A stretch of 64,000 nt of DNA from Candidatus Pacearchaeota archaeon (GTDB taxonomy: Archaea; Nanobdellota; Nanobdellia; Pacearchaeales; JAHJTO01). Shown here in pieces: positions 1 to 64,000 of this stretch; within the stretch, counting starts at the first letter, position 1, and the number at the start of each line of letters is the position of its first letter. Both the position numbers and the translations under genes were made by a program. The notes under the pieces are model-generated. The model did no database searches, was not told the origin of the DNA, and saw only the letters and a program-made list of their open reading frames with translations. The stretch spans positions 206,584 through 270,583 of the forward strand of contig JAWCMS010000001.1 of assembly GCA_038849525.1 (NCBI GenBank). The letters are read 5' to 3'.

Positions 1-66
1 AAGGACCATAATGATAAAAAACATCAATACAAAGGAGGATAATGAAATTAATTAATTTAAATTTTT

Positions 67-339
67 ATGGCACTTAATATTATTACATTAAAAATAATGC
101 CCTCTTCTCCCAAGGTTGATTTGAGAAAGTTACAAATAAATATTGAAAAAAAAATAAAGGAAGTAGGAGGTATTCTTCATAAAGTTAGTGAAGAACCTAT
201 CGCTTTCGGTCTAAAAGCACTTATTTTTGTCATAGGATGGAGAGAAGAAGCTAATCTAGACATAGTTGAAACAGAACTATCAAGAATAAAAGATATAAGT
301 TCTATTGAGATTATTGATGTTAGAAGGGCGATAGGCTAA
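67..339 (+). CDS. ef1b: Elongation factor 1-beta (aEF-1beta)
   Basis: 90-aa protein with the characteristic archaeal EF-1beta layout and the conserved central EEPIAFGLKAL segment. Confidence 0.85.
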   Translation: MALNIITLKIMPSSPKVDLRKLQINIEKKIKEVGGILHKVSEEPIAFGLKALIFVIGWREEANLDIVETELSRIKDISSIEIIDVRRAIG

Positions 340-356
340 AAATCAAAAATATAAAT

Positions 357-1049
357 ATGCTAACAGAAGAACAAGCAAAAAAACTAAAAGAACAGCTGCT
401 TATACAAGTAGAAAAACTACCAGAAGAACAAAGAGTAGAGTGGGTAGAATGGATTGAGACAGCAAGTCTAGAAGATTTAGAAGAATTTATTAGAAAACAG
501 GGACATCAAGGAGAAGAATGCCTTTTTTGTGGAATAGTAAAAGGGAATATAGAAACAACAAAAATATATGAAAACCCCTTTGTTATTGCATTTCTTGATA
601 TTACTCCTTCTGTAATTGGGCAGACTATAATAATCCCAAAAGAACACTGGCAGTTTATCTTTCAGGTTCCTGATCAGACTCTTTGGGAAATGACTAGAAT
701 AATGAAAATTTTAATGCCTATAATTGTTAATGTTACAAAATGCTCTGGAATAAATATTTATGTCAGTCAAGGAGCTGCTGCAGGCCAAAGAATTGGACAT
801 GTTGCAATAAATTTAATTCCAAGGTTCGAAAAAGATAAGGCTATTTTTCTATGGGAGAGAAAAGAAGTTTCTAAAGATGAAATTGAAAAAGTTGCAAAAG
901 AAATAAAGTTTAGCTTAGAAAAAACTTTTGCTGAAGAAAGAGAAAAAATTGCAAAAAAAATTAGGGGGGATATGGCTCCGGAACAAGAGCTTGAGGTTCC
1001 TAAACCAGAAAAAGAAAAATTGCAGGAATTTCCGCGTAGAATACCTTGA
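357..1049 (+). CDS. HIT-like protein with degenerate histidine triad (probable pseudoenzyme) plus N- and C-terminal KE-rich extensions
   Basis: The core (CLFCGIVKG...IIIPKEHW...GQRIGHVAINLIPRF) aligns to the canonical HIT protein at 42848..43255 (CIFCKII...VIPKKHF...GQLVPHMHFHIIPRF). The HxHxH triad reads H-V-A-I-N, so only the first His is kept. Confidence 0.7.
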   Translation: MLTEEQAKKLKEQLLIQVEKLPEEQRVEWVEWIETASLEDLEEFIRKQGHQGEECLFCGIVKGNIETTKIYENPFVIAFLDITPSVIGQTIIIPKEHWQFIFQVPDQTLWEMTRIMKILMPIIVNVTKCSGINIYVSQGAAAGQRIGHVAINLIPRFEKDKAIFLWERKEVSKDEIEKVAKEIKFSLEKTFAEEREKIAKKIRGDMAPEQELEVPKPEKEKLQEFPRRIP

Positions 1050-1050
1050 T

Positions 1051-1836
1051 TTAAAACAACTGCATTAAAACATTCCCAAAAATTAATTTTGCTATAAATG
1101 CTATAAGAAAAACAGGAACAAAAGGCAGGCCGTATTTTATTTTTACATTTAAATTAGCTTTTTTTATTTCATGAATATCTGATTTTGATAAACCTTCGTA
1201 TGTAGCTTTTATTATTTTTCCTTTAATTTTAACATCTTTAGCCAACCAATCTCCTTCTGTAAGCTTTTTAGGTGAAACTGTTTTTATTAATGATACTTTT
1301 TCTACTGCAAAGGTAAATGCGTAAAGTAGTGGTGAAATTAATGATAATATAGCAATGAAATAAAAAAATGAATTTAGAAAAATACCTAAAATTAGGGAAA
1401 TCAATGAAAGTGTTACAAATAATAAAATAGGTATTTTAGTCTTTTTTAATTCTGTTTTTACTTTTTCAAAATTAATTGCTGCAAGAACGAATGAATAGAT
1501 TAAACCATAGATTCCTCCCAAAAATAAAACATTCATTACGAAATGGATATCTGCTCCTAAGGCAGTACCTATCCCCATAAGCAATTTTGCATCTCCACCA
1601 GCAAATAATTTTCCATGATAAAACAATTCTGCAAGAACAAAAAAAACTATAAAACCAAATAAAGAATTAAGCAAAAATGAGAAATTTTCAGCAATTATCG
1701 ATTTTGTTAGTGCTATTATAGAGGCGATGGCTATGAAAGAAAAAGAAAGCCAGTCAGGAACCTCTCTTCTTTTAATATCTGTATAAGTTGCTATTAAAAG
1801 AACAAAAAAAGTTATAATTAATGATATATCAATCAT
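1051..1836 (-). CDS. Type IV prepilin/preflagellin peptidase (A24 family, PibD/FlaK-like) with C-terminal extension
   Basis: Polytopic membrane protein with the two catalytic Asp motifs of A24 peptidases (YTDIKRREVPD in TM1 and FAGGDAKLL, the GxGD motif), plus a roughly 150-aa extra C-terminal region. Confidence 0.75.
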   Translation of the reverse strand: MIDISLIITFFVLLIATYTDIKRREVPDWLSFSFIAIASIIALTKSIIAENFSFLLNSLFGFIVFFVLAELFYHGKLFAGGDAKLLMGIGTALGADIHFVMNVLFLGGIYGLIYSFVLAAINFEKVKTELKKTKIPILLFVTLSLISLILGIFLNSFFYFIAILSLISPLLYAFTFAVEKVSLIKTVSPKKLTEGDWLAKDVKIKGKIIKATYEGLSKSDIHEIKKANLNVKIKYGLPFVPVFLIAFIAKLIFGNVLMQLF

Positions 1837-1876
1837 TGCAGATTAAATTTATAAGTCTTTTTTAATTTTTCTTTGA

Positions 1877-2953
1877 ATGAAAGTAATAATTATAGGAAGT
1901 AGTATCGCAGGAGCTTCTGCAGCATTTTTATTAGCAAATTATGCTAATGTTGTTGTTTATGAGAAAAAAGCAAGAAAAGATATTGGCAAAAAAATTTGTC
2001 TGAATAATACAACATCAAGTTTTTTGAATTATTGCAGAAAGTTGGGATTAAATCCAAAAAAATATATTATATCTATATCAGAAAAAGCAAAAATAAAATC
2101 TTCTAATAATATTGTTGTATTTAAAACTAAAGAATTTAAAATTAACAGAGAGAAATTTTTAAATGATCTAATAAAAAAAGCAGAAAAAAAAGGAGCAAAA
2201 TTTTATTTTAATGTAAATTTTTTAGATTTTAAGAAGAATAATAAGTTTAAAATAATCCTTAATGTAGGAAATAAAAAAATTAGCGATTATTCTGATATCC
2301 TTATAGGTGCTGATGGTGCCTTGAGCATTGTTGCAAGAAAAGCAGGTATAAAAAGAAAAACATATCTTGTAATTCAAAAAGAAATTCAATTGAAAAAATT
2401 AAATCTTAGGTTAGAGAGAAATTCGTATAATGTATATGTCGGAAAAAAATTTGGTTATTTTAGTTATATCTTTGTATATAAAGACAAGGCAGTTATAGGG
2501 CTTGCAGATAAATTAGAAACAGCATCTTTAAGATTCAAAAAATTTCTTAAGGAACTAAGAGTCGATACTAAAAATATATCTGCGGCAATAGTTCCAGAGC
2601 CTAATATTTTTCCAAATAAAAAAAATTTGTTTCTTATAGGAGATGCTGGGGGGTATACAAAGTTTTCTGGAGGAGGGATAGTTCCAGCAATTATGTCTGC
2701 ATTTGCAGTAAAAGAAGTAATTGTCAACAATAAATTTGTAAAATTTTTGAATCTGAATAAAAGTATCTTATTTAATCTAATCATATTCAAAATATTAAAA
2801 AAAATGAACGATCGTGATTTTGATTGTTTTATTGAAATAGTCAAAAATAGAAAATTTTCAGATGTTCTTAAAAGAAGAGATGAATTTGAAGTTAAAGATT
2901 TTATAAGGCTTTTTGATTTTAGATTTTTAAAATTTTTACCAAAACTTATTTAA
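1877..2953 (+). CDS. Geranylgeranyl reductase family FAD-dependent oxidoreductase
   Basis: N-terminal dinucleotide-binding motif (VIIIGSSIAGASAAFLLA) and a GADGALSIVARKAG motif typical of digeranylgeranylglycerophospholipid reductases. Confidence 0.75.
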   Translation: MKVIIIGSSIAGASAAFLLANYANVVVYEKKARKDIGKKICLNNTTSSFLNYCRKLGLNPKKYIISISEKAKIKSSNNIVVFKTKEFKINREKFLNDLIKKAEKKGAKFYFNVNFLDFKKNNKFKIILNVGNKKISDYSDILIGADGALSIVARKAGIKRKTYLVIQKEIQLKKLNLRLERNSYNVYVGKKFGYFSYIFVYKDKAVIGLADKLETASLRFKKFLKELRVDTKNISAAIVPEPNIFPNKKNLFLIGDAGGYTKFSGGGIVPAIMSAFAVKEVIVNNKFVKFLNLNKSILFNLIIFKILKKMNDRDFDCFIEIVKNRKFSDVLKRRDEFEVKDFIRLFDFRFLKFLPKLI

Positions 2954-3059
2954 TATTTTGTGTTCTATGAATTCCGCCTTTTTTGTATACCCTAAACTTT
3001 CTTTTTAATTTTTGCTGTTTTTTGCTTTTTCTTTGATAAGGAATCGCATATTCATCCAT
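2946..3059 (-). CDS. Candidate small lysine-rich protein (37 aa), unassigned
   Basis: ATG-to-TAA ORF on the minus strand in an otherwise unexplained 212-nt gap. It encodes MDEYAIPYQRKSKKQQKLKRKFRVYKKGGIHRTQNIK, which is highly basic. It is not in the ORF track because it is shorter than 60 aa. Confidence 0.25.
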   Translation of the reverse strand: MDEYAIPYQRKSKKQQKLKRKFRVYKKGGIHRTQNIK

Positions 3060-3129
3060 TTTTATATTAATAAAACTTTATTAATAAATTTAACTGATTT
3101 TAAAAGTCCCAAATATGACTTTTTTAACG

Positions 3130-3150
3130 ACGAAAGGTTTAAATTTACTT
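3130..3150 (+). promoter_or_regulatory. TATA-box-like element (TTTAAATTT) about 25 nt upstream of the 3167 start; leaderless-type promoter
   Basis: AT-rich TATA-like motif at the expected archaeal spacing. No Shine-Dalgarno sequence is evident. Confidence 0.3.
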
Positions 3151-3166
3151 TTGGTTTTGCTATAAT

Positions 3167-4255
3167 ATGTTAATAAATAGAAAAGCGCAAAACGTTCCTT
3201 TTTTAATCATTATAATAGGTCTGCTTTTAGCAATTTATGTTTATTTTATGCCTTTTGATGAAAAATGCAAATTAATCCCTAGTTTACCAGAATGTAAAAA
3301 AGAACTAAAAGTTAAAGTAATAGAGTTTATTCCAGGATTGCTTGAAGAACAAGAAACAGCAGCAAGATATTTTCTTCCAGATATCCAACTTTTTAGAAAA
3401 GATGTTGTAGATATAGCTACAGTACTTGAAAATACAAAAGTAAGTAGAGGATGGTTTTTTTCTTCTTCTGGCGAAGAGGTTTTTAATGCACAAGAAAATG
3501 CTAGAGAAGCAAAGTTATTCATTTTTGTAAACAAAGCTGAGGGAGGTCTTAAAATTTATATAAACAATAAAAAAATAGGTACTATTTATGGTGAAGGAGT
3601 ACATCAAATTTATTTAGATGTAAATGACATTAAAGAAACAAACAAAATAAAAGTTATTCCTACTATTCCATTATTCCCTTTCTTTTTAAATGATTACGAG
3701 ATAGGAAAAATAATACTAAAAGAGAATTATATTATCACAAACAATCGCGTTAATCTGCCATTTTTTATAACACAAAATAAAAATGACATTCTTGATATTA
3801 AACTAAATTTCAAAACAAGATGCTTTACTGAAGAAAACTTAAGCGTTTATATTAACTCTGAAAAAATTTTAGAAGATAAAGTATGTAGGGGATTTTCAAA
3901 AGATGTTTTTTCATTAATTAAATTTAATAATATGTCTGGAAATATAACTTTTGCAAGTGAAGGAAATTATATAATAAGGGAAATAACGCTTGATGTGAGG
4001 ATGAAAGAAAGAACATGGCCTATTTATTATTTCTACTTGGAAAAAATTGAAAAGCCGATGACTCTTAAATTAGAATTTAATGAAACTGGTTTAAAACAGC
4101 TTACGGCTTATGTTAATGGCAATGCGCTTTCTGTTGAAACAACTAAAAAAGAGTGGAAAACTATAATTAACAGGTATTTAATTGAAAATGCCACTAATTC
4201 TATCCTTTTAATCCCTAAAAAAACAGTAATTATAGAAAAATTAGAGGTTGAATAA
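3167..4255 (+). CDS. Secreted/surface protein with type IV pilin-like (class III) signal peptide
   Basis: N-terminus MLINRKAQ-NVPFLIIIIGLLLAIYVYF matches [KR][GA]Q + hydrophobic helix, the PibD cleavage motif. The rest is a beta-rich soluble domain with no recognisable homology. It is first in a four-gene co-directional cluster. Confidence 0.6.
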   Translation: MLINRKAQNVPFLIIIIGLLLAIYVYFMPFDEKCKLIPSLPECKKELKVKVIEFIPGLLEEQETAARYFLPDIQLFRKDVVDIATVLENTKVSRGWFFSSSGEEVFNAQENAREAKLFIFVNKAEGGLKIYINNKKIGTIYGEGVHQIYLDVNDIKETNKIKVIPTIPLFPFFLNDYEIGKIILKENYIITNNRVNLPFFITQNKNDILDIKLNFKTRCFTEENLSVYINSEKILEDKVCRGFSKDVFSLIKFNNMSGNITFASEGNYIIREITLDVRMKERTWPIYYFYLEKIEKPMTLKLEFNETGLKQLTAYVNGNALSVETTKKEWKTIINRYLIENATNSILLIPKKTVIIEKLEVE

Positions 4256-5388
4256 TGGGTGTTCTTAAAGAACTTAAAGAAACCGAAGAGAGAATGAAAA
4301 GAGAAGAGCAATATGAAAAGTTAAAACCATATCTTAAATTTTTTTTATGGCTTTTTTTGATAGTTGTTATTGGCGGAGCAATTTATTTGTTTTATATGTA
4401 TGTTCCTTCCTCATACAAAATTGTTTCAATCATTGTCATTCTAACATTCCTGTTTTTTTTCTTTTCCGCCCCAAAAGAAAAAAGGATATCTACTTTAATT
4501 TTAATGATAATTATAACTATTCTTATTATTATATTTATGCCACAAATAGAATTTTATACTTTTGAAGGATATTCCAAACTTTCTAATGTGTATAGAACTA
4601 TTGGTTCTCATGGTATCGGAGAAGGTTTATCTTGTATAATTAATGCTGAAAAATGTTTTGGAGAAGAGGCGTGGGAGACAAAAACAATGCAACAATTAGG
4701 GGGTAGTATGATCGAAGTTGACTGGAGCAATGCTATAAACAAACAACCATTGAATGTAATTGTCCCAATTAAGATTAGAACTAATGAATCTTTAGAACTG
4801 ATACCTACCTGCTTTTTAGGAGATACCAGAATTGAAACTTTTATTCCTACTGGAGATAGACTTAGATTTATAAGTTCAAATTATATACAAGAAAGTTCTG
4901 TTAGATGTTTTAGTGAAAATAATTTTTCAAATAAACTTGCATTAAAATTTGAAACTTCAATAATTAAAAAGAAATATTATTTTGAAATATGGACTGGAGA
5001 GGGGGCATCAAAAGGAACTATAAACAAAATTGAGTCAGGCCCTTATTCTTTAATAATAAAATCAGCAGATCCACAACCTTTTAGAGAAGGAAGATACCCT
5101 ATAACTCTTGAATTAAGAAAAACATCTGATTTTAATATCGCTAAAATAGAACTATTTAAAGTTGAAACAATTAGCAATAATATCCAAATTGAATGTGATT
5201 TTGATTTTGAAATGAATGCAGATAAAGAAAAATTAAAGCAGTGGCTTAAAGATAAAGATAACTACTTATTTACATGTTATTTGGATGTTGGAAGTACAAC
5301 TGATTTGAAAAAAGACTTTATATCTATTGATTTAAGATATGTTTTTGATGCAGAATATAAGACAATTTTAAAAACTCTTAGTGCTTAA
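4255..5388 (+). CDS. Membrane protein (3 N-terminal TM helices) with large extracytoplasmic domain, hypothetical
   Basis: ATGA start/stop overlap with the upstream gene. Hydrophobic N-terminal third, then a hydrophilic beta-rich domain. Confidence 0.6.
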   Translation: MGVLKELKETEERMKREEQYEKLKPYLKFFLWLFLIVVIGGAIYLFYMYVPSSYKIVSIIVILTFLFFFFSAPKEKRISTLILMIIITILIIIFMPQIEFYTFEGYSKLSNVYRTIGSHGIGEGLSCIINAEKCFGEEAWETKTMQQLGGSMIEVDWSNAINKQPLNVIVPIKIRTNESLELIPTCFLGDTRIETFIPTGDRLRFISSNYIQESSVRCFSENNFSNKLALKFETSIIKKKYYFEIWTGEGASKGTINKIESGPYSLIIKSADPQPFREGRYPITLELRKTSDFNIAKIELFKVETISNNIQIECDFDFEMNADKEKLKQWLKDKDNYLFTCYLDVGSTTDLKKDFISIDLRYVFDAEYKTILKTLSA

Positions 5389-5395
5389 TTAAAAT

Positions 5396-6253
5396 ATGAA
5401 TAAAAAAGAGATTTTAACAGCGGTTTTTTTAGTATTTATCCTAATAGTAATCTCAGGAGTTGAACAATGCCAACAAGGAATCGGTGGTGAGAAAACAAAG
5501 GCAGCGAAGTATGGGGTTGATTTTACACTTCAGCCAGGGCTTGATAGACTTACAGAAGGGAAGGTTATTATGCAGGGAGAAACTTTCTATGTTGATATAC
5601 TTATTGAAAATTTTGATTCCAAACCTAAATCAGGGGAGATTTGCATAAGAGATGATATTAATGAAGTTTATGGGGGAATTAATGATAAATGCAAGACTTT
5701 TAATATTCCAAGTGCAACTTATATCGAAAACAAACTTGAATCTCCAGCATCTATAAGAATTATATTCCCTGAAAATGATTATTATAAGTATGAAGGTATT
5801 CCTGTAGATACAGATGCAACACTTTTTGTTAGTATTTCTTATTTACAACATTCTATAATTTCTGGAGCAGTAAAAGCTCCAGAACCTCAGCAGGAGACTT
5901 TAACTTTGCAACAGACACCGTCTCCCGTATTTGTAACAGTCGATAAGTCTGTGACAAGCATGACTGATAATGTTAAGGTCAATCTAAAAATAGGATTCAC
6001 AAAACAAGGCGAATACAATATCACATCTACAGACTTCAAGAAAGAGGCGATAGTAGTCTTTCCAAAATTAAGTGTATATAACCTTGATTGTCCTGAAATA
6101 AAACAAGGGCTTATTGAATTTAGAAACACAAAATTTATAAGCTGTTCAGCCTTTTTACCTCGAGAACAATATACCCATCCATTACAGCTTACCTTAGATT
6201 ACGGGGTAAAATTAATCAAGTCTTTCGATTTCAAAATAAAAAAAAGTGAATAA
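5396..6253 (+). CDS. Membrane-anchored secreted protein, paralog of 6264..7145; possible lipobox-like Cys
   Basis: N-terminal TM/signal followed by ISGVEQCQQG. It shares the motif order (C-QQ ... GETFYVDILIEN vs GTEFPIYVDVLNAG) with the next gene. Confidence 0.6.
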   Translation: MNKKEILTAVFLVFILIVISGVEQCQQGIGGEKTKAAKYGVDFTLQPGLDRLTEGKVIMQGETFYVDILIENFDSKPKSGEICIRDDINEVYGGINDKCKTFNIPSATYIENKLESPASIRIIFPENDYYKYEGIPVDTDATLFVSISYLQHSIISGAVKAPEPQQETLTLQQTPSPVFVTVDKSVTSMTDNVKVNLKIGFTKQGEYNITSTDFKKEAIVVFPKLSVYNLDCPEIKQGLIEFRNTKFISCSAFLPREQYTHPLQLTLDYGVKLIKSFDFKIKKSE

Positions 6254-6263
6254 AAGAGGATAA

Positions 6264-7145
6264 ATGAAAACTCGCTTATTTATATTGTATTTGATTTCAA
6301 TAATTCTATTACTTATAGTTTTAAGTGGAATTAATGGATGCCCTCAACAACAACCAAAAATTTCAACCACTGGTTTGAAGATGTCATTTGTCAAGGATGC
6401 GCCACCAGTAAGCGTGATTACAGGAACCGAGTTTCCGATATATGTTGATGTACTAAATGCTGGAGGAGAGTTTGTTAACAAGGGAAGTGCTAAGTTCTAT
6501 TTAAGCAATTTGGGCCCAAATTTTGAAAATGTTAAAAGTTCTTTAATTAATGAAAAGACATTAGGAAAAGAATCTGTTTTTCCTGAACGTTTGGTTTTTG
6601 CAGAAAAAGCAAAGTTTACTTTCCCTCTGCAAGATATGTTAGTGGTTCCTCTTGTACTAACAGGATGCTATGATTACAGCGGAAGAGCGCAAGCTTCGGT
6701 GTGTATTACTGGAAGCAATGAAAGCAAAGTGTGTAAAATAGATGGAGAAAAAATAATAAGCAATACAGCTGGCCCTATTCAAATAACAAGTGTAACTGAA
6801 TCTATAAGCAGAAATAAATTGATTTTGATATTTGAAGTAGCAAACAAAGGTAATGGACAAGTATATTTAGCCGATGCAGATTGTGACAAACTTGAAGCAA
6901 GGGATATTACCGAGAGCCAAAAACAAGGTAAGCTAAATATTAAGATAACTACAAAAGATAATTTCAAATGTAAACTTCAATCATCTAGCGGACAAGTAGA
7001 TGGCTTAGAAGGAATAGCCCCATTAGGTAAAATAATCTGCGAGAAGGACATATCTAAAGAAGATTATCTTTCTGTTTTTATTATCGAAACTAGATATAAA
7101 TATAGAGATTCGATAATCCAAAATATAAATATAATGCCTGCATAA
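6264..7145 (+). CDS. Membrane-anchored secreted protein, paralog of 5396..6253; possible lipobox-like Cys
   Basis: N-terminal TM/signal followed by LSGINGCPQQQ. The body contains many Cys residues and is similar to the upstream gene. Confidence 0.6.
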   Translation: MKTRLFILYLISIILLLIVLSGINGCPQQQPKISTTGLKMSFVKDAPPVSVITGTEFPIYVDVLNAGGEFVNKGSAKFYLSNLGPNFENVKSSLINEKTLGKESVFPERLVFAEKAKFTFPLQDMLVVPLVLTGCYDYSGRAQASVCITGSNESKVCKIDGEKIISNTAGPIQITSVTESISRNKLILIFEVANKGNGQVYLADADCDKLEARDITESQKQGKLNIKITTKDNFKCKLQSSSGQVDGLEGIAPLGKIICEKDISKEDYLSVFIIETRYKYRDSIIQNINIMPA

Positions 7146-7218
7146 TTTTTTATAGTATAATTCTATATTATCACTTATTCACAAATATCTTTTTATATTA
7201 GAATTCTGATAAAAAATT

Positions 7219-8427
7219 ATGATTTTTGCCGATTTACATATTCATTCAAGATTTTCAAGAGCGACTAGTAAGAATTTAAATTTAGAAAATATGGAAAAAT
7301 GGGCAAAAATAAAAGGTTTAAATTTGTTAGGGACGGGAGATTTTACTCATCCTAAGTGGATTTCTGAATTAAAAAGTAATTTAGAAGAAAATGATGGGAT
7401 TTTAAAGACAAAAACAGGGTTTTCTTTTATTCTCCAAACAGAGGTTTCTTTAATTTATAGTCAAGATGGAAAAGGAAGAAGAGTCCATTTATTAATCTTA
7501 GCTCCAGATTTTAGTGTTGCTGAACAAATAAATGACTATCTTAGTAAAAAAGGAAGACTCGATTATGATGGTAGACCGGTCTTTAATATTCCTTGCTATG
7601 AGCTAGTAGAAAATTTAATATCTATATCAAAAGATATTGAGATTATTCCAGCACATGCTTGGACACCATGGTTTGGTATATTCGGCTCTGTTACAGGATT
7701 TGATTCGATTGAAGAGGCTTTTAAGGACAAAGCAAAATACATTCATGCATTTGAAACAGGAATGAGCAGCGATCCTGAAATGAATTGGAGGTTGTCATCT
7801 TTGGATAAATATTCAATAGTATCATTTTCTGATTCTCATTCATTTTGGCCTTGGCGTTTGGGGAGGGAAGCTACAATTTTTGATTTTGATATAAATAATT
7901 TGAAATATAAAGATATAATAACTTCAATCAGAAATAATAAAATTAAAGCCACTATAGAAACCTTTCCTAGTTATGGAAAATATCATTTCGATGGTCATAG
8001 GAATTGTAATTTTTCATGCTCTCCTGAAGAAACTAAAAAATTAAATGGTATATGCCCTCTGTGTAAAAAATCTTTAATTATTGGAGTAATGAATAGAGTT
8101 GAAAGACTTGCAGATAGGCCAAAGAATTTTAAACCAAAAAATGCAAAACCCTTTTACAGTCTTTTACCTCTTTCAGAACTTATATCAGTTGTTAGAAAAA
8201 TTCCATTAGGAAGTAAAAAAATAATGGATGAATACACTAAAATGGTTGAGAAAAACTCTGAATTTGATATTTTACTTAATCTACAAAATGAACAACTCAT
8301 GAAAATTTCAGATGAAAAACTAATTAAATTAATAATGTTAAATAGAAATGGAAAAATAAAGATAAAACCTGGTTATGATGGTGTTTATGGAACTTTGATA
8401 ATTGAAGAACAAGCTAAACTTTTTTAA
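7219..8427 (+). CDS. PHP-domain protein of the endonuclease Q (EndoQ) family
   Basis: Begins MIFADLHIHSRFS (PHP metal-binding motif). It has further His/Asp motifs and a Cys4 zinc finger (CNFSC...CPLC) in the C-terminal half, as in EndoQ-family proteins (family placement from memory). Confidence 0.55.
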   Translation: MIFADLHIHSRFSRATSKNLNLENMEKWAKIKGLNLLGTGDFTHPKWISELKSNLEENDGILKTKTGFSFILQTEVSLIYSQDGKGRRVHLLILAPDFSVAEQINDYLSKKGRLDYDGRPVFNIPCYELVENLISISKDIEIIPAHAWTPWFGIFGSVTGFDSIEEAFKDKAKYIHAFETGMSSDPEMNWRLSSLDKYSIVSFSDSHSFWPWRLGREATIFDFDINNLKYKDIITSIRNNKIKATIETFPSYGKYHFDGHRNCNFSCSPEETKKLNGICPLCKKSLIIGVMNRVERLADRPKNFKPKNAKPFYSLLPLSELISVVRKIPLGSKKIMDEYTKMVEKNSEFDILLNLQNEQLMKISDEKLIKLIMLNRNGKIKIKPGYDGVYGTLIIEEQAKLF

Positions 8428-8527
8428 TCCATTTAAATTTATATATGGGAGAAAAAGTCTTTTCTTTACAATTCTCACAAATTTCTTTTAAAGTATAATT
8501 TTTACATTTTAGGCATTTTTTTATCAT
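8414..8527 (-). CDS. nop10: H/ACA ribonucleoprotein subunit Nop10 (short, 37 aa)
   Basis: Minus-strand ORF 2 nt downstream of aIF2alpha encoding MIKKCLKCKNYTLKEICENCKEKTFSPIYKFKWIKKV. This is a CxxC...CxxC zinc ribbon followed by the FSP..Y.KYR-like Nop10 signature. The aIF2alpha-nop10 operon arrangement is conserved in archaea. It is absent from the ORF track (shorter than 60 aa). Confidence 0.7.
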   Translation of the reverse strand: MIKKCLKCKNYTLKEICENCKEKTFSPIYKFKWIKKV

Positions 8528-8529
8528 TT

Positions 8530-9258
8530 TTATTCTTTTTTAACTTCTATTTTTCCGCCCATCATTTTAATTTTTCCTGTTATTATTTCTATTGCAGATT
8601 TTAATTTTTTTTCAGCATCTTTTGGATCATTGCTTTCTGCAACTATCGAATAGTATGGTGCGCCAATATAACTTATTTTAACATTTTTTGCTGAAAGCAA
8701 AGCATCTTTTATTATCGATATACCATTACTTGCATTACTTGAAATAGAGATAATTGCCTTTTGAGAATATACCTTTTCTTTCATCTTTTCTTTAAGTAAA
8801 TCAAGAATTTTTTCTGCTTCCTCTTGTGATACAAATTCATTTATCAGAGAATTATTTTCTCTTACTTTCTCTAAGAATTTATTTAATGAGGAATACTTTC
8901 TTTTTATTTTTTCAGCTATCTGCAAGGCTTTTTCTTTTAAAACAATCTTTAATATTAAAAAAGAATCTTTTTCTTTTTTATATTCTTCTAGAACTTTATG
9001 AGCTTCTTTTTGAGATACTCTTCTTAACGATAGGTCAATATTACCTTTTTCTTTGTTAACTCTTAGAACCTTACATACTATTTTTTTATTGATTGTTACA
9101 TAATCTCTTATATTCCTAATTCTTCCAGGGGCTATTTCCGATGTGGCTATAACTCCTTCTTTATTATAGTTTTCTATATTAACAAATACTGTAGTACCCA
9201 TTATTCTTGTTACGGTACATAATAATAATTCACCTTCTTCAGGAAACTTTTCATCCAT
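8530..9258 (-). CDS. eif2a: Translation initiation factor 2 alpha subunit (aIF2alpha)
   Basis: N-terminal S1 domain (GELLLCTVTRI...NIRDYVTINKKIVCKVLRVNKEKGNIDLSLRRV) and a typical aIF2alpha length. Confidence 0.9.
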   Translation of the reverse strand: MDEKFPEEGELLLCTVTRIMGTTVFVNIENYNKEGVIATSEIAPGRIRNIRDYVTINKKIVCKVLRVNKEKGNIDLSLRRVSQKEAHKVLEEYKKEKDSFLILKIVLKEKALQIAEKIKRKYSSLNKFLEKVRENNSLINEFVSQEEAEKILDLLKEKMKEKVYSQKAIISISSNASNGISIIKDALLSAKNVKISYIGAPYYSIVAESNDPKDAEKKLKSAIEIITGKIKMMGGKIEVKKE

Positions 9259-9294
9259 GTTTTTAAGAAAAAAATTAGCTTTTTAATACTTTGC

Positions 9295-10623
9295 TTATAT
9301 TTTTATTTGAAGCTGTAACACTCTTAATTCTTTTTGTAATAATTCAAGAAATGTTTTCTCTTTGTTTAAAGGGATAAAACAACCTGCAGCGTTTTTATGC
9401 CCCCCACTTTCACCACCAACCAATTTTGTAGGGGTTTCAAGTAATTTTTTTAGATTTAAATTTTCTTTACACCCTACTATCCTTGCAGAAACTTTTATTC
9501 TTTTATCTTCTGTCATAGCCATTCCTATTAATATGGTTCCTTCTGGATAGATAAAAGAGGAAGCAAGTATTGAAATTAATGTTCCGATTATTGAATCTTT
9601 TATTTGAGAACCAGCATTTATTATAATATATCCATCACCTTCTATTTTATCATTTGTACTAATCCAGTTTAATCCAGAAATTAATTGATACTTATAAGAT
9701 GAATAAATTGCATCAGCAGCAGATTTTGCTTTTTTGCTGCCCATACATAATGCAAGAGCAATATCTGCATGTCCTAATCTTCCACAAGCATTTATTAATG
9801 TACTTAATTCTCTGGCATCCTCTAATTGGTTAAAAAATTTTATTAAATATATATTTCCAATAATGCGATTTGTATCTCTTCTTTTTAACGTAATTAGGGT
9901 TAATAATCGTGAAAACTCTTCTTCTGTTAAATCTAATATCGTTTTATATTTTGTACCTTCTTTTATTTTTATTCCGGATTCTCTTATAAGATTTAATGCT
10001 CCAATTGATGATCCTGTAACCCCTGGTATATATATATTTGAAAATTCCAATGCTTTATTTAAAGGACGTGTCGAAGGAAAAAGAAGAAGACCTTTTTTAA
10101 TTATCAAATCTTTTGCATCTTGTATTATCGAATTTCCTATTTTACCAAGATTTTGATCTGCAAAATCACCTATCATTCCAAGAATCGCTAAATTTGCCAA
10201 GTCAGTATTTCTATTATCTAATTCTTTTACGAAAAGATAAGCAAGTGCAGAAGCAGAAGATTCTTCTTCACCTGTTTTATGTGGATTAATAAAAGAAATA
10301 TTTTCAGGCACATCTATATTTTCAATTTCATGATGGTCTAAAATAAAAATATTTCCTTTAAATTTGCTTAATTCATGTAAATGCGAAGAACCTACATCAA
10401 TTAAAAAAAGAAGAGGATTTTCTTCATTTTTTAACATTTCAAAATTTTTTCTTTCAAGTTGGTTAATTGATGTAATCTTAAATTGTCTATCCATTCTTTT
10501 TAAAGCTATAGAAAGAATTGCTCCAGCAGTTATACCATCTGTATCAAAATGAGTAATTATCCTAACAGTACCATCAAGCTTTCTAAATCTATCTACAGCC
10601 TTTTTTAATTCGTCTAGTAGCAT
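9295..10623 (-). CDS. DHH/DHHA1 phosphoesterase, archaeal RecJ/GAN (Cdc45-like) nuclease
   Basis: DHH motif (ITHFDTDGITAGAIL; ILDHH) and DHHA1 motif (GGESGGHKNAAG) at the C-terminus. Confidence 0.8.
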   Translation of the reverse strand: MLLDELKKAVDRFRKLDGTVRIITHFDTDGITAGAILSIALKRMDRQFKITSINQLERKNFEMLKNEENPLLFLIDVGSSHLHELSKFKGNIFILDHHEIENIDVPENISFINPHKTGEEESSASALAYLFVKELDNRNTDLANLAILGMIGDFADQNLGKIGNSIIQDAKDLIIKKGLLLFPSTRPLNKALEFSNIYIPGVTGSSIGALNLIRESGIKIKEGTKYKTILDLTEEEFSRLLTLITLKRRDTNRIIGNIYLIKFFNQLEDARELSTLINACGRLGHADIALALCMGSKKAKSAADAIYSSYKYQLISGLNWISTNDKIEGDGYIIINAGSQIKDSIIGTLISILASSFIYPEGTILIGMAMTEDKRIKVSARIVGCKENLNLKKLLETPTKLVGGESGGHKNAAGCFIPLNKEKTFLELLQKELRVLQLQIKI

Positions 10624-10633
10624 TTTAAATTAA

Positions 10634-11023
10634 TCAATACTGCCAATCTTTTGAGAGAATACCTTTTCTTTTATAATACGCTGCAAGTTTTCTAATCTTG
10701 GCTTCTGTTATAAGTAATCCCCTTCCTGCTATTTTATCCTGTTTGTTTATTGAAATATGTTTTTTTAATATTTCAGCTTTTTTCATTAAGTTTTGTAAAT
10801 CTTCCGGAATCGATAATTTTATTTTATTTTCTTTAAGAATCGTCTTAATTTTTTTTCCTGTTGTCATTTTAACAGAAGGTATTCCATAAGTGTCTTTTAA
10901 TACCTGTCCAATTTTTGTTGGAGGCATTCCTTGTTGAGCAAGTTTTATAATTATTTCATTAATTTCTTTCTTATTTAATTTTACATTTTCTATTTTTTCT
11001 TTAGTAATTTTTTTATTCACCAT
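10634..11023 (-). CDS. rps15: 30S ribosomal protein S15 (uS15/S13e)
   Basis: C-terminal KQDKIAGRGLLITEAKIRKLAAYYKRKGILSKDWQY matches the uS15 helix region. Confidence 0.85.
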   Translation of the reverse strand: MVNKKITKEKIENVKLNKKEINEIIIKLAQQGMPPTKIGQVLKDTYGIPSVKMTTGKKIKTILKENKIKLSIPEDLQNLMKKAEILKKHISINKQDKIAGRGLLITEAKIRKLAAYYKRKGILSKDWQY

Positions 11024-11080
11024 TTTTGCAAGGAACGATTAACACATATCAATTTATAAATTTTTCTTATAAAAATAATC

Positions 11081-12748
11081 CTATTTAAAACATATATTCT
11101 TGCTACTATTGTCTAATTCAAGCATTATTTTCCATTTAGAGTTATTTTTGATGGCATTGCATTGTTTAAGGAAAAACGATTCTTGTATGAGCGAATAATT
11201 TGAAACTGAAGACTGGCCTGTATGATATACAAATAATAATTTTCTATTATATTTTTTAGATATGTCTTTTAATAGATTTATCTGATCTAGAGTATTAAGA
11301 GGTTCTATATAAAAAACGCCTTGATTTTTATTGCCATATAATGCTTGATAACGATACATCCCCCATTCAGTGATTACATAAAAATAATTTTCTGCTAAGT
11401 ATGGATCATATAACAATTTATTTATGTTTAAATCGACTAAGTCTTTAGCCATTTGTCTTTTAGGGGGGTTATCATGATCTATAAGATGCTGATTTTGAAA
11501 TGAAAAAAAGAAATAACAGTTTACTATCATAAACAAAATTAGCCAAATAGCCATAATTTTGTTAAAATTAATCTTGAAAAAAATAATATCTGTTTCTTTA
11601 AAGGTTTTAACAGCTGTTAAAAAACTTAGAATAAGAAATGGATAAGCCATTACAGCGTGATGCTCCCAAGCAGCTTTTGTCCATATAATGATAATTACAG
11701 TAAAAATAAACAAGGCAAAAAAGATTATTGATTTTAATATCTGTGTTTTAGATTTTTTCTTTAATACTAAAATTAACCATAATAAAGGGATTGATAAATA
11801 GATAAATATATCATAAACATAAACAAAATAAGAAGGAGATTCAACCATATAAATCTCTTTGGTTGATAAGAAAGGATTTATTAGCGCTTGAAATACCGGC
11901 GAATTTATAATATAATTCTTTACATCAAGCATTTCATTAATCGAATAAACTTTAGAATTATCGCTAGATATGAGGGTATAAAGATATGGTTTATTGTTTA
12001 AGTCAAATGATAAGAATAACAAACTTAATAATCCAAGCAATAAAATTAAAGCATAAAATAATTGAATAACTATTTTTTTTAAATTATTTTTTTTGATTAT
12101 TCTCTTTTTATTTTCAATACATTGTGTAATGAAAAGGATTATCAATGATGGTATAAACCATACAAAAGTCAAATTTGTCCATATTCCTAAAAATATAACA
12201 ACAGAAGCAAGTAAAAGATATGTTATTTTAAATTTTTCATTCCATTTTATAAATAAATAAACAATTAAAAATACTGCAGTTATCTGAAATCCGGCAAGCC
12301 CTGGATCAACAATATGTTTAAAAAAATAAGGAAAAAATAAAATAAGACCTGAAAAAATATATCTTGTTTTAATTTTGAATATAGTGCTTAGAATTAATGA
12401 TTGAATAACCAAAAATATTATTCCTAAAAATCTTGCAGAAACAGGACTTTTCCATATCAAAAATAAAGGCAAGTAGTATAACGATGGAAGACTACCCATA
12501 TAAAAATATGTTCTTAAAGGTAACATTAGCCCGGTGTTTAAAAAATTAAGAAAATAAGCAGTACATCCTTCATTGAATATGTTTAAGTAATTATACTTAT
12601 ATGCATAGCAAGTAATTAAATGATACGCAGCAAATTCATCCATGTTATAAGGGACAAAAATAGAAAAAATTATTACTAAAATTAAACCTAAAAATAATAA
12701 TAGCAATATTTCAAAATATTTGTTTTTATAAACTTCACTTAAATTCAT
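11081..12748 (-). CDS. GT-C fold membrane glycosyltransferase, ArnT/PMT_2-like (paralog 1)
   Basis: Protein with at least 12 TM helices and an acidic motif in the first loop (YNMDEFAAYHL, like DE..RY of ArnT/PMT). It has a C-terminal soluble domain and lies in the glycosylation island. Confidence 0.55.
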   Translation of the reverse strand: MNLSEVYKNKYFEILLLLFLGLILVIIFSIFVPYNMDEFAAYHLITCYAYKYNYLNIFNEGCTAYFLNFLNTGLMLPLRTYFYMGSLPSLYYLPLFLIWKSPVSARFLGIIFLVIQSLILSTIFKIKTRYIFSGLILFFPYFFKHIVDPGLAGFQITAVFLIVYLFIKWNEKFKITYLLLASVVIFLGIWTNLTFVWFIPSLIILFITQCIENKKRIIKKNNLKKIVIQLFYALILLLGLLSLLFLSFDLNNKPYLYTLISSDNSKVYSINEMLDVKNYIINSPVFQALINPFLSTKEIYMVESPSYFVYVYDIFIYLSIPLLWLILVLKKKSKTQILKSIIFFALFIFTVIIIIWTKAAWEHHAVMAYPFLILSFLTAVKTFKETDIIFFKINFNKIMAIWLILFMIVNCYFFFSFQNQHLIDHDNPPKRQMAKDLVDLNINKLLYDPYLAENYFYVITEWGMYRYQALYGNKNQGVFYIEPLNTLDQINLLKDISKKYNRKLLFVYHTGQSSVSNYSLIQESFFLKQCNAIKNNSKWKIMLELDNSSKNICFK

Positions 12749-12758
12749 GCTATTTTCA

Positions 12759-12857
12759 TAGCCCTACTCGGATTCGAACCGAGGTCCCAACCTTTCTTCT
12801 TTAGAACGCTTTCGCGTATCCAAAGGGTTGTATCCTTGACCGCTGGACGATAGGGCT
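12759..12857 (-). tRNA. tRNA-Gln: tRNA-Gln(TTG) with about 25-nt intron at 37/38
   Basis: Manual fold: acceptor AGCCCTA/TAGGGCT, D-stem GTCC/GGAT, anticodon stem CAACC/GGTTG with loop CTTTGGA (anticodon TTG) interrupted after the loop by ACGCGAAAGCG..., T-arm CTCGG-TTCGAAT-CCGAG. Confidence 0.7.
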
Positions 12858-12875
12858 ATGATTCTTTATTTGTTT

Positions 12876-13631
12876 TTAAGATTTATAAACTAAACTGCTT
12901 TTTCTTTTATTATATTCTAATATGTGATTAAAAACAACATTTAATATTCCTAAACCATATTTAAATGATTCGAGAAAAGAGATTTTATGGGATTCAGGTC
13001 CATAGTATGTTGGGATAGTGATTTCTTTTATTAACTTCTTTTTTAATATAATTTGAGATACAATTTGTTGGTCAAATACATAACTATCTGAATTTTTATT
13101 AAAATCTATTTCTTTTAAAATATGGCAATCATATGCTCTAAATCCTGAATGATACTCTGAAAGATTTAATCCAAAAGCAATATTTTCAATAAAAGTTAAT
13201 AATCTATTGAAGATATACCTCCATAAAGGCATCCCATTCTTAAGAGGGTTTCCTTTTATTCTTGAACCTAAAACCATTGAAGCATGTTTTTTTTCAATTA
13301 ATTCAGAGAGTTTGTCGACCATTTGGGCAGGATACTGGTCATCTCCGTGAAGCATAATCACTATATCAAATCCATTTTTTATACAGTAGTTATAAGCTTT
13401 CTTCTGATTTCCTCCGTAACCAAGATTTTTTTTATTTTTTATGACTTTAATTTTCGAGATATTATTTTTTATTTTATATTTAATGGCATTTTCATAAGTT
13501 TTATCATTACTGGCATCGTCAATTACTAATATTTCATGAACTTTTTTAAAAAAATGTTTTGGAATTTTATCAAGAACTTTTTGTATTGTCCTCTCAGCAT
13601 AATAACATGGAATAAAAAGGCATATCTTCAT
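12876..13631 (-). CDS. GT2 family glycosyltransferase (dolichol-phosphate sugar synthase-like)
   Basis: CLFIPCYYAE...ILVIDDASNDKT...GYGGNQKKAY fits the GT-A DxD architecture of DPM/DPG synthase-like enzymes. Confidence 0.75.
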   Translation of the reverse strand: MKICLFIPCYYAERTIQKVLDKIPKHFFKKVHEILVIDDASNDKTYENAIKYKIKNNISKIKVIKNKKNLGYGGNQKKAYNYCIKNGFDIVIMLHGDDQYPAQMVDKLSELIEKKHASMVLGSRIKGNPLKNGMPLWRYIFNRLLTFIENIAFGLNLSEYHSGFRAYDCHILKEIDFNKNSDSYVFDQQIVSQIILKKKLIKEITIPTYYGPESHKISFLESFKYGLGILNVVFNHILEYNKRKSSLVYKS

Positions 13632-13663
13632 TTTGTTTAAAGTTAAGATACCTATAAAAAGTT

Positions 13664-15313
13664 TTATACGCTAATTAAATCATTTCTTAGATAAACATAT
13701 GCATACCAAGGTAGTACTGTTCTTGTACCCCCATCAAAACTTTTTGAAAGGCTCATATTTGGAATATTGCTCATAGTTTTATAATAGTCAGGAATGACTA
13801 CTGCTGCTTCTGCTTGGCTTAGCTTTGTTGAGTTTATATACATTTTAGGCAATTCATAATTATATGTCCAATCTCTTATAAAATTACTTTCATCGCCAAG
13901 ATTTCCACCATAAACTATATCTTTATAACAATAAAGGTCAAATATAACTACCAAGGGCTCTGGATTATATTTTTGTCCAAGAAATATAGGATTGGCTTCA
14001 GTTTCTTCAGCAGTAAAAGAAGAAGTATAAACTGCAACTGTTTTAACATTGTCTAATTTATTTAAATATTGTGCAGCTTTTAGAAGATTGCTATCTCCTG
14101 CATTTTTTATTAAAGGAACAAACCCAAATAATGAGATGATAAGTCCAGAAAATAATATTAGAAGAACAGTATATTTTGCAAGATTTTTTTTATTTTTGAA
14201 TATTTTAAATATCATAAATCCTGAAATAATAGCAATAGCAGGTGTAGCGGGAATATAATACCTAAACATCGTATCATGATATGCAACTAAAAAAATTGGC
14301 AGAGCTGGAATTAAAATCCAAGAATATAAAATTAAACATTCTTTTTTCTTTATAAAAAATATGCCTGGAAGTATCAGTAGAAATACAGGGCCTATTTGAA
14401 AAATAATTGCAAGTAGACCTTTTCCAGAGGCAGCAGCATTAAAACTACCTGCATATAATGCATATCTTCCAATATCAATTATTTTTTGTAAATTAAAAAG
14501 AATAATCATAATAACTATTGTTATTAGTAAAATTATTGCTATCAATAACTTTTTGTTCTTAATTCTAAATAAGGTCATGATTAGTAATGGTGGAACAAAA
14601 AACATTGCAGTATGCATTTTTGTTAGTACCGATAAAATCGCTAAAATTGTCAAAAGTAGAAACCAATGAACTTTTTTTTTCTCAAATGCAATTATACTTA
14701 TATAAAGTGATAATGTAACAAAGAAACATGCTGGGATATCTACAAGTGCAAGTCCTATCCAAGCTATTACACCATGCATGCTAGTGAAAATTAATGCTGC
14801 ATAGGTTCCAACAACTTTATTAAATAGCTTTTTTGCTATCAAAAAAGTAAGAAACACAATTGATGAGTAAAGAAGTGAATTAAATGCTTCTATAATAATA
14901 AGAGATTCTCCAAATATAGTATATAGTATTTTATAAATTATCGGAATTAAAGGCATATCCGTTCCTCTATTCCCTACATTTACATTTAAATCTTTTGCGT
15001 GAGTGAGATATCTAGCAGAGTCTGGATCTATCTGAGGACTATTCCAAAAAAAAGTTGTAATCAAAAATGAAAATAAAAAAATCACAATCATTAATTTTTT
15101 TTCGTTGATCTTTTCAATATTAATTTTTTTTGAAATTAAATATGCACAAATTGCAAGAGGTATTAGAATAATGATAAATTTTACAAAACTTAATTTAATT
15201 ATGTTTAAACTAAACAAGATAGTTATATCCAAATTTGAAAATTTGAAAAGTAGAAAATAAGCTACAACTAAAATAATAGATATCAATGTATAATACAATA
15301 TTTCTTTTTTCAT
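13664..15313 (-). CDS. GT-C fold membrane glycosyltransferase, ArnT/PMT_2-like (paralog 2)
   Basis: Many TM helices. The first-loop motif IDPDSARYLTHA resembles the DExRY(A) signature of ArnT/PMT_2. A C-terminal soluble domain is present. Confidence 0.6.
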   Translation of the reverse strand: MKKEILYYTLISIILVVAYFLLFKFSNLDITILFSLNIIKLSFVKFIIILIPLAICAYLISKKINIEKINEKKLMIVIFLFSFLITTFFWNSPQIDPDSARYLTHAKDLNVNVGNRGTDMPLIPIIYKILYTIFGESLIIIEAFNSLLYSSIVFLTFLIAKKLFNKVVGTYAALIFTSMHGVIAWIGLALVDIPACFFVTLSLYISIIAFEKKKVHWFLLLTILAILSVLTKMHTAMFFVPPLLIMTLFRIKNKKLLIAIILLITIVIMIILFNLQKIIDIGRYALYAGSFNAAASGKGLLAIIFQIGPVFLLILPGIFFIKKKECLILYSWILIPALPIFLVAYHDTMFRYYIPATPAIAIISGFMIFKIFKNKKNLAKYTVLLILFSGLIISLFGFVPLIKNAGDSNLLKAAQYLNKLDNVKTVAVYTSSFTAEETEANPIFLGQKYNPEPLVVIFDLYCYKDIVYGGNLGDESNFIRDWTYNYELPKMYINSTKLSQAEAAVVIPDYYKTMSNIPNMSLSKSFDGGTRTVLPWYAYVYLRNDLISV

Positions 15314-15356
15314 ATTGATTCTTATAGCATATAAATAAAAATACTTTTAAATTTTT

Positions 15357-16832
15357 TTATAAAAGTTCTATAATAAGAGCAATTATATCTATTATATACA
15401 GTATTATTAATATTATTAATATAAAATAAAGAATAAATGTGAATATTTTATTATCTATCTTTTTCTCAATTTTTTCAAACCCTTTAGTAAATAGTGCAAG
15501 AAATGCAAGCATACCTGGTAATATATATTCTATTCTCATACATCCAAAATCCCTATATATTGCAGTGAAATAAATTATAAATATAATATAAAAGAGAACT
15601 ATTATTAAAAATAATTCTGAGTTATTTGTATCAAGAGAATTATTTCTTATTTTTCTGATGTAATCTATAATAGCAGAGATAAATCCAAATATAAATATAA
15701 ATAACGGGATTAATGCTAAAATAAAAATTGTTCTACTTATGTTTAGTATCCATGGTTTAAAAGTTTCCCATGAATGTGGCCAACTTGCAAATTGTATCAC
15801 ATTCAATCTTCCATAAAGCTGAGTCCATAGCGATGTTCTATGTAGTTGCATAGGTAGACGATGATGCGTTATTTTTGGTTCTTTTATTAATTCAAATATT
15901 CTAAAAGTAAAATAAGAATCTATAATTGAGGTTACACCGGCTCGGTAATGCAGAATATAAAAACTTTTTGTAGGACCACTATCATTTTTATCAGGGTTTA
16001 GATATGAAAATACTTGGGGGTTTATGATTATTTTATAAGCTGAAGAATAATCTATTTCTTTTGGTAGAGGGTAGGGGGGCATATTCGTTACAAATGCATT
16101 TTTATAATGCTTGAAAGAATAATAATATTCTCCTAAAAATGGAACAGTAATAAAGATAAGAATAACAAAGAAAATTAAGAATTTTATTAAAGATCTGCGA
16201 TATTTTCTATTATGGAGGGTAATTATTTTTATAAAAAATATTACAATAAAACTTAAAAACAAAGGTACAGCGGTTCCTTTTGTTATAATCGCTAATATAA
16301 GTGATACCGTCGCAGGTATAAAATGTTTTATTTTTAAAGAAATTATGAATAAATAAAAGAAATATGTTGCAATACAAGAAAATAATATTGCTAAAGAATC
16401 ATTTGTTGCTTGTATATTAACAGCTATAAGCCCAGGATTAAAGGCGGTTAAAGCAAGAATTATTAATTTTATTTTTTTATTTGAAGTAATTTTATTTAAA
16501 AATAAGTATACTATTAATATAGTTAACATCCCCGCAATTACATTAACCATCTGTGCAATAGTTATCATGTCTTTAGGATTGACTAAGAATAATTTAAATA
16601 TGGTTGCACATAGCAGATGGTAAAATTTTGGCTGAAAGCATTCCCAACAATCTGTTAGATGTGGGATTATGTTTTTATAAAGTATAATATATATAATTTG
16701 CATATGGTCGTCATTACTTTCTTGATTTAGAAATCCTAAAAATACTCTCAAAGTAAGAGCAATTAAGAAGATAATAATTATAAATACAGTGTAAAAATTT
16801 ATTTTATTTTTTTTGAGCATTTTATCTAACAA
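15357..16832 (-). CDS. GT-C fold membrane glycosyltransferase-like protein (paralog 3)
   Basis: Polytopic membrane protein with acidic first-loop residues (ESNDDHMQIIY) and a topology similar to the two neighbours. Confidence 0.5.
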   Translation of the reverse strand: MLDKMLKKNKINFYTVFIIIIFLIALTLRVFLGFLNQESNDDHMQIIYIILYKNIIPHLTDCWECFQPKFYHLLCATIFKLFLVNPKDMITIAQMVNVIAGMLTILIVYLFLNKITSNKKIKLIILALTAFNPGLIAVNIQATNDSLAILFSCIATYFFYLFIISLKIKHFIPATVSLILAIITKGTAVPLFLSFIVIFFIKIITLHNRKYRRSLIKFLIFFVILIFITVPFLGEYYYSFKHYKNAFVTNMPPYPLPKEIDYSSAYKIIINPQVFSYLNPDKNDSGPTKSFYILHYRAGVTSIIDSYFTFRIFELIKEPKITHHRLPMQLHRTSLWTQLYGRLNVIQFASWPHSWETFKPWILNISRTIFILALIPLFIFIFGFISAIIDYIRKIRNNSLDTNNSELFLIIVLFYIIFIIYFTAIYRDFGCMRIEYILPGMLAFLALFTKGFEKIEKKIDNKIFTFILYFILIILIILYIIDIIALIIELL

Positions 16833-16907
16833 GATATAATATACTTTTAAATATTTTTAAGAACCATTAAGTTAACTTTATATATTTGTTAAATAACAAA
16901 ATAAAAT

Positions 16908-17594
16908 ATGAATAATTTTAGATTTTACATACAATCTGAATCAACTAGTTTTTTTAGATATTGTATTGAACAATTTTTATTTTTTCTTTTTTCATGGATT
17001 CCAGGGTTTTTGGGAATTGGATTGAGAGGGTTGTTCTATAAAATAATTATAAAATCTGATGGCCTACCGAAAATAGAAGATAGGGTAAGAATAAGACATT
17101 CAAAAGGCCTTAAATTAGGGAAAAATGTTTATATTGGCGATGGAGTTTATTTACATGCGATGCCTAATGGCATTAAAATAGGCGATGAAACAATAATTCT
17201 GCATAATTCAGAATTACATGTTTTTAATTATAGGAATTTGAAAAATTCTAAAATTAATATTGGAAAAAATTGTTTTATTGGAGAATATTGTATAATGCGG
17301 GGACAAGGCGGTATAGAAATTGGGAATAATGTTCTAATTGCACCGCGAGTTTCGATTCTTGCGGTTAATCATGACTACAATGATCTAGAACAAAATTGGA
17401 GAGTTGGAAAAATAATTGGGAAAGGAATAATAATTAAAGATAATGCGTGGCTTGGGGCCGGTTCTATTATTCTTGATGGAGTAACAATTGGCAAAAATGC
17501 TGTTATTGGGGCCGGTTCTGTTGTAACAAAAGATGTACCAGATAATACATTAGTTGGGGGAATTCCTGCAAAGGTTATTAAAAAGTTAAGATGA
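16908..17594 (+). CDS. Left-handed beta-helix (hexapeptide repeat) sugar O-acetyltransferase, WcaF/WbbJ-like
   Basis: Tandem hexapeptide repeats ([19 protein letters not shown]...[31 protein letters not shown]) and an N-terminal hydrophobic segment. Confidence 0.8.
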
Positions 17595-18277
17595 AACATA
17601 TATATAATCAATTGAAAGAACTTACTATAATAATTCCAGTATACAATGAAGAAAGAGGAATTATAAATACTATCAATGAAATAAAAAAAGGATGCCCTAA
17701 TGCAAAAATTCTTGTAGTTAATGATGGTAGTACTGACAAAACTTCTATTATTCTTAAAAAAATCAAAAATATTAGTGTAGTAAATCATAAGACTAATAGA
17801 GGATATGGGGCCGCATTAAAAACAGGCATTATAAATGCTAAAACGAAATATATAGCATTTATTGATGCAGATGATACATATCCTCCAATTTACATTCCTG
17901 TCCTTTTGAATAAATTAATAAAACACAATCTTGATTGTGTGTGGGCCAATAGATTTGTAAGTGGAAACAGTATGCCATTGATACGAAAAATAGGAAATAA
18001 AATAATTATTCTGTTTTTTTTAATAATTACCGGAAAAAAAGTACAAGATGTTTCAAGTGGTGAAAGAGTATTCAAAAAAGATGCGTTTGATAAAATTGAT
18101 TTTATGTCTATTCCCAATGGATTGGATACAATAAGTGCATTAACAAAAAGAATAGTTTCACGAGGATTAAAATATAAAGAAGTTCCTATAGAATATCATA
18201 AAAGAGTAGGCAATTCAAAATTGAAGATATTTAGAGATGGTTATTTGATGATGAAGAATATTCTACTAGAAAAATAA
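17591..18277 (+). CDS. GT2 family glycosyltransferase (Dol-P-glucose/mannose synthase-like)
   Basis: [12 protein letters not shown]...[11 protein letters not shown]...[11 protein letters not shown]...[14 protein letters not shown] overlap with the upstream acetyltransferase. Confidence 0.8.
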
Positions 18278-19696
18278 TCATTTTTTGTTAGTCCATATTA
18301 TATGTTTTATCATGTTTTTAATAAAATATCTTATATTGTAAGGATTTATTGCATATTTTGCTAATTGTATTATAACTGATGGTCTTGCATACCATTGCAT
18401 ATAAGCCCATTTTGTAGCTTTTATAATTTCTTTAGCCGACATATGTGGATAGCTTATAGCAGTAGATTCATTCATATCAAATTCTTCCCAATTTTCATTA
18501 ATCAGCCATTTATTTTTTTTAGCTTGCCTATTAAATTCTGTTCCTGCATATGGAACTGCAATATGCCAAAGAGTTAGTTCCATCTTTAATTTTTTAGCTA
18601 TATTTACAGTTTCTTTAACTGTGTCCCATGTTTCGCCAGGAAGTCCTATAATAAAATATCCCCAAACTTTTATTCCTGCATTGTTTATTATTCTAACTGC
18701 ATTTTTTATTTGTTCTATAGTGATACCTTTTTTTACATTATTTAATATTTGTTGATTACAGCTTTCTATACCTAGTGCAATCATAAAACAACCAGCTTTT
18801 TTCATCCAATAAAGCATCTCTTCATTTAAAGTATCGACTCTACTATTACATGCCCACCGCACTTTTAATCCAGAATTAACAATTAGTTTACAAAGTTTTA
18901 TTACCATCTCTCTATTTTGAGTAAATAAATCAGATTGGAATAAAATATTATTAACCCCAAGATTATGTAAAACTTTTATTTCTTTTAAGATTCTCTCTGG
19001 AGATTTGTGTCTTACTGTTCCTTTCCACATTGATTTTTGTATACAGAATGTACATGAATTAGGACAACCTCTATTTGATAATAGCCAGACATATTTCTTG
19101 CCAATTATTGGCATTCTATATTTGTTAAGAGGTAATAATTTGTAAATTGGAATTGGTAGATCATCAAGATTTTTGATAAATGGCCTTTCAGGATTAATTT
19201 TTATTTTATTATTTTTTTTATATGCTATTCCCTTTATTTTAGCTACGCTTTTCTTTTTATCGAGAGTTTCTATCAGTTCTTTCAATGTCAGTTCTGGTTC
19301 ACCAATAATAATAAAATCGAGAGAAGGAAATTTTATTAAAGTATCTTTGATAACAGCATTACTATGAGTTCCTATCGAGATTGTTATTGCACCAAACTTT
19401 TTTGCTATCTTTACACCATACATATCATTTGTTAAAGTTGGTGCTGTTACATGTGTTATGTAATATTTTGGCTTGTTTTTTTTAAGATATTCTTCAAATT
19501 TGTCCCATTTTATATTTTCAGCAATACAATCAATAATACCTACTTTAAATTTAGGATAGACCATTGCAGCAAGTTGGGCAAGGCTTGTTTGTGGCCATAT
19601 CATATTTTCTCTGCTTTTCCTACCAACTCGACAGATGTCTCTAATATATATATCATCATTAGGGGATGGCGGATTAACAAATAAGATGTCTATCAT
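18278..19696 (-). CDS. B12-binding domain radical SAM protein (class B)
   Basis: N-terminal cobalamin-binding-like domain followed by a radical SAM CxxxCxxC motif (CPNSCTFC). Size about 470 aa. Confidence 0.8.
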   Translation of the reverse strand: MIDILFVNPPSPNDDIYIRDICRVGRKSRENMIWPQTSLAQLAAMVYPKFKVGIIDCIAENIKWDKFEEYLKKNKPKYYITHVTAPTLTNDMYGVKIAKKFGAITISIGTHSNAVIKDTLIKFPSLDFIIIGEPELTLKELIETLDKKKSVAKIKGIAYKKNNKIKINPERPFIKNLDDLPIPIYKLLPLNKYRMPIIGKKYVWLLSNRGCPNSCTFCIQKSMWKGTVRHKSPERILKEIKVLHNLGVNNILFQSDLFTQNREMVIKLCKLIVNSGLKVRWACNSRVDTLNEEMLYWMKKAGCFMIALGIESCNQQILNNVKKGITIEQIKNAVRIINNAGIKVWGYFIIGLPGETWDTVKETVNIAKKLKMELTLWHIAVPYAGTEFNRQAKKNKWLINENWEEFDMNESTAISYPHMSAKEIIKATKWAYMQWYARPSVIIQLAKYAINPYNIRYFIKNMIKHIIWTNKK

Positions 19697-19776
19697 TTTA
19701 CATAAATTTACATAATTCTATTTAAAAATTTGTTTTTTCGATAATATTATAAATAAAATTATTATTATAAATAAAA

Positions 19777-20982
19777 ATGATAAATTACAAAAAAAGTATC
19801 ATAATATTAGTTATTATATTTTTCTTAATTTTATTTCTATTTTTGAAAAATTCAGTTAATTATCATATTCAGTGCGATGTTTTAACTGAAAAAATCTGTG
19901 CAGACGTTCATGAACCAGTAAATTTAAATGAAATTTTTAATAAAAAAGAAAACAATTCACATAGCCCACAAATCGCTATAGATTCTAAGGGTAATCCATA
20001 TGTAGTTTATTATCAAGGATTTGCATATTATGATGGAAAAAAATGGATAGAAAAAAATATCACTGATTTATGGGTTCCTGATATTGCAATTGCCAGCGAT
20101 GATTCTATTCATGTAGTATATAATCTTTGGGGAAGGATAACAAATTATATCAATTCATTTGATAAAGGCGAAAGTTGGGGGAATCATGTTGTATTGCATC
20201 CAAATTACGGATATTGGGCTAATATTTTTATTGATAAAAATGACACCATCCATGTTGTGTGGGGAAGAGATAGTTTAGATAACAATTTGGATACTGTCTT
20301 TTATTCTAGATCTTCTGATTTTGGAAAAACATGGTTTAATTCTTCAATTTTAATGGGTTCAAATGAACCAAAAGTTGCTGTTGATAATTTAGGATACATT
20401 CATGTTGTAGTAGGCAATCAAGTTTGTGCAGACCAAGGAATAAATGGTGACTTTTGGTGTGGCGTCAGTTATTCAAGATCTACTGATGGGGGATTGACAT
20501 GGTCCACTCCTTGGAATTTTGATTCAGATGCCTTACCAGGCAACAAATCAGGGCATCCTCACGTTGCTGCTGATAGCAAAGGAAATGTCTACATAGTATG
20601 GTCTCAAAATAATAATTTGTTTTATAGAATTTCTAAAGATAATGGAAAAACATGGTCAAAGGAAAAGAAAATACCTTTTAAAGGATATGCTTTTTTTACA
20701 GAAATAGTTGTAGATGAAAATGATAATTTACATGCAGTCTGGGCTGACGGCGGAGGGGTTGATGCAAATGAGTTTAATGGAAGGGGCATATTCTATTCGA
20801 TCTATGATGGTAATAAATGGACCAATCCAATAGTAATTTCTAATCCAAATGTAAGTGCTTATAGACCGGGGATAGCTATAAACAAAAATAAAATAGGGAT
20901 TGTGTGGGCTGGAGGCGGAGGGCACCCTATAAATGACGAAAATGTTTTTTTCAATTCAATAGATATTTTACAAATAAAATAA
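19777..20982 (+). CDS. BNR/Asp-box repeat beta-propeller protein (sialidase-like), membrane-anchored
   Basis: N-terminal TM anchor. Repeated blades each ending in a hydrophobic-His-VVW motif (IHVVYN, IHVVWG, IHVVVG, VYIVWS, LHAVWA, IGIVWA). Four Asp-box SxDxGxTW motifs (DKGESWG, SSDFGKTW, STDGGLTW, SKDNGKTW). Confidence 0.75.
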   Translation: MINYKKSIIILVIIFFLILFLFLKNSVNYHIQCDVLTEKICADVHEPVNLNEIFNKKENNSHSPQIAIDSKGNPYVVYYQGFAYYDGKKWIEKNITDLWVPDIAIASDDSIHVVYNLWGRITNYINSFDKGESWGNHVVLHPNYGYWANIFIDKNDTIHVVWGRDSLDNNLDTVFYSRSSDFGKTWFNSSILMGSNEPKVAVDNLGYIHVVVGNQVCADQGINGDFWCGVSYSRSTDGGLTWSTPWNFDSDALPGNKSGHPHVAADSKGNVYIVWSQNNNLFYRISKDNGKTWSKEKKIPFKGYAFFTEIVVDENDNLHAVWADGGGVDANEFNGRGIFYSIYDGNKWTNPIVISNPNVSAYRPGIAINKNKIGIVWAGGGGHPINDENVFFNSIDILQIK

Positions 20983-21003
20983 TACTCAATTATATATTAT
21001 ATG

Positions 21004-21669
21004 TTAAACAATCATTGGCTGTTTTCCATTAAATTTGCCTTTATATCTTCCTCTTGATTCAACTTTTTTTAATTGTTCGAGAACTCCTAAACTTCCCACT
21101 TTTCTATAACCTTCGATAACCGCTGCAAACAAATCTTGCCAATTTTTAAAATGTCTGCTTTCTAGGGCCTGTCTTAACAAATGTAAATCTACAGCTTTGT
21201 CTTCTATTCTTGCCGATTGAAAACCTAATCCAAAATCTATAAAATAAATCTTATCATTTTTTAGTATTATATTAGAAGTTGTCAAGTCGCCATGAATTAT
21301 GTGATTATTATGAAGCTCTGCTATCTGTTCTCCAAGTTGATAGCAGATTTTTATCTGTTTTTTTAATGGTAGTCTATCTAAATTTTCAGATAATTTTTTA
21401 CCTTCGACATATTGCATTTCAATTTCTGTATTTTTTATCGAAAGAACTTTTGGAACATTTACTAATTTACTGGCTTTTTCGAGAAGTTTTGCTTCTCTTC
21501 TAGTTCTTTGAGTTCTAATTTTTTTATCAAGTTGTGGATGCCGATAGCCTTTTGTGATCCTCTTCTTTTTCAAAATTTTATTTTCTTTTATTAGAAGAGC
21601 TTCAGCACCACAAGCAATTATTTTTCTCATTATTAGAATGTAATTAGTAATTAATTCCTTTTTTTGCAA
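21004..21669 (-). CDS. bud32: KEOPS complex kinase Bud32 (PRPK)
   Basis: Small RIO-type kinase: GAEALLIK..., catalytic HGDLTTSNIIL and DFGLG motifs, about 220 aa. Confidence 0.8.
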   Translation of the reverse strand: MQKKELITNYILIMRKIIACGAEALLIKENKILKKKRITKGYRHPQLDKKIRTQRTRREAKLLEKASKLVNVPKVLSIKNTEIEMQYVEGKKLSENLDRLPLKKQIKICYQLGEQIAELHNNHIIHGDLTTSNIILKNDKIYFIDFGLGFQSARIEDKAVDLHLLRQALESRHFKNWQDLFAAVIEGYRKVGSLGVLEQLKKVESRGRYKGKFNGKQPMIV

Positions 21670-22150
21670 TCATCTTCTTTGGCATTTTCAATGCCTTAAT
21701 TTCATTAACATAGTCTGCAATCGAAATAAGCTTTTTTGAAGCATATCTCCCTGTAAGAACAATATCTGTTTTTGGGTGTTTTTTTTGATAATTTTTAATT
21801 TTATTTATGAAGTAATCTTCATCAAGAAGGTTCCATGCTACTGCCAATACAGACTCGTCAAGAATAAGTAAATCTGTTTTAAATTCTTCAGCATCTTTTA
21901 TTACAAATTCTAATCCCGCTCTTGAAATTTCTTTATCTTCTAAAGTAAGATTTTTTTTACCTTTCCAACCTTTTCTTCCAAGTTGAATTATCTTATAATT
22001 TTTATTTTTAAATTTGTACTCCCCTGTATTCTTCCAGTATTTCATGAATTGGGCAATATAAACTCTATGACCTTGCCCTAAAGAACGCAAAGCCAACCCT
22101 AATGCACTTGTTGTTTTTCCTGCTCCTGTTCCAGTATAAAGATATATCAT
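21644..22150 (-). CDS. cobO: ATP:cob(I)alamin adenosyltransferase (CobA/CobO family)
   Basis: P-loop YTGTGAGKTTSALGLALR...VYIAQFMK, LILDE and LTGR motifs as in CobO/BtuR. Its 5' end overlaps bud32 by 26 nt. Confidence 0.75.
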   Translation of the reverse strand: MIYLYTGTGAGKTTSALGLALRSLGQGHRVYIAQFMKYWKNTGEYKFKNKNYKIIQLGRKGWKGKKNLTLEDKEISRAGLEFVIKDAEEFKTDLLILDESVLAVAWNLLDEDYFINKIKNYQKKHPKTDIVLTGRYASKKLISIADYVNEIKALKMPKKMIAKKGINY

Positions 22151-22205
22151 TTTTTTATAACATTATATCAGTAAGATTTTATTAACATTTGCTTTTAGTT
22201 GCTTT

Positions 22206-24173
22206 TTATAACGGACATATTCCTTTAGGGCAACTTTGTGCAAATTGCGATTTGGCTATTAATCCTTCAGCGCCTTTATATAAAACTTGTTTTTCTTTGC
22301 TGCCATACCTATAAATTGTAATTCCTTTACATTTCAATTTCCATGCAAGTAAATAAATTTTTTTAATATCTTCCTTTGTTGCTGTCTGTGGGAGATTCAC
22401 TGTTTTACTTACTGCATTGTCTACATATTTTTGAAATACAGCTTGCATTTTTACATGCTGCTCAGGAGGGATCTCTAAAGCTGTAACAAATATTTTTTTA
22501 ATATCATTTGGAAGATTTGTTTCTTTTAAGGTCCCAGTTCTTATTATTTTCTTTATTATTTTCTCATTCCATAAATTTCTTTTAATTAGCTCATTTTGGA
22601 AAATTGGATTGATTTCAACTAATTTTTTGTTTTCAAGTACTTCTCTATAAAAAGCAAGAGCAAATAATGGTTCTATTCCTGAACTGCAACCAGCTATTAT
22701 TGAAATTGTTCCTGTTGGAGCAATTGTAAGCATAGTTGTATTTCTTTTTGATTTCTTTTTCGCTTCTTTCTTGATGAAAGATATGATCTTTTTGGCTAAT
22801 TTAAATGACTCTTCTGAACCATAAGGAATTTTCATTAATAAAAGCATATCTGCGAAACCCATTATTCCCAATCCTATTTTGCGGTTTTTTTTAGTTATTT
22901 TTTCTATTTCAGGTAGAGGATATTTATTTTTGTCAATTACATTATTAAGAAAAGAAACTCCTAAATGTGTAAGTTCTTTTAACTTATTCCAATCTATTAC
23001 TATCTTTCTTTTGACTTTTTTTAATACTTTTACTAAATTTATGCTTCCTAAATTACATGATTCATAAGGTAGCAAAGGAACTTCGCCGCATGGATTAGTA
23101 GCTTCTATTTTTTCTTTCAAAGGATTTTTTCTATTTATTTCATCAATGAATATTAACCCTGGATCACCTGTTTGCCAAGCATTCTCAACAATTAAATCAA
23201 AGAGTTGTTTTGCATTTATTTTTTTAACAACCTTATGGTTTCTTGGATTAATCAAATTGAAATTTTTATTTTTTTCAACTTTTTTAAGAAAATCATCTGT
23301 TACTGCAACTGAAATATTAAAATTACTTAGTTTCTTATCTTGTTTTGACATTATAAATTCAATAATGTCAGGATGATTGATATTTAATATCCCCATATTT
23401 GCACCTCTTCTTTTTCCCCCTTGTTTAATCGTTTCAGTAGTTGCATCATAAATTTTCATAAATGACACTGGACCACTTGCGATACCTTTTGTTGATTTTA
23501 CTATGTCTCCTTTAGGCCTTATTTTTGAAAAGCTAAAACCTGTCCCTCCTCCGCTTTGCTGTATTCTCACCATGTTATTGAGAGTCTTAAAGATACTTTC
23601 GAGAGAATCTTCTATAGGCAATACAAAGCAAGCAGACAATTGTCCAATTTTTGTGCCCGCATTCATTAATGTCGGGGAATTGGGCAAAAATTCAAGATTT
23701 TTCATCGCATTAAAAAATTTTTTCTTTTCCTTTTGATTATTCCCAATAAAATTCGCAACTCTTTTGAACATTTCTGTAGGAGTTTCGATTATATTTCCAT
23801 TGTTATCTTTCAATAAATAACGTTCTTCAAGAACTTTTAAAGCATTAACTGAGAGCTTTAAATCATCTTTGATTTTAAAATACTCTTTGATTTCTCTTGC
23901 ATGCCCTCTTGAACGCCTATATAAAGAATATACTTTAAATAATCTTGAATCATGTTTTTCAAGAACTTGTTCAACAATATCTTGGATTTCTTCTACCGAA
24001 GGAATTTCGATACCTTTAGCTTCAAGTTCAGAAATTACTTCATTTGTAAAAAGTTTGGATTTTTTTCTGTCTAAAGCATCAATAGCTTTTTGAGCTTTTT
24101 CTATTGCATTTTGAATTCTTTCAGCTTTAAAAGGTACCACCTCTCCTGTCCTCTTTATTACCTCTTTTATCAT
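22206..24173 (-). CDS. nrdJ: Class II (adenosylcobalamin-dependent) ribonucleotide reductase NrdJ with N-terminal ATP-cone
   Basis: ATP-cone at the N-terminus (VIKRTGEVVPFKAERIQNAI). Active-site NPCGE motif typical of class II enzymes. C-terminal redox Cys pair (CPKGICPL). Confidence 0.85.
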   Translation of the reverse strand: MIKEVIKRTGEVVPFKAERIQNAIEKAQKAIDALDRKKSKLFTNEVISELEAKGIEIPSVEEIQDIVEQVLEKHDSRLFKVYSLYRRSRGHAREIKEYFKIKDDLKLSVNALKVLEERYLLKDNNGNIIETPTEMFKRVANFIGNNQKEKKKFFNAMKNLEFLPNSPTLMNAGTKIGQLSACFVLPIEDSLESIFKTLNNMVRIQQSGGGTGFSFSKIRPKGDIVKSTKGIASGPVSFMKIYDATTETIKQGGKRRGANMGILNINHPDIIEFIMSKQDKKLSNFNISVAVTDDFLKKVEKNKNFNLINPRNHKVVKKINAKQLFDLIVENAWQTGDPGLIFIDEINRKNPLKEKIEATNPCGEVPLLPYESCNLGSINLVKVLKKVKRKIVIDWNKLKELTHLGVSFLNNVIDKNKYPLPEIEKITKKNRKIGLGIMGFADMLLLMKIPYGSEESFKLAKKIISFIKKEAKKKSKRNTTMLTIAPTGTISIIAGCSSGIEPLFALAFYREVLENKKLVEINPIFQNELIKRNLWNEKIIKKIIRTGTLKETNLPNDIKKIFVTALEIPPEQHVKMQAVFQKYVDNAVSKTVNLPQTATKEDIKKIYLLAWKLKCKGITIYRYGSKEKQVLYKGAEGLIAKSQFAQSCPKGICPL

Positions 24174-24223
24174 TTTGCTATATCTTATAAATAATAATTA
24201 AATTATAAACTTTATCGCTTTTC

Positions 24224-25585
24224 TTAAAATTTGAATTTTCCTTTAAATTTTTTTGCTAAATCTATCATCTGCTTTTTTGACATTTTTGAGATATCTAAAT
24301 TTTGCATATTTTTTGCTTGTTTATAAAAAGATTTAATTAATTTGTATTGGCTGAGAAGTTCTCTGACATCGGAAGATGAAATATTTGAACCTTTTGCTAT
24401 CCTTGCAATTCTTGTTCCTGTAATTATTTCAGGATTTTCTATCTCTTCTTTTGTCATGCTATCAATTGCATACTTAAATTTTTTCAATTTTTCTTCTTGA
24501 ACGCTTATAAGATTTTCAGGAATTTTTATTTTTCCCATTCCTGGAATCATTTCTGCTATTTTTCCTAATGGACCCATTGATTGCATTGTTTTTAGTTGCT
24601 CGTATAAATCAAGTAAGGTAAATTTTCCTTCTTCTAATCTTTTTTCAAGTTTTTCTTTTTCTTCATTGCTTATAGCAAGTCTTGCCTTTTCAATTAGAGA
24701 CTCTATATCTCCCATTCCAAGCATTCTTGAAACAAAAGCAGTTGGATTGAAAATCTCAATATCGTTGATATGCTCACCTGTACCAATGAAAAGCACAGGT
24801 GCATTTGTTTCATTGCATGCTGTCAAGACTCCCCCTCCCTTTGCGGTACCATCCATTCTTGTGATAATAACTCCAGAAATACCAATTATTTTTTGAAATT
24901 CTGAGGCTTGTTTTTTAGCTGCTTGCCCAATATCAGCAGGCATTACTAAAATAACATCATCTGGCCGAATTGCAGATTTTAAATCTTTTATTTCTTTTAT
25001 TAATTCATTATCTAAGACATCTCTTCCTGCGGTATCTATCATAATTATATCATACTTTTCAAGCTGATTTGAAAACTGATTCCATATCTTTATAGGATTT
25101 TTTTCAGTTTTGTTAACAAAAACAGGAATTTTTATCTGTTTTGCTAATTGCTCAATTTGTTCTGAAGCAGCAGGACGATGAGTATCTAAGCCAAGTATTG
25201 CAACCTTGAATCCTCGTTTTGCATAATAATTTGCAAGTTTTGCAATAGTTGTTGTCTTTCCGCTTCCATATAAACCGAGAAACATCATTTTTTCTTTATT
25301 TTTTAATTTAAGTTCGTGTTTTTCTTTTCCAAGAATGTTTACAAGTTCATCATGTATTAACTTAATAAGATGCTCTTTTTTTTCTAAAGTTGATTTTTCT
25401 TCTATTGCTGTTTTTCTTATTTTTTCACTTAACTGGAAAACAAGTTCAACGTTGACGTCTGCTTCCAGAAGTGCACGTTGAATTTCTTTAATTATATCAT
25501 CGATGAGTTTTTTGTCTATAAAAATCGTTTCTGTTAATTTCGATATTGCATTTTTAAATGCAGAGCCTATTTTTTCTAGCACCAT
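24224..25585 (-). CDS. srp54: Signal recognition particle protein SRP54
   Basis: NG domain with GLYGSGKTTT and DTAGR motifs. Met-rich M domain (MQSMGPLGKIAEMIPGMGK). Confidence 0.95.
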   Translation of the reverse strand: MVLEKIGSAFKNAISKLTETIFIDKKLIDDIIKEIQRALLEADVNVELVFQLSEKIRKTAIEEKSTLEKKEHLIKLIHDELVNILGKEKHELKLKNKEKMMFLGLYGSGKTTTIAKLANYYAKRGFKVAILGLDTHRPAASEQIEQLAKQIKIPVFVNKTEKNPIKIWNQFSNQLEKYDIIMIDTAGRDVLDNELIKEIKDLKSAIRPDDVILVMPADIGQAAKKQASEFQKIIGISGVIITRMDGTAKGGGVLTACNETNAPVLFIGTGEHINDIEIFNPTAFVSRMLGMGDIESLIEKARLAISNEEKEKLEKRLEEGKFTLLDLYEQLKTMQSMGPLGKIAEMIPGMGKIKIPENLISVQEEKLKKFKYAIDSMTKEEIENPEIITGTRIARIAKGSNISSSDVRELLSQYKLIKSFYKQAKNMQNLDISKMSKKQMIDLAKKFKGKFKF

Positions 25586-25734
25586 ATTTATTATTGAATG
25601 TCAGTCATCAAAAAACCTATAACATTTTTGGTTTTCAAAACTTTTAAGGATTTTTGATTTATAAAGATAGTGAATTTCAAATATCCTTTAATTTCTATAT
25701 CTCTAAATATTCCTTAAAATTAATTAAATCAGAA

Positions 25735-25878
25735 TTATCTCATTATTTCATCAATATCAAAAAATTTTGTTTTTATTTCTATATTTTCAATATATGCTGT
25801 ACCACAAAAAGGGCATACTTTTGTTTCAGAATTAGATTGCCATAAATAACCACATTTTTTGCATTTCAGTTTTGGCAT
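25735..25878 (-). CDS. Small C4 zinc-ribbon protein (47 aa), paralog A
   Basis: Minus-strand ORF MPKLKCKKCGYLWQSNSETKVCPFCGTAYIENIEIKTKFFDIDEIMR, with CxxC-x13-CPxCG and an acidic tail. Absent from the ORF track (shorter than 60 aa). It overlaps the spurious plus-strand ORF 25654..25845. Confidence 0.55.
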   Translation of the reverse strand: MPKLKCKKCGYLWQSNSETKVCPFCGTAYIENIEIKTKFFDIDEIMR

Positions 25879-25901
25879 TTTTTATATAGCTAATAGATAG
25901 A

Positions 25902-26051
25902 TTATTTCAGCATGTCATTTATATCTTTGAAGTTAGCATCAGCATTGATTTCTTCTAACGTTTCTTCTCTTCCACAAAATGGACATAATCTAGGTATTCT
26001 CGATGTCACTTTGAAAACATGCTTGCATCGATAGCATCTTACATCTGTCAT
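25902..26051 (-). CDS. Small C4 zinc-ribbon protein (49 aa), paralog B (RpoP-like pattern)
   Basis: MTDVRCYRCKHVFKVTSRIPRLCPFCGREETLEEINADANFKDINDMLK. It has the same CxxC...CPFCG core and the same acidic F.DI(N/D)(E/D)(I/M)(M/L) tail as paralog A. The Y.C..C...R.CP.CG pattern resembles RNA polymerase subunit P, but the basic C-tail is lacking. Confidence 0.55.
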   Translation of the reverse strand: MTDVRCYRCKHVFKVTSRIPRLCPFCGREETLEEINADANFKDINDMLK

Positions 26052-26127
26052 ATTTTATTAGCATTATTAAGTAATATAAATTTTGTTATAATTGAAAAAT
26101 ATAAACCAAAAAATAATAATATCTGAA

Positions 26128-27207
26128 TTAATTAAAAATAGAGTTTATTATTTTGTTTTTATCAAAAATTTCCAAATCATCATAATTTTGGCCTGTACCT
26201 ATATAAAGAATAGGTTTTCCTGTGACTTTTGATACAGAAATCATCGCACCACCTTTTTCATCTATATCTGCTTTTGTTAGGATTATTGCATCGATACCTA
26301 TTGACTTATTGAATGCCATAGCTTGCTCTACTACGTCATTTCCAGTTATGCTTTCTCCAACAAATATCTTCAAATCTGCTTTTGCTACACGAGAAATTTT
26401 TTCCATTTCTTTCATTAAATCAGCTTTTGTATGCATTCTACCAGCTGTATCTATCAAAACAACATCTTTTCCAGCTGCCTTTGCATGTGCTATTGCATCA
26501 AAAGCCACTGCTGCAGGATCTGCACCATACTGATGTTTTATAATATTAATCCTTAACTTATTAGCATGTTTTTCTAGTTGTTCTATACTTGCTGCCCTGA
26601 AGGTATCTGATGCTGCAAGAACACAGCTTATTTTATTTTTTTGTAGTAAATGTGCAAGTTTTGCAATAGTTGTTGTTTTTCCAGAGCCATTAATGCCAAA
26701 AAAGATTATGACAAATGGCTTTTTTGATTCTTTTATCTTTGTTATTAAATCGAAAGGTTCTATAAGTATTCTTTCAAGAGCTTCTTTTAATGAATCTTTT
26801 ATTTTTTCATCAATTTCTTTTTTACTTATTGGCTTATTTAGTAATTCATTTTTAATTGATTTTTTGATTTCGTCTATTACAGAAACAGCTACATTATTTT
26901 CAAGCAGTATTATTTCAAGATTATGAAAAATCTCATTAAAATCTTCTTCATTTAATTTTGTTGTCGTAAATTTTTCTTTTATTAAACCAAAAAAACTTTT
27001 TTTCTCTTCTTTATTTTCTATTTCTTTACATGTTTTTTCTATTCCTTCTTTTAGTTTTTTTTCTTTTTCTTCAAGCTCTTTTAACTTTTTTTCTTTTTTT
27101 TCTTCTTCTAACTTGAGAATTTTCTTTTCTTCTTCTGCTTTTTCGTCTATATCTTTTTTTAATTTAGATAATACATTTTTTAATTTTTCTTTAAATAACT
27201 TGAACAT
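26128..27207 (-). CDS. ftsY: Signal recognition particle receptor FtsY
   Basis: KE-rich N-terminal region, then an NG domain with GINGSGKTTT and DTAGR motifs. Confidence 0.95.
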   Translation of the reverse strand: MFKLFKEKLKNVLSKLKKDIDEKAEEEKKILKLEEEKKEKKLKELEEKEKKLKEGIEKTCKEIENKEEKKSFFGLIKEKFTTTKLNEEDFNEIFHNLEIILLENNVAVSVIDEIKKSIKNELLNKPISKKEIDEKIKDSLKEALERILIEPFDLITKIKESKKPFVIIFFGINGSGKTTTIAKLAHLLQKNKISCVLAASDTFRAASIEQLEKHANKLRINIIKHQYGADPAAVAFDAIAHAKAAGKDVVLIDTAGRMHTKADLMKEMEKISRVAKADLKIFVGESITGNDVVEQAMAFNKSIGIDAIILTKADIDEKGGAMISVSKVTGKPILYIGTGQNYDDLEIFDKNKIINSIFN

Positions 27208-27308
27208 AATAAAATAAATCGATGATAGTTTTTAAATACCTATGTTTAATTTTTTTATGCAATTTTTCTTACAGAAAAGCTTAATAATCTTGAAATTTTC
27301 TTAAAAGA

Positions 27309-28559
27309 ATGAAAAAGCTAAGGGATAAATTAGTTTTTGTAATTTTAGATGGTGCTGCAGATAGAAAATGTAAAGAATTACAGAATAGAACTCCTTATGA
27401 AACCGCATTTAAACCAAATCTTGATTGGTTTGCGGAACATGGAAAAAATGGTCTGCTTTTGCCAGTGAAAAAAGGAGTTTCGCCGGAGTCTGATGCTGCT
27501 ATTTTTTCTTTGTTTGGTGTAGATCCTTATAAAGAACATATAGGAAGGGGGAGTCTTGAAGCATATGGTGCAGGAATTTCTCTAACTATGGGTGATTTAG
27601 CTTTAAGGACTAACTTTGCAACAGTTAGAGACAAAAAAATTATTGATAGAAGAGTTGGAAGAACTTTAACAACAAAGGAGGCTATTATTCTTGCTAATTC
27701 TATTAATAAAAAAGTCAAGATTGGTTTTCCTTTTATCTTTAAACCAACAATACAACATCGTGGCGTATTTGTTATTAGAGGTAGTTTTTCTGACAATATC
27801 TCAAATACTGATCCTGCTTACAAGCAGAGAAGCATCGCTGTAAAAATCAACACTCAAAATCTATTACAACCTTCAAGGCCTTTAGATGATGATGAGGTTT
27901 CTAATTTAAGTGCAAATCTAATTAATAATTTTGTCGAACAAAGTCACAAAATATTAAGAAATCATCAAGTTAATGTTAAACGATTAGAAAAAGGTCTTTT
28001 ACCGGCAAATGCTATCCTAACGAGAGATGCTGGAATTGAATTACCTTCTTTACCGAAACTTGAAGGGAAATGGTGTGCGATAGTGGGTATGCCTCTTGAG
28101 ATAGGTATTTCGAAGCTGCTTGGAATGCAAGTTATAGAATTTAAATATCCAGAAATGATTAGTACAGACGTTTATAATCATCTTTATATTTCTTTAAAGC
28201 AATATCTTGATTTTATTAAAAAAGTACTGGAGAAAAATTTGAATAGTTTTGATAATTTTTATATCCATATCAAAGAAACAGATATACCAGGTCACGATGG
28301 TTTACCTTTACATAAGAAAAAAATGATAGAAATTATTGACGAAAGACTTTTTAGTTTTTTAAGAAAATTGGATGTTAAAGTATGTGTGACCTCAGACCAT
28401 GCAACACCTTGCTCTCTGAAGAGTCATTCTGCAGATCCTGTTCCGGTATTGTTCTATGGAAAAGATAAAGATAGAATATCAAGATTTGATGAGATTTCTG
28501 CAAAAGCAGGTGGATTTGGAATTATAAAAGGTATTGATTTGCTAAAAATTATAAAATGA
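27309..28559 (+). CDS. apgM: 2,3-bisphosphoglycerate-independent phosphoglycerate mutase, archaeal type (ApgM)
   Basis: LVFVILDGAADR at the N-terminus, VTSDHATP near the C-terminus, about 415 aa. Confidence 0.85.
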   Translation: MKKLRDKLVFVILDGAADRKCKELQNRTPYETAFKPNLDWFAEHGKNGLLLPVKKGVSPESDAAIFSLFGVDPYKEHIGRGSLEAYGAGISLTMGDLALRTNFATVRDKKIIDRRVGRTLTTKEAIILANSINKKVKIGFPFIFKPTIQHRGVFVIRGSFSDNISNTDPAYKQRSIAVKINTQNLLQPSRPLDDDEVSNLSANLINNFVEQSHKILRNHQVNVKRLEKGLLPANAILTRDAGIELPSLPKLEGKWCAIVGMPLEIGISKLLGMQVIEFKYPEMISTDVYNHLYISLKQYLDFIKKVLEKNLNSFDNFYIHIKETDIPGHDGLPLHKKKMIEIIDERLFSFLRKLDVKVCVTSDHATPCSLKSHSADPVPVLFYGKDKDRISRFDEISAKAGGFGIIKGIDLLKIIK

Positions 28560-29116
28560 TAACTTATTCTGAACTTTACGAAATTTTAAGAAAAGAAAAA
28601 TATAATGAACAATTACAAACTCTACCAAAAAATTTTTTCAAGGAAGTTGCGGAATATTTTCAGGATAAAAAGAAAATAACTGAAAAAAATAATGAGGTTT
28701 TCTCTGATGTTATCGCAAAAACGAAAAAGCAATTTGAAAATGCAATGTCAGTACTAAAAGAAATAATAACAAGGAGACAGAAAAAAATCATTGAACTAGC
28801 ATTGATAGCAGCAAAAACAGGAATAAGCAAAAGAGAAGCTGAAAATATGTCTGAATCAGAACAAAGACTTTTTGATATCATAGTAAAGGAGTTAGAACAA
28901 GAAGAAAAAAAGATTAATGAATTAATAAACGGACAGTATGGAGAGAAAGATTTAAAAAACAAACTTGTAAGATTTAAACAAGATACAGCCGAGTTTCTTG
29001 ACATGAACGAAAATAAACTTGGTCCTTTTAAGGTAGGAGATATAGCAAATCTCCCAAAAGAGATAGCTTCAATCCTAATAAACAATGGAAATGCGGAGGT
29101 TTTAGAGGAAAACTAG
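28556..29116 (+). CDS. gins51: GINS complex subunit Gins51 (Gins15)
   Basis: MITYSELYEILRKEK...LQTLPKNFFKEVAEYF matches the archaeal Gins51 N-terminal A-domain pattern. About 185 aa. ATGA overlap with apgM. Confidence 0.65.
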   Translation: MITYSELYEILRKEKYNEQLQTLPKNFFKEVAEYFQDKKKITEKNNEVFSDVIAKTKKQFENAMSVLKEIITRRQKKIIELALIAAKTGISKREAENMSESEQRLFDIIVKELEQEEKKINELINGQYGEKDLKNKLVRFKQDTAEFLDMNENKLGPFKVGDIANLPKEIASILINNGNAEVLEEN

Positions 29117-29118
29117 AA

Positions 29119-29427
29119 ATGAAAAAACCTAAAATAATAAAGAGATATTGTCCATTTTGTAATAAACATACCGAACAAAAAATCGAAATAGTTAGCACAG
29201 GACATAAAAGAGGATCTTTAAAAAGAGGAGGAAAATCAAGAATGAGAAAAAGAGGATTATGGAGGGGCTTTGGTTCGCATGGAAAATATTCTAAACCGCC
29301 AATTGCAAGCTGGAAAAGAAAAATTAAGAATATAAAGAAAACGAACTTAATTTATACTTGTCAAGTATGTAAAAAAAGTAAGACACAAAAAAAAGGAAAG
29401 AGGACAGGGAAACTTAAATTAGAATGA
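29119..29427 (+). CDS. rpl44e: 50S ribosomal protein L44e (eL42)
   Basis: YCPFCNKHTEQK...YTCQVCKK zinc-binding pattern and basic composition typical of L44e. Confidence 0.9.
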   Translation: MKKPKIIKRYCPFCNKHTEQKIEIVSTGHKRGSLKRGGKSRMRKRGLWRGFGSHGKYSKPPIASWKRKIKNIKKTNLIYTCQVCKKSKTQKKGKRTGKLKLE

Positions 29428-29945
29428 TAGTCGCAAAAAAGAAAAGATTTGAAGTTGATGTACCTTTGATAGAAGAAAAAATTCCTGTATTGGCAATAGA
29501 TCAAGATGCAATTGTTGGAAGAATAATAAAACTTGATTTGACAAGGCTATTAAAAGGAAAAAATCTTGAAGCAAATATAATAATAAAAAAATATAATGAA
29601 AACCTTGTTGGGGATATTATCTCTATAAAACTATTACCTTCTTACATTGCTCGTATGATTCGAAAAGGCATAAGCTATGTAGAAGATAGTTTCGTTGTAG
29701 AAGGAAAAGAATCCCAAATTATAATAAAACCCTATCTTCTTACAAGAAAAAAAGTTCATAGAAGTGTAAGAAAGGCATTAAGAAATAGAGCAAGAGAAAT
29801 TATAACTGAATTTGTTAAAACAAAAAATAATAAAGAGATATTTTTTGCAATTCTTACAGGAAATCTACAAAAAGAACTTATTATAAAACTAAAAAAAATA
29901 TATCCTCTTACGTTGGCCGAGATCAGAATTGCGAAATTGAAATAA
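29424..29945 (+). CDS. rps3ae: 30S ribosomal protein S3Ae (eS1)
   Basis: KKKRFEVDVPLIEEKIP...IIGRIIKLDLTRL...KKIYPLTLAEIRIAKLK matches S3Ae N- and C-terminal signatures. Confidence 0.85.
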   Translation: MIVAKKKRFEVDVPLIEEKIPVLAIDQDAIVGRIIKLDLTRLLKGKNLEANIIIKKYNENLVGDIISIKLLPSYIARMIRKGISYVEDSFVVEGKESQIIIKPYLLTRKKVHRSVRKALRNRAREIITEFVKTKNNKEIFFAILTGNLQKELIIKLKKIYPLTLAEIRIAKLK

Positions 29946-29951
29946 TTTTAA

Positions 29952-30023
29952 ATGGGCCTAACAGGAATCGAACCTGTCTCCTATCCACGTCAAGGATATG
30001 TCCTGCCAATGAACGATAGGCCC
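29952..30023 (-). tRNA. tRNA-Val: tRNA-Val(GAC)
   Basis: Reverse complement GGGCCTATCGTTCATTGGCAGGACATATCCTTGACGTGGATAGGAGACAGGTTCGATTCCTGTTAGGCCCA. Anticodon loop TTGACGT, T-arm GGTTCGATTCC. Confidence 0.85.
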
Positions 30024-30080
30024 AAATAAAAATTTAATAAAACATTATATAAATATTTATCTGCTATTATATTCTTTCAA

Positions 30081-30205
30081 AGCCTCCAGAGGGATTTGAA
30101 CCCTCGACCCTCGGTTGTTATGAAACAAGTTTCATGAACAAAAAAATTTAATTTGTTTTCTTGTCTTTACAAAACCGATGCTCTAAACCGCTGAGCTATG
30201 GAGGC
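30081..30205 (-). tRNA. tRNA-Thr: tRNA-Thr(TGT) with about 52-nt intron at canonical position
   Basis: Exons GCCTCCATAGCTCAGCGGTTTAGAGCATCGGTTTTGTAA / ACCGAGGGTCGAGGGTTCAAATCCCTCTGGAGGCT. The intervening AGACAAG...CATGAAACTTGTTTCATAACA contains a hairpin consistent with a BHB substrate. Confidence 0.75.
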
Positions 30206-30303
30206 ATAACTTAGATAGTTAAAATTGGTTTAAAAGTATTTTGATTAAATATCATTAATAATATTTATATAGGAGATTTTTCTTTTGTTACTAAGTTTAA
30301 AAG

Positions 30304-32208
30304 ATGGTGAAGGGCCAGATTGGTTTATTTGTAATTATAGCTATTTTAATAATAGGTGCAGTTAGTTTAGTAATTTATTACAAAAGTGAAACTGAAAAAA
30401 GAGAAGCATTTTCAGAAGAAAAAACATTAAGAGCTGTTTCAGAAAAATTAAGGCCTGTCGAAGAATCTTTTTTAAATTGTCTTAAGGAAAAAGCAAGAGA
30501 TGCTTTAGACATAATAGGGCAACAGGCAGGTTATATTGAACTGCCAGCTGGCGAGATTGCTTCAAGTTACATGCCTTTTTCTGACAAGCTTAACTTTTTA
30601 GGAACTAAAGTTCCTTATTGGTGGTACATAAGCGAAAATAATATTGTTCAAGAAAAAGTGCCAAAAATTTCTGATATTGAAAAAGAAATTGAAGATTATA
30701 TAAATATTAACTCTGCTGATTGCGACTTAAGTAATTTTTTCACAGAAGGATTTATAATAAATGCTGAAAAAAACACTACAACTGATGTGATAATAAAAGA
30801 TGATGAAGTTAATTTTGAAGTAATTAAAAGAATTTCAATAAGCTATGGTAATACTACTGGAATTATTGAAAAACATAGATTTTCATTACCGATAAAACTT
30901 GGAAGAATTTATAAAAATGCTTTGGCAGTTTATGATGCAGAACAAAAAAGTCTTTTTCTTGAGAATTACAGTGTTGATGTAATAGCTCTTTATGCTCCAT
31001 TATCTGGATTTTATTTAAGCTGTGCGCCGAAAATGTGGAATAAAGCAGATGTTGAAAAAAATATAAAGGAAGCATTAGAAGGAAACATTGGAGCATTGAA
31101 ACTTAAAGGAGGTTATTATAGACTTGCAAAACCTGAAAATAAATATTTTATACAAAATATTAATGCTGAAAAAGGAATAAATGTAAACTTTTTTTATAGC
31201 AAAGAATGGCCTACAAAAATCGAAATTGAACCGAGCAAAGAAGGAATTATGGTTGCAGAGCCAATAGGAATGCAAGAAGGCATAGGAGCATTAGGTTTTT
31301 GTTTCATTTCTTATCATTTTGTTTATGATTTAGCGTATCCTGTAATGGTGCAGTTTTATGATGTAAATGAGAATTATCTTTTCCAATTTCCCATTATTGT
31401 TAGCGTTTTTAGAAACAAGCCAAGGGAAGCAGAACTTTCATTTTCACTTTCCTCTGAAAGAGAAATCTGTAAAAGAAAAATTCAACAAGAAACCGTAAAT
31501 GTTCAAGACATATATGGAAAACCTGTTGAAGCAAAAATAAGCTTTAAGTGTTTAGACACTGTTTGTGAGATTGGAAAAGCCGAATTAAGCGATAAAGGAG
31601 CACTATTAATAGAAAAATTTCCACAATGCATTAATGGGTTTATTATAGCAGAAGCGGAAGGATATGCGAGAGCGAAACAACAAGTTTCAACTAATAAAGA
31701 AGGAGTGTTTACTATAATAATGCAACCATTGCATGAATTAAAAGTTGATATTCAAGCAGAAGGAGTAGAAAGTATAAAAAATAGTAAGGTTGTTCTTGTC
31801 GCAAGCAAGCAGGATTATATGACTACCTTAATTTGGCCTGAACAAAACAAGATAAAACTGGCAGAGGGAAATTATACCATGAAGGCATGGATGCTTAAAA
31901 ATGGAACTTTTAAGCTATCTGAACAAACAACTGAAAAATGCATCAAAGTACCAGTAGGAGGAATAGCCGGAATTTTTGGAGCTCGAAAAGAAGAATGCTT
32001 TGATTTAAATGTTCCGGAAATTGCTTTAAATGAATTGCCAGTAGGGGGAGCATTTTTTAATTATAGTGTAAGTGAAGAAGAGCTCTCAAGAGCAAATGAA
32101 ATTACTTTCTATGTTAATAGCTGGACTGTTCCTCAGACACAAGAACAATTCATTGAAATTTACAATCTCATTGAAAATGAGGCTGTTAAAACCCCTGCAT
32201 TAAAATGA
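30304..32208 (+). CDS. Large (634 aa) secreted protein with canonical type IV pilin-like class III signal peptide (MVKGQ-IGLFVIIAILIIGAV)
   Basis: The N-terminus is a textbook archaeal prepilin signal: KGQ followed by about 20 hydrophobic residues. The remainder is a hydrophilic beta-rich domain with no recognisable family. ATGA overlap with the following giant gene. Confidence 0.7.
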   Translation: MVKGQIGLFVIIAILIIGAVSLVIYYKSETEKREAFSEEKTLRAVSEKLRPVEESFLNCLKEKARDALDIIGQQAGYIELPAGEIASSYMPFSDKLNFLGTKVPYWWYISENNIVQEKVPKISDIEKEIEDYININSADCDLSNFFTEGFIINAEKNTTTDVIIKDDEVNFEVIKRISISYGNTTGIIEKHRFSLPIKLGRIYKNALAVYDAEQKSLFLENYSVDVIALYAPLSGFYLSCAPKMWNKADVEKNIKEALEGNIGALKLKGGYYRLAKPENKYFIQNINAEKGINVNFFYSKEWPTKIEIEPSKEGIMVAEPIGMQEGIGALGFCFISYHFVYDLAYPVMVQFYDVNENYLFQFPIIVSVFRNKPREAELSFSLSSEREICKRKIQQETVNVQDIYGKPVEAKISFKCLDTVCEIGKAELSDKGALLIEKFPQCINGFIIAEAEGYARAKQQVSTNKEGVFTIIMQPLHELKVDIQAEGVESIKNSKVVLVASKQDYMTTLIWPEQNKIKLAEGNYTMKAWMLKNGTFKLSEQTTEKCIKVPVGGIAGIFGARKEECFDLNVPEIALNELPVGGAFFNYSVSEEELSRANEITFYVNSWTVPQTQEQFIEIYNLIENEAVKTPALK

Positions 32209-35200
32209 AAATGACCAACAAAAAAACATTGATAATTGTAATTTTATCGGTTTTGACTTTATTGCTAATTTCTACCTCATCAGCTCAGATTACTTCAGAA
32301 TATATTTATGGCAGAAATATAAGTGAAAGCTGTACAGAAGGGCAAGATTTTATTATAGAGGTGCCACCTGGAGCTTGCCAGCCCGCTGTTGTTAGAAGTG
32401 ATTTATTAGAAGAACAAAGTGTCCCTGTCTATTGCAACATAATAGGCATTAAAGTAAATCCGCTTATAGATGTCCCTTACATAAGAAGTATTACCCCTTT
32501 AGGATTCACTTCGACTAAAGATGTAGCTGGAATCCATTTTTATCCTGCAAAGGCATCTTTAAGAGCACTTCCTGGAATGATCCCGGAGGGGACTCCTTCT
32601 TCGATAAATAATCTTGGCTGGCTTGTTGTGCTATTAAAACAAAAAACAACAGAAAAAGAAATTCCTGAAAAAATTGAATTAAACTTAACAGCAAGAATAA
32701 AATATGACATGCAGAATAGTTTTGGAATAGCTGAAAGTGAATTAACGCTGACTGAAATGAATGAAAATGAATGGGAAAAGGTTTCAGAAAGATATTCTTT
32801 TTGGAGAGGCAAAGGGTATGTAAGAGCAGCAAGAATTGATGAAAACACTGCTTCTTTTGTTGTGTATGATAGCTCTAAAAGAAGCAAACAGACAATAAAT
32901 GTTAAAGTAGGTGAAACTTCGCAGCCAGCTTATTTAACAGGGTTTTATTGTGCCGGGGGAGTTAAACTTAATCTTGAAAAAATTGATTTTCCATCGGTCA
33001 AAGCAAGACTTAATGTAAACGGAATTGAAAGATTATTAAGCGAGAATATGCAGCTTTATGAAGGAAGTAAATGTAGAATAAGCAAAATAAATTCAGGAAT
33101 CTCTCCAAACATTGAAATCTCGTGTCCAGAAGAAAAATATACTTTAAGTCTTAATCCGAGAGAAGCAAGCTTAAATGTAAATGGCAAAGAGAAAAGAGTA
33201 AAGATAGGAGAAAAAATTAGTGATGGAGAAACAAGTAAAGTATTTTTGGGATATGTAGGAATTGAAAATGATACAAAATATATTGTTGTATTCCAAGGGG
33301 ATGAGAAAGATGCTTATAGAAAAATAATAGAGATAAAGAAAGGAGTAGAGCTTTTACATGCAAAAGGAAAATCTATCAATGAACTTAAATTAGAAAATGT
33401 CGAGATAATAAGTAATGATAGTGAAAAAGAAGTAGATGGAATCAAAATAAAAATTATTGGAGATTTAATAACATTAAAAACAAAAATTTATTCTGAAAAC
33501 ATAGAAGATAACTTTAGAAAGGCTATTGCTTCGGCAAAGGATGTTGCAGACAAATACGGTAATGTTAAAGATGACATTGGAGACATTTATGGATTAAAAG
33601 CATTAAAAGATGCAGCTAATCTTGCACGAGAACTTGGAAAAGAGGAAGAGCAGGTTGATTTACTTAGAGAAATAATAAAAAAATATTCTAATGAAAATAT
33701 ATCAGAAGAGAAAATTAAACTTGATCGGCTTATTTCTTCAGAATCTTCCAGTATCTCTTTTTTCGATAAAAGTACTGGACAAAGCGTTTTTGTTGTTTTA
33801 GAGGATATTAATATTCCTGACAAAACAGATGCTTTTGCAACCATTATCATAGATGGCGAGCAAACAGATAAAGGGGTTGGAGATGCAATAACTAACATTT
33901 GGTATATCAGTAAAATAACTGATAGATGCATTAATGTCGCAAGTGTAAGAAAAGATGAGGCAGAAAAAACTCTATGTAAAGATTCCAGCTTTCTTTTAGT
34001 GGATTCTGCAGGTAAATCAGTAAATGTAAAACTTTTAGGGACTAAATTGAAAAAAGAGGCTTATGTAAGGCTTATTCCTTTTTCGAAAGAAGGTGAAACA
34101 ATAACTAATTTTTCTGTTCAGATAGGTATTGAAAAAAGAGCTGTCCAGCTTTCTCCAGAACAAATGAAAGAGCATATAAGAGCAGTGAATGAGATTTCTA
34201 TGCAACTTGAAAATTTCATTAATCAGCTTTCTTTTACAGTTAAGCAGTGGAAACTTGCTTGTTTTGCCACACAGGCAGGACTTGCAGTAAAAAATCTGGT
34301 TCTTACTCCGCAAGGAGAGGCGAGAAGAGCTGCGATGCATGGAATGACTATTAATGGAAAACAATATGGGGGATGGACTGATTTCTGTAAAGCAAAAATA
34401 GGAGATCCAAGTGTAGGGGGGAAATTTAGAGACTTGGATGCTTGTTATAGGTATTATGCTGACCAGATAAATGCTGATGTTAGTGTTATAAAAAAATCAA
34501 TTGAAGAGACAAATGATTATGTGAAGAACATAAAAGCACAAAATTTAGTTAATGGTAAACTTAAAGAAGAGGCTTATATCAAAAATGCTTTAAATAATTC
34601 TGGCAATGAGAGATTAAAAGAACTTGTTCGAAACGAAAATTTTAATGAATTAATTAGCAGAGGCATAATTACAAAAGAAGATGTGAAAGAGATGATATTC
34701 TTGCACAAAATACAGGAAAAATGTAAGAATCCAAACAGTCCGCTATGTAAAGGCGAAAAAGATGTCAAGAACTTTTCAACCATCTTTGATGATCTCTTAA
34801 ATTATAATTTTAACCGCCTTAGTCAGATTGATACTCTTAAGAAAAGCACTAGCGGTGCAATAGGGCCGCCAGAATTCTGGGAAACTCCTGCTGATTTTGC
34901 TGTTAGCCCAATCATGATAAAAGCAAGAGTTTACGATGCAAATTCATTTGAAAGAGTTTTAGGTAATGATGCTAATAGACTCTCACAAATTATGGATGAA
35001 TTAAAATCAAATAAAAATTATAGAGTCTCTGCAGGCGTTAAAAATAATGAAGCATTTTTTGTACTTCTTGAAAGAACTATTGATGGCAGATTTAAGCCTG
35101 TAAAAGTTTATAACAAATCATCAGGCGAGGATATCAGTAGCGCTAAACTTGGTGACATTAGCAATTTCAGAATAGATGGAATAGATACAAATGACTGGAA

Positions 35201-37112
35201 ATATTCTTTTTCGAGAGAAGTAAAACCAGAAGTAAGATTCTGGGAAGAAGGAAAATACAAAGGATTTGCAGCAATCGTACCTTTTGAAATTAATGGAGCA
35301 GGATATTATGTGAAAATGAACAAGCAAGACTATGAAGAAAATGGATTTCCAAGATACTTGAACATTTACAATGTTGGAAGCAATGGAAGAATCGACGAGG
35401 GAAGTGGAGATGATATTTCTGTTCAGAGTCTTGCTGTCTCACAAATTACCTCTGAAATGGAACTTGCAAATAAAGCATTACAAGCAGTAAGAAATGCAAA
35501 TGCTGGCTATGGAAGTAGAACAATAAGCATTCTTGGTAAAATGTATGGGGTAGGCAAAGCAATGATTGATGTTCCTGCATATCAATGTCAGGACTTTATG
35601 TCTCCTTCTGATTGTTCTATTCTTTTTAATGTTTGTGATCCTGTTCTTTGCCCACCTTCGAGATGCAATTTAGGCGGAACTTATCAAACCGCAAATGTTG
35701 TGCAGTCAGGAGTCATTGGTTCAATTGTCTTATGTTCAAAAAATTCTGTTTTATTTGGAGGAGATGTTATTCTTCCTGTATGCTTAACTGGATTGAACGC
35801 AGGATTGCAAAATATAAATACTGTTTTAAAATCATATAGGGACTGCCTAAATGAGAGTCTTACAACAGGAAAAAATGTCGGTATTTGCGATGAGATATAT
35901 TCAATTTATCTTTGCGAGCTTACATGGAGAGAAGTTCTCCCTTTCATAACCTATGGAATTCCAAACATTGTTACTTCAATGCTGCATCAAGGAGGAGGAG
36001 AATACTTGAATTTCCAGAGTAACTGGAATAATTTTGTAGGCACTATAAATTACTTTACTTCACAATATGCTGAAACAGCTTTTGAAGCTTTTAAAATAAG
36101 AAGCACTATGCAGGTAGGAACAGAAGTTTGCAAATTATTCTTCTCATTAAGATATCCTGATTTGATTGAATTAGTTGATAGGCTGACAAAACCTGAGTCC
36201 CCTCCACAATTTTTTGCATATTTTGATGAGATTTCATTTACTTCAGTAACTGTTCCTGCTACTTCTCAATACAAGATTTATTATCATATTTATGCTGGTG
36301 AAGATAAGGGAATAAGTTATAATGTTTATCTTAGCTCTCCGCCTTATGTTACAGGAATTTATATACCCCCTATACAATTCATAGATGCGGGATTTTTGCC
36401 GCAAGGACAATATAAATCAGAAACCAAAGATATTTTAGCGCCTGCAGGATATAAGGAACTGTGTATTGAAATAGATGGAAAAAGAGAGTGCGGTTTTGGA
36501 AGAGTAGGAACACAATTTTCATTGAATTATCTTGCTGACAAGTATGTGCAACAACAACTAACTGAAAATATTGATAGCGAAAAGGAATGTATTTCAGGCT
36601 CTGTAAGTTTATTGCCGTTGGTTCCAGGATTGCATCCTGGACAAGAAGGAATAGTTGAAGCAATAAAACCTTCTTTGGAAAGAAGAGGGGTGACAAGAAT
36701 ATGTTCAAAAGATAATCCTGGCAAGGGTGTTAATGAAGCAAAGTGGGATTTTGTGGGATGGTGTAATAAAAATGAAAAATTTGCATGTTGGGTTGATAGA
36801 GAAAGTGTCGAAGGAGCAATAAAAGACTTGGGAATTTTAAATGAAACTTTAAATTATTCTGCAAGTCTTGTTTCTGCATATTTAGAAGAAGAAGGAATGT
36901 GGACTAAAGAAAAAGCTGCGAAAGAAATTAACACAGCTAAAACTCAATTGACTAATGCTAAAAATGTAGGTAATTGTTTAGATGCAGTAAAGAAGTTTTC
37001 AGAGATAGAAGATAATAGTTTCTTTTTAAACCAAAAAGCAGAAGCTGCTTTAGGAATTGCTGCGAGCTATGCAAAAAAAGTAAGATTAGAGGTGGAAAGC
37101 TATAAAAAATAA
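32205..37112 (+). CDS. Giant (1635 aa) secreted protein with Sec-type signal peptide and cysteine-rich C-terminal module
   Basis: Signal peptide MKMTNKKTLIIVILSVLTLLLISTSSA-Q. A long hydrophilic body. More than 30 Cys residues are concentrated in roughly the last 450 residues (e.g. CQDFMSPSDC, CDPVLCPPSRC). Confidence 0.7.
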   Translation: MKMTNKKTLIIVILSVLTLLLISTSSAQITSEYIYGRNISESCTEGQDFIIEVPPGACQPAVVRSDLLEEQSVPVYCNIIGIKVNPLIDVPYIRSITPLGFTSTKDVAGIHFYPAKASLRALPGMIPEGTPSSINNLGWLVVLLKQKTTEKEIPEKIELNLTARIKYDMQNSFGIAESELTLTEMNENEWEKVSERYSFWRGKGYVRAARIDENTASFVVYDSSKRSKQTINVKVGETSQPAYLTGFYCAGGVKLNLEKIDFPSVKARLNVNGIERLLSENMQLYEGSKCRISKINSGISPNIEISCPEEKYTLSLNPREASLNVNGKEKRVKIGEKISDGETSKVFLGYVGIENDTKYIVVFQGDEKDAYRKIIEIKKGVELLHAKGKSINELKLENVEIISNDSEKEVDGIKIKIIGDLITLKTKIYSENIEDNFRKAIASAKDVADKYGNVKDDIGDIYGLKALKDAANLARELGKEEEQVDLLREIIKKYSNENISEEKIKLDRLISSESSSISFFDKSTGQSVFVVLEDINIPDKTDAFATIIIDGEQTDKGVGDAITNIWYISKITDRCINVASVRKDEAEKTLCKDSSFLLVDSAGKSVNVKLLGTKLKKEAYVRLIPFSKEGETITNFSVQIGIEKRAVQLSPEQMKEHIRAVNEISMQLENFINQLSFTVKQWKLACFATQAGLAVKNLVLTPQGEARRAAMHGMTINGKQYGGWTDFCKAKIGDPSVGGKFRDLDACYRYYADQINADVSVIKKSIEETNDYVKNIKAQNLVNGKLKEEAYIKNALNNSGNERLKELVRNENFNELISRGIITKEDVKEMIFLHKIQEKCKNPNSPLCKGEKDVKNFSTIFDDLLNYNFNRLSQIDTLKKSTSGAIGPPEFWETPADFAVSPIMIKARVYDANSFERVLGNDANRLSQIMDELKSNKNYRVSAGVKNNEAFFVLLERTIDGRFKPVKVYNKSSGEDISSAKLGDISNFRIDGIDTNDWKYSFSREVKPEVRFWEEGKYKGFAAIVPFEINGAGYYVKMNKQDYEENGFPRYLNIYNVGSNGRIDEGSGDDISVQSLAVSQITSEMELANKALQAVRNANAGYGSRTISILGKMYGVGKAMIDVPAYQCQDFMSPSDCSILFNVCDPVLCPPSRCNLGGTYQTANVVQSGVIGSIVLCSKNSVLFGGDVILPVCLTGLNAGLQNINTVLKSYRDCLNESLTTGKNVGICDEIYSIYLCELTWREVLPFITYGIPNIVTSMLHQGGGEYLNFQSNWNNFVGTINYFTSQYAETAFEAFKIRSTMQVGTEVCKLFFSLRYPDLIELVDRLTKPESPPQFFAYFDEISFTSVTVPATSQYKIYYHIYAGEDKGISYNVYLSSPPYVTGIYIPPIQFIDAGFLPQGQYKSETKDILAPAGYKELCIEIDGKRECGFGRVGTQFSLNYLADKYVQQQLTENIDSEKECISGSVSLLPLVPGLHPGQEGIVEAIKPSLERRGVTRICSKDNPGKGVNEAKWDFVGWCNKNEKFACWVDRESVEGAIKDLGILNETLNYSASLVSAYLEEEGMWTKEKAAKEINTAKTQLTNAKNVGNCLDAVKKFSEIEDNSFFLNQKAEAALGIAASYAKKVRLEVESYKK

Positions 37113-37219
37113 AGTTATGTCTGTATGATAAATTGTATACTTCCTCAAATTTGGATTAATTTTTTCAGTAAGAGAATCGACTTCTAGTTTTTTTAACAAT
37201 TTTTGTTATTAGAAAAAGA

Positions 37220-37236
37220 TAGCTTTAAAATTGCTA
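37220..37236 (+). promoter_or_regulatory. TATA-like element (CTTTAAAATTG) about 25 nt upstream of tRNA-Leu
   Basis: AT-rich TATA-like hexamer at the expected distance from tRNA position +1. Confidence 0.3.
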
Positions 37237-37254
37237 ATTAAGTCCTTATTTTAT

Positions 37255-37338
37255 GCGGGGATTCCGGAGTGGTCTAACGGGCTAGGCTTAGGACCTAGTG
37301 GCTTAGTGCCTTCAGAGGTTCGAATCCTCTTCCCCGCA
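37255..37338 (+). tRNA. tRNA-Leu: tRNA-Leu(TAG), class II with long variable arm
   Basis: GCGGGGATTCCGGAGTGGTCTAACGGGCTAGGCTTAGGACCTAGTGGCTTAGTGCCTTCAGAGGTTCGAATCCTCTTCCCCGCA. Anticodon loop CTTAGGA. Long variable stem-loop. Confidence 0.85.
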
Positions 37339-37397
37339 TTGTTTAATGTTTGAACACTAGAGATGTATCTAACAAGCATATGCCAGTAAAAATTTTT

Positions 37398-37649
37398 TTA
37401 TTTTTTCATTTCAGCCTTGGATGCAGGAGAAATCCAAAGAATTGTATTGCCTCGGACAAATAAGAGGCCTAAGCTCCTTTTCAGCTCGTTGTTCACTAGC
37501 TCTTTTGCATTATCTATTACAATGTTTATATGTATATCAAATGCAAGTAGTGTTCCTACGAGCTGTTTTCCATCCTTAAGCTCTATCAAAATTTCTTTTC
37601 CTTTTGATTCGTTCAACAAATCTAAGGGCCTTTCAATGCCATTAACCAT
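37398..37649 (-). CDS. Sm-like (LSm) archaeal protein
   Basis: The Sm1/Sm2 motif arrangement matches SmAP: ILIELKDGKQLVGTLLAFDIHINIVIDNAKE...LGLLFVRGNTILWISP. Confidence 0.85.
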   Translation of the reverse strand: MVNGIERPLDLLNESKGKEILIELKDGKQLVGTLLAFDIHINIVIDNAKELVNNELKRSLGLLFVRGNTILWISPASKAEMKK

Positions 37650-37727
37650 CTTTTTTCTTCGGATCTTCAGTTTTTAAACTTGTCGATAGTAGAAAAATAT
37701 ATAAACAATATTTTTTTTGCCTCTAGC

Positions 37728-38075
37728 ATGGCTAGAAAAATAACTGGCGGAAAATATAGAAAAGCAAGAAAAAAGAAAAAATATGAACGTCTTGGAAAAA
37801 CAACATATGTTACATTAGGCAAGGAAAAAAGAAAGCAGGTTATTACAAGAGGAGGAAACATCAAAACTATTCTGCTTTCAGCTGATAAAGCAAATGTCCT
37901 TGATAAAGATGGAAAAATAAAAGTTGCCAAAATAAAATCTGTTATTCAAGTTCCTTCTAATCGCTATCTGAAAGGGGTTTTATTCAAAGGAGCAATAATA
38001 GACACTGAAATTGGAAGAGCGAGAATTACTTCTAGACCATCGCAAGATGGTGTTGTTAATGCAGTTTTAATTTAG
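37728..38075 (+). CDS. rps8e: 30S ribosomal protein S8e
   Basis: MARKITGGKYRKARKKKKYE...RGGNIKTILLSADKANV...RPSQDGVVNAVLI matches S8e throughout. The conserved start is the internal Met at 37728, not the ORF-track ATG at 37680. Confidence 0.85.
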   Translation: MARKITGGKYRKARKKKKYERLGKTTYVTLGKEKRKQVITRGGNIKTILLSADKANVLDKDGKIKVAKIKSVIQVPSNRYLKGVLFKGAIIDTEIGRARITSRPSQDGVVNAVLI

Positions 38076-38089
38076 TGCTTTATAAAGCT

Positions 38090-38110
38090 TTAGAAATATT
38101 TATAAATCTA
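38090..38110 (+). promoter_or_regulatory. TATA box (ATATTTATAAAT) about 25 nt upstream of the tfb start
   Basis: Consensus-like archaeal TATA at the expected spacing. A second palindromic TTTATAAA lies 15 nt further upstream. Confidence 0.35.
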
Positions 38111-38127
38111 ATTTTAATCATTTTTAA

Positions 38128-39054
38128 ATGCCCTTTGTTAAAAAGTGTCCTGAATGTGGTTCTGTAAATTTAATATATGATGAACAAAGAGGGGAAATTA
38201 GCTGTAGTGATTGTGGATTAGTAATAGAAAAAGAAATGGTTGATTTAGGGCAAGAGTGGAGACAATTTGATGAGGGGCCTAAAAAAGGACGAGGCGGAGC
38301 ACCTTTAAGCTTACAGAAATTTGATAAAGGATTAACAACAAATATTGGTGAGGTTTCTGATATATACAAACTTGGAGAAAAAAGAATAAAAAAATATTCA
38401 AGGCTACAAAAATGGCAAGAAAGGGTTCATACTTCTATTGAAAGAAACTTAAGATTGGCAATGCAAGAATTAAGAAAAGTAGCATCTTTCTTAAATTTGC
38501 CGAATGTTGTAAAAGAAGAAGCTTCAAGAGTTTATAATTTTGTCTTACAAAGAGGCTTGGTAAGGGGAAGAAGCATGGAATCAGTTATAGCAGCTTGCAT
38601 CTACGCTGCTTGCAGGACATACAATATTCCTAGAACACTAGACGAAGTTGCAAATGCTTCTGATGTAGAAAGAAAAGAAATAGGAAGAACCTACAGATTC
38701 ATTACAAGAAAACTTACATTAAATATAAATCCAAGCAATCCAAAAGATTATATTGCAAGATTTGCTAGCGTTTTGCATCTTTCTCCAAAGACTCAAAATG
38801 ATGCTTTGAAGATATTACAAAAAGCAGAAATTTCAGAATTAACAAGTGGAAGAGGGCCTGCAGGGATTGCTGCTGCTGCCCTTTATGTTGCCTCTTTACT
38901 CAATAATGAAAAAAGAACTCAAAGAGAGGTTGCAGATGTAGCAGGAATAACTGAAGTAACTATCAGGAATAGATATAAGGAACTGCTTGATAAGCTTGGA
39001 TTAGAAGAAAAATTGAAAATAAAGGAAGCTGAAAAGAAAGAAAGCAACAAATAA
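38128..39054 (+). CDS. tfb: Transcription initiation factor B (TFB)
   Basis: N-terminal zinc ribbon (CPECGS...CSDCG), B-reader/linker and two cyclin-fold repeats. About 300 aa. Confidence 0.95.
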   Translation: MPFVKKCPECGSVNLIYDEQRGEISCSDCGLVIEKEMVDLGQEWRQFDEGPKKGRGGAPLSLQKFDKGLTTNIGEVSDIYKLGEKRIKKYSRLQKWQERVHTSIERNLRLAMQELRKVASFLNLPNVVKEEASRVYNFVLQRGLVRGRSMESVIAACIYAACRTYNIPRTLDEVANASDVERKEIGRTYRFITRKLTLNINPSNPKDYIARFASVLHLSPKTQNDALKILQKAEISELTSGRGPAGIAAAALYVASLLNNEKRTQREVADVAGITEVTIRNRYKELLDKLGLEEKLKIKEAEKKESNK

Positions 39055-39087
39055 ATATTATATTCTTCTTAAATGAATATAAATAGT

Positions 39088-39978
39088 CTAAATTTTAATT
39101 TTCATCAAATCTTCTGCGAGTTTTGTGTTCTTGAAGACTTTTTTGGCTTCTTTAAGAAGAATTTCAGGATTTTTTTCGTAACGCTGTGATAGATGGGTCA
39201 ACCAAAGTTCTTTAGCCTTTGATTTTTTTGCTATTTCTGCAGCTTGCACTGCTGTAAGATGTTTGTATTCTTTGGCTTTTTCTTCCATTTCTTTAGAATA
39301 TGTAGCTTCTGAAATTAAAATATCTGTTTTTTCTGCTGCCTTGAAACATTGTATGCAGAAAGAAGTATCCATAATAAATGTAATTTTTTTACCTTTTTGA
39401 AGATACGTTACATCCTTTGCTTTTATTTTTTTACCATTTACTACAATATCTTTCCCTTTTTGTAATTCTCCTATGATTGGTCCTTTTAGCTTTAATTTTT
39501 GAATTTTTTCTTTATTTATTCTTAACCTATCTTTTTCTTTGAAGACATAAGCTAAACAAGAAGCAGAATGTTCTAAGGGAAATGCTTCAAGCAAAAATTT
39601 TTTGCTTTCAAAGAATACTCCTTGTGAAATTTCATGGATATTTACTTTTATTTTTTCTTTAAAAATAAACATATTAAGCATTAATTCAATATATTTTTTT
39701 GTTCCTTTTGGACCATAAATATCAAGTGTTTTTTGATAGTTATTCAATGCTAAAGTTTGAAGCAAACCAGGCAATCCTAAGACATGGTCACCGTGCCAAT
39801 GGGATATTAGAATTTTTGTAATTTTGCAAGGATTAAGATGGGCCTTGCGAAATTGTCTTTGCGTTCCTTCTCCACAGTCTATAAGTATAGACTCATCTTC
39901 ATATTCAAGAAGTATGGCTGTATGATTCCTTCTTTCTGTAGGAATAGCCTGTGATGTGCCCAAAAATGTTAGCTCCAT
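39088..39978 (-). CDS. rnz: Ribonuclease Z (tRNA 3' endonuclease), metallo-beta-lactamase fold
   Basis: HWHGDH (HxHxDH) motif. About 300 aa, the short form of RNase Z. Confidence 0.85.
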   Translation of the reverse strand: MELTFLGTSQAIPTERRNHTAILLEYEDESILIDCGEGTQRQFRKAHLNPCKITKILISHWHGDHVLGLPGLLQTLALNNYQKTLDIYGPKGTKKYIELMLNMFIFKEKIKVNIHEISQGVFFESKKFLLEAFPLEHSASCLAYVFKEKDRLRINKEKIQKLKLKGPIIGELQKGKDIVVNGKKIKAKDVTYLQKGKKITFIMDTSFCIQCFKAAEKTDILISEATYSKEMEEKAKEYKHLTAVQAAEIAKKSKAKELWLTHLSQRYEKNPEILLKEAKKVFKNTKLAEDLMKIKI

Positions 39979-40048
39979 TCTAAGAAAAAATAATATATTC
40001 TTAAATACTTATCGATAAGTATTTAATTGCTTGAGTATCTTTAAATAA

Positions 40049-40570
40049 ATGGAAAAAAAATTTAGGGCCTATCTGATTGGAAACAAAATTGTTAGCAATG
40101 CTACCGAAGCATTTAGTTTAAATTCCCAAAGTTATATTGGGGATAAAATAGAAAATAAAATACATTATTCTTTTGTTGAGATACTCTATCTGCTAAAAAA
40201 AGGAAAGGTTTTATTGTTTAAAGATAAGAAAAAAATCTCTTCTGATGCTTTTATGAAAATTGCTGAAAAAAAAGAACATAATTTTTTTGCAAGATATATT
40301 GTATACTCTGATTTAAAAAATAGGGGGTATATAGTAAAAACAGCTTTAAAATTTGGTGCAGATTTTAGAGTATATGAAAAAGGCAAAAAACCGGGAGAAG
40401 AACATGCAAAGTGGGTAGTATTTGCTGTTTATGAAACAGATAAGTTAACATGGTATGAATTTGCTGCAAAAAATCGCGTTGCTCATTCAACAAAAAAGAA
40501 TCTACTTATCGCAATAGTTGATGCTGAGGGGGATATAACTTACTACGAATGCCGATGGTTGAAACCTTAA
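40049..40570 (+). CDS. endA: tRNA-splicing endonuclease EndA
   Basis: C-terminal catalytic domain (GADFRVYEKG...HAKWVVFAV...LLIAIVDAEGDITYYE) typical of archaeal EndA. About 170 aa. Confidence 0.85.
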   Translation: MEKKFRAYLIGNKIVSNATEAFSLNSQSYIGDKIENKIHYSFVEILYLLKKGKVLLFKDKKKISSDAFMKIAEKKEHNFFARYIVYSDLKNRGYIVKTALKFGADFRVYEKGKKPGEEHAKWVVFAVYETDKLTWYEFAAKNRVAHSTKKNLLIAIVDAEGDITYYECRWLKP

Positions 40571-41403
40571 AAGTTAATGTTGCTTCAGAAAAAGCTAAAA
40601 TAATAGCTTTTCTTGAGAAATCGGGACCTGTTGTTTCTAACACTATTGCTAAAGCTTTAAATTTAAACAGTTTTCTTACTGCAGCTTTGCTTTCTGAGCT
40701 AGTAAAAGAAAAGCAAATTAATGCAAGTTTTATTAGAGTTGGGGGCTCTCCTTTGTATTATTTGAATGGGCAAGAAGAACAACTTGAAAGATTTGTTAGT
40801 TTTTTAAAAAATAAAGAAAGGGAGGCGTATGAAATATTGAAAAAAGAAGGGGTATTACAAGATTCAAAACTTGAACCTGCTATAAGGGTAGCTATAAGAG
40901 ATGTCAAAGACTTTGCCATCCCACTCTCTGTAAATAACGGAAAAGAAGAAATTTTATTTTGGAAATATCGATTTTTTAATGAAGCTGATAAAAAAATAAA
41001 AGAGTTATTAACCGAACAAGAAATAATTAAAGAAGAAAAAGATGAGCCACTTTTTGTCAAAGAAGTTAAAAAAGAAAAGAAAAAGTTAGAAAAAGCAATG
41101 ACAGTAGATAAAATTTTAGAAAAATGGGCTAATGAAAATAAAGTTTTCATTAAAGAACTTATTCTTGCAAAAGGCAAGGATGCCAAAGCGAAGGTTGTTG
41201 TAAAATCAGAAATAGGAGACATCGATTTCTTGCTTATTCTAAAGAATAAGAAGAATATCACTGAAGCAGATTTAAGTCTTGCCTATCAAGATGGTTTAAA
41301 CTTTAAGATACCAGTTATATTTTTAACTCCAGGAAAACTTTCAAAATCAACACAACAATATCTTGATTGTCTTGGCAAAAATTTGATATTACGTAAACTT
41401 TAA
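40549..41403 (+). CDS. Hypothetical protein: N-terminal winged-helix domain plus C-terminal Mrr/restriction-endonuclease-like domain
   Basis: wHTH-like N-terminus (KIIAFLEKSGPVVSNTIAKALNL...). The C-terminus (KVVVKSEIGDIDFLLILKNKK...IPVIFLTPGKLSKSTQQYLD...LILRKL) resembles the Mrr_cat C-terminal pattern. The 5' end overlaps endA by 22 nt. Confidence 0.4.
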   Translation: MPMVETLKVNVASEKAKIIAFLEKSGPVVSNTIAKALNLNSFLTAALLSELVKEKQINASFIRVGGSPLYYLNGQEEQLERFVSFLKNKEREAYEILKKEGVLQDSKLEPAIRVAIRDVKDFAIPLSVNNGKEEILFWKYRFFNEADKKIKELLTEQEIIKEEKDEPLFVKEVKKEKKKLEKAMTVDKILEKWANENKVFIKELILAKGKDAKAKVVVKSEIGDIDFLLILKNKKNITEADLSLAYQDGLNFKIPVIFLTPGKLSKSTQQYLDCLGKNLILRKL

Positions 41404-41427
41404 AAGCCCCTAATAAAAGATATTCTT

Positions 41428-41649
41428 ATGGGCAGAATAAAAGGAACATTAGTGAAACGAACTACAATGGCATTAATGGCTAAATACAAAAATCAATTTA
41501 CTATAGATTTTGAAACAAACAAAAAAGTAATTAATAGTGTAATGCCCGATTTACAAAAAAAAATAAGAAACAGCGTAGCTGGATTTATAACAAGGAAAAT
41601 TAAAAGAGAAGAGAAAAAAATCAAAAGTAATTTCATTTTAAGGAGGTAA
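41428..41649 (+). CDS. rps17e: 30S ribosomal protein S17e
   Basis: [33 protein letters not shown]...[13 protein letters not shown] matches S17e. Confidence 0.9.
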
Positions 41650-41663
41650 CTACAAAAACAAAA

Positions 41664-41954
41664 ATGTCTAAGACAGAAGACAATGTTGTTTTTATTGGTG
41701 GAAAGCCTTTCATGAACTATGTAACTGGAGTAGTAATGCAATTTACAACTAAAGGAGCAAAAGAAGTAGTAATAAAAGCAAGAGGAAAATTTATTTCAAG
41801 AGCTGTAGATGTAGCAGAAGTAAGCAGAAAAAAATTTTTGAAGGAACATGGTATAAATGTCAAAGATATAAAGATTGATAGCGAAGAATTTGAAAACAAG
41901 GAAGGCAAGAAAGTCAATGTAAGTACAATAGACATTACTCTTACAAAAGGCTAA
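41664..41954 (+). CDS. albA: Chromatin protein Alba
   Basis: [21 protein letters not shown]...[20 protein letters not shown] matches the Alba core. Confidence 0.9.
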
Positions 41955-42004
41955 GGTTTTAAATAAATAGAATATTTTTAAAGAGCATTTAGTTAGTTTT
42001 AAAT

Positions 42005-42478
42005 ATGGATCCTTTAATAATGGCGATATTGTTAAGTATGTCTCCTATTTCAGAATTAAGAGGGGGGATTCCATATGCTTTATCACAAGGATTAAGCATT
42101 GAACAAGCATTTTTAGTTTGTGTCTTAGCAAATATCGTTGTTGCTACTTTTATAATGTTTTTTCTTACTTTTCTTCATTCTTATTTTATAAAAGTAGGAT
42201 TTTACAATAAAACTTTTAATTATTTCTTAAAAAGAATAAGAAAAAAAAGTTATGAAGTTGAAAGAAATATGGGTAATTTAGGATATCTTGCATTATGTAT
42301 CTTTGTAGCAATTCCTCTTCCTGTAACTGGAGCATGGACTGGAACATTAATTGCATGGTTGCTTGGTTTGAATAAATTCAAAAGTATTCTAGCAATTTCT
42401 TTAGGAGTTATTATTGCAGGAATAATAGTTTCACTTATAGCATTCGGGATAATTAATTTTTTCTATTTTATTTTTTAA
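42005..42478 (+). CDS. Small integral membrane protein (4 TM), hypothetical
   Basis: Hydrophobic protein with a conserved-looking SELRGGIPYA motif. No assignable family. Confidence 0.5.
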   Translation: MDPLIMAILLSMSPISELRGGIPYALSQGLSIEQAFLVCVLANIVVATFIMFFLTFLHSYFIKVGFYNKTFNYFLKRIRKKSYEVERNMGNLGYLALCIFVAIPLPVTGAWTGTLIAWLLGLNKFKSILAISLGVIIAGIIVSLIAFGIINFFYFIF

Positions 42479-42479
42479 T

Positions 42480-42743
42480 TTAAATATCCTCATTTTCCTT
42501 TATTTTTTTATCTTCATAAGGAGCTACTCTCCTTCTATAGAATTCTTGTTTTATACATTCTAACAATCCAATTGCACGATTATAGTTAAAATATTTCGGA
42601 GGATATGCCATAATTAAAATTTTAGAAAAAAGATAATTTAATTCTCCATCTAATTCTCTTTCGGGAATTTTTTTTATAATCTCATTTATTTCATTTATTA
42701 ATCTTTCCCATTTTTTTCTTTGTTTTTGTTTTATGTAAGGCAT
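42480..42743 (-). CDS. Hypothetical protein (87 aa)
   Basis: ORF with coding-like composition, tightly packed between neighbours. No recognisable motif. Confidence 0.4.
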   Translation of the reverse strand: MPYIKQKQRKKWERLINEINEIIKKIPERELDGELNYLFSKILIMAYPPKYFNYNRAIGLLECIKQEFYRRRVAPYEDKKIKENEDI

Positions 42744-42748
42744 TTTAA

Positions 42749-42822
42749 TGCCGGTGAGCGGATTTGAACCGCCGACATCCGCCTTATGAGAGCGGCACTC
42801 TAACCAACTGAGTTACACCGGC
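42749..42822 (-). tRNA. tRNA-Met: tRNA-Met(CAT), elongator type (or tRNA-Ile2 CAU)
   Basis: Reverse complement GCCGGTGTAACTCAGTTGGTTAGAGTGCCGCTCTCATAAGGCGGATGTCGGCGGTTCAAATCCGCTCACCGGCA. Anticodon loop CTCATAA. The G1-C72 pair argues against an initiator. Confidence 0.85.
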
Positions 42823-42847
42823 TTAATTTTTTGAGAGAATTGAAAGT

Positions 42848-43255
42848 TTATAAGGCTTTTTTTATTTTTTCACATATAATCTCCATTTCTTTGTCTTTGT
42901 AAGAACTGCCCTTCCAATGTTCATATCCATCATTTTTAAAGCGAGGTATTATATGAAAGTGCATATGTGGCACTAATTGTCCGGCTGCCTTTCCATTGTT
43001 TAAATTTATGTTAAATGCATCAGTACTAACCGCTCTTGTGACTGCAATAGCAATTTTTTGCACTGATTTTATTAATTCACAAAGTAGAGACTCTGGAATT
43101 CTTTCTATGCTCTCAAAATGCTTTTTTGGGATTACAAGGGTATGCCCTGGATTTATAGGAGAGATATCAAGAAAAGCAAGAATTTTATTATCTTCATAAA
43201 CTTTTTTGCATGGAATTTTTCCTTTGATAATCTTACAAAAAATACAATCTTCCAT
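42848..43255 (-). CDS. HIT family hydrolase (canonical histidine triad)
   Basis: HTLVIPKKH...GQLVPHMHFHIIPR with an intact HxHxHxx motif. 135 aa. Confidence 0.9.
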   Translation of the reverse strand: MEDCIFCKIIKGKIPCKKVYEDNKILAFLDISPINPGHTLVIPKKHFESIERIPESLLCELIKSVQKIAIAVTRAVSTDAFNINLNNGKAAGQLVPHMHFHIIPRFKNDGYEHWKGSSYKDKEMEIICEKIKKAL

Positions 43256-43277
43256 TTGTTTTTAAATATTAAAGGGT

Positions 43278-43886
43278 TTAAATATTTTTAATCGAGTCTA
43301 ATATCTCATCTTCTTTTTTTCTTGAGTTTCCATACAATTGTCCAAATGAAACAACAATATAGTTTATTGAATTCCAATACTTTCTTGGGAATAATCTTTC
43401 TAAATCTTTTTCTATCTTCCAAGGGATTTTATTTTTTGTCCACCCTAATTTTTGAGAAATTCGAGCAACGTGAGTGTCTACCCCTATTACTGCTTTGCCA
43501 TGAGCTTCTGCAAGATAAACATTTGCTACTTTTCTGCCTACTCCCGGCAGTTTCATTAGTTCTTTGCGAGTTTTTGGAATTCCTAATTTTGAAATTATTC
43601 TTGCAGTTTCTTTTATATGCTTAGATTTAGTTTTGTAATAATTTATCTGCTTGATAATCTTTCTGATTTCAGATAAAGGGGCATTTGCAAGAGCTTGCGG
43701 AGATTTATATTTATTATAAAGCTTTTTAGAAATTTTGTTTGTTAAAACATCTCTCGACTGAGATGAGAGTATTGTAGAAATCAAAACCTTCCATCTTGCG
43801 GATTGTTCAGCTGCTAATTTTGGTTCTTTTCCTTTGATTAATTTTTTCAATGCAAGAAGTTGTTTTATTGCTTTTTTTTGATTCAT
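43278..43886 (-). CDS. HhH-GPD superfamily DNA glycosylase (endonuclease III-like, no Fe-S cluster)
   Basis: Helix-hairpin-helix LMKLPGVGRKVANVYL followed by a Gly/Pro-rich loop and the catalytic Asp region (GVDTHVARI). It ends without the C-terminal Cys4 cluster. Confidence 0.7.
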   Translation of the reverse strand: MNQKKAIKQLLALKKLIKGKEPKLAAEQSARWKVLISTILSSQSRDVLTNKISKKLYNKYKSPQALANAPLSEIRKIIKQINYYKTKSKHIKETARIISKLGIPKTRKELMKLPGVGRKVANVYLAEAHGKAVIGVDTHVARISQKLGWTKNKIPWKIEKDLERLFPRKYWNSINYIVVSFGQLYGNSRKKEDEILDSIKNI

Positions 43887-43987
43887 AATTTGAAAAGCCT
43901 TAAAAACCTATTAAAGTTTTGGTTCTTTGTAAAAATATTAAAGCAAGGGATAAATATTAATAATTTATTTGCCTTAATATTTTTTAA

Positions 43988-44059
43988 GGGCCTGTAGTAT
44001 AATAGTTATTATGCGCCCATGGCATGGGTGAGATTCGGGTGCGATTCCCGACAGGTCCA
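43988..44059 (+). tRNA. tRNA-Ala: tRNA-Ala(GGC), atypical AT-rich D-arm
   Basis: GGGCCTGTAGTATAATAGTTATTATGCGCCCATGGCATGGGTGAGATTCGGGTGCGATTCCCGACAGGTCCA. It has the G3:U70 Ala identity pair and anticodon loop ATGGCAT. The D-arm and T-loop are non-canonical, so this should be confirmed with tRNAscan. Confidence 0.6.
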
Positions 44060-44060
44060 T

Positions 44061-45743
44061 TTATTTTTTTACTCTAGTTTCTACTAACTTACCAGCTTTT
44101 TCAAAAGAAATCTCTTTATTGATAAGCTTTTTAAGAATATTTTTCAAATCAACAATTTTTACTCGAATTTGTTTTGTTGTATCTCTATCGCGAATTGTAA
44201 CATCTTTCTTTTTTATACTTTCTTCATCAATTGTTATGCAATAAGGCGTTCCAATTTCATCATTTCTTGCGTATCTTCTTCCTATACTCCCCGATTCATC
44301 ATAAATCACATTAAACTCTTTTTTTAGTTCAGAAACAATATCTTTAGAGATTTTTTCATATTCTGGCTTTTTGATAATGGGAAAAACTGCAGCTTTTATT
44401 GGAGCGAGTTTTGGATGAAGCTTAAGTACAATATTCTGTCTTTTTTCATCATAAGTGTAAGCGTCGAACATAAAAACTAAAAATGCTCTTTCTACGCCTT
44501 GAGAAGGTTCGCAAATAACGTGTGGAATAATCTTTTCATATTTTCCTTCTTTCTCTTCGACAATTGACATGTCTGTCTTTGAAAATTTTTCATGTTGTCT
44601 CAAATCGAAATCTGTTCTATTTGCCATTCCCTGTAACTCTTTCCATCCAAAAGGAAATTCATATTCTAAATCCCAAGTGTCAAGAGCATAATGTGATTTT
44701 TCATCTTTCATGTGTTGTCTTATTCTGAACTTTTTTGGATTTGCTCCTAAACTTGTAAACCATAGAAATTCTTGTTCAAGCCAGTAAGCATGCCAGTCTG
44801 TTTTTATTATTCCTTCTTTTAGAGCATTTTTTATTTTCATTTTTTTTGCTTCTTGATTTTTTTCTTGCATTTCTGCCGAGTAGACAAGAATTTCAGTATC
44901 ACCTATTTCATAAGGACATTTTTCTTTTGGATTTACAAAATATTCAATTTCCATCTGTTCGAATTCTCTACATCTAAATAAAAAGTCTCTTGGAGCGATT
45001 TCATTTCTAAAAGCTTTTCCTATCTGCGCTATTCCAAAAGGAAGATGAAGCCTTGCATTGTTTTGAATAAACTTAAAATTTATAAAAATCAATTGTGCAG
45101 TCTCAGGACGTAAATATGACTTTATAGAATCTTCTGAAATAGGACCTACTTGTGTAATAAACATCAAGTTAAAATCTCCTTTACTTTGATATTCTCCTTT
45201 ACATTTCTCACATCTTATTTTTCCTAATTCTGATTTGTCTATTTTTGTTTTGAATCCACATTTTTTGCATATAACTGCAATATCAGAAAAACTTGATACA
45301 TGTCCAGAAGCTTCCCATACTTTTGGATTAGTTATTATGCTTCCATCCATTCCAATAATATCATTTCTTTGCCTGACATGATAGTTCCACCATTCATTTT
45401 TTATATTATTTTTTAATTCAACTCCCAAATGCCCATAGTCCCAAAATCCCGATAATCCTCCATAGATCTCTGAAGATGGATAGACAAAACCTTTTCTTTT
45501 GCAAAATGTTGCTAATTCATCAATTGTTATCTTTTTTTCGATTTGTTCCATAATTTGTTTTTGTGTTTTTGGCTTTTTAATATTATTCTTATTTGTTAAT
45601 TGCAATGCTTTTTGCTCTGCTTCTTCTTTATTTTTACCAAGATAAGCGATAGTTATGGCCCTTATCTTTCCTTTTTCACGTTTGCTTTTTCTTAGATAAT
45701 AATATTCTTTTCCTTTAATTCTCTTTTTTACTATAAAGACCAT
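44061..45743 (-). CDS. glyS: Glycyl-tRNA synthetase (archaeal/eukaryotic-type class II); N-terminal about 60 residues uncertain
   Basis: FCKRKGFVYPSSEIYGGLSGFWDYGHLG, class II motifs and an anticodon-binding domain. The conserved GlyRS start aligns with the internal MEQIEKK (about codon 65). The upstream lysine-rich extension is in-frame with no stop. Confidence 0.85.
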   Translation of the reverse strand: MVFIVKKRIKGKEYYYLRKSKREKGKIRAITIAYLGKNKEEAEQKALQLTNKNNIKKPKTQKQIMEQIEKKITIDELATFCKRKGFVYPSSEIYGGLSGFWDYGHLGVELKNNIKNEWWNYHVRQRNDIIGMDGSIITNPKVWEASGHVSSFSDIAVICKKCGFKTKIDKSELGKIRCEKCKGEYQSKGDFNLMFITQVGPISEDSIKSYLRPETAQLIFINFKFIQNNARLHLPFGIAQIGKAFRNEIAPRDFLFRCREFEQMEIEYFVNPKEKCPYEIGDTEILVYSAEMQEKNQEAKKMKIKNALKEGIIKTDWHAYWLEQEFLWFTSLGANPKKFRIRQHMKDEKSHYALDTWDLEYEFPFGWKELQGMANRTDFDLRQHEKFSKTDMSIVEEKEGKYEKIIPHVICEPSQGVERAFLVFMFDAYTYDEKRQNIVLKLHPKLAPIKAAVFPIIKKPEYEKISKDIVSELKKEFNVIYDESGSIGRRYARNDEIGTPYCITIDEESIKKKDVTIRDRDTTKQIRVKIVDLKNILKKLINKEISFEKAGKLVETRVKK

Positions 45744-45834
45744 GATATTTAGGCACTACTTTATTATTTTTAAATTTTTTGTAGTACCTAATTTATTAAG
45801 TATAAAATAATTTTGGGCACTACTTTTAATAAAA

Positions 45835-45890
45835 TTTTAAAAAAATAAAAAGCCGGATTTAAATTAAGGCTATTGCCTTATTTACCGGCA
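45835..45890 (-). terminator. Intrinsic-terminator-like nested hairpin followed by an oligo-U tract, downstream of the 45914 gene
   Basis: GCCGG...CCGGC outer stem enclosing AAGGC-TATT-GCCTT. On the minus-strand RNA it is followed by UUUUUAUUUUU. Confidence 0.4.
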
Positions 45891-45913
45891 AAATAAAACA
45901 AAAATTTAGCGTT

Positions 45914-46240
45914 TTACTTTGCTTTTGCAATTGCAAAGACTTCTCTTAAAGCAACTATTATCACAGCAGGTACTACTAAAATCATTATTGCTGTAAGGAC
46001 ATTTGCTATAGTTGGTATGACTGCTATCGCATCTTTACCAAAAGAAGTCGCTATTAGTAAAGATATTCCAGCCAATAAAAATGGGGTCGCTTCTTTTGAA
46101 GTTATATTCAGTAACCCTACAATCAATCCAATCAATACAAGCATTGTTGCTATTAATTCATTTATTGAACTTAATAGTCCAAAGACTATAGCAACAATAA
46201 CCCCTATAACAAAAGCCCATTTGCCGATTAAATCCTTCAT
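45914..46240 (-). CDS. Small integral membrane protein (3-4 TM), hypothetical
   Basis: Strongly hydrophobic 108-aa ORF followed by a hairpin and T-tract. Preferred over the overlapping plus-strand ORF 46017..46259. Confidence 0.5.
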   Translation of the reverse strand: MKDLIGKWAFVIGVIVAIVFGLLSSINELIATMLVLIGLIVGLLNITSKEATPFLLAGISLLIATSFGKDAIAVIPTIANVLTAIMILVVPAVIIVALREVFAIAKAK

Positions 46241-46324
46241 TTTTTTAGCCTCCTTTTAGTATCATAAAAGAAAATTTGGTTTTTAAAGGTTTTTAAATAA
46301 ATTTTAAAACTTAAAAGTGAGAAA

Positions 46325-46397
46325 AGCGGGGAGAGGGACTCGAACCCTCGAATAGCTGCTCTGCAGGCAGCCGCCGTAGCCGCTGGGCCACCCCCGC
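46325..46397 (-). tRNA. tRNA-Cys: tRNA-Cys(GCA)
   Basis: Reverse complement GCGGGGGTGGCCCAGCGGCTACGGCGGCTGCCTGCAGAGCAGCTATTCGAGGGTTCGAGTCCCTCTCCCCGCT. Anticodon loop CTGCAGA and U73 discriminator (a Cys identity element). It is strikingly GC-rich compared with the genome. Confidence 0.8.
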
Positions 46398-46503
46398 ACG
46401 TACGAGATTTTCTCTAATAATCTTTAAGATGTATTTACTTTTAAATATTATTAAAATTTCTATAAAACAATATGTTTTTAATTATCCTATTCTTATTTAA
46501 ATT

Positions 46504-47211
46504 ATGAATGAAAAAGAGATAATTGAACTAAAAGAGGTATGGAAATATTATCCTGTAGAAAAAGTTACTGCATTAAAAGGCGTTAATCTTACTATACAGA
46601 CGGGAGATTTTGTTGTTATCATGGGTCCTTCTGGAAGTGGAAAATCTACTTTGATGAACATGATTGGGTTATTAGATGTACCAACAAAGGGAAAAGTTTT
46701 TTTTCATGGAAGAGATATTTCAAAAGCTGATGAAGATTTGTTATCCGATTTGAGGGGGAAAAAAATAGGATTTGTTTTTCAAATGTTTAATTTAATTCCA
46801 ACATTAACTGCATTGGAAAATGTAATGTTGCCAGTTATTTTTCATGGCAAAAATGAAAATACAGAAAAAAGAGCAGTTGAACTACTTAAGTCGTTAGGAA
46901 TGGGAAAAAGAATAAATCATCTTCCTGGACAGCTTTCAGGGGGAGAAAGACAGAGAGTTGCTATTGCAAGAGCATTAATAAATAATCCCGAATTAATTCT
47001 TGCAGATGAACCTACTGGAAATCTTGATAGTAAGACAGGTGAACAAATAATGGCAATCTTAGACGAATTGCATCATAAAGGTAAAACATTAGTAGTTATA
47101 ACTCACGATCCAAGAATAGCAAGCTATGCACATACAATGTATAGTATCATAGACGGTCGAATTACAAAGAATCATGCTACTGCAAGAAAATATATTTGGA
47201 GAAAAACTTAA
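46504..47211 (+). CDS. ABC transporter ATP-binding protein (MacB/LolD-like)
   Basis: Walker [10 protein letters not shown], signature [15 protein letters not shown], Walker [12 protein letters not shown]. Confidence 0.9.
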
Positions 47212-47241
47212 AAAAGTTTAATATTTAATTAATAAAACAAA

Positions 47242-48480
47242 ATGGGGAAAAAGAATGTACTTTTGGGGTTATCCTTTTTTATTATAATATTATTGATTTC
47301 ATTAACTTCTGCTATAGAAATTAATCTTTCTCAAAGTTCTTATGAGATGCCAGATACGGCTAACATACAAATAATGTCTTTAAAATATGAACCTTATCCT
47401 GTTGAACCTGGAGAGGTTTTTGAGCTATGGATTAAAATTGAAAATGATGGTAAGCAGGAAACAAAAGACGCAACATGTAAATTAATACTAGATAATCCTT
47501 TTTTATTGTATCAAGGGGAGTTAATACAAAGTTATGGTATACTTAGCCCGAGAGATCAAGCTATTTTTAAATACAAAATTAAAGTCGATGAAAATGCGGT
47601 CGATGGAGACAACATTCTGAAAGTTGAATGCTCACCTAATCCAAAAACAGGGTTTTGGAAACAAACTGAAATTGCAATTAAAGTACAGACAAGATATCCT
47701 ACTTTAAATATATTAAATGTGAAAACAAATCCTTCTGCTATTACACCAGGGCACAAAGCAGATTTAACATTTACTATAGAAAACACAGCTGATTCAAGCA
47801 TGAAGGATATAAATATAAAAATAGATTTTTCATCTGTTCCCTTCGCACCTTATCAAGAAATCGGAGAAAAAAAGCTTAGAAGATTGAATGCAGGAACTAA
47901 TGAAACATTAACTTTTAGCATTGTTTCTCTGCCAAATGCAGAGGGCGGAATTTATAAAGTTCCTATTGAAATATCGTATACTGATGACCTTGGAACAGCG
48001 CATAGTATCAATGCAATTATTTCACTTGAAATAAATTCAAAGCCAGATTTGTATGTTTTTGTTGATTCATCTCAATTGACTACAAGTAAGACAATAGGAG
48101 AAATAACATTTAAAGTAATAAATAGAGGGTTGACTGATATCAAATTTGTAAGTTTAAAAATTCTGCCGTCAAAACAGATCAAACTTATCTCTCCGGACAT
48201 TGCATACATAGGAGATATTGATTCAGATGACTCTGAAACTGCTGATTTCAAGATAACTGTAAAGTCATCTAGACTAAACATTCCGATTGAAATGACATAT
48301 AGAGATGTCAGTAATAATCTTTACATTGAACAATTAAATATTTCATACAATTTACCTTCTACTGCAGAGGCAGGCAAAGGAGGTATTAATTGGATTGTTA
48401 TTATTATGATAATTATTTTGATAGTCTTTGCTTACATTAAAAGAAAACCAATTCTCGGATGGATTAAAAGCAAGTTCTGA
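47242..48480 (+). CDS. Secreted beta-rich protein with Sec signal peptide and C-terminal TM anchor, partner of the ABC/FtsX module
   Basis: Signal LLGLSFFIIILLISLTSA-IE. Repeated beta-sandwich-like segments. A C-terminal hydrophobic helix (INWIVIIMIIILIVFAYI) followed by basic residues. Confidence 0.6.
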   Translation: MGKKNVLLGLSFFIIILLISLTSAIEINLSQSSYEMPDTANIQIMSLKYEPYPVEPGEVFELWIKIENDGKQETKDATCKLILDNPFLLYQGELIQSYGILSPRDQAIFKYKIKVDENAVDGDNILKVECSPNPKTGFWKQTEIAIKVQTRYPTLNILNVKTNPSAITPGHKADLTFTIENTADSSMKDINIKIDFSSVPFAPYQEIGEKKLRRLNAGTNETLTFSIVSLPNAEGGIYKVPIEISYTDDLGTAHSINAIISLEINSKPDLYVFVDSSQLTTSKTIGEITFKVINRGLTDIKFVSLKILPSKQIKLISPDIAYIGDIDSDDSETADFKITVKSSRLNIPIEMTYRDVSNNLYIEQLNISYNLPSTAEAGKGGINWIVIIMIIILIVFAYIKRKPILGWIKSKF

Positions 48481-48492
48481 TTTTAATTTAAA

Positions 48493-49716
48493 ATGATAAA
48501 GAACTATCTTTTACTTATTTTAAGGAATTTTTCTAGAAGAAAGTTAAGAGGGTGGCTTACAATTCTTGGTATTCTAATTGGAATTGCAGCTGTTGTTGCT
48601 TTAATTTCAATTGCGCAAGGGTTGCAGGATTCAATAGCCAGGCAATTTGAAAAAATGGGAACAAATAAACTGATAATAATGCCTGGCAGTGGAGGAGCAT
48701 TCTTTGGAGCATTCGCAGGAACAATGCTTACTGAAAAAGATTTGAGCGTTGTAAAAAATGCAGAAGGGGTAGATATTGCAACTGAAATGTTTTTCAAGAT
48801 GGGCAAAATAAAATTCAAAGATGAAACCAAAACCACATATATAATAGGATTCCCAACTGATGACAAAGATGGTATGGATATTATACTTTCAATGACTGGA
48901 TTTGAAGCCGAAAAAGGAAGACAACTGAAGGAAGGCGATAGAGACAAGGTAGTTATTGGTTACAGATACTGGAGCGGAGAGAATGCTATTTTTAGTAAGA
49001 ATATTAAATTAAAAGACAAAGTACAGATAGAAGGCAGAGATTTTGAGGTTGTTGGGTTAATAAAGAGAATAGGCAATCCTGAAGATGATGCGCAGGTTTA
49101 TATACCAATTAAAACTGCAAGAGAGATTTTTGATGAGTCTGATGAGATTACTTACATCTATGTGCAGACGAAAGAGGGGTATACTCCAAATAAAGTTGCT
49201 GAGATAATAAAAAAAGATTTGAGAGATTCAAGAGACGAGAAAGAAGGAGAAGAAACATTTTCTGTCCAGACATTTGAGCAGCTAATGGCACAATTCAATC
49301 AGATTCTAGGAGTGGTTGGAAGCGTTTTAGTTATAATTGCACTTATCTCACTAATTGTTGGCGGGATAGGGATAATGAACACAATGTATACTTCTGTTCT
49401 GGAAAGAACAAGGGAAATTGGAATAATGAAAGCGGTAGGAGCAAAAAACTGGCAGATTATGTGGCTTTTCATTTTAGAATCAGGATTTTATGGAGTTATC
49501 GGCGGAGCAATCGGCGTCGCATTAGGATTTGCAATGGGAAAAGCAGGAGAACTCGTAGCTGCTTCAGCGGGATATCCTATTCTTAAAGTAGCATTTCCAT
49601 TATGGCTTATTTTTGGTTCATTATTATTTGCATTTTTAGTAGGAGCAATTTCTGGATTAGCGCCTGCTAGGACAGCTTCGAGACTGAAACCTGTCGAAGC
49701 GTTGAGATATGAGTGA
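48493..49716 (+). CDS. ABC transporter permease, FtsX/MacB family
   Basis: N-terminal TM, large extracytoplasmic domain, then 3 C-terminal TM helices, the MacB-type topology. A GIMNTM..SVLERTREIGIMKAVGA motif is present. Confidence 0.85.
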   Translation: MIKNYLLLILRNFSRRKLRGWLTILGILIGIAAVVALISIAQGLQDSIARQFEKMGTNKLIIMPGSGGAFFGAFAGTMLTEKDLSVVKNAEGVDIATEMFFKMGKIKFKDETKTTYIIGFPTDDKDGMDIILSMTGFEAEKGRQLKEGDRDKVVIGYRYWSGENAIFSKNIKLKDKVQIEGRDFEVVGLIKRIGNPEDDAQVYIPIKTAREIFDESDEITYIYVQTKEGYTPNKVAEIIKKDLRDSRDEKEGEETFSVQTFEQLMAQFNQILGVVGSVLVIIALISLIVGGIGIMNTMYTSVLERTREIGIMKAVGAKNWQIMWLFILESGFYGVIGGAIGVALGFAMGKAGELVAASAGYPILKVAFPLWLIFGSLLFAFLVGAISGLAPARTASRLKPVEALRYE

Positions 49717-49823
49717 AGTTGAATGATTAATACACGTGAATGAAAATCTGTTATGGTCTTTAGAATACTTTTTAAATATTAAAATCCTATACCAACAATA
49801 AAAGGAAGGTAAAAATAGTGAAA

Positions 49824-50294
49824 ATGAAAGAAGTCGGAAAAAGATCTCCAATGTATGTCGCCATAAGCACAAGACTTTTGGGTATGACATTAACCATTTT
49901 TGTACTTATACTCTCAATTAAGCCAGAATTATTGATTTATAATCTATTTACCTTCCAATTAATTCTGTAAATTCCTTTTCTGTTCGGGACAATGCTTTCA
50001 GACGCCAAAATCGTAAATCTTGAGAATTTAAGAATATACAAGTTTATAAATCGAATTTGCTTTTTTCTATCAATTGCGCTGGTTTTAAATTCATTAGGTT
50101 TACTGATATCAAAATATGTATCATTAATAGGTGGCATTTTGTTTTTTGCACTGCTTTTGATAATTTTAGCATATTTTTCAGTTATAGCTTTAGCAAAAAA
50201 ACAAGGAATTTATAAATTTATCAACGAGACATTTTCTTTTATTCTTATATTCCTTTTCGGACTGCTGCCTGCTCTTGGGATAATTACTTTTTAA
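49824..50294 (+). pseudogene. Membrane-protein paralog of 50336..50842 interrupted by a single in-frame TAA (49968..49970); possibly expressed as 48-aa + 100-aa pieces
   Basis: The 48-aa ORF 49824..49970 (…VAISTRLLGMTLTIFVLILSIKPELLIYNLFTFQLIL*) and ORF 49992..50294 are in the same frame. Together they align colinearly with the 168-aa downstream paralog (…VTIGSRLLGVAITIFILIVTIKIELLEYTIMTAQLILALPFL…GLLPALG). The stop sits where the paralog has Ala. Confidence 0.5.
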
Positions 50295-50335
50295 AATTAA
50301 AAAGATTTAAATGCTCTTTTGACAATATTAAGAAG

Positions 50336-50842
50336 ATGGCAAAAAAAGAGGAAAAGATTCCTGTGATAAAGACAGAAAGCTTTGAGAGGCGCTCTTCTAT
50401 GGAAGTGACTATTGGCTCCAGATTATTAGGAGTGGCTATAACAATTTTTATTCTTATTGTTACCATTAAGATTGAATTGCTTGAATACACCATAATGACT
50501 GCACAACTTATTCTTGCATTACCTTTTTTAATGGCTGCAATGATTTCAAATTCAAAAATTGTTAACCAGAAAACTTTAGGAAGCTATAGAGTATTAAACA
50601 GAGTAACCTCTGCAATTGCTTCAGCATTTCTGTTCAATACATTAGGATTAATGGTTGCGAAATATATCTCATTTTTCATAGGAATATTATTTTTCATAAT
50701 TTTTATAATCCTGCTCGTATTTTTGATATTCATTGATTTGGACAAGACTACAATACAGAACAAGATAATGTCAGAGATTTTGATGATTGTTTTAATGCTT
50801 GCTTTAGGACTGTTGCCTGCGTTAGGATTTTACGGGCTTTAA
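50336..50842 (+). CDS. Small polytopic membrane protein (intact paralog, C-terminal GLLPALG motif)
   Basis: 168-aa hydrophobic protein similar to the interrupted upstream copy. Confidence 0.6.
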   Translation: MAKKEEKIPVIKTESFERRSSMEVTIGSRLLGVAITIFILIVTIKIELLEYTIMTAQLILALPFLMAAMISNSKIVNQKTLGSYRVLNRVTSAIASAFLFNTLGLMVAKYISFFIGILFFIIFIILLVFLIFIDLDKTTIQNKIMSEILMIVLMLALGLLPALGFYGL

Positions 50843-50929
50843 CCTTTTTAAAGGGAATGTATTTAGTTATTCAAGAAAACTTGATAGTTTTTTTCATTTA
50901 TTTAATAAAGAACTAATTTACATTAATGC

Positions 50930-51352
50930 CTAAATGTCTACTATAACTTGAACAATAACTTTATTTTTCTCTTTTTTTATGAACATTTCCTGATAAGTCA
51001 CTGCTTTTATTGTTGTTTTTGTCTGATAATCTTTACAATTGTCTCCTGAAAGAGAAGCAGTAAGAGTTAATGCTTTACCAGATTTCTTTATCTTTAAATT
51101 ATTTATTTTGCTTAAAATAAATCCTTTTGTGTCAAGAAGAATTAAAAATTTCTCTAAAAAGTCATACAACAATGACTCTTCATCTTCTGACTTTACAACG
51201 ATTTTTTCTTTTATTTTTGATTTTACTTTTCTTTGATCAACAATTATGTCAGTCATCGCATAGGCTGCATTTGCAAATGCTTCTTCTAATGTCTTTCCAT
51301 AAGCCTGGAATTTGGCGTCTGCTGTGTGTGGAAGGAAGATATATTTTACCAT
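50930..51352 (-). CDS. Archease (RtcB activator)
   Basis: FLPHTADAKFQAYGKTLEEAFANAAYAM matches the archease N-terminal signature. About 140 aa. Directly downstream of rtcB. Confidence 0.85.
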   Translation of the reverse strand: MVKYIFLPHTADAKFQAYGKTLEEAFANAAYAMTDIIVDQRKVKSKIKEKIVVKSEDEESLLYDFLEKFLILLDTKGFILSKINNLKIKKSGKALTLTASLSGDNCKDYQTKTTIKAVTYQEMFIKKEKNKVIVQVIVDI

Positions 51353-51357
51353 TTGAT

Positions 51358-52785
51358 TTATCCTTTTACAACACCTATTGGCTTTAATCTCGCAACTTTA
51401 TTACCAATGCCAGCTTTATGCGAGACTTCAACAACTTCATCAATGTCTTTGTAGGCTCCTGGTGCTTCTTCAGCAATTCCTTTCCATGAAGCACTTTTAA
51501 TGAAAATTCTGTTTTTTTCAAGTTCTTGTTTTATTTGCTCTCCTTTCCAGTGCCTTAATGCCTCATGCCTTGACATTTCTCTTCCTGAGCCATGAGCAGT
51601 TGATGCAAATGAAATTTCTTCTGCTTTTTCTGTTCCTACTAAAACATAAGATGCTGTACCCATACTTCCTGGAATGATTATCGGTTGCCCTTTGCTTCTA
51701 TAAACAGACGGAATTTCTGGATTTCCTGGCCCAAATGCACGAGTTGCGCCTTTTCTGTGCATATAGACTTTCACTTTTTTTCCATTTATTTCATGAGTTT
51801 CTATTTTTGCAATATTATGGGCAACATCATAAACTGTCTTCAATTCTGAATTTGGAAAAATCTCCTTGAATGCAATTCTTGACTGATGGCCAATTATATG
51901 TCTATTACACCAAGCAAAATTTGCTGCAGCTGCCATCGCTGAGAAATATTTTTGGCATAATGGATGGCTTGATGGAGCATAAATCAATTCCCTGTCAGGA
52001 AGTTTTTCAACAATTTCAGGAAAAGTTTTTTCCATTTCTCTTAGATAATCAGAGCAGACTTGATGCCCTAATCCTCTCGAGCCACAATGAATCATTAACA
52101 TCACTTGTCCAACTTCGGTTATTCCGAAAACTTTTGCTGTTTTTTTATCGAAGATTTCATCAACATACTGCACTTCAAGAAAATGATTGCCTGAGCCTAA
52201 AGTTGCTATTTGCTTGAATCCTCGGTCTTTTGCATGATTTGAAACTGCATTAGCATCAGCTTGCTTCATGCAGCCGTTTTCCTCGCATAACTCTAAATCT
52301 TCTTCGCTTCCATAGCCATTTTCTACTGCCCATTTTGCACCTTTATTTAACACCTCATCTAATTCTTTTTTACTAATTCTTATGTTTGATGAGCCTAAAC
52401 CAGCAGGAACATGCTTGAATAAACTTTCTAGCAGTTCTTTTATTTTTAGATAAATCTGTTCTTTTTTTAAGTTAGTTCTTAATAATCTAACACCACAGTT
52501 TATATCATAACCTATTCCTCCAGGTGAAATTCCTCCTTTTTCGATGTCAAGAGCAGCAACTCCCCCTATAGGAAAGCCATAACCTTCATGTCCATCTGGA
52601 AGGACAATAGCATATTTGTATATTCCAGGCAGGCATGCAACATTTTTTCCTTGTTCGAGAGTTCTGTCTTGTTGCATCTTTTTTAGCATCTTCTCAGTTG
52701 CAAAAATCTTTGTTGGTACTTTCATTGCTCCTGATTTAGGAATTTCCCATTCAATATCTGAAATTTTCTTTAATTCGATTTCCAT
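51358..52785 (-). CDS. rtcB: tRNA-splicing ligase RtcB
   Basis: About 475 aa with metal-binding His motifs (LMIHCGSRGLGHQ, NCGVRL) and C-terminal GSGRE/H motifs typical of RtcB. Confidence 0.9.
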   Translation of the reverse strand: MEIELKKISDIEWEIPKSGAMKVPTKIFATEKMLKKMQQDRTLEQGKNVACLPGIYKYAIVLPDGHEGYGFPIGGVAALDIEKGGISPGGIGYDINCGVRLLRTNLKKEQIYLKIKELLESLFKHVPAGLGSSNIRISKKELDEVLNKGAKWAVENGYGSEEDLELCEENGCMKQADANAVSNHAKDRGFKQIATLGSGNHFLEVQYVDEIFDKKTAKVFGITEVGQVMLMIHCGSRGLGHQVCSDYLREMEKTFPEIVEKLPDRELIYAPSSHPLCQKYFSAMAAAANFAWCNRHIIGHQSRIAFKEIFPNSELKTVYDVAHNIAKIETHEINGKKVKVYMHRKGATRAFGPGNPEIPSVYRSKGQPIIIPGSMGTASYVLVGTEKAEEISFASTAHGSGREMSRHEALRHWKGEQIKQELEKNRIFIKSASWKGIAEEAPGAYKDIDEVVEVSHKAGIGNKVARLKPIGVVKG

Positions 52786-52788
52786 ATT

Positions 52789-53511
52789 CTAAATAAAGAA
52801 CATAAATGCAATGCCTATTAAAAAGATTATGAAATCAATAATTGATTTATCTAATTTTTTTTCTTTTCTAAGTTCTGGGAGAAGGTCAGAAGAAGCTATG
52901 TAAATAAATCCGCCAGCTGCTATTGGAAGCATGAATATTGCAAGATTTGTAGATTCTGAAATAAAAAAACCTATTATGCCTCCAAGAATTGCTGTTAGAG
53001 CACTAAAAAAGTTGAATAGTAATGCCCTTTTTATTTTTATGCCACCATAAACTAAAATACTAAAATCACCTATTTCTTGAGGTATTTCATGAAGCGCGAT
53101 TGCTATTGTTGATGCTATCCCGATTGGATAGGATAGAATAAATGAAGCTGCTATAATCAAGCCATCTATGAAATTATGGATTGCGTCTCCAATTAAAATA
53201 AGATAAGAAAAAGTATGGACTTTGCATTCTCCTTTGTGACAATGTCTCCAATGAAATAATTTTTCTATAAGAAAAAATAAAGTAAATCCTAAAAGTGTAA
53301 ATAGTGAAATCAAGAAATAAGAAATTTTTTCAGAGGCTTCGGGTATTAAATGAAGAAAGGCTCCTCCAATTAGTGCACCGGCTGCAAAAGGTATAATTAA
53401 TATAAGGATTCTATTAATTAATTTCTTCTTTAGACTTAATGTAATTATTCCTATAAGTGAAATCAATGAAACAAGAAAAGTTGCTATAAGTATTTGAATA
53501 AGTACTTTCAT
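52789..53511 (-). CDS. ZIP family metal (zinc) transporter, ZupT-like
   Basis: 8-TM protein with HNFIDGL and HEIPQEIGDF metal-coordination motifs. A His-rich cytoplasmic loop (HWRHCHKGECKVH). Confidence 0.8.
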   Translation of the reverse strand: MKVLIQILIATFLVSLISLIGIITLSLKKKLINRILILIIPFAAGALIGGAFLHLIPEASEKISYFLISLFTLLGFTLFFLIEKLFHWRHCHKGECKVHTFSYLILIGDAIHNFIDGLIIAASFILSYPIGIASTIAIALHEIPQEIGDFSILVYGGIKIKRALLFNFFSALTAILGGIIGFFISESTNLAIFMLPIAAGGFIYIASSDLLPELRKEKKLDKSIIDFIIFLIGIAFMFFI

Positions 53512-53520
53512 TTTTATAAA

Positions 53521-53628
53521 CGGGCCTGGTAGGATTCGAACCCACGACCCTCTGCTTTCTTATTCCATTTTCAGCCGATTAGAAGGCAGATGCTCTATCC
53601 AGGCTGAGCTACAGGCCCATTTTTTAAA
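53521..53628 (-). tRNA. tRNA-Arg: tRNA-Arg(TCT) with about 24-nt intron
   Basis: Exons GGGCCTGTAGCTCAGCCTGGATAGAGCATCTGCCTTCTAA / GCAGAGGGTCGTGGGTTCGAATCCTACCAGGCCCG. Intron TCGGCTGAAAATGGAATAAGAAA after the anticodon loop. Confidence 0.75.
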
Positions 53629-53790
53629 GAAGCTTAAATATTTTTTAAATCTTCCTTAAAAGAAATCTTTTTAAACTATTTTTTTTTATTAAGAATATGG
53701 ATAAAACTGCTAAAACTACATTGCTACATATTATACTTCTAATTTTAGTTTTAGTAGTAGTGCTTTTATAAAAGCATTCCACATTTTTTC

Positions 53791-54054
53791 TTGGAATGCA
53801 AAATGATATCTGATATTAATATAGGCTATGGCAGAAAAAAATACAAAATGACTAGCAAGCAAGCTCAAGGGACGGGAGTAATGTATATTTTCAGTGAGAT
53901 AAAATCTAGAAATAAGGAAGCTGAAGAATTATCTAATGAATGCAAGATCTTTCAAGTTTATAGATATAACGGAAAAATAAAAATTGATGCTTACAATCAA
54001 AGCAACCATCTTGTGTCGAGCTTAGAAAAGCTTATTAAAAGACTAAATTTTTAA
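53791..54054 (+). CDS. Hypothetical protein (87 aa)
   Basis: ORF immediately upstream of leuS with a 1-nt gap. No recognisable motifs. A hairpin (GCATTCCA/TGGAATGC) overlaps its start codon. Confidence 0.35.
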   Translation: MECKMISDINIGYGRKKYKMTSKQAQGTGVMYIFSEIKSRNKEAEELSNECKIFQVYRYNGKIKIDAYNQSNHLVSSLEKLIKRLNF

Positions 54055-54055
54055 A

Positions 54056-56542
54056 TTGAATCTTATTGAGAGAAACATGAAAAAAGAAAAAAAGATTGAT
54101 TTTTTAAACATAGAGCGAAAGTGGCAAAAAGAATGGGAAACAGCAAAAATTTTTGAAGTTAAGGAAAAAAGAGGCAAAAAATTCTATTGTCTAGATATGT
54201 TTCCTTATCCTTCTGGAGAAGGGTTACATATGGGGCATGCTTTTGTATATAGTTTAGGAGATATTTATGCAAGATTTAAGAGAATGTCTGGATACAATGT
54301 TCTTTATCCAATTGGATATGATTCTTTAGGGCTCCCTGCTGAAAATGCTGCAATAAAAGCAGGTATTCACCCTTTAGAGTATACTGAAAATTCAATAAAA
54401 AATTTTATGAGGCAACAAAAGGCGATGGGTTGGAGCTATGATTGGAGCAGGATGATTAGAACACACGATCCTGAATATTACAAATGGGATCAATGGATTT
54501 TTTTAAAGATGTTAGAAAAAGGAATAGCTTACAGAAAAAAAGCACCTGTTAATTATTGTCCAAAATGTGACACTGTACTTGCAAATGAGCAAGTTATTAA
54601 TGGAAAATGCTGGAGACATGAAGATACAAACATTGAAATAAGGCATTTAGAACAATGGTTTTTTAAAATTACAAAATATGCAGATGAATTATTAGATGGA
54701 TTAGAGAAATTAAATTGGCCAGAAAGAGCGAAATTAATGCAGAAGAATTGGATTGGAAAAAGTTATGGTTTAGAAATAAATTTTATTATTAATGGAAAGG
54801 CATGGCCAATATTTACAACAAGAGCAGATACAATTTTTGGAGTTACTTTTATGGTAGTTTCTGCGCAGCATCCTAATTTGATGGAATTAGTTACACCTGA
54901 GCAGAAAAAAGAAGTGAATAAATTTTTAAAAAAAATTAAAGGAACAAGCGAAAAAGAAGTTCTTGAAAAAGAAGGCGTATTTACTGGGAGTTATGCTATA
55001 AATCCACTAACAAATGAAAAAATTCCTGTGTATGCTGGAAATTTTGTTATTGCAGAATATGGTTCAGGAATGGTAATGGCTGTTCCAGCTCATGATCAAA
55101 GAGACTTTGAATTTGCAAAAAAATATAATATTCCAATAAAAATCGTAATTCAGCCTCAAGGAGTATTAATTGAAGAAAAGAAAATGAAAGAAGCCTTTGT
55201 TGAAGATGGAATTCTTATAAATTCTGGACAGTTTTCAGGATTAAAGAGTGCTGAAGCAAGAGAAAAGATTGCAGATTATCTTGAATCAAAAAACCTAGGA
55301 AAGAGAGTAGTCAATTACAAATTGAGAGATTGGCTTATCTCAAGACAAAGATACTGGGGAACTCCAATACCAATAATTTACTGTGAAAAATGCGGGATTG
55401 TTCCAGTTCCTGAAAATCAGTTGCCTGTTATTCTCCCAAAAGAAGTTAAATTTGGAAAAGGAAATCCTTTGGCAACAAATAAAAATTTTGTTAATGTAAA
55501 ATGCCCAAAATGTTCTGGAGATGCTAGGAGAGAGACAGATACAATGGACACTTTTGTTAATAGCTCGTGGTATTATTTAAGATATTGCGATCCGCATAAT
55601 GACAAGAAAATTTTTGATAAAAAGAAAGTAAAATATTGGGCCCCAATTGATCAATATATAGGGGGGCCAGAGCACATTACAATGCATCTTATTTATTTAA
55701 GGTTTTATACAAAATTTTTTAGAGATTTAGGTTTAATTGATTTCGATGAACCTGCACCAAAATATTTTACACAGGGTATTGTTCATGGTCCAGATGGAGA
55801 AAAAATGTCAAAATCAAGAGGAAATGTAATAGAACCATTAGAAATGATAGAGAAATATGGAGCAGATACACTTAGAATTTCATTAGTTAGTTTTGCATCT
55901 CCAGATAAAGATAGCATTTGGGATGAAAAAATTGTTTTTGGTAATCATAAATTTCTTATTAAAGTATATAATTATTTTAAAAATTTCAAAGAAGGGAAAA
56001 TTGATGAGAAAACAGAAAGCAAAGTTAATCTTACTATAAAACAAGTTACAGAAGATATTGAAAATTTTAGGCATAATATTGCAGTAATTAAATTAAGAGA
56101 ATTGTTTAATTATCTTTCTGAGAGGTCGATTGATAAAAAAAATGCAGAAATTTTTTTGAAAATGTTGCATGTTTATTGCCCTTATATTACAGAAGAATTA
56201 TGGCATGCTTTAGGAAATAAAACTTTTCTTTCATTGGAACGATGGCCAAAAGTAGATGAATCAAAAATCAACGAAAAATTTGAAAAAGAAGAAAAAATTT
56301 TGAATAATCTTATCTCAGATATTTTCAATGTATTAAAAATAATAACTAATAAAAAAAGAAAAGTTTCAAAAATATTTATTTATATTTTGCCAAAAGAAAA
56401 AGATATATATGATATAAAAGAAATAAAAAGGAAGATTAATCTTCCTATACAAATCTTTTCAGTTAATGACAAAAACAAGTACGATCCTCAAGGAAAAGCT
56501 GGAAAAGCTAAGCCAGGAAAGCCTGCAATATATATTGAATAA
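54056..56542 (+). CDS. leuS: Leucyl-tRNA synthetase, bacterial-type
   Basis: YCLDMFPYPSGEGLHMGH, PIGYDSLGLPAE, GWSYDWSR, VNYCPKCDTVLANEQV, QWFFKITKYADELL, KNWIG and KMSKS all follow the bacterial LeuRS layout, not the archaeal one (which has the AFPYLSG form). Confidence 0.9.
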   Translation: MNLIERNMKKEKKIDFLNIERKWQKEWETAKIFEVKEKRGKKFYCLDMFPYPSGEGLHMGHAFVYSLGDIYARFKRMSGYNVLYPIGYDSLGLPAENAAIKAGIHPLEYTENSIKNFMRQQKAMGWSYDWSRMIRTHDPEYYKWDQWIFLKMLEKGIAYRKKAPVNYCPKCDTVLANEQVINGKCWRHEDTNIEIRHLEQWFFKITKYADELLDGLEKLNWPERAKLMQKNWIGKSYGLEINFIINGKAWPIFTTRADTIFGVTFMVVSAQHPNLMELVTPEQKKEVNKFLKKIKGTSEKEVLEKEGVFTGSYAINPLTNEKIPVYAGNFVIAEYGSGMVMAVPAHDQRDFEFAKKYNIPIKIVIQPQGVLIEEKKMKEAFVEDGILINSGQFSGLKSAEAREKIADYLESKNLGKRVVNYKLRDWLISRQRYWGTPIPIIYCEKCGIVPVPENQLPVILPKEVKFGKGNPLATNKNFVNVKCPKCSGDARRETDTMDTFVNSSWYYLRYCDPHNDKKIFDKKKVKYWAPIDQYIGGPEHITMHLIYLRFYTKFFRDLGLIDFDEPAPKYFTQGIVHGPDGEKMSKSRGNVIEPLEMIEKYGADTLRISLVSFASPDKDSIWDEKIVFGNHKFLIKVYNYFKNFKEGKIDEKTESKVNLTIKQVTEDIENFRHNIAVIKLRELFNYLSERSIDKKNAEIFLKMLHVYCPYITEELWHALGNKTFLSLERWPKVDESKINEKFEKEEKILNNLISDIFNVLKIITNKKRKVSKIFIYILPKEKDIYDIKEIKRKINLPIQIFSVNDKNKYDPQGKAGKAKPGKPAIYIE

Positions 56543-56617
56543 TAAAAACTTTTGTTAAATTTTTTAATATTTTTATGATACAGAAATCTTTAAATGTTAG
56601 TTTTTCAATAGAATCTA

Positions 56618-57529
56618 ATGCAAGAGACAAATCTTATATGGTATAATAAAAAATTAGTTCCTTGGAATGAATGTAAAATACATATTTTAACTCATACTTT
56701 ACATTACGGCTCTGGAGCATTTGAGGGCATAAGATTTTATAAAACTGAAGATGGAAAAAGTGCTATTTTCAGACTTAAGGATCATGTTTCAAGACTGATT
56801 AAATCATTTTCTATTTTTGGTACAAAAATTCCTTATTCTCAAGAAGAGATCGAAAAAGTAATTGTCGATACAGTCAAGGCAAATCTTAATATCTGTCGAG
56901 AAGGGTATATTCGGCCAATTATGTTTCACGATTATGGTGTTATGGGTTTGGATCCAAGTAAAGCACCTGTTTCTCTTGCTGTTGCAGTATGGCCGTGGGA
57001 GGCTTATCTTGGAAAAGATTCTGTAAAAGTAAAAACATCATCTTATATTAGACTGCATCCAAACTCAGTTATTGCAGATGCAAAAATATGTGGATATTAT
57101 GTAAATTCGATCTTTTCATCTCTTGAAGCTAAGAAAGCAGGATTTGATGAAGCCTTATTACTTGACTTTAAAGGAAAAATTGCAGAAGGTCCAGGAGAAA
57201 ATCTATTTATCGTGAAACACAAAAAAATTTTAACACCTAAACTTGGAAACATACTGCCCGGAATTACTAGAGCAAGTGTAATTGAAATTGCAAATGATTT
57301 GGGGTATGAAGTAAATGAAAAAAATATATTTTTAAAGGAATTAAGAAAAGCTGATGAAGCTTTTTTTACAGGAACAGCTGCTGAAGTTACTGCAATTTCA
57401 CAGATTGACGATAAAATTATAGGAAGTGGAAAGCAGGGAGTGATAACAAAAAAAATAAAACAAGCTTATCTTGATGTTGTTAAAGGTAAGAATGAAAAAT
57501 ATAAGAGATGGTTAACTTACATTCAATAA
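56618..57529 (+). CDS. ilvE: Branched-chain amino acid aminotransferase (class IV PLP enzyme)
   Basis: FEGIRFYKTEDG...RLKDHVSRL and fold-type IV motifs. About 300 aa. Confidence 0.8.
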   Translation: MQETNLIWYNKKLVPWNECKIHILTHTLHYGSGAFEGIRFYKTEDGKSAIFRLKDHVSRLIKSFSIFGTKIPYSQEEIEKVIVDTVKANLNICREGYIRPIMFHDYGVMGLDPSKAPVSLAVAVWPWEAYLGKDSVKVKTSSYIRLHPNSVIADAKICGYYVNSIFSSLEAKKAGFDEALLLDFKGKIAEGPGENLFIVKHKKILTPKLGNILPGITRASVIEIANDLGYEVNEKNIFLKELRKADEAFFTGTAAEVTAISQIDDKIIGSGKQGVITKKIKQAYLDVVKGKNEKYKRWLTYIQ

Positions 57530-58113
57530 AGATGAAAAAATTGAAGTTTATTATTGCATTCATTCTTACATTATGCATCTCATTTACTTTAGGATATTTA
57601 GTTTCATCTAGAGGGTGGGAGTGTCCTATATGCTCTTACAATTCAAATGATATCACTCCTTTAATCAACGAAGAGTATTATCCTATTTTAATAAATGAAA
57701 TTAATTCTGCAAAGACGAGTATTGATATTATTCTTTATGAGTTCAAATGGTATGAAAAAAATAATTCTGTTGTTCAGTTAAGAGATGCTCTTGTCAGAGC
57801 ACATAATAATGGCGTTAATATAAGGATTATTCTTGACCAGTCAGAATGGTATGGTAAGCTTACAGAACTAAGTAAGGAAAATCAAAAAACTGCAAATTAT
57901 CTTGCTGAAAAAGGAATTTCTGTGAAATTAGATTCTGTAAAAACAACAACTCATGATAAACTGATTATAATAGATAATTCAACAGTTATTTTAGGTTCTC
58001 ATAATTGGGGTTCTTCAGCATTAACAAAAAATAATGAAGCTTCTGTAATGATAAGAGGGGAAGTTGCAAAATATTATGAAAATTATTTTGATTTCTTGTG
58101 GATAAATAACTAA
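57508..58113 (+). CDS. Phospholipase D-family (single HKD motif) protein, Nuc-like, with N-terminal TM anchor
   Basis: HDKLIIIDNSTVILGSHNWG is an HxK(x4)D(x6)GSxN motif. A single copy implies a dimeric Nuc-like nuclease/phosphodiesterase. The 5' end overlaps ilvE by 22 nt. Confidence 0.75.
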   Translation: MVNLHSIKMKKLKFIIAFILTLCISFTLGYLVSSRGWECPICSYNSNDITPLINEEYYPILINEINSAKTSIDIILYEFKWYEKNNSVVQLRDALVRAHNNGVNIRIILDQSEWYGKLTELSKENQKTANYLAEKGISVKLDSVKTTTHDKLIIIDNSTVILGSHNWGSSALTKNNEASVMIRGEVAKYYENYFDFLWINN

Positions 58114-58128
58114 TTATTTTATAGAATA

Positions 58129-58386
58129 TTAAGTTTGGTAAACGATATACTTAATACCCTTTTTTTCAACTTTTGAAATACTTTCTTTTAACTTATCTTC
58201 ATCCCCTATTTTAGCATCAATATAATATGCATTACAATAGAGCCCTATATTTTCAAGTCTTAATTTAATCAATCTATCATGCTCTTTGTTAGAATCGAGA
58301 AAATCAATATATCCCGAATACATTGGAGCATCTAATCCTTCTATTTTTGGAATATCCCTTCCGCCTATAAGTATTCTTTTCTGCAT
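58129..58386 (-). CDS. Hypothetical protein (85 aa)
   Basis: Compact ORF downstream of the PAC2-family gene. No recognisable motif. Confidence 0.4.
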   Translation of the reverse strand: MQKRILIGGRDIPKIEGLDAPMYSGYIDFLDSNKEHDRLIKLRLENIGLYCNAYYIDAKIGDEDKLKESISKVEKKGIKYIVYQT

Positions 58387-58435
58387 TTTAAGAATTATGA
58401 TAATTAGGGATTTTTAAAATTTTTGAAAAAGCTTA

Positions 58436-59140
58436 TCAGCCAAAATAAGTTTCTTTTTTCTCCTTTATTTTTGAAATTTCTTTTGTTTTCATTAAAATTT
58501 CTCTTATTTTCTTTTCAAAATCCTCTGCTTTCTTTACTAGTGGTTTATAGTCTACTTTCAATTTTAAGTAATTGTCTAAAACTTCTATCACTTTCGCTGC
58601 TGCTCTGCTATCAGGAAGTTCTGATATTGCTTCTGTAAATATAAATGTTGTTTCAGGCATTTTTGTCATTAATGATGCTGTAACCCCTACGATAATTCCT
58701 TCATCTATTTCACGCATTTTTAAATTTTCAAAACGTTTTCTTTTTTCTTCATCTTTCGTAAAGAAAAAAGCTTCTGGTTCCGGAGGTTTATTGTCAGAAG
58801 AAATTCCCTCTATTGATATAATTTCTTTAGCTTTTATTTCTTCTGCTAATTTTGCTATACTTTCAGTGATTTCCCATTCAAGGCCATTGACATTTGCTAT
58901 TGCTCTTATTATTACTATATTATTTTTTTCATCATAGAAAATTCCTAAAGGCTCTACAATTTGTCCTCTATGAATCGCAATTATTGCAGGTATTTTATCT
59001 GAAGAAATTTTTCCTATAAGCCTTGCATTTAAATGATCGACAAGGTATTCAGTTGCTATTGTACTTACTAATCCAAATCCTGGAAAACCTTCTATTATAA
59101 CAGCCCCTTTTTTCGGTTTTTCTTTTAATTCTATTTGCAT
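58436..59140 (-). CDS. PAC2-family proteasome assembly chaperone (PbaA/PbaB-like)
   Basis: N-terminal AVIIEGFPGFGLVSTIATEYL signature of the PAC2 family. About 235 aa. Confidence 0.75.
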   Translation of the reverse strand: MQIELKEKPKKGAVIIEGFPGFGLVSTIATEYLVDHLNARLIGKISSDKIPAIIAIHRGQIVEPLGIFYDEKNNIVIIRAIANVNGLEWEITESIAKLAEEIKAKEIISIEGISSDNKPPEPEAFFFTKDEEKRKRFENLKMREIDEGIIVGVTASLMTKMPETTFIFTEAISELPDSRAAAKVIEVLDNYLKLKVDYKPLVKKAEDFEKKIREILMKTKEISKIKEKKETYFG

Positions 59141-59206
59141 TTAAAAAAACTTAAATTTTTGTTACCTCTTTTTATTATATTATTTTAATTAATGTTATTT
59201 ATAAAG

Positions 59207-60970
59207 TTATTCAAGCACGGCTTTAATTCTCCTTATTCCGGCAGCAATGCCTTCTTCTTTGATAATCTTAAAGTGTCCAAGTTCTTTGGTATTTTTAACG
59301 TGAGGCCCTGCACAAATTTCAATACTATAATTGCCTATTTTATATACCGAAACTCTTTCTGTATATTTCGCACCAAATTGTGCTTGTGCACCAATTTTTT
59401 TAGCTTCTTCGACTGACATTTCTTCTTTTTCAACAGGCAATGCTTTTTTTATTATATTATTGACTTCTTGTTCAACTGCTTTTAATTGCTCATCTGTTAG
59501 TTTCTTATCATAATTAAAATCAAATCTTAATCTTTCTGGGGTTATATTTGAGCCTTTTTGAACAATATCCTTGCTTATGACTCTTCTTAACGCCTCATTT
59601 AAAAGGTGAGTTGCTGTATGGAGTTTTATTGTTTCTTCTGTAACTTCTCCTAAACCTCCTCTAAATCTCTTCTCTGCCCCTATTCTTGACAAATCTTGAT
59701 GTCTTAAAAATTCTTTATTAAATTCATCTTTTTCTCTAAATCTAATGTTTTTCTCAACAGCAAGTTCTTCTATGATTTCCAAAGGAAATCCAAATGACTG
59801 GTATAAAAGAAAAGCTTCTTTACCACTAATTTCCCCATCTTTCGTTATTTCTTCGAATTTTTTTAATCCTTTTTCGAGAGTTTCACGAAATTTATTTTCT
59901 TCTTTTTCAATTTCTACAAAAATAAAATTTTTATTTCTATTTAGTTCAGGATAATCAGGAGCATAAATTTTAATTACTTCTTTTGCTATTTCTTTTACAA
60001 AATTTTCTTTTACTCCAAGAATTCTTGCATGTCTTACTGCCCTCCTAATTAATCTTCTGAGAATATAACCTTGGTCTACATTGCTTGGAGCAATATGCTT
60101 TTCATCACCTAATATAAAAGTTGCAGCTTTTATATGATCTGCGATTATTCTCATGCTTCTTGTTTCTTCTTTATCTTTTCCATATTTCTTTTTGCTTATT
60201 TTTTCTATTATCTCTATTAAAGGCATAAAAGTTTCAGTTAAATAATCATCATTTATTCCATTCACTATCGCGAGAGTTCTTTCTACACCCATACCTGTAT
60301 CGACATTTTTCTGTTTTAATGCTTCGAACCTGCCATCGATTGTCTTATTGTACTGCATAAAAACATCGTTCCAAATTTCACACCATTCTTCAGGTTTAGA
60401 TTTAGGATTGCTTTCTTTTGTGATTTTTTTACCCACAAAAAAGAACATTTCTGTATCTGGCCCACATGGTCCTGTTGTTCCGGCAGGGCCCCACCAATTT
60501 GCTGATTTAGGCATGAATACAATTTTGTCTTTTGGAATTCCCAACTTCAACCATATCTCTGCTGCTTCTTCGTCTTTTGGAGCATCTTTATCTCCTTCAA
60601 AGCAAGTTACCGCTAATTTTTCGACAGGTAGTTTTAATTTTTTTGTTAGAAATTCAAATGAGAATTCTATAGCTTCTTTCTTAAAATAATCCCCTAAGCT
60701 CCAGTTGCCAAGCATTTCAAAGAAAGTATGATGAAATTCATCACCGACTTCATCTATATCTGTTGTTCTAATACATTTTTGGACGCTTGCGAGCCTCTTG
60801 CCTAAAGGATGTTTCTGACCTAATAAATATGGAACTAAGGGATGCATTCCTGCTGTTGTAAAAAGAACAGAGGGATCATTTTCAGGAATAAGAGAAGAAG
60901 AGGGAATTATTTCATGATTTTTAGATTTAAAAAAATCTAAATATAATTTAATTAACTCTTTTCTTTTCAT
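59207..60970 (-). CDS. alaS: Alanyl-tRNA synthetase, short form (catalytic + tRNA-recognition + editing domains, no C-Ala domain)
   Basis: N-terminal FTTAGMHPLVPYLLG and HHTFFEMLGNWSLGDYFK (class II AlaRS). Editing-domain HTATHLL ... CAGPHV motifs. Only 587 aa. Confidence 0.85.
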   Translation of the reverse strand: MKRKELIKLYLDFFKSKNHEIIPSSSLIPENDPSVLFTTAGMHPLVPYLLGQKHPLGKRLASVQKCIRTTDIDEVGDEFHHTFFEMLGNWSLGDYFKKEAIEFSFEFLTKKLKLPVEKLAVTCFEGDKDAPKDEEAAEIWLKLGIPKDKIVFMPKSANWWGPAGTTGPCGPDTEMFFFVGKKITKESNPKSKPEEWCEIWNDVFMQYNKTIDGRFEALKQKNVDTGMGVERTLAIVNGINDDYLTETFMPLIEIIEKISKKKYGKDKEETRSMRIIADHIKAATFILGDEKHIAPSNVDQGYILRRLIRRAVRHARILGVKENFVKEIAKEVIKIYAPDYPELNRNKNFIFVEIEKEENKFRETLEKGLKKFEEITKDGEISGKEAFLLYQSFGFPLEIIEELAVEKNIRFREKDEFNKEFLRHQDLSRIGAEKRFRGGLGEVTEETIKLHTATHLLNEALRRVISKDIVQKGSNITPERLRFDFNYDKKLTDEQLKAVEQEVNNIIKKALPVEKEEMSVEEAKKIGAQAQFGAKYTERVSVYKIGNYSIEICAGPHVKNTKELGHFKIIKEEGIAAGIRRIKAVLE

Positions 60971-61084
60971 CTTTTATTGATTTATTTCTAAGTTTAAAAT
61001 CCTTACTATGCTTCTTTTTTTATAAAAGATTAAACAATAAACTAATTTATTAAATACCTATATATTAAGAATAAGTTCTAGTTT

Positions 61085-61480
61085 TTATTGTAAACTTAAT
61101 ATTTTTTTCTTTATATTTTCCAATTCAAGCATTAAAGTATCCTCTTTTGTAAGTTTGGTTTCTTTTATAGGTTGTTTTTCTTCTATTACATGTTTTTTTA
61201 CGATATATGGAATATCTTTTATTTTTGGAAGTTTTTCTATTAATTGGTATATTAAGTTAGATGTTTCCCTCATGTATCTCTTTGCAAGAGCTCGTTCTTT
61301 TATTTCTTGATTCGTTTTTTCTTTGAATCTTTTAGATATAAGTTGCATTTTTATGCTAGAAGCAGATATTTCAAGTAATGTACGCTTTAACTCTATGGAA
61401 TCTGAAGGTTCTAATTTAATAAAAATATCTTTACTTTCTTCTATTTCATCATTATTTTTCATATAAAAAACCTCCATCAA
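61085..61480 (-). CDS. Coiled-coil hypothetical protein (131 aa)
   Basis: KE-rich helical protein. 7 nt downstream of the proline-repeat gene, a likely operon. Confidence 0.45.
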   Translation of the reverse strand: MMEVFYMKNNDEIEESKDIFIKLEPSDSIELKRTLLEISASSIKMQLISKRFKEKTNQEIKERALAKRYMRETSNLIYQLIEKLPKIKDIPYIVKKHVIEEKQPIKETKLTKEDTLMLELENIKKKILSLQ

Positions 61481-61487
61481 TAAAAAA

Positions 61488-61973
61488 TCAAATGCTAAAA
61501 AGTTTTTTATCTATAATTTCTATTTTTTCTTTTATTGTGTTGATTTCTTGAGCCCATATATTTAACTCTTCTTCTTCTTTTGCTCTTGTTTCTTTTATTT
61601 TTTCTAGAAGATTAGATGTTTCATGAATCTTTTTCTTTATCATCTCAAGATTTGCTATTGCATCTCTATACTTATCTATTTTAACAAAAATAGGTTGTTC
61701 TTTAATCTCTTTAATCTTTTCAGTTTCAAATTCTTTTTTTTCGATATCACTTATTTCCATAGTTACTGGTTTTACAGGAACTTTTATTTGCTCAGGTTCT
61801 AATAATAACTTAGGAGAAGGAGAGGGCAATGAAGGTAAAGAAGGTAATGTAGGTATTTCTTTTTCTTGAGGTACTTTCGGTAATTCCGGAAATTTAGGCA
61901 GTTCAGGCAATTCAGGAAGCTCAGGAAGACTTGGTAGTTCTTTTTTAACGCCCTTTTTTTTGAAAATACTCAT
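61488..61973 (-). CDS. Hypothetical protein with tandem ELP/LPS proline-rich repeats followed by coiled coil
   Basis: LPSLPELPELPELPKFPELPKVPQEKEIPTLPSLPSLPSPSP followed by a helical KE-rich C-terminus. The nucleotide repeats are visible on the minus strand. Confidence 0.5.
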   Translation of the reverse strand: MSIFKKKGVKKELPSLPELPELPELPKFPELPKVPQEKEIPTLPSLPSLPSPSPKLLLEPEQIKVPVKPVTMEISDIEKKEFETEKIKEIKEQPIFVKIDKYRDAIANLEMIKKKIHETSNLLEKIKETRAKEEEELNIWAQEINTIKEKIEIIDKKLFSI

Positions 61974-62075
61974 AACATACTAAGTTTAAAAGTTTATATA
62001 AAAGTTATGTTTAGATTACGTAGTAGTAACATATAAAATCAAAAGATATATATTTTCTAACTTTTTTTCGATGAG

Positions 62076-62744
62076 ATGCAGACTGAATACTTTAAGCTTT
62101 TAAAAGAACTTGTTGTACAAGTAGCAGGAAAAAACACAGAAGCAGTAATAGACATACTTAAAGATGGAAAACCTATCAATGAGTTTAAAATAGCAGATAG
62201 GCTAAAGATGACTATCAATCAAGCAAGAAACATTCTTTATAAATTATATAATCAAAATATTGTCTCTTTTGTAAGAAAAAAAGATGAAAAAAAAGGGTGG
62301 TATATTTATTCGTGGAGTTTAAATGTACCAAAAGCATTAGAGAGGCTCAAAATATTAAAAGAAAAAGAACTTAACAATCTTAATTATCAGCTTAATAGTA
62401 GGGAAAATAAAAGATTTTACAATTGTCCTAATAAATGTACAGAATTTAATGAGGAAAGTGCTATGCTTCACCATTTTACATGCCCCGAATGCGGTACTGT
62501 TTTACAGCTTGAATCTAGCGAAGAGTTAACTAAAGATTTGAAAAATAAAATAGTAAAGACAAAGCAAGAAATAATTGATATTGACAATGAATTAAAAAAA
62601 ATAGAATCTATAAGGCTTATGAAACTTGAAGCAGAAAGGCTTGCTAAAAAAAAGAAAAGATTAATAGCTATAAAAAGAGCAAGAAAGAAAAATAAGAAAA
62701 AAATAAAAAAATTGAGAAAATCAAGATTAAAATCAAAAAAATAA
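62076..62744 (+). CDS. tfe: Transcription factor E (TFE alpha) with lysine-rich C-terminal tail
   Basis: Winged helix (GWYIYSWSL) followed by a zinc ribbon (CPNKC...CPECG). An extended KKKR-rich tail. Confidence 0.8.
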   Translation: MQTEYFKLLKELVVQVAGKNTEAVIDILKDGKPINEFKIADRLKMTINQARNILYKLYNQNIVSFVRKKDEKKGWYIYSWSLNVPKALERLKILKEKELNNLNYQLNSRENKRFYNCPNKCTEFNEESAMLHHFTCPECGTVLQLESSEELTKDLKNKIVKTKQEIIDIDNELKKIESIRLMKLEAERLAKKKKRLIAIKRARKKNKKKIKKLRKSRLKSKK

Positions 62745-62754
62745 AAAATAAAAA

Positions 62755-63405
62755 ATGATAAAAAGATATAGTAATATTACTTTATGGCTTATAGGAATAA
62801 ATATCATATTTTTTCTTATTTCAATAATACTGATTAGCATCTATCCTCAATTTATTTATTCAATCGCATTACAACCTTCTTCTTTTCTTCATGGAAAGTT
62901 TTGGACAATAATTACAAGCATGTTTATGCACGGTGATGTTTCGCATCTTTTTATGAATATGTTCTCATTGATATTTTTAGGAAGCTTTTTGGAGAGACTT
63001 ATAGGAAGCAGAAGGTTCTTGGCAATTTATTTTGTTTCAGGTATTGTTGCAGGAATATTCTTTATTTTATTCAGTTTTTTTCCTTTAAACAGTGTTCCAG
63101 GACTTGGAGTATCTGAAAAAGCTCTTGCAGTTGGAGCATCAGGAGCGATATTTGGGGTTGCAGGAATGCTTGCAATTTTGACTCCAAGAATGCCTATCTA
63201 TGTAATGTTTATTCCAGTTGCAATGCCGATGTGGTTTGGTGTAATTTTAATTCTTTTGGTCTTTACTTTACTTTCTGCATTTGCAGGTTTGCCTATAGGG
63301 AATTCAGCACATCTTGGCGGGTTAGTGGCAGGGGTGATTTATGCACTTTATTTAAAAAATAAGTATAAAAAAAAGGCAAGGATTATAGCTAAATTTTATT
63401 CTTAA
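62755..63405 (+). CDS. Rhomboid family intramembrane serine protease
   Basis: 6-TM protein with GASGAIFGV (catalytic Ser in GxSG) and a His in AHLGGL. A HxxxN-like segment upstream. Confidence 0.85.
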   Translation: MIKRYSNITLWLIGINIIFFLISIILISIYPQFIYSIALQPSSFLHGKFWTIITSMFMHGDVSHLFMNMFSLIFLGSFLERLIGSRRFLAIYFVSGIVAGIFFILFSFFPLNSVPGLGVSEKALAVGASGAIFGVAGMLAILTPRMPIYVMFIPVAMPMWFGVILILLVFTLLSAFAGLPIGNSAHLGGLVAGVIYALYLKNKYKKKARIIAKFYS

Positions 63406-63409
63406 AATA

Positions 63410-63931
63410 TCAAAAATAGTTAGATAATCTTTTTTGCTGATTAAATTCTTTTATTAATATAGAGCGTTTTATGAACTCTTCTATTGGCAGCTTCATTCTT
63501 TTCTGTGCTTGTTGAAGAGCTTCTTTTAGTGTCGAAAATTTTTCTGGTTGTTTTTGGAATGCTGAGCGTGTACATTCCCTTAAAATACCTACACCACAAG
63601 GAGCCCAGTATTCTGGACGACACTCTCTTAGTACTAAAACAGATGCTTGTTTTTTAATTTTTTTTAAATATTCAGCAACAGAAAGTCTAACAGCATAATA
63701 TCCTCCTGTAACATTTGTAGCATAATTTTTTCTTCCATACCAACTTTCATAATCACACATAAAATACAATTCTTCAGAAGGATTCCATACACTTCCTGGA
63801 ACTTTTGCTTCTAATACCTCAAAAGAAAATATAGATGGCAAAAAAATAATTTCATAATGATTGCCGAGGTATTCTGCATTAAATAAGAAGAAATTAGAAA
63901 TTAAAGGAAAATATCTTATTTCTTTTAGCAT
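63410..63931 (-). CDS. Hypothetical protein (at least 173 aa); start may lie upstream
   Basis: Coding-like ORF with several Cys/His and aromatic residues. No recognisable family. Confidence 0.4.
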   Translation of the reverse strand: MLKEIRYFPLISNFFLFNAEYLGNHYEIIFLPSIFSFEVLEAKVPGSVWNPSEELYFMCDYESWYGRKNYATNVTGGYYAVRLSVAEYLKKIKKQASVLVLRECRPEYWAPCGVGILRECTRSAFQKQPEKFSTLKEALQQAQKRMKLPIEEFIKRSILIKEFNQQKRLSNYF

Positions 63932-64000
63932 TAAATCTGAAAGATTTGAATCGGTTGCTGTTATTGCCCATCTTGTCGGTACTAATTTTCGTTCTTTTTT

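Follow-up and report, generated by a model that had tools for sequence, protein, structure and literature searches.

Results

An undescribed operon of four genes (P1 to P4) was identified in a contig of Candidatus Pacearchaeota (DPANN), within a 64,000-nucleotide stretch of DNA that is referred to here as the window. On balance, the four products probably form a membrane-anchored complex at the cell surface, made of disulfide-containing, mostly beta-sandwich proteins, that would bind glycans and would not be a filament. The features on which the analysis rests are as follows.

3167 to 4255, + strand: P1, 362 aa, with a class-III-like N-terminus and a jelly-roll ectodomain
4255 to 5388, + strand: P2, 377 aa, with three predicted membrane helices and an ectodomain (based on the ORF and hydropathy)
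5396 to 6253, + strand: P3, 285 aa, a divergent paralog of P4 by profile comparison, with a signal helix, Cys25, and two beta domains
6264 to 7145, + strand: P4, 293 aa, lipoprotein-like, with Cys26 and two beta-sandwiches
1051 to 1836, - strand: A24 (PibD/FlaK-type) prepilin peptidase gene (Pfam Peptidase_A24, 2.6e-14)
3133 to 3146, + strand: putative archaeal BRE/TATA element AAAGGTTTAAATTT, read from the sequence
7146 to 7151, + strand: run of six T, a possible archaeal oligo-T terminator, likewise read from the sequence

Operon organization and conservation

The genes P1 to P4 form one tight operon. P1 and P2 share a single base (TAATG, 4253 to 4257), and gaps of 7 nt and 10 nt separate P2 from P3 and P3 from P4, respectively. 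The putative BRE/TATA element lies approximately 25 nt ahead of the P1 start codon, a position that would fit a leaderless or short-leader transcript, and a similar element, AAAGATTTATAT, precedes P1 in a related locus (L023). The six-T run lies immediately 3' of the P4 stop codon.

Retrieval of related loci with an alignment of close P1 sequences yielded only 2 genome loci and 10 metagenome loci. The order P1-P2-P3-P4 was kept in every Pacearchaeota locus of sufficient length, and the four ORFs were accepted as real genes because conserved homologs occur in the same order in other contigs. Compared to Pfam and NCBIfam, none of the four proteins reached threshold. A first-pass annotation of this DNA had described four co-directional, tightly spaced or overlapping genes that lacked a recognizable domain, and the ORFs and database comparisons agreed with that description on every point. 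Its broader suggestion of a locus dedicated to a surface structure was supported in part, in that the operon is dedicated to exported, membrane-anchored proteins.

P1 leader and neighboring A24 peptidase

The N-terminus of P1, MLINRKAQNVPFLIIIIGLLLAIYVYF, contains RKAQ followed by a single hydrophobic helix. The hydrophobic core is about 20 residues long, and the predicted processing site falls between RKA and QN. The leader is short and basic, with [KR] at position -2, G or A at position -1, and a hydrophobic stretch directly after, as is characteristic of class III signals. Of 30 distinct N-termini of P1 homologs, 27 had the motif [KR][GA][QEA] ahead of the hydrophobic core, and Woesearchaeota homologs with about 20% identity carried RKGQ, KRGQ, or RRAQ at the same place. 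Known archaeal class III processing sites include KGQV, KGQI, and RAQI (PMC4371748). Judged by its motif, the P1 leader fits a class III (prepilin-peptidase) signal, and the prepilin-like N-terminus noted earlier is thereby upheld. In a simple scan, class-III-like N-termini were found in only 4 of 96 window ORFs: P1, a 634-aa ORF at 30304, a 76-aa ORF at 23146 to 23376, and, more weakly, an ORF at 19777. The 76-aa ORF lies antisense within a ribonucleotide reductase gene and is probably spurious.

A geranylgeranyl-reductase-like FAD gene separates P1 from the A24 gene, which also showed weak Pfam matches to archaeal C-terminal domains; the distance is 1,330 bp, and the 1.3-kb proximity reported at first pass is therefore real. 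Each of 10 distinct Pacearchaeota loci had an A24 ortholog upstream of P1, at a distance of ≤2.2 kb. This gene was divergent from P1 in the window and in a second locus (L008), where the two are directly adjacent, and was co-directional, 36 bp upstream, in a third (L023), such that the adjacency has survived local rearrangements in Pacearchaeota in three arrangements. This peptidase is a candidate processing enzyme for P1. The adjacency could also be inherited synteny within one lineage: no A24 gene was found near the operon in the Woesearchaeota loci, and genes for EF-1beta, HIT, and eIF2alpha are also conserved neighbors of the operon in Pacearchaeota, which counts against a link to A24.

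P1 ectodomain and the question of a pilus

The structural model of P1 contained a membrane-length helix (residues 5 to 27), a low-confidence linker, and then jelly rolls, with a loop between Cys34 and Cys43. The modeled ectodomain was an all-beta jelly-roll, similar to galactose-binding domains or carbohydrate-binding modules and not to pilins, and lacked the long alpha1 helix that is packed on the sheet in pilins. P1 and nine family members had no match to archaeal pilin N-terminal models (Pilin_N and TIGR02537), even at an E value of ≤1. Similarity of P1 to P2 and to the P3/P4 families was not significant (hhalign). Directly after the operon in one related locus (L001) is a typical pilin-like gene, SRKAISSLIATVLLI, with weak matches to TIGR02537 and UpsA.

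The operon had earlier been read as a pilus-like assembly, a reading that was not supported. A Pfam scan of the 27 larger window ORFs found neither a T2SSE/FlaI-type ATPase nor a FlaJ/PilC platform, and no pilus ATPase or platform was present in the Pfam annotations of called genes within 8 to 10 kb in 13 related loci. Two observations had been named in advance as speaking against a pilus, namely, a lack of co-occurrence with pilus machinery in related genomes and signal peptides of the ordinary Sec type; the first was borne out as a lack of co-location, and the second was not, with a P1 signal that is not of the ordinary Sec type.

In a broader form of this reading, the operon would belong to a bindosome- or pilus-like type IV filament in which P1 is a pilin-like subunit with a large cargo domain, cut by the A24 peptidase and then inserted into a short filament, with the ATPase and platform encoded elsewhere and P2 to P4 as accessory or base proteins. 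The conserved class-III-like motif of P1 together with the A24 adjacency, the second class-III-like protein at 30304, and the pilin-like gene in L001 would all suit such a filament, and sugar-binding proteins that carry class III signals and whose genes lie outside TFF clusters have been documented (bioRxiv 10.64898/2026.04.22.720090). It is nevertheless unlikely, given the missing ATPase and platform, the lack of matches to pilin N-terminal models, and a modeled P1 helix that is of membrane length only and is followed by a flexible linker. Moreover, the Woesearchaeota loci keep the core of the operon without an A24 gene close by, and lipoproteins are not known as core parts of TFF.

P2 and the operon in Woesearchaeota

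The N-terminus of P2 is charged and cytoplasmic; three predicted membrane helices (about residues 25 to 104) and a Cys-containing ectodomain of 270 aa come after it. Orthologs with conserved Cys positions followed P1 in all Pacearchaeota loci. Similarity of P2 to the P3/P4 family was not significant (hhalign). A protein search with the P2 alignment found two proteins, the window P2 and one already-sampled ortholog, among the 8000 top word-sharing candidates, a count that is not a measure of distribution, as hydrophobic word matches may have crowded out orthologs.

Five Woesearchaeota-type loci (L012, L013, L024, L025, and L026) contained a P1 homolog, a polytopic protein, and three lipoproteins of the P4 family, in a different neighborhood, between Pelota and RFC. 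From these sequence comparisons, the operon predates Pacearchaeota and is conserved across Woesearchaeota and Pacearchaeota (DPANN). The second position in Woesearchaeota is occupied by variable polytopic proteins other than P2, with no demonstrable homology to it (hhalign probability, 8%); these aligned colinearly with Pacearchaeota P2 or with the P4 family at an hhalign probability of only 8 to 10%, and a domain common to them is speculation. In one such protein, from a single locus (L024), Pfam identified a fused SLT lytic transglycosylase domain at 6.7e-9, above the cutoff; the fusion points to a link with cell-wall glycan. Only two lipoproteins were present at the loci L005 and L006, which indicates that the full set is not always kept together. 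A search of the literature on Woesearchaeota lipoproteins or CARDB found nothing relevant.

A general envelope scaffold, such as an S-layer anchor or an organizer of the pseudo-periplasm, with a housekeeping structural role and no ligand binding, would be in keeping with the housekeeping genes that surround the operon in Pacearchaeota (EF-1beta, HIT, and eIF2alpha) and in Woesearchaeota (Pelota and RFC), with the breadth and apparently vertical inheritance of the family, and with the generic nature of Ig-like folds. Such a role is considered improbable, as no similarity to known S-layer proteins or anchors was found, the P1 fold and the SLT fusion suggest interaction with glycans, and the lipoprotein set is reduced to two in L005 and L006.

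P3 and P4 paralogs

Directly past the signal helix, P3 contains ISGVEQCQQG and P4 contains LSGINGCPQQQ. The two had been proposed as paralogs that share an SG(V/I)xxC(Q/P)QQ-type motif. Pairwise BLASTP was not significant (E = 0.16) and was noncolinear, and the paralogy was established by profile-profile comparison of the two families, for which BLASTP is insufficient (hhalign probability, 98.1%; E = 7e-14; 270 colinear columns over the full length). On this comparison, P3 and P4 are true but remote paralogs.

The P4 family comprised 671 clusters at 50% identity. The AlphaFold2 model of P4 (pLDDT, 95.5) contained two beta-sandwiches, at approximately residues 38 to 148 and 165 to 291, in addition to a signal helix (residues 2 to 21), Cys26 (in INGC), and six further conserved Cys. 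The first beta-sandwich resembles that of CARDB cell-surface proteins (PF07705; PDB 3idu, Pyrococcus PF1109), yet the window P4 fell below the Pfam gathering threshold for CARDB. A PDB sequence search with the P4 profile returned nothing below an E value of 0.04, and the second domain, with its six-Cys pattern, had no specific match. A viral origin of P4 was rejected because all matches in a search of viral folds (BFVD) were of low TM and meaningless. In P3, Cys25 (in VEQC) is invariant in the family, and each of the six members has 1 + 4 Cys.

A Cys followed the hydrophobic region in 242 of 247 full-length members of the P4 family, and the residue at position -1 was G, A, or S in 232 of these 242. 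Strict lipoboxes were found in 95 of the 242, mainly in Woesearchaeota, and those of distant members included LAGC, LSGC, VSGC, and LTAC. Relative to the rule of [LVI] at -3, [ASTVI] at -2, [GAS] at -1, and C at +1, the window P4 (I-N-G-C) deviates at -2 and P3 (V-E-Q-C) deviates at -1 and -2. The lipobox-like motif noted at first pass can be described as a degenerate lipobox, the same Cys lying within canonical L[AS]GC in distant family members. P4 alone among the 96 window ORFs had a [GAS]C lipobox-like site (simple scan). The number of later Cys was even in 216 of 221 P4-family members (exactly six in 198), which leaves the N-terminal Cys unpaired. Lipoproteins and AliA have been reported as prevalent in DPANN (PMC12462473).

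That P3 and P4 are unlipidated, with an uncleaved signal anchor or ordinary Sec signal and the conserved Cys forming an intermolecular disulfide between the paralogs, is very unlikely: the off-consensus window lipoboxes (P3 with Q at -1, P4 with N at -2) and the single unpaired Cys at the same membrane-proximal place in each paralog would allow it, but distant members have textbook lipoboxes, a G, A, or S at -1 prevails across the family, the three paralogs of the Woesearchaeota operons are an odd number for pairwise disulfides, and lipoproteins are predicted to abound in DPANN (PMC12462473).

Discussion

In the proposed surface complex favored here, P3 and P4 would be paralogous, Sec-exported lipoproteins whose N-terminal Cys is probably thioether-linked to archaeol via the archaeal AliA pathway. 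The two likely pair, or form a trio where three paralogs are present, and P2 would be a three-helix membrane protein with its ectodomain beside them. P1 would be held in the membrane by its single N-terminal helix, after its short basic leader is probably cut between [KR][GA] and [QE] by the neighboring PibD-type A24 peptidase, with jelly rolls like those of carbohydrate-binding modules facing outward. The ligands of the complex would be glycans, whether on a substrate, on a partner cell, or on the envelope of the same cell, and its role would lie in adhesion or envelope organization and not in the assembly of a filament.

Archaeal lipobox lipoproteins depend on AliA/AliB and carry an archaeol thioether anchor (PMC12462473). 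P3 and P4 resemble them in the build of the signal, in which a basic n-region leads into a hydrophobic h-region and then to a conserved Cys; across the family, position -1 is a small residue. They differ in that their mature domains belong to no described family and that the Pacearchaeota boxes (INGC, VEGC, and VEQC) are relaxed relative to [LVI][ASTVI][GAS]C; no AliA gene was identified, and lipidation here is only predicted. P1 can be compared to the PibD substrates of the Sulfolobales bindosome, which are sugar-binding proteins with class III signal peptides: it is an extracellular protein other than a pilin, its leader is of the [KR][GA]/Q type, and it has one hydrophobic helix, an A24 neighbor, and a sugar-binding-like ectodomain. 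Unlike bindosome proteins, it has a jelly-roll/carbohydrate-binding-module fold instead of an ABC-type solute-binding fold, has no ABC transporter or Bas/TFF genes nearby, and is co-transcribed with lipoproteins. The operon shares with archaeal type IV pilus/TFF loci a class III peptidase gene that adjoins a gene with a compatible leader; it differs from them in the lack of an ATPase or platform in the scanned window ORFs and related loci and in a P1 without a pilin domain or long alpha1 helix.

Sus-type surface glycan-binding lipoproteins (SusE/SusF) in Bacteroidetes and the surface-complex clusters of WxL/Csc in Firmicutes would be analogous to the operon in function only. The operon has no sequence relationship to either and no transporter partner, and it belongs to a different domain of life.

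Four undescribed protein families are defined here, one of which comprises about 670 clusters at 50% identity and has been modeled with very high confidence. With its clear membrane-anchoring signals, the conserved operon is a target for cryo-electron tomography (cryo-ET), proteomics, and heterologous expression. The archaeal lipoprotein pathway (AliA) was found only recently, and P3 and P4 offer natural substrates on which to test it in DPANN. P1, a protein that is not pilin-like, is likely, from its leader, to be a substrate for an archaeal prepilin peptidase.

To our knowledge, the mode by which Woesearchaeota and Pacearchaeota, which are abundant, uncultivated DPANN, attach to partners is not known, and almost all of their surface proteins are annotated as hypothetical. 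A more specific and rather doubtful proposal is that the operon encodes a host-contact apparatus of these episymbionts, with a lipoprotein scaffold, a lectin-like P1 arm processed by prepilin peptidase, and, in some lineages, an SLT module that cleaves peptidoglycan. If true, these archaea would attach to bacterial hosts, or breach their cell walls, with a machine that has no relation to known pili or secretion systems.

Operon layout and conservation

The four-gene operon lies on a 400-kb metagenome-assembled contig of Candidatus Pacearchaeota (DPANN), and the window has a G+C content of about 25 to 30%. The four ORFs occupy exactly the coordinates given in the first-pass annotation, and their tight spacing was confirmed. 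The operon, with a promoter and terminator proposed from sequence, is laid out as follows:

About 25 nt upstream of the P1 start: AAAGGTTTAAATTT element, putative archaeal promoter
3167-4255, + strand: P1 ORF, 1-base overlap with P2
4255-5388, + strand: P2 ORF
5396-6253, + strand: P3 ORF, 7 nt after P2
6264-7145, + strand: P4 ORF, 10 nt after P3
3' of the P4 stop: run of six Ts, putative archaeal terminator

GAGG-like motifs precede P2 and P4. P1, P2, and P4 are identical to QW041_01340, QW041_01345, and QW041_01355, respectively. None of the four proteins reached a Pfam or NCBIfam threshold, in agreement with the earlier description of genes without a recognizable domain.

The order P1-P2-P3-P4 was invariant in Pacearchaeota-type contigs of sufficient extent (the window, L001, L002, L008, L009, and L010; L014 to L022 are partial), and one locus, L007, carries P2-P3-P4 without P1. 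In Woesearchaeota-type loci, the operon sits between the Pelota gene and the RFC small-subunit gene (L012, L013, L024, L025, and L026) and encodes, in order, a P1 homolog, a polytopic membrane protein, and three P4-family lipoproteins with canonical lipoboxes. Extra genes separate the last lipoprotein from RFC in L013 and L024, and two lipoproteins alone are retained beside RFC in L005 and L006. Only 17 close P1 homologs were found by word-indexed search; a profile built from them recovered full-length homologs, at about 20% identity, in five Woesearchaeota-type loci (E values of 1e-16 to 1e-37). Since the P1 homolog, polytopic protein, and lipoproteins occur together in these five loci, the operon is older than the Pacearchaeota lineage, which is the key result of the analysis.

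In L001, two genes are inserted directly after P4. The first (13973-15010, +) encodes a typical archaeal pilin-like protein, MRVIKNNFSRKAISSLIATVLLILVT, with weak matches to TIGR02537 and UpsA, and the second (15031-17715, +) encodes an 894-aa Metallophos/beta-helix protein.

Leader and ectodomain of P1

The prepilin-like start attributed to P1 was upheld for the leader but not for the remainder of the protein. The motif [KR][GA][QEA] directly precedes the hydrophobic core in 27 of 30 distinct P1-family N termini, as RKAQ in the window, KKGE, KRAE, or KRGQ in Pacearchaeota relatives, and RKGQ, KRGQ, RRAQ, or RRGQ in Woesearchaeota relatives. These motifs agree with experimentally defined archaeal prepilin sites, which include KGQV, KGQI, and RAQI (PMC4371748). 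The helix ends in a conserved Y-x-Y-F-L-P, and no signal-peptidase-I-type site was found after it; together with the conserved motif, this makes the leader compatible with class III processing, and a plain signal anchor is possible.

P1 is not pilin-like beyond the leader, as judged by three lines of evidence. No P1-family member examined matched Pilin_N or TIGR02537. In the AlphaFold2 model (pLDDT 86.3), the helix is limited to residues 5 to 27; next come a loop, Cys34-Cys43, and a linker modeled at low confidence. P1-family members matched galactose-binding-domain-like Pfam families weakly (best, BetaGal_gal-bd, 6.5e-5).

P3 and P4 as paralogous candidate lipoproteins

BLASTP gave no sign of the proposed paralogy of P3 and P4 (E = 0.16, noncolinear), but profile comparison by hhalign of the P3 family (alignment A3, six loci) with the P4 family (alignment A1, 62 sequences) bore it out (98.1% probability; E = 7e-14; about 14% identity), with a colinear match of 270 columns that starts in the signal peptide and extends to the C-terminal strand. 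The P4 family is large: a phmmer search of 1.84 billion representatives recovered 671 clusters (E ≤ 1e-3), nearly all with lengths of about 300 aa. All named members are from Pacearchaeota, Nanoarchaeota, or Woesearchaeota, and each is annotated as hypothetical.

The lipobox-like motif SG(V/I)xxC(Q/P)QQ proved to be a local variant of a feature found throughout the family. The boxes in the window are relaxed (VEQC in P3 and INGC in P4) and are termed lipobox-like. A Cys lies just past the hydrophobic region in 242 of 247 full-length P4-family members and is preceded by G, A, or S in 232 of the 242; 95 members have a strict lipobox of bacterial-type consensus, and LAGC, LSGC, VSGC, and LTAC are typical of Woesearchaeota members. 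The number of downstream Cys residues is even in 216 of 221 P4-family members (exactly six in 198), and P3 proteins have 1 + 4 Cys in all six cases. With an even number downstream, it is the N-terminal Cys that has no pairing partner, as would be expected of a lipidated residue. Lipidation of P3 and P4, suggested by these patterns, is further supported by the reported prevalence of lipoproteins and the lipidation enzyme AliA in DPANN (PMC12462473), and a nonlipidated, disulfide-linked Cys is improbable.

Near the Woesearchaeota lipoprotein pair in L005 is an ORF for a TraB/PrgY/GumN (Tiki-superfamily) protein (13727-14419, +). L005 also encodes a 294-aa protein (8141-9025, +) that starts with MRRRDFLGLAAIVLGC and looks like a Tat-type lipoprotein. 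The TraB/PrgY/GumN family (arCOG02142) is among the arCOGs that best co-occur with archaeal lipoproteins (PMC12462473).

P2 and position-2 proteins

P2 has a charged N terminus and is predicted to have three helices in the membrane; its 270-aa ectodomain contains conserved Cys residues. It showed no significant similarity to P1, P3, or P4; alignments of its C-terminal part with the second domain of P4 were colinear but weak, below significance. The polytopic protein in its place in Woesearchaeota-type operons is 515 to 1,112 aa long. The longest is that of L024:

L024 5385-8723, + strand: position-2 protein, 1,112 aa, lytic transglycosylase SLT domain and Cys-rich tail

The SLT match (Pfam 6.7e-9) scored 35.8 bits against a cutoff of 21.3. 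The fusion, seen in this one protein, is a hint of interaction with the walls of bacterial cells, of note if it should prove general. The host contig is 1.84 Mb, with 49% G+C across the fetched locus, and a 926-aa CBM9 protein is encoded 5 kb downstream.

Prepilin peptidase gene neighborhood

The A24 (PibD/FlaK-type) peptidase gene noted about 1.3 kb from the cluster is genuine:

1051-1836, − strand: A24 peptidase, Pfam 2.6e-14, 1.33 kb from P1
1877-2953, + strand: geranylgeranyl-reductase-like FAD gene, between the A24 gene and P1

All 10 distinct Pacearchaeota-type loci have an A24 gene upstream of P1, at a distance of up to 2.2 kb. It is divergent from P1 with the reductase gene between them in the window, divergent and immediately beside P1 in L008, and codirectional, 36 bp upstream, in L023. 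Proximity kept through such rearrangement is modest evidence of a functional link; EF-1beta, HIT, and eIF2alpha, however, are likewise conserved neighbors. No A24 gene is nearby in the seven Woesearchaeota-type loci (L005, L006, L012, L013, and, according to their gene tables, L024 to L026).

The reductase gene occupies this place between the A24 gene and P1 in most Pacearchaeota loci and is missing from it in L008. In L007, a longer A24-like peptidase (3711-4760, −; 349 aa; phmmer 1.3e-35; no Pfam match on record) is followed by a 600-bp gap (4761-5376) at the expected place of P1 and then by P2-P3-P4.

Proposed surface complex and alternatives

Each of the four proteins is predicted to have a beta-rich ectodomain with disulfides on the outer side of the membrane. 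The anchors differ: P1 has a single helix, P2 has three, and P3 and P4 are probably attached by lipid. The genes are translationally coupled, and two deep DPANN lineages conserve the set, which argues for joint action of P1 to P4. Joint action by exposed, membrane-anchored ectodomains therefore favors, by a small measure, a heteromeric surface complex; the complex itself, the lipidation, the leader cleavage, and the ligand are inferred. P1 would be the outward arm, probably glycan binding and probably trimmed by the neighboring A24 peptidase, and P3 and P4 would form a membrane-proximal scaffold. In this, P1 resembles Sulfolobales sugar-binding proteins with class III signals whose genes lie apart from those of the filament machinery (bioRxiv 10.64898/2026.04.22.720090).

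The first-pass annotation had proposed a pilus-like assembly lacking a visible ATPase or platform in the window. Their absence was borne out: Pfam scans found no T2SSE/FlaI ATPase or FlaJ/PilC platform in the 27 larger window ORFs, nor did any related-locus gene table contain one. The assembly itself is disfavored on these grounds and by the architecture of P1. A filament or bindosome system is accordingly unlikely, as it would require machinery encoded elsewhere and is weakened by the nonpilin P1; a purely structural envelope role is rated slightly lower still.

The anchoring devices (lipobox lipoprotein and class III signal) are of known kinds, and the folds (CARDB/Ig-like and jelly roll) are common. 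Pfam, NCBIfam, and PDB contain no counterpart of the four families or of the operon they form, and no member is annotated. The operon is rated a lineage-specific surface-protein operon rather than a new category; it offers a defined, widespread target for studies of the DPANN cell surface, and its proteins offer substrates on which two archaeal processing pathways could be tested.

Other ORFs in the window

A 634-aa protein (30304-32208, +) with a textbook class-III-like start, MVKGQIGLFVIIAILIIG, is presumably what the first-pass annotation counted as the first class III protein. The end of its ORF overlaps the start of an ORF for a 1,635-aa protein (32205-37112, +). Neither has a Pfam match, and the two may be a large pilin-like or adhesin pair. 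A 412-aa CARDB-domain protein (47242-48480, +; Pfam 1.5e-10), for which HMM comparison showed no relationship to the P4 family, is directly followed by a MacB/FtsX-type ABC permease (48493-49716, +). Three large polytopic membrane proteins are encoded close together on one strand (11081-16832, −), and the two that were scanned both matched a GT-C glycosyltransferase family:

11081-12748, − strand: polytopic protein
12876-13631: 251-aa ORF, between the first and second polytopic proteins
13664-15313, − strand: polytopic protein, PMT_2 match
15357-16832, − strand: polytopic protein, PMT_2 match

Follow-up and report, generated by a model that had tools for sequence, protein, structure and literature searches.

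A probable surface-glycosylation island around a resident tRNA-Gln gene in a Candidatus Pacearchaeota genome

The locus described here lies between positions 11081 and 20982 of the window, by which we mean the whole 64-kb stretch of DNA that was analyzed, taken from the metagenome-assembled genome of a Candidatus Pacearchaeota (DPANN) archaeon. The locus spans approximately 10 kb and holds eight protein genes, here called A to H, together with a tRNA-Gln(UUG) gene that carries an intron. Genes were assigned by Pfam and NCBIfam profile searches of the window ORFs, and are listed below with their flanking genes and the basis of each assignment.

10634-11023, minus strand: ribosomal protein S15, left backbone flank, followed by RecJ/DHH and eIF2-alpha (Pfam)
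11081-12748, minus strand: gene A, polytopic protein of 555 aa with a predicted GT-C fold (AF2 and Foldseek)
12759-12857, minus strand: tRNA-Gln(UUG) with a 26-nt intron (Rfam)
12876-13631, minus strand: gene B, GT2 of 251 aa (PF00535)
13664-15313, minus strand: gene C, PMT_2-type GT-C protein of 549 aa (PF13231, PF02366)
15357-16820, minus strand: gene D, PMT_2-type GT-C protein of 487 aa (PF13231)
16908-17594, plus strand: gene E, LbH hexapeptide acyltransferase (Hexapep, WcaF family)
17591-18277, plus strand: gene F, GT2 of 228 aa (PF00535)
18278-19696, minus strand: gene G, radical SAM protein of 472 aa (Radical_SAM)
19777-20982, plus strand: gene H, membrane-anchored BNR propeller (Asp-boxes, AF2)
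21004-21669, minus strand: Bud32/RIO-type kinase, right backbone flank (Pfam)

The entire gene content that an earlier sequence-only reading had proposed for this region is present. Genes D, C, B, the tRNA and A all run in one direction with gaps of 10-43 bp between them, and the last 4 bp of E double as the start of F, while G is convergent with F and not co-transcribed with it. For gene D the ATG start gives the 487 aa of the NCBI protein, the ORF call itself running on to a TTG at 16832. An ORF on the minus strand at 17375-17788, antisense to E and F, was discarded as spurious. The three loop motifs singled out in the same reading are present, DEFAAY at residue 37 of A, PDSARY at residue 97 of C and NDDHMQ at residue 36 of D, and its statement that AglB/STT3 is missing agrees with our finding of no STT3 domain in the window ORFs scanned. 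Neither in the island nor in these ORFs did we find a flippase (GtrA or Wzx) or a nucleotide-sugar enzyme, and the NCBIfam equivalog cut-off was reached by no island enzyme.

The tRNA-Gln gene between A and B, missed by both ARAGORN and a whole-window Rfam scan, was found to be real in a local search with the Rfam tRNA model (48.9 bits, E 7e-10). Its 26-nt intron follows G37, that is, it occupies the canonical 37/38 position, and the island tRNA aligns with intronless tRNA-Gln(UUG) genes at the same syntenic position in four relatives (loci L018, L021, L022 and L024). In these relatives the gap between Bud32 and S15 is just 0.4-2.5 kb with the tRNA-Gln inside, and glycosylation genes are absent from it; in L024 the tRNA-Gln locus instead carries a LAGLIDADG endonuclease ORF and an acyltransferase. 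The order S15, RecJ/DHH, eIF2-alpha is kept throughout loci L017-L024. The tRNA-Gln is thus an ancestral resident of the locus, and the block is a lineage-specific element within a set of housekeeping genes (Bud32, tRNA-Gln, S15, RecJ and eIF2-alpha) whose arrangement is otherwise conserved. Since the relatives keep Bud32, tRNA-Gln, S15 and RecJ without the glycosylation genes, the latter appear to have accreted on both sides of the resident tRNA.

The block resembles tRNA-associated genomic islands in that its genes lie beside a tRNA gene and are missing from syntenic relatives. It differs from them in that the tRNA is intact and flanked on both sides, that Pfam searches found no integrase domain, and that there are no att-like direct repeats, the repeats seen being AT-rich chance matches and intragenic repeats only. 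Base composition, which had been suggested as a place to look for a signal of horizontal transfer, gave none, as the island does not differ from the remainder of the window in GC3 (p 0.40) or codon usage (p 0.96). The idea that the genes form one coherent pathway was not supported for the whole block, and the refuting condition set in the same reading, a lack of co-conservation in relatives, applies in part: syntenic relatives do not have the block, and only two sub-modules, A with a GT2 gene and E-F-G, recur elsewhere. Homologs of C, D and H were found in none of the loci examined around A or G homologs, so that what ties these three genes to the others is their adjacency.

Genes B and F had been read as Dol-P-sugar synthase-like GT2 enzymes, and this was borne out, as both align over the whole catalytic domain with the P. 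furiosus DPMS, and F also with ArnC. PF00535 is matched by B with 77.8 bits and by F with 114 bits. The best PDB match of B is the P. furiosus enzyme (5mlz, E 4.5e-12, residues 1-215 of B against 23-226), and the alignments of F cover residues 8-215 with ArnC and 3-212 with PfDPMS. Among NCBIfam families the best matches of the two proteins are AglJ, Dol-P-hexose transferase and PpgS, with scores for the first two of 112.7 and 108.7 bits for F and of 66.6 and 37.9 bits for B, all below the respective cut-offs of 325 and 375. The DXD motif reads D92-A-D94 in F and G96-D-D in B, the latter keeping the equivalents of D91 and Q93 of PfDPMS in the alignment. A hydropathy scan predicted no C-terminal TM segment in either protein, and in B no TM helix at all. 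Bacterial orthologs of F have the catalytic domain followed by 2-4 predicted C-terminal hydrophobic segments, which is the architecture of DPMS, GtrB and ArnC. Both GT2 proteins of the island are soluble by prediction and do without the TM or interface anchor that the solved structures of DPMS, GtrB and ArnC show.

The GT-C assignment holds for C and D, which both pass the Pfam gathering score for PMT_2 (PF13231; 45.5 bits for C and 38.0 bits for D, cut-off 26.1). For the PMT family PF02366 with its cut-off of 22.7, C passes barely (25.8 bits) and D falls just under (22.1 bits). The NCBI name of both proteins is "glycosyltransferase family 39 protein". Gene C encodes approximately 11 predicted TM segments, with DPDSARY after the third, and a C-terminal soluble domain, while in D the NDDHMQ motif follows TM1. 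In a PDB sequence search no chain was matched by C or D, Pmt1, Pmt2 and Pmt4 included, and no ArnT model was among the NCBIfam matches of A, C and D.

Gene A is a different case. It had been called "ArnT/PMT-like" and a paralog of C and D, and at the level of sequence neither description could be upheld. Its sole Pfam match, DUF6056, is below threshold (17.5 bits, cut-off 27), and an NCBIfam search gave no match. None of 23 members of its family reaches the gathering score of any Pfam family; apart from TgpA_N (three members, best E 1.4e-5), no Pfam family matched several of them, and no GT-C family is significant (PMT_2 matched one member, E 0.38). Between A, C and D there is no significant pairwise or profile similarity, with hhalign probabilities below 1% for A against C and D, so paralogy of the three is not supported, and as judged from these profiles each comes from a different family. 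By predicted fold only, A belongs to the GT-C superfamily: the protein, with approximately 13 TM helices and a C-terminal alpha/beta domain of about 130 aa, gives a confident AF2 model (pLDDT 89.3, pTM 0.91), for which the top 31 Foldseek matches in the PDB are all GT-C proteins (STT3/PglB/AglB, ArnT, Emb, DPY19, ALG9/3 and Pmt4) with E values down to 1.7e-5. Right after TM1 the first external loop carries D37-E38, which all 23 homologs compared keep unchanged. The family comprises 756 representatives of 50%-identity clusters at E<=1e-3, and its members adjoin GT2 genes in loci L002, L007 and L009 and lie near PMT_2 or GtrA genes in L004-L007.

The second recurring module is made up of E, F and G. 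Gene E is an acyltransferase of the WcaF/WbbJ type (Hexapep 71.4 bits, WcaF family 94 bits) with a hydrophobic N-terminal segment, and its orthologs (239-244 bits) lie directly upstream of F-like and G-like genes in loci L014 and L026. Gene G matches Radical_SAM with 107 bits and carries the CX3CX2C motif as CPNSCTFC at C211. Its best NCBIfam match is HpnJ (TIGR03471), at full length with 258.8 bits but under the cut-off of 577.6, and no hopanoid genes are present in its context. The B12-binding domain PF02310 is aligned over positions 12-120 of 121 with 14.8 bits against a cut-off of 32.1, and is carried by many G homologs of approximately 50% identity. The best PDB match is AprD4 (6fd2, E 1.2e-25), which to our knowledge is not cobalamin-dependent. 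Homologs of G number 3374 proteins at E<=1e-20, with the 120 listed being approximately 50% identical; few of the matches listed carry names, and these are bacterial apart from one from Micrarchaeota. We examined six contexts of G homologs, three of them closely related to each other, and in all six, each a glycan cluster, an F-like GT2 gene lies at most three genes from the G homolog. The genes around them, which include Wzx, Wzm/Wzt, GT4 and chain-length regulators, mark these as polysaccharide loci. Going by its matches and these contexts, G is a class-B-like radical SAM protein of a large family that is uncharacterised and whose genes sit in glycan loci. F and G, often joined by E, make up a module found repeatedly in the glycan loci of bacteria and archaea, and G is not incidental to it.

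The propeller encoded by H had been described as sialidase-like, which was not supported on closer analysis. H has a predicted N-terminal membrane anchor (TM segment at residues 7-25), four Asp-boxes (S-x-D-x-G-x-x-W) at residues 127, 179, 235 and 286, and seven blade motifs in its AF2 model (pLDDT 84.4). The closest folds are the Photorhabdus PLL/PHL lectins, with TMt 0.69 compared to about 0.5 for sialidases, and no PDB sialidase was matched by sequence. GH33 sialidases have a six-bladed propeller in which three Arg, a nucleophilic Tyr/Glu pair and an acid/base Asp are conserved, and H could not be shown to be one of them; in a 29-sequence alignment of the H family no Arg, Tyr, Glu or Asp is invariant, the invariant residues being Gly and Ser only. 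Judging from the model, H looks lectin-like, and glycan binding or a role as surface component is more likely than hydrolysis of sialic acid.

What was observed are the assigned domains and folds, the recurring modules and relatives that do not have the island, and on this ground we consider it probable (roughly 0.6) that the block is a lineage-specific surface-glycosylation island of about 10 kb that uses lipid-carried sugars and has accreted around the resident tRNA-Gln. For the donor lipid, the order of the steps, the chemistry of G and the acceptors, we infer the following scheme. At the cytoplasmic face B and F would charge dolichyl phosphate with a monosaccharide taken from a nucleotide sugar. 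On the sugar that F handles, G could then carry out radical chemistry, for example C-methylation, deoxygenation or rearrangement, and E, as a membrane-associated LbH acyltransferase, could O-acylate it. A flippase encoded outside the island would flip the lipid-linked sugar, and A, C and D would transfer such sugars outside the membrane to surface acceptors, candidates for which are S-layer or pilin proteins, an existing glycan, or lipids. H would act as an extracellular, membrane-anchored seven-bladed propeller that binds glycans or forms part of the surface. Points against the scheme are the NCBIfam scores below equivalog level, the unanchored B and F, the missing flippase and nucleotide-sugar enzymes, the link of C, D and H to the other genes by adjacency, the convergent orientation of G, its sub-threshold B12-binding domain, and the small number of G contexts.

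The scheme is a familiar one, and what the island adds to it is an uncatalogued membrane transferase family (A) and a conserved radical-enzyme partner (G). Tentatively, and as a possibility well short of probable, F-G(-E) may be a conserved and widely transferred cassette that radically tailors a polyprenyl-phosphate monosaccharide, by HpnJ/AprD4-like rearrangement, deoxygenation or C-methylation, before GT-C transfer, and A may found a new GT-C family, working with such donors, in DPANN archaea, CPR bacteria and Poribacteria. If this is true, many bacterial phyla and DPANN archaea would share a so far undescribed way of making unusual surface sugars.

Several other explanations have to be weighed against the surface-glycosylation island. 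O- or lipid-glycosylation in place of N-glycosylation, as suggested by the sequence-only reading, is a hypothesis. The genes could be accessories of AglB-dependent N-glycosylation, with B and F, like Haloferax AglJ or AglD, loading Dol-P with the sugar that comes first or last in the N-glycan, and the GT-C proteins adding late sugars to the transferred glycan like AglS. AglJ (TIGR04182) is indeed the best NCBIfam match of B and F, with the haloarchaeal Dol-P-hexose transferase second for F, and AglB could lie elsewhere in the genome since the contig measures at least 400 kb, of which the window takes in just 64 kb. The AglJ scores are however far below the equivalog cut-off, neither AglB nor a flippase nor further Agl-type genes were found in the window ORFs scanned, and a core N-glycosylation function would not be expected to be missing from relatives, as the island is, all of which leaves this explanation unlikely, if deserving of attention. 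A piling up of unrelated neighbours at an insertion hot spot would account for the lack of conservation of the block as a unit, for the missing C, D and H homologs near A or G homologs, and for the different cargo at the tRNA-Gln of L024. Yet all eight proteins are of glycan-related families, the sub-modules A+GT2 and E-F-G recur independently, and the spacing is tight and co-directional, and we therefore find a chance assembly improbable.

Still less credible is that F-G(-E) modifies a membrane-lipid head group. In this reading F would glycosylate a lipid alcohol, and G, acting like HpnJ or calditol synthase, would shrink the sugar ring to a cyclitol held by an ether bond, so that the head group resists hydrolysis. 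Of the curated families HpnJ scores highest for G, HpnJ and Cds have been proposed to contract the rings of lipid-linked sugars (PMC13459092), AprD4 as the nearest solved relative also acts on a sugar, and membrane segments occur in E and in the bacterial F orthologs. On the other side, G scores well under the HpnJ cut-off, nothing HpnI-like is among the best 25 of the 27 NCBIfam matches of F, and the G-family contexts are polysaccharide loci and not lipid synthesis. DPANN archaea usually scavenge lipids rather than synthesise them, which counts against a head-group pathway as well. Most improbable of all appears a role of A as a minimal, strongly diverged oligosaccharyltransferase with protein substrates, which in DPANN, CPR bacteria and Poribacteria would stand in for AglB or work alongside it. 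The seven best Foldseek matches by E value are STT3 and PglB, and besides the invariant D37-E38 there is a conserved acidic residue at 148 and a conserved (D/E)WG(M)Y in the C-terminal domain, soon after the last TM helix and loosely WWDYG-like. But the TM-scores are 0.38-0.46 for oligosaccharyltransferases compared to 0.49/0.50 for ArnT, no A-family member gives an STT3 signal in Pfam, (D/E)WGMY differs from WWDYG and comes some 40 residues past the last helix, and frequent neighbours are GT2/GtrA-type genes for single sugars, typical of monosaccharide Dol-P/Und-P donors.

As a surface-glycosylation island, the locus compares best with three-component polyprenyl-phosphate-sugar systems that combine a GT2 synthase and a GT-C transferase, such as GtrA/GtrB/GtrC, ArnC/ArnT, CsbB/YfhO, mycobacterial Ppm1/Pmt and Haloferax AglD/AglR/AglS. 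Shared with these are DPMS-like GT2 enzymes beside polytopic GT-C-fold proteins with an acidic motif in the first external loop, and the presumed logic of charging a lipid carrier in the cytoplasm before transfer outside the membrane. The island differs by having no flippase and no membrane anchors on its GT2 proteins, by three GT-C proteins from three unrelated families for two GT2 proteins, by the coupling of one GT2 to a radical SAM protein, and by the lack of any protein at a curated equivalog score. With HpnI/HpnK/HpnJ (hopanoid cyclitol ether) and Cds, which act on lipid-linked sugars (PMC13459092), it shares the pairing of a GT2 with a class-B-like radical SAM protein whose nearest curated family is HpnJ, but genes for hopanoid or tetraether lipids are missing from the neighbourhood, F resembles DPMS and not HpnI, G is below the HpnJ cut-off, and its homologs sit in polysaccharide loci. 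AprD4, a radical SAM diol-dehydratase on an aminoglycoside sugar, is the best solved relative of G and shares a sugar substrate, whereas only the radical SAM core (residues 171-400) aligns, and AprD4 serves antibiotic biosynthesis with a reductase partner of a kind absent from the island. For H, finally, the Photorhabdus PLL/PHL lectins and the GH145/PL42 propellers differ in sequence (approximately 14% identity), H having BNR/Asp-box repeats and its N-terminal anchor, but they are its best structural matches (TMt 0.63-0.69) and bind or process carbohydrates.

All genes that a sequence-only reading had listed between positions 11081 and 20982 were recovered. They are denoted A to H and are found together with a tRNA gene between the S15 gene on the left and a gene for a Bud32/RIO-type kinase on the right:

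Genes of the putative glycosylation island (position, strand, length, product)
A, 11081-12748 (-), 555 aa, polytopic membrane protein
tRNA-Gln(UUG), 12759-12857 (-), 99 nt, tRNA with an intron
B, 12876-13631 (-), 251 aa, GT2
C, 13664-15313 (-), 549 aa, PMT_2
D, 15357-16820 (-), 487 aa, PMT_2
E, 16908-17594 (+), 228 aa, hexapeptide acyltransferase
F, 17591-18277 (+), 228 aa, GT2
G, 18278-19696 (-), 472 aa, radical SAM
H, 19777-20982 (+), 401 aa, BNR repeats

The window is part of a Candidatus Pacearchaeota (DPANN archaea) metagenome-assembled genome, with a GC content of approximately 28-30%. Gene A is identical to the NCBI protein with locus tag QW041_01385 on a 400,615-bp contig, and the region carrying it is also present in the Logan assembly of SRR27730043. 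The motifs proposed for the membrane proteins (DEFAAY in A, PDSARY in C and NDDHMQ in D) are present, each just past a transmembrane segment. As had been stated, no AglB/STT3 was found among the window ORFs scanned, and neither was a flippase nor a nucleotide-sugar enzyme. A 137-aa ORF at 17375-17788 (-), antisense to the E/F junction, was dismissed as an artefact of AT-rich sequence.

The tRNA-Gln gene was missed by both ARAGORN and a whole-window Rfam gathering scan and was found only by a local Rfam search (48.9 bits). A search with the RecJ-like protein of the flank recovered eight related metagenomic loci at 45-74% identity. Both flanks are kept in four of the eight, in the order Bud32, tRNA-Gln(UUG), S15, RecJ and eIF2-alpha, with a Bud32-S15 gap of 0.4-2.5 kb that holds no glycosylation genes in any of the four; in the closest of them (L018) the gap holds the tRNA alone. 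In the window the tRNA is separated from S15 by gene A and from Bud32 by genes B to H. Since the tRNA sits at the same place in four relatives and is flanked by island genes on both sides in the window, it is the ancestral occupant of the locus around which these genes accreted. It is real, as had been described, but no passenger embedded in the island. Compared with the four orthologs, which are intronless, it has 26 nt cleanly inserted after G37, where archaeal tRNA introns canonically sit, so this intron was gained or kept in the window lineage only. In one of the four relatives (L024, 4846-5862) the place next to the tRNA-Gln that glycosylation genes occupy in the window is taken by a LAGLIDADG homing-endonuclease-like ORF of 314 aa, and an acyltransferase ORF is nearby, which suggests that the tRNA-Gln locus may be a recurrent insertion hot spot. 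No integrase or att-like repeat was found. The base composition, put forward as a possible signal of horizontal transfer, gave none: the GC3 and synonymous codon usage of the island match the rest of the window (p = 0.40 and 0.96), and the somewhat lower total GC of the island stems from codon positions 1 and 2, i.e. from the amino acid composition of membrane proteins.

The three membrane proteins had been regarded as paralogs of the ArnT/PMT type, but neither BLASTP nor hhalign profile comparisons revealed significant similarity among them, which rules out close paralogy and indicates that they probably represent three unrelated families. C and D score 45.5 and 38.0 bits against PMT_2, above the Pfam gathering cut-off of 26.1, and both are named “glycosyltransferase family 39 protein” by NCBI. 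Neither A nor 22 aligned homologs gave a credible Pfam or NCBIfam match. An AlphaFold2 model of A built on the homolog alignment is confident (pLDDT 89.3, pTM 0.91), and a Foldseek search of the PDB with it placed only GT-C glycosyltransferases among the best 31 matches (STT3/PglB/AglB, ArnT, EmbA/B/C, DPY19, ALG9, ALG3 and Pmt4), with E-values down to 1.7e-5 and a top TM-score of 0.49/0.50 for ArnT. In addition, D37-E38, immediately past TM1, is invariant throughout the aligned family, as expected for a GT-C catalytic loop. Based on the model and this motif, A is assigned to the GT-C enzymes by its predicted fold, and its family has no model in Pfam. A profile search retrieved 756 cluster representatives (50% identity) at E<=1e-3; members occur in DPANN archaea, CPR bacteria (Saccharibacteria and Peribacteria) and Poribacteria. 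The only recurrent neighbours of A homologs are GT2 genes (L002, L007 and L009); some loci also hold a PMT_2, GtrA or FAD amine-oxidase-like gene. The last of these, a protein of approximately 500 aa (PF01593), repeatedly adjoins A homologs (L002 8390-9991, L004/L005 6481-9998 and L006 2659-4860), with GtrA and PMT_2 genes in addition at L004/L005; this may be another conserved partnership, one that the window lacks.

The description of B and F as Dol-P-sugar synthase-like is a fair one, judged by their catalytic regions. B aligns with the solved Pyrococcus Dol-P-mannose synthase over residues 1-215 and F over residues 3-212, and F also aligns with ArnC over residues 8-215. The two share 30% identity, and their best curated families (AglJ, haloarchaeal dolichyl-phosphate hexose transferase and PpgS) are all hit far under the equivalog cut-offs. 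No C-terminal transmembrane helix is predicted in either protein; bacterial F orthologs have 2-4 predicted C-terminal hydrophobic segments, which is the DPMS/GtrB/ArnC architecture.

The radical SAM protein G carries the CX3CX2C motif. The HpnJ model matches it along the entire length with 258.8 bits (cut-off 577.6), and BchE matches less well. Among solved structures the sugar diol-dehydratase AprD4 is its best relative (E 1.2e-25). The score of G for the B12-binding domain, 14.8 bits, is under the threshold, but many homologs have this domain called. The resemblance to HpnJ and AprD4 suggests that G carries out radical chemistry on a sugar, which might still be lipid-linked. The family is large (3374 proteins at E<=1e-20), and the 120 homologs listed show approximately 50% identity; few are named, mostly bacterial, with one from Micrarchaeota. 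All six G-homolog contexts examined are glycan biosynthesis clusters in which a GT2 resembling F (97-141 bits) is encoded at most three genes away, and in L014 and L026 an E-like gene (239-244 bits), an F-like gene and a G-like gene are adjacent, co-directional and in this order. In the window E and F overlap by 4 bp and G and F abut tail-to-tail; a hydrophobic N-terminal segment is common to E and its orthologs. Our inference is a cassette of E, F and G, which would make and tailor one sugar, G being apparently an integral rather than an incidental partner of one GT2, F. The bacterial locus L027 (705-17416) takes glycan tailoring rich in radical SAM enzymes to an extreme: four genes of the B12 type and two of the SPASM type are found there with a PMT_2 gene and GT2 genes of DPMS size. 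We found nothing specific in the literature on a characterised G-family member or on DPANN GT-C systems.

A CobA/BtuR adenosyltransferase gene at 21644-22150 (-) was considered as an island gene serving G and rejected, because its direct neighbour NrdJ, a class II adenosylcobalamin-dependent ribonucleotide reductase (22206-24173 (-), 705 bits against a cut-off of 400), explains it better. CobA was not found in any of the eight related loci, and in L018 the gap between the reductase and Bud32 is only about 400 bp. Beside NrdJ, it shows what is predicted to be corrinoid use or salvage in a reduced DPANN genome.

The propeller protein H had been called sialidase-like. A membrane anchor is predicted at its N-terminus, and the protein contains four Asp-boxes and seven blade motifs. 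The structures that its predicted model (pLDDT 84.4) resembles most are the seven-bladed PLL/PHL lectins of Photorhabdus (TMt up to 0.69, compared with approximately 0.5 for GH33 sialidases). No invariant Arg, Tyr, Glu or Asp is found in the alignment of the 29-sequence family, and the sequence matches no solved sialidase. On alignment, model and sequence search together, the sialidase reading was rejected; that label, like the NCBI name “sialidase family protein”, reflects the BNR repeats alone. On the modelled fold, a lectin-like or structural role at the surface is more likely.

The block was expected to be co-conserved as a whole. Among 12 A-homolog and 6 G-homolog loci only the A-GT2 and E-F-G modules recur, and no C-, D- or H-like gene was present in any of them. 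We see here a glycosylation island that varies by strain or lineage and is assembled from modules also present in CPR and other bacteria. With a probability of roughly 0.6, we take it to be a modular pathway of polyprenyl-phosphate sugar synthases and GT-C transferases. In such a pathway B and F would load sugars onto dolichyl phosphate, the sugar handled by F would be tailored by G and E, the lipid-linked sugar would be flipped by a flippase encoded outside the window, and A, C and D would then pass the sugars to surface acceptors. GtrABC, ArnC/ArnT, CsbB/YfhO, Ppm1/Pmt and AglD/AglS follow the same charge-then-transfer logic.

The curated hits of B and F include AglJ, and the genes could supply accessory steps to N-glycosylation by an AglB whose gene lies elsewhere, which we consider unlikely. 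Less likely still is a mere build-up of unrelated genes at a hot spot: the L024 insertion is what such a site would offer, and the A-GT2 and E-F-G modules recur at other loci. The HpnJ affinity of G brings to mind remodelling of a lipid head group of the kind carried out by HpnI/J/K or calditol synthase (PMC13459092); we regard this as improbable. Least credible is that A is a divergent oligosaccharyltransferase; STT3/PglB/AglB are among its structural matches, and ArnT has the best TM-score.

The surface glycans of DPANN archaea, organisms that live attached to hosts, probably have a central part in this contact; to our knowledge, almost nothing is known about how these glycans are made. Because the scheme of Dol-P-sugar synthase and GT-C transferase is already well established, the island extends it and overturns nothing. 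The more novel elements are the GT-C family of A, with its hundreds of 50%-identity clusters and no Pfam model, and the cassette of GT2 and radical SAM enzyme. The A family and the very large, highly conserved G family offer two concrete experimental targets.

Elsewhere in the window, two large adjoining ORFs at 30304-37112 (+), of 634 aa (without a Pfam match) and 1635 aa, possibly encode surface proteins of large size, which would make these candidate acceptors of glycosylation. Four successive ORFs of 285-377 aa without Pfam matches lie at 3167-7145 (+), where the GC content falls to about 0.25, downstream of a type IV prepilin peptidase gene (1051-1836). Two further long, probably intron-containing tRNAs were seen, one of 125 nt at 30081-30205 (-) (Rfam 58.9 bits, undetected by ARAGORN) and one at 53520-53619 (-), called “???” with a 4-base anticodon by ARAGORN. 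A gene for the tRNA-splicing ligase RtcB (51358-52785 (-)) is located just beside the latter, and a tRNase Z-like metallo-beta-lactamase is encoded at 39088-39978.

Follow-up and report, generated by a model that had tools for sequence, protein, structure and literature searches.

In the window, i.e., the whole stretch of 64,000 nucleotides that was analysed (G+C content of 29.6%), two very small genes lie on the minus strand between the genes of the two SRP GTPases. Gene B (25902..26051, minus strand; 49 aa, MTDVRCYRCKHVFKVTSRIPRLCPFCGREETLEEINADANFKDINDMLK) is followed, after a spacer of 23 nt by ORF coordinates (25879..25901, minus strand), by gene A (25735..25878, minus strand; 47 aa, MPKLKCKKCGYLWQSNSETKVCPFCGTAYIENIEIKTKFFDIDEIMR). 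The upstream neighbour of the pair is ftsY, encoding the SRP receptor (26128..27207, minus strand; Pfam PF00448 at 241.7 bits, and PF02881), whose product has SRP54_N and SRP54 GTPase domains and a K/E-rich N-terminus, while the downstream neighbour, 149 nt past the end of gene A, is srp54 (24224..25585, minus strand; Pfam PF00448, PF02978 and PF02881), encoding the N, G and signal-peptide-binding M (SRP_SPB) domains recognised by Pfam. The wider neighbourhood holds a ribonucleotide reductase with an ATP cone, a cofactor-independent phosphoglycerate mutase, GINS51 and S3Ae, and intron-bearing tRNAs are present elsewhere in the window. An earlier note on this DNA had described A and B as missed genes, which is true of the ORF track from which it worked but not of GenBank; both match entries there exactly (QW041_01450 for A and QW041_01455 for B, each a "hypothetical protein" of a Candidatus Pacearchaeota MAG on a contig of 400,615 bp) and are therefore already publicly annotated. 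The plus-strand ORF that the same note had called spurious (25654..25845, 63 aa, TTG start) does overlap gene A in antisense, and it is probably spurious indeed.

Both proteins consist of a four-cysteine ribbon followed by a short acidic tail. The cysteines of A are C6, C9, C22 and C25 (CxxC-x12-CPFCG, with the knuckles CKKCG and CPFCG), and those of B are C6, C9, C23 and C26 (CxxC-x13-CPFCG, the first knuckle being CYRCK, without Gly); the CxxC...CPFCG pattern given in the earlier note thus stands, while its spacing of 13 and 14 residues has to be corrected to one residue fewer in each case. The shared tail, which had also been pointed out there, is present in both proteins, as the two have in common the C-terminus F-x-D-I-[DN]-[DE]-[IM]-[ML]-[KR] (last residues FFDIDEIMR in A and FKDINDMLK in B). 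When aligned by BLASTP, A and B match from end to end with 29% identity (E = 8e-9), and judged by this alignment they are tandem paralogs. Their charge is split between the two halves, with a pI of 9.1 for the N-terminal and 4.5 for the C-terminal half of A, and of 9.9 and 4.1, respectively, for those of B, the whole proteins having a pI of 7.7-8.4. AlphaFold2 with family alignments predicted a three-stranded ribbon and a short C-terminal helix for both (A: strands 3-6, 12-14 and 30-33, helix 40-45, pLDDT 68; B: strands 2-6, 12-15 and 32-35, helix 41-48, pLDDT 76). The pLDDT of the tails is 54-61, i.e., the helix is of low confidence, which is what a segment that folds upon binding would show. 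No other ORF of the window was found to carry the tail motif at its C-terminus, and hence there is no sign in the window that the docking motif is used by other proteins.

A metagenome scan showed the same layout, ftsY - B - A - srp54, in two related contigs, L013 (B at 3346-3498, A at 3495-3644) and L014 (B at 1688-1846, A at 1843-1992). Their FtsY and SRP54 are approx. 78-79% identical to those of the window, and orthologs of B are additionally present in L017 and L019. Compared with its orthologs in these four, B has 71-73% amino acid identity, with pN of 0.14-0.15 and pS of 0.79-0.93, and A is 74% identical to its ortholog in L013 and 62% to that in L014. Overall, between the window and its relatives, pN is 0.14-0.19 and pS, which is saturated, 0.75-0.93; among closer pairs, where dS is unsaturated, dN/dS equals 0.06-0.18. 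When all six frames of A were compared, the sense frame had the lowest pN/pS (0.22), with four of the remaining frames at 1.0-1.9 and the mirror antisense frame at 0.35 (the three antisense frames being at 0.35, 1.32 and 1.89); the sense-frame value for B is 0.18, the six-frame comparison covering A. A and B are genuine protein-coding genes whose orthologs are under purifying selection, and their duplication predates the split of the window, L013 and L014 lineages. The earlier note had staked its proposal on orthologous pairs in related genomes and on reading frames conserved at the protein level in a synonymous-rate test, and on neither point is it contradicted, since the pairs exist and both frames are constrained as proteins.

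Word-indexed homolog searches with A or B alone returned no match besides the two themselves. A HMMER profile made of A and B only matched 93 proteins at E <= 1e-3 among 1.84 billion, including full-length relatives of 43-55 aa with E-values from 4.9e-13 to 1e-4 (e.g., P0004 at 4.9e-13 and P0006 at 3.5e-11), and a 16-sequence profile matched 95, which sets the size of the family at approx. 95 proteins of 43-64 aa. Since the two-sequence profile finds full-length relatives and the orthologs are under purifying selection, the resemblance of A to B goes beyond chance, and together with the BLASTP alignment this bears out the original proposal of tandem paralogous small zinc-ribbon genes. All 95 proteins are unnamed, "hypothetical" or inconsistently labelled by automatic pipelines (rubrerythrin, Zn-ribbon/HTH regulator, RpoP, Nob1), and where the source gives an organism name it is Pacearchaeota, Woesearchaeota or Nanoarchaeota, so that the family appears, as found so far, to be confined to DPANN archaea. 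One further candidate from the metagenome scan, L021, was discarded as a false positive, being the C-terminal ribbon of a bacterial protein.

The family consensus reads MxKLxCxKCNFxWxxxxxxIPxxCPYCGKE, approx. 10 residues, and FxDVDELLK. Residues 1 to approx. 30 form a Lys/Arg-rich, rubredoxin-like Cys4 ribbon (CxxC-x11-15-CP[YF]C[GS]), after which come a variable linker of approx. 10 residues and an acidic amphipathic motif that ends the protein, [FL]-x-D-[VI]-[DN]-[DE]-[LMI]-[LM]-[KR]. Invariant positions are the four Cys and the Pro of CP[YF]C; the tail Asp and a second Pro, at -3 from the third Cys, are nearly invariant. In more distant members the ribbon is retained, and the C-terminus is still acidic and amphipathic, with a motif that is looser (e.g., ...SAEELLxE).

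A TATA-box-like element, TTTATATT (26073..26080, minus strand), begins 29 nt upstream of the ATG of B, and TTTAAAT stands at the aligned position, at the same distance, in L013 and L014. This box is the only conserved part of the spacer between ftsY and B, the remainder of which diverges, and its conservation suggests that B and A form a near-leaderless unit of their own, for which the box would be the putative archaeal promoter. In L013 and L014, the stop of B and the start of A share 4 nt (ATGA), an arrangement that suggests that the two are co-transcribed and coupled in translation. These signals make it probable that a single transcript, started at its own TATA box, carries both B and A; srp54 of L014 has a separate TATA-like box approx. 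25-34 nt upstream of its start. No Rfam family matches the 149-nt spacer between A and srp54, whose predicted fold is no better than that of shuffled sequence, and a scan of the window for sigma-70 promoters and terminators was uninformative, as is to be expected in an archaeon.

The earlier note had also asserted, from the one sequence, a conserved placement between the SRP genes, and this was found to be true. Nine distinct Pacearchaeota contig groups (the window and eight further ones) have one or more family members between ftsY and srp54; across them, SRP54 is 64-79% identical to that of the window and the 3' neighbour of srp54 varies (RNR, pyruvate kinase, Thy1, RIO-like kinase). Two copies are present in the window, L013, L014 and L011 (the copies in L011 having 52 aa), and a single one in L002/L003/L006/L015, L004/L005, L007/L008/L020, L016 and L018; two partial loci show ftsY and B before the contig end (L019), and B followed by srp54 (L017). 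A third paralog type lies directly downstream of srp54, in convergent orientation, in L002/L006 and L017, which fits local duplication. The placement is, however, part of a larger conserved syntenic block, S3Ae-L44e-GINS51-apgM / ftsY-ZnR-srp54, and since the whole block is syntenic, the linkage of the ribbon genes to the SRP genes is no tighter than that to apgM or GINS, and their placement does not prove a functional SRP link. Members of other subfamilies and distant members lie 6-21 nt upstream of unrelated genes, namely those for an MBL-fold hydrolase (L009, L010 and L012), STT3/AglB (L022) and adenylate kinase (L023), and another distant member follows panD (L024 and L025); near the distant members at the MBL hydrolase, STT3, adk and panD loci there is no SRP gene. 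All contigs with a ribbon gene by ftsY and srp54 were retrieved through the small protein itself, and the contig sample is biased accordingly; the sole locus that was retrieved by an SRP54 query is a Micrarchaeia ftsY (L001), to which neither srp54 nor a ribbon gene is adjacent. Inherited synteny together with local duplication is the simplest explanation for the location of A and B by the SRP genes. The strict retention of at least one copy wherever a contig holds both ftsY and srp54 could exceed what inherited synteny would give, in a sample that is biased as described.

Gene position by itself makes a role of A and B in the SRP pathway possible, and there are precedents for small partners of SRP-type GTPases. 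YlxM is a helix-turn-helix type protein of approx. 110 aa. In Gram-positive bacteria, its gene accompanies ftsY and ffh, and the protein binds to both Ffh and the SRP RNA, with a modulating effect on GTP hydrolysis (PMC8546722), while a short helix of FlhG with a DQAxxLR motif activates the SRP-type GTPase FlhF (bioRxiv 10.1101/2022.03.19.484964). The DPANN proteins resemble YlxM in being small and encoded with the SRP GTPase genes; unlike it, they are archaeal, and YlxM, a bacterial protein, is unrelated to them in sequence and fold. Because of the gene address and of these two precedents, the SRP machinery is the first candidate to be considered as partner.

To hypothesize, A and B may be dedicated SRP accessory factors and positional analogues of the middle gene in the bacterial ftsY-ylxM-ffh arrangement, with the basic ribbon binding SRP RNA or SRP54 and the acidic C-terminal helix modulating the GTPase cycle of SRP54 and FtsY or replacing assembly help of the SRP19 type, which we regard as rather unlikely. 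The recurrence of the ftsY-srp54 position in nine contigs whose SRP54 has diverged to 64-79% identity and whose genes 3' of srp54 vary speaks in its favour, as do the third paralog type that also abuts srp54 and the examples of YlxM and the FlhG helix. However, the entire block from S3Ae to srp54 is syntenic, B apparently has its own promoter (and srp54 of L014 its own TATA box), distant members adjoin genes of MBL hydrolase, STT3, adk and panD at loci where no SRP gene is close, neither YlxM nor SRP19 came up as a homolog in the Pfam and NCBIfam searches, the tail is without the Gln that is critical in FlhG, and the sampling of loci through the small protein is biased. As for homology, neither SRP19 nor YlxM/UPF0122 appeared at E <= 10 in the Pfam and NCBIfam searches (for A in Pfam, among the best 25 of 38 matches, the others having E > 0.08). 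Archaeal SRP19 has been reported to be dispensable (PMC6098224), and our literature search found nothing relevant on SRP19 in DPANN archaea or on SRP in Pacearchaeota, nor any paper on the family itself. It is a little more doubtful still that A and B would be a new type of archaeal SRP-cycle regulator, in which the basic ribbon would sit on SRP RNA or on the M or NG domains of SRP54, and the conserved C-terminal D-[VI]-D-[DE]-L-L-[KR] helix would tune GTP hydrolysis at the NG interface of SRP54 and FtsY. Such a regulator would be a functional analogue of YlxM in Firmicutes or of the FlhG helix that activates FlhF, and it might compensate if SRP RNA is reduced or SRP19 missing in these small-genome archaea. 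Since synteny alone cannot tell an SRP-specific role from inheritance, both versions are kept as tentative.

The comparison with known zinc-ribbon families gave many weak similarities and no assignment. Neither A and B nor any of 48 members scored above the cutoff of a Pfam or NCBIfam model, which agrees with the earlier view that the identity of the proteins is open, and judged by these profile comparisons the DPANN family, with its acidic C-terminal motif and its ftsY/srp54 address, is outside all curated families searched. Among the sub-threshold Pfam matches of the 48 members, the HypA zinc site was met in 40, the PF0610 ribbon in 17 and the rubredoxin-like domain of rubrerythrin in 16 (the last at E <= 0.01, below cutoff). 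Foldseek against the PDB gave a best E of only 0.095, the top entries being generic rubredoxin-like knuckles (rubrerythrin, reverse gyrase, MCM, rubredoxin, Rpb12). The rubrerythrin domain (PF21349) and the PF0610 ribbon (PF23470, PDB 2gmg), both among the top sub-threshold Pfam, PDB and Foldseek matches, agree with the DPANN proteins in Cys4 spacing and in having a Pro ahead of the third Cys, but there the ribbon forms one domain within a larger protein, whereas the DPANN ribbon is free-standing and has its own tail.

These matches raise the question whether A and B could be iron-binding mini-rubredoxins, i.e., stand-alone domains of the rubrerythrin type that serve as small electron carriers and dock to a redox partner with the acidic tail. 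A reaches 23.2 bits with RUBY_RBDX (PF21349), whose cutoff is 26.5, besides the 16 of 48 members with sub-cutoff matches; sequence and fold comparisons alike place rubrerythrin and rubredoxins among the best matches, the PF21349 domain has the identical spacing CxxC-x12-CPxC with Pro at -3, and several members are labelled "rubrerythrin" by JGI pipelines. Still, the matches remain below cutoff and are no better than those to zinc sites (HypA in 40 of 48, PF0610, Rpo12), a redox enzyme is not consistently adjacent, and the ribbon half is strongly basic, whereas typical rubredoxins are acidic, which makes a carrier of this kind improbable.

The likeness of B to RNA polymerase subunit P in the ribbon, without its basic tail, had been recognised in the earlier note, and it is borne out by a weak profile match. 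The best PDB match of a 43-sequence family profile is Sulfolobus Rpo12 (E = 1.3e-4, 24.8 bits), in an alignment that covers only profile positions 1-30 and Rpo12 residues 1-32 (MAKYRCGKC...P.VRCPYCG), while the two-sequence profile of A and B matched it at E = 2.8. Rpo12/RpoP is of similar length (approx. 48 aa) and has the ribbon M-A-K-Y-R-C-x-K-C...P-x-x-R-C-P-Y-C-G, but the likeness ends past the fourth Cys. In Rpo12/Rpb12, the ribbon is followed by a conserved basic segment by which the subunit is anchored in RNAP; none was met in A and B, whose C-terminal halves have a pI of 4.1-4.5 and are predicted to be helical. That one of the pair, most likely B, would be a divergent Rpo12/RpoP or an RNAP-associated derivative is thus very improbable in spite of this best match and the similar length, since B obtains 11.8 bits with NCBIfam RpoP (PRK00398, cutoff 72; A is unlisted), the match does not extend past the ribbon, the tail is acidic (also in members labelled RpoP by JGI), and there are two to three paralogs per genome in differing neighbourhoods. 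Elsewhere in the 64-kb window, no rpoP-like ORF was found.

For a diverged ribosomal or translation zinc-ribbon protein (e.g., L40e, L37ae, S27ae or S27e), one could point to A and B being small Cys4 ribbons, to the S3Ae and L44e genes a few kb away and to the weak sub-threshold matches of eL43/L37ae and eS27, which reached just E = 0.004-0.02 in the PDB profile searches. All these matches are far below cutoff (S27ae at 10.3 bits against 54), L40e is absent from the profile matches, a pI of 7.7-8.4 with one acidic half stands against the strongly basic ribosomal ribbons, and the family is DPANN-restricted with several paralogs per genome, so we give this reading hardly any weight. With Spt4 at 12.7-14.9 bits against a cutoff of 50, the identities that had been suggested for an HMM search, i.e., RpoP, Spt4 and ribosomal zinc ribbons, are rejected for A and B, as the curated models all score far below their cutoffs. 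Two further candidates were considered. A carrier of the LysW type, with a ribbon and an acidic tail, was rejected on PDB matches of E = 0.13-0.94 and on a tail end that is not of the EDWGE type in which the LysW tail ends, and a PIP box for PCNA seems unlikely as well, the tail having the 1-4-7-8 hydrophobic spacing but neither the Gln nor the aromatic pair. Finally, chance ORFs in AT-rich intergenic DNA, where at 29.6% G+C short ORFs are plentiful on both strands, are excluded by the selection on conserved orthologs, by a constraint (pN/pS) specific to the sense frame and by a family of approx. 95 members with four invariant Cys.

The closest relatives in kind are the one-domain C(P)XCG zinc-finger micro-proteins known in haloarchaea, such as Brz of Halobacterium and HVO_0758 and HVO_2753 of Haloferax volcanii, whose function is mostly unknown or regulatory and which tend to escape notice (PMC2253796, PMC6562870, PMC10716476, PMC11241148). 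Of the haloarchaeal C(P)XCG proteins, several are reported not to bind zinc (PMC11241148). As this class is defined in two of these reports (PMC11241148, PMC10716476), A and B belong to it: like the haloarchaeal proteins, they are archaeal, shorter than 70 aa and built on two CxxC / CPxCG knuckles. Past the knuckles there is no detectable homology, and the phyletic range is another one; a conserved acidic motif at the C-terminus and the constant location between ftsY and srp54 further set the DPANN family apart from the haloarchaeal proteins. Metal binding by A and B is assumed here from the Cys4 pattern.

On the anatomy of the sequences and on AlphaFold2 models of moderate confidence, A and B are most likely small two-part adaptors or regulatory subunits, and it is less likely that they are mini-rubredoxins, a divergent RpoP or ribosomal proteins. 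In such an adaptor, the basic knuckle, stabilised by a metal, would make contact with RNA, DNA or the surface of a protein, with the flexible acidic tail acting as a short linear docking motif that folds into a short helix on its partner, the first candidate partners being SRP54, FtsY or SRP RNA. The model as a whole, i.e., A and B as paralogous two-part adaptors of a DPANN family that are probably expressed from their own TATA box and owe their address to inherited synteny and local duplication, is one that we favour with a confidence somewhat above even.

Micro-proteins rank among the least understood parts of archaeal genomes. The present analysis defines the anatomy of one such family, uncurated and specific to DPANN archaea, a Cys4 ribbon with a C-terminal docking motif at a reproducible address by the two SRP GTPases, and provides a sequence signature that annotation pipelines could use. 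If the SRP link is wrong, this would be one more small zinc-ribbon family; if it is true, the family would supply a third protein player in archaeal co-translational targeting. Since DPANN genomes are reduced, a gene of 50 residues that has been retained, and even duplicated, is likely to matter to the cell.

Besides the family genes, the window holds several other protein genes, among them, at 8414..8527 on the minus strand, a short Nop10, a 37-residue Cys4 reading frame (MIKKCLKCKNYTLKEICENCKEKTFSPIYKFKWIKKV) that scores 32.4 bits against Pfam PF04135 (cutoff 27.2) and aligns with only the ribbon part of this 52-position model. At 21644..24173, also on the minus strand, a corrinoid adenosyltransferase (CobA/BtuR, PF02572) comes directly after a ribonucleotide reductase that carries an ATP cone, and the pair looks like a B12-dependent ribonucleotide reductase module. 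For the 1635-residue reading frame at 32205..37112 (plus strand), no Pfam match was found at E ≤ 1e-3. Two tRNA genes of the minus strand are over-long, namely one of 125 nt at 30081..30205, which was detected by Rfam and missed by ARAGORN, and one of 100 nt at 53520..53619, for which ARAGORN left the anticodon undetermined; both are presumably intron-bearing archaeal tRNAs. In FtsY (26128..27207, minus strand), the NG domains are preceded by approximately 70 N-terminal residues that are extremely K/E-rich and of low complexity, including …EEKKILKLEEEKKEKKLKELEEKEKKLKEG….

In P0003, a giant protein of 3179 residues from the representatives search, 38 separate stretches match the ribbon profile (E = 3e-48); this protein is apparently an array of Cys4 ribbons. 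The tail [IL]L[KN]D[VI]DSMLE marks a subfamily (contigs L009, 4001-4150; L010, 629-778; L012, 4001-4150) that has an MBL-fold hydrolase gene (222 aa, PF12706/PF13483) 6-18 nt downstream in all three contigs, and no SRP gene is present near it in any of them.

The family also has a third type of paralog, with the consensus IKLxCxNCxYxWK..SE[ED]KIPRxCPYCxKxTVDW..G..FxDV..xLK, which lies immediately 3' of srp54 and convergent to it in two lineages, one represented by L002 (5602-5757, minus strand), L006 (5692-5847, minus) and L015 (5102-5257, minus), and the other by L017 (916-1068, plus). Therefore, up to three members of the family are clustered around srp54.
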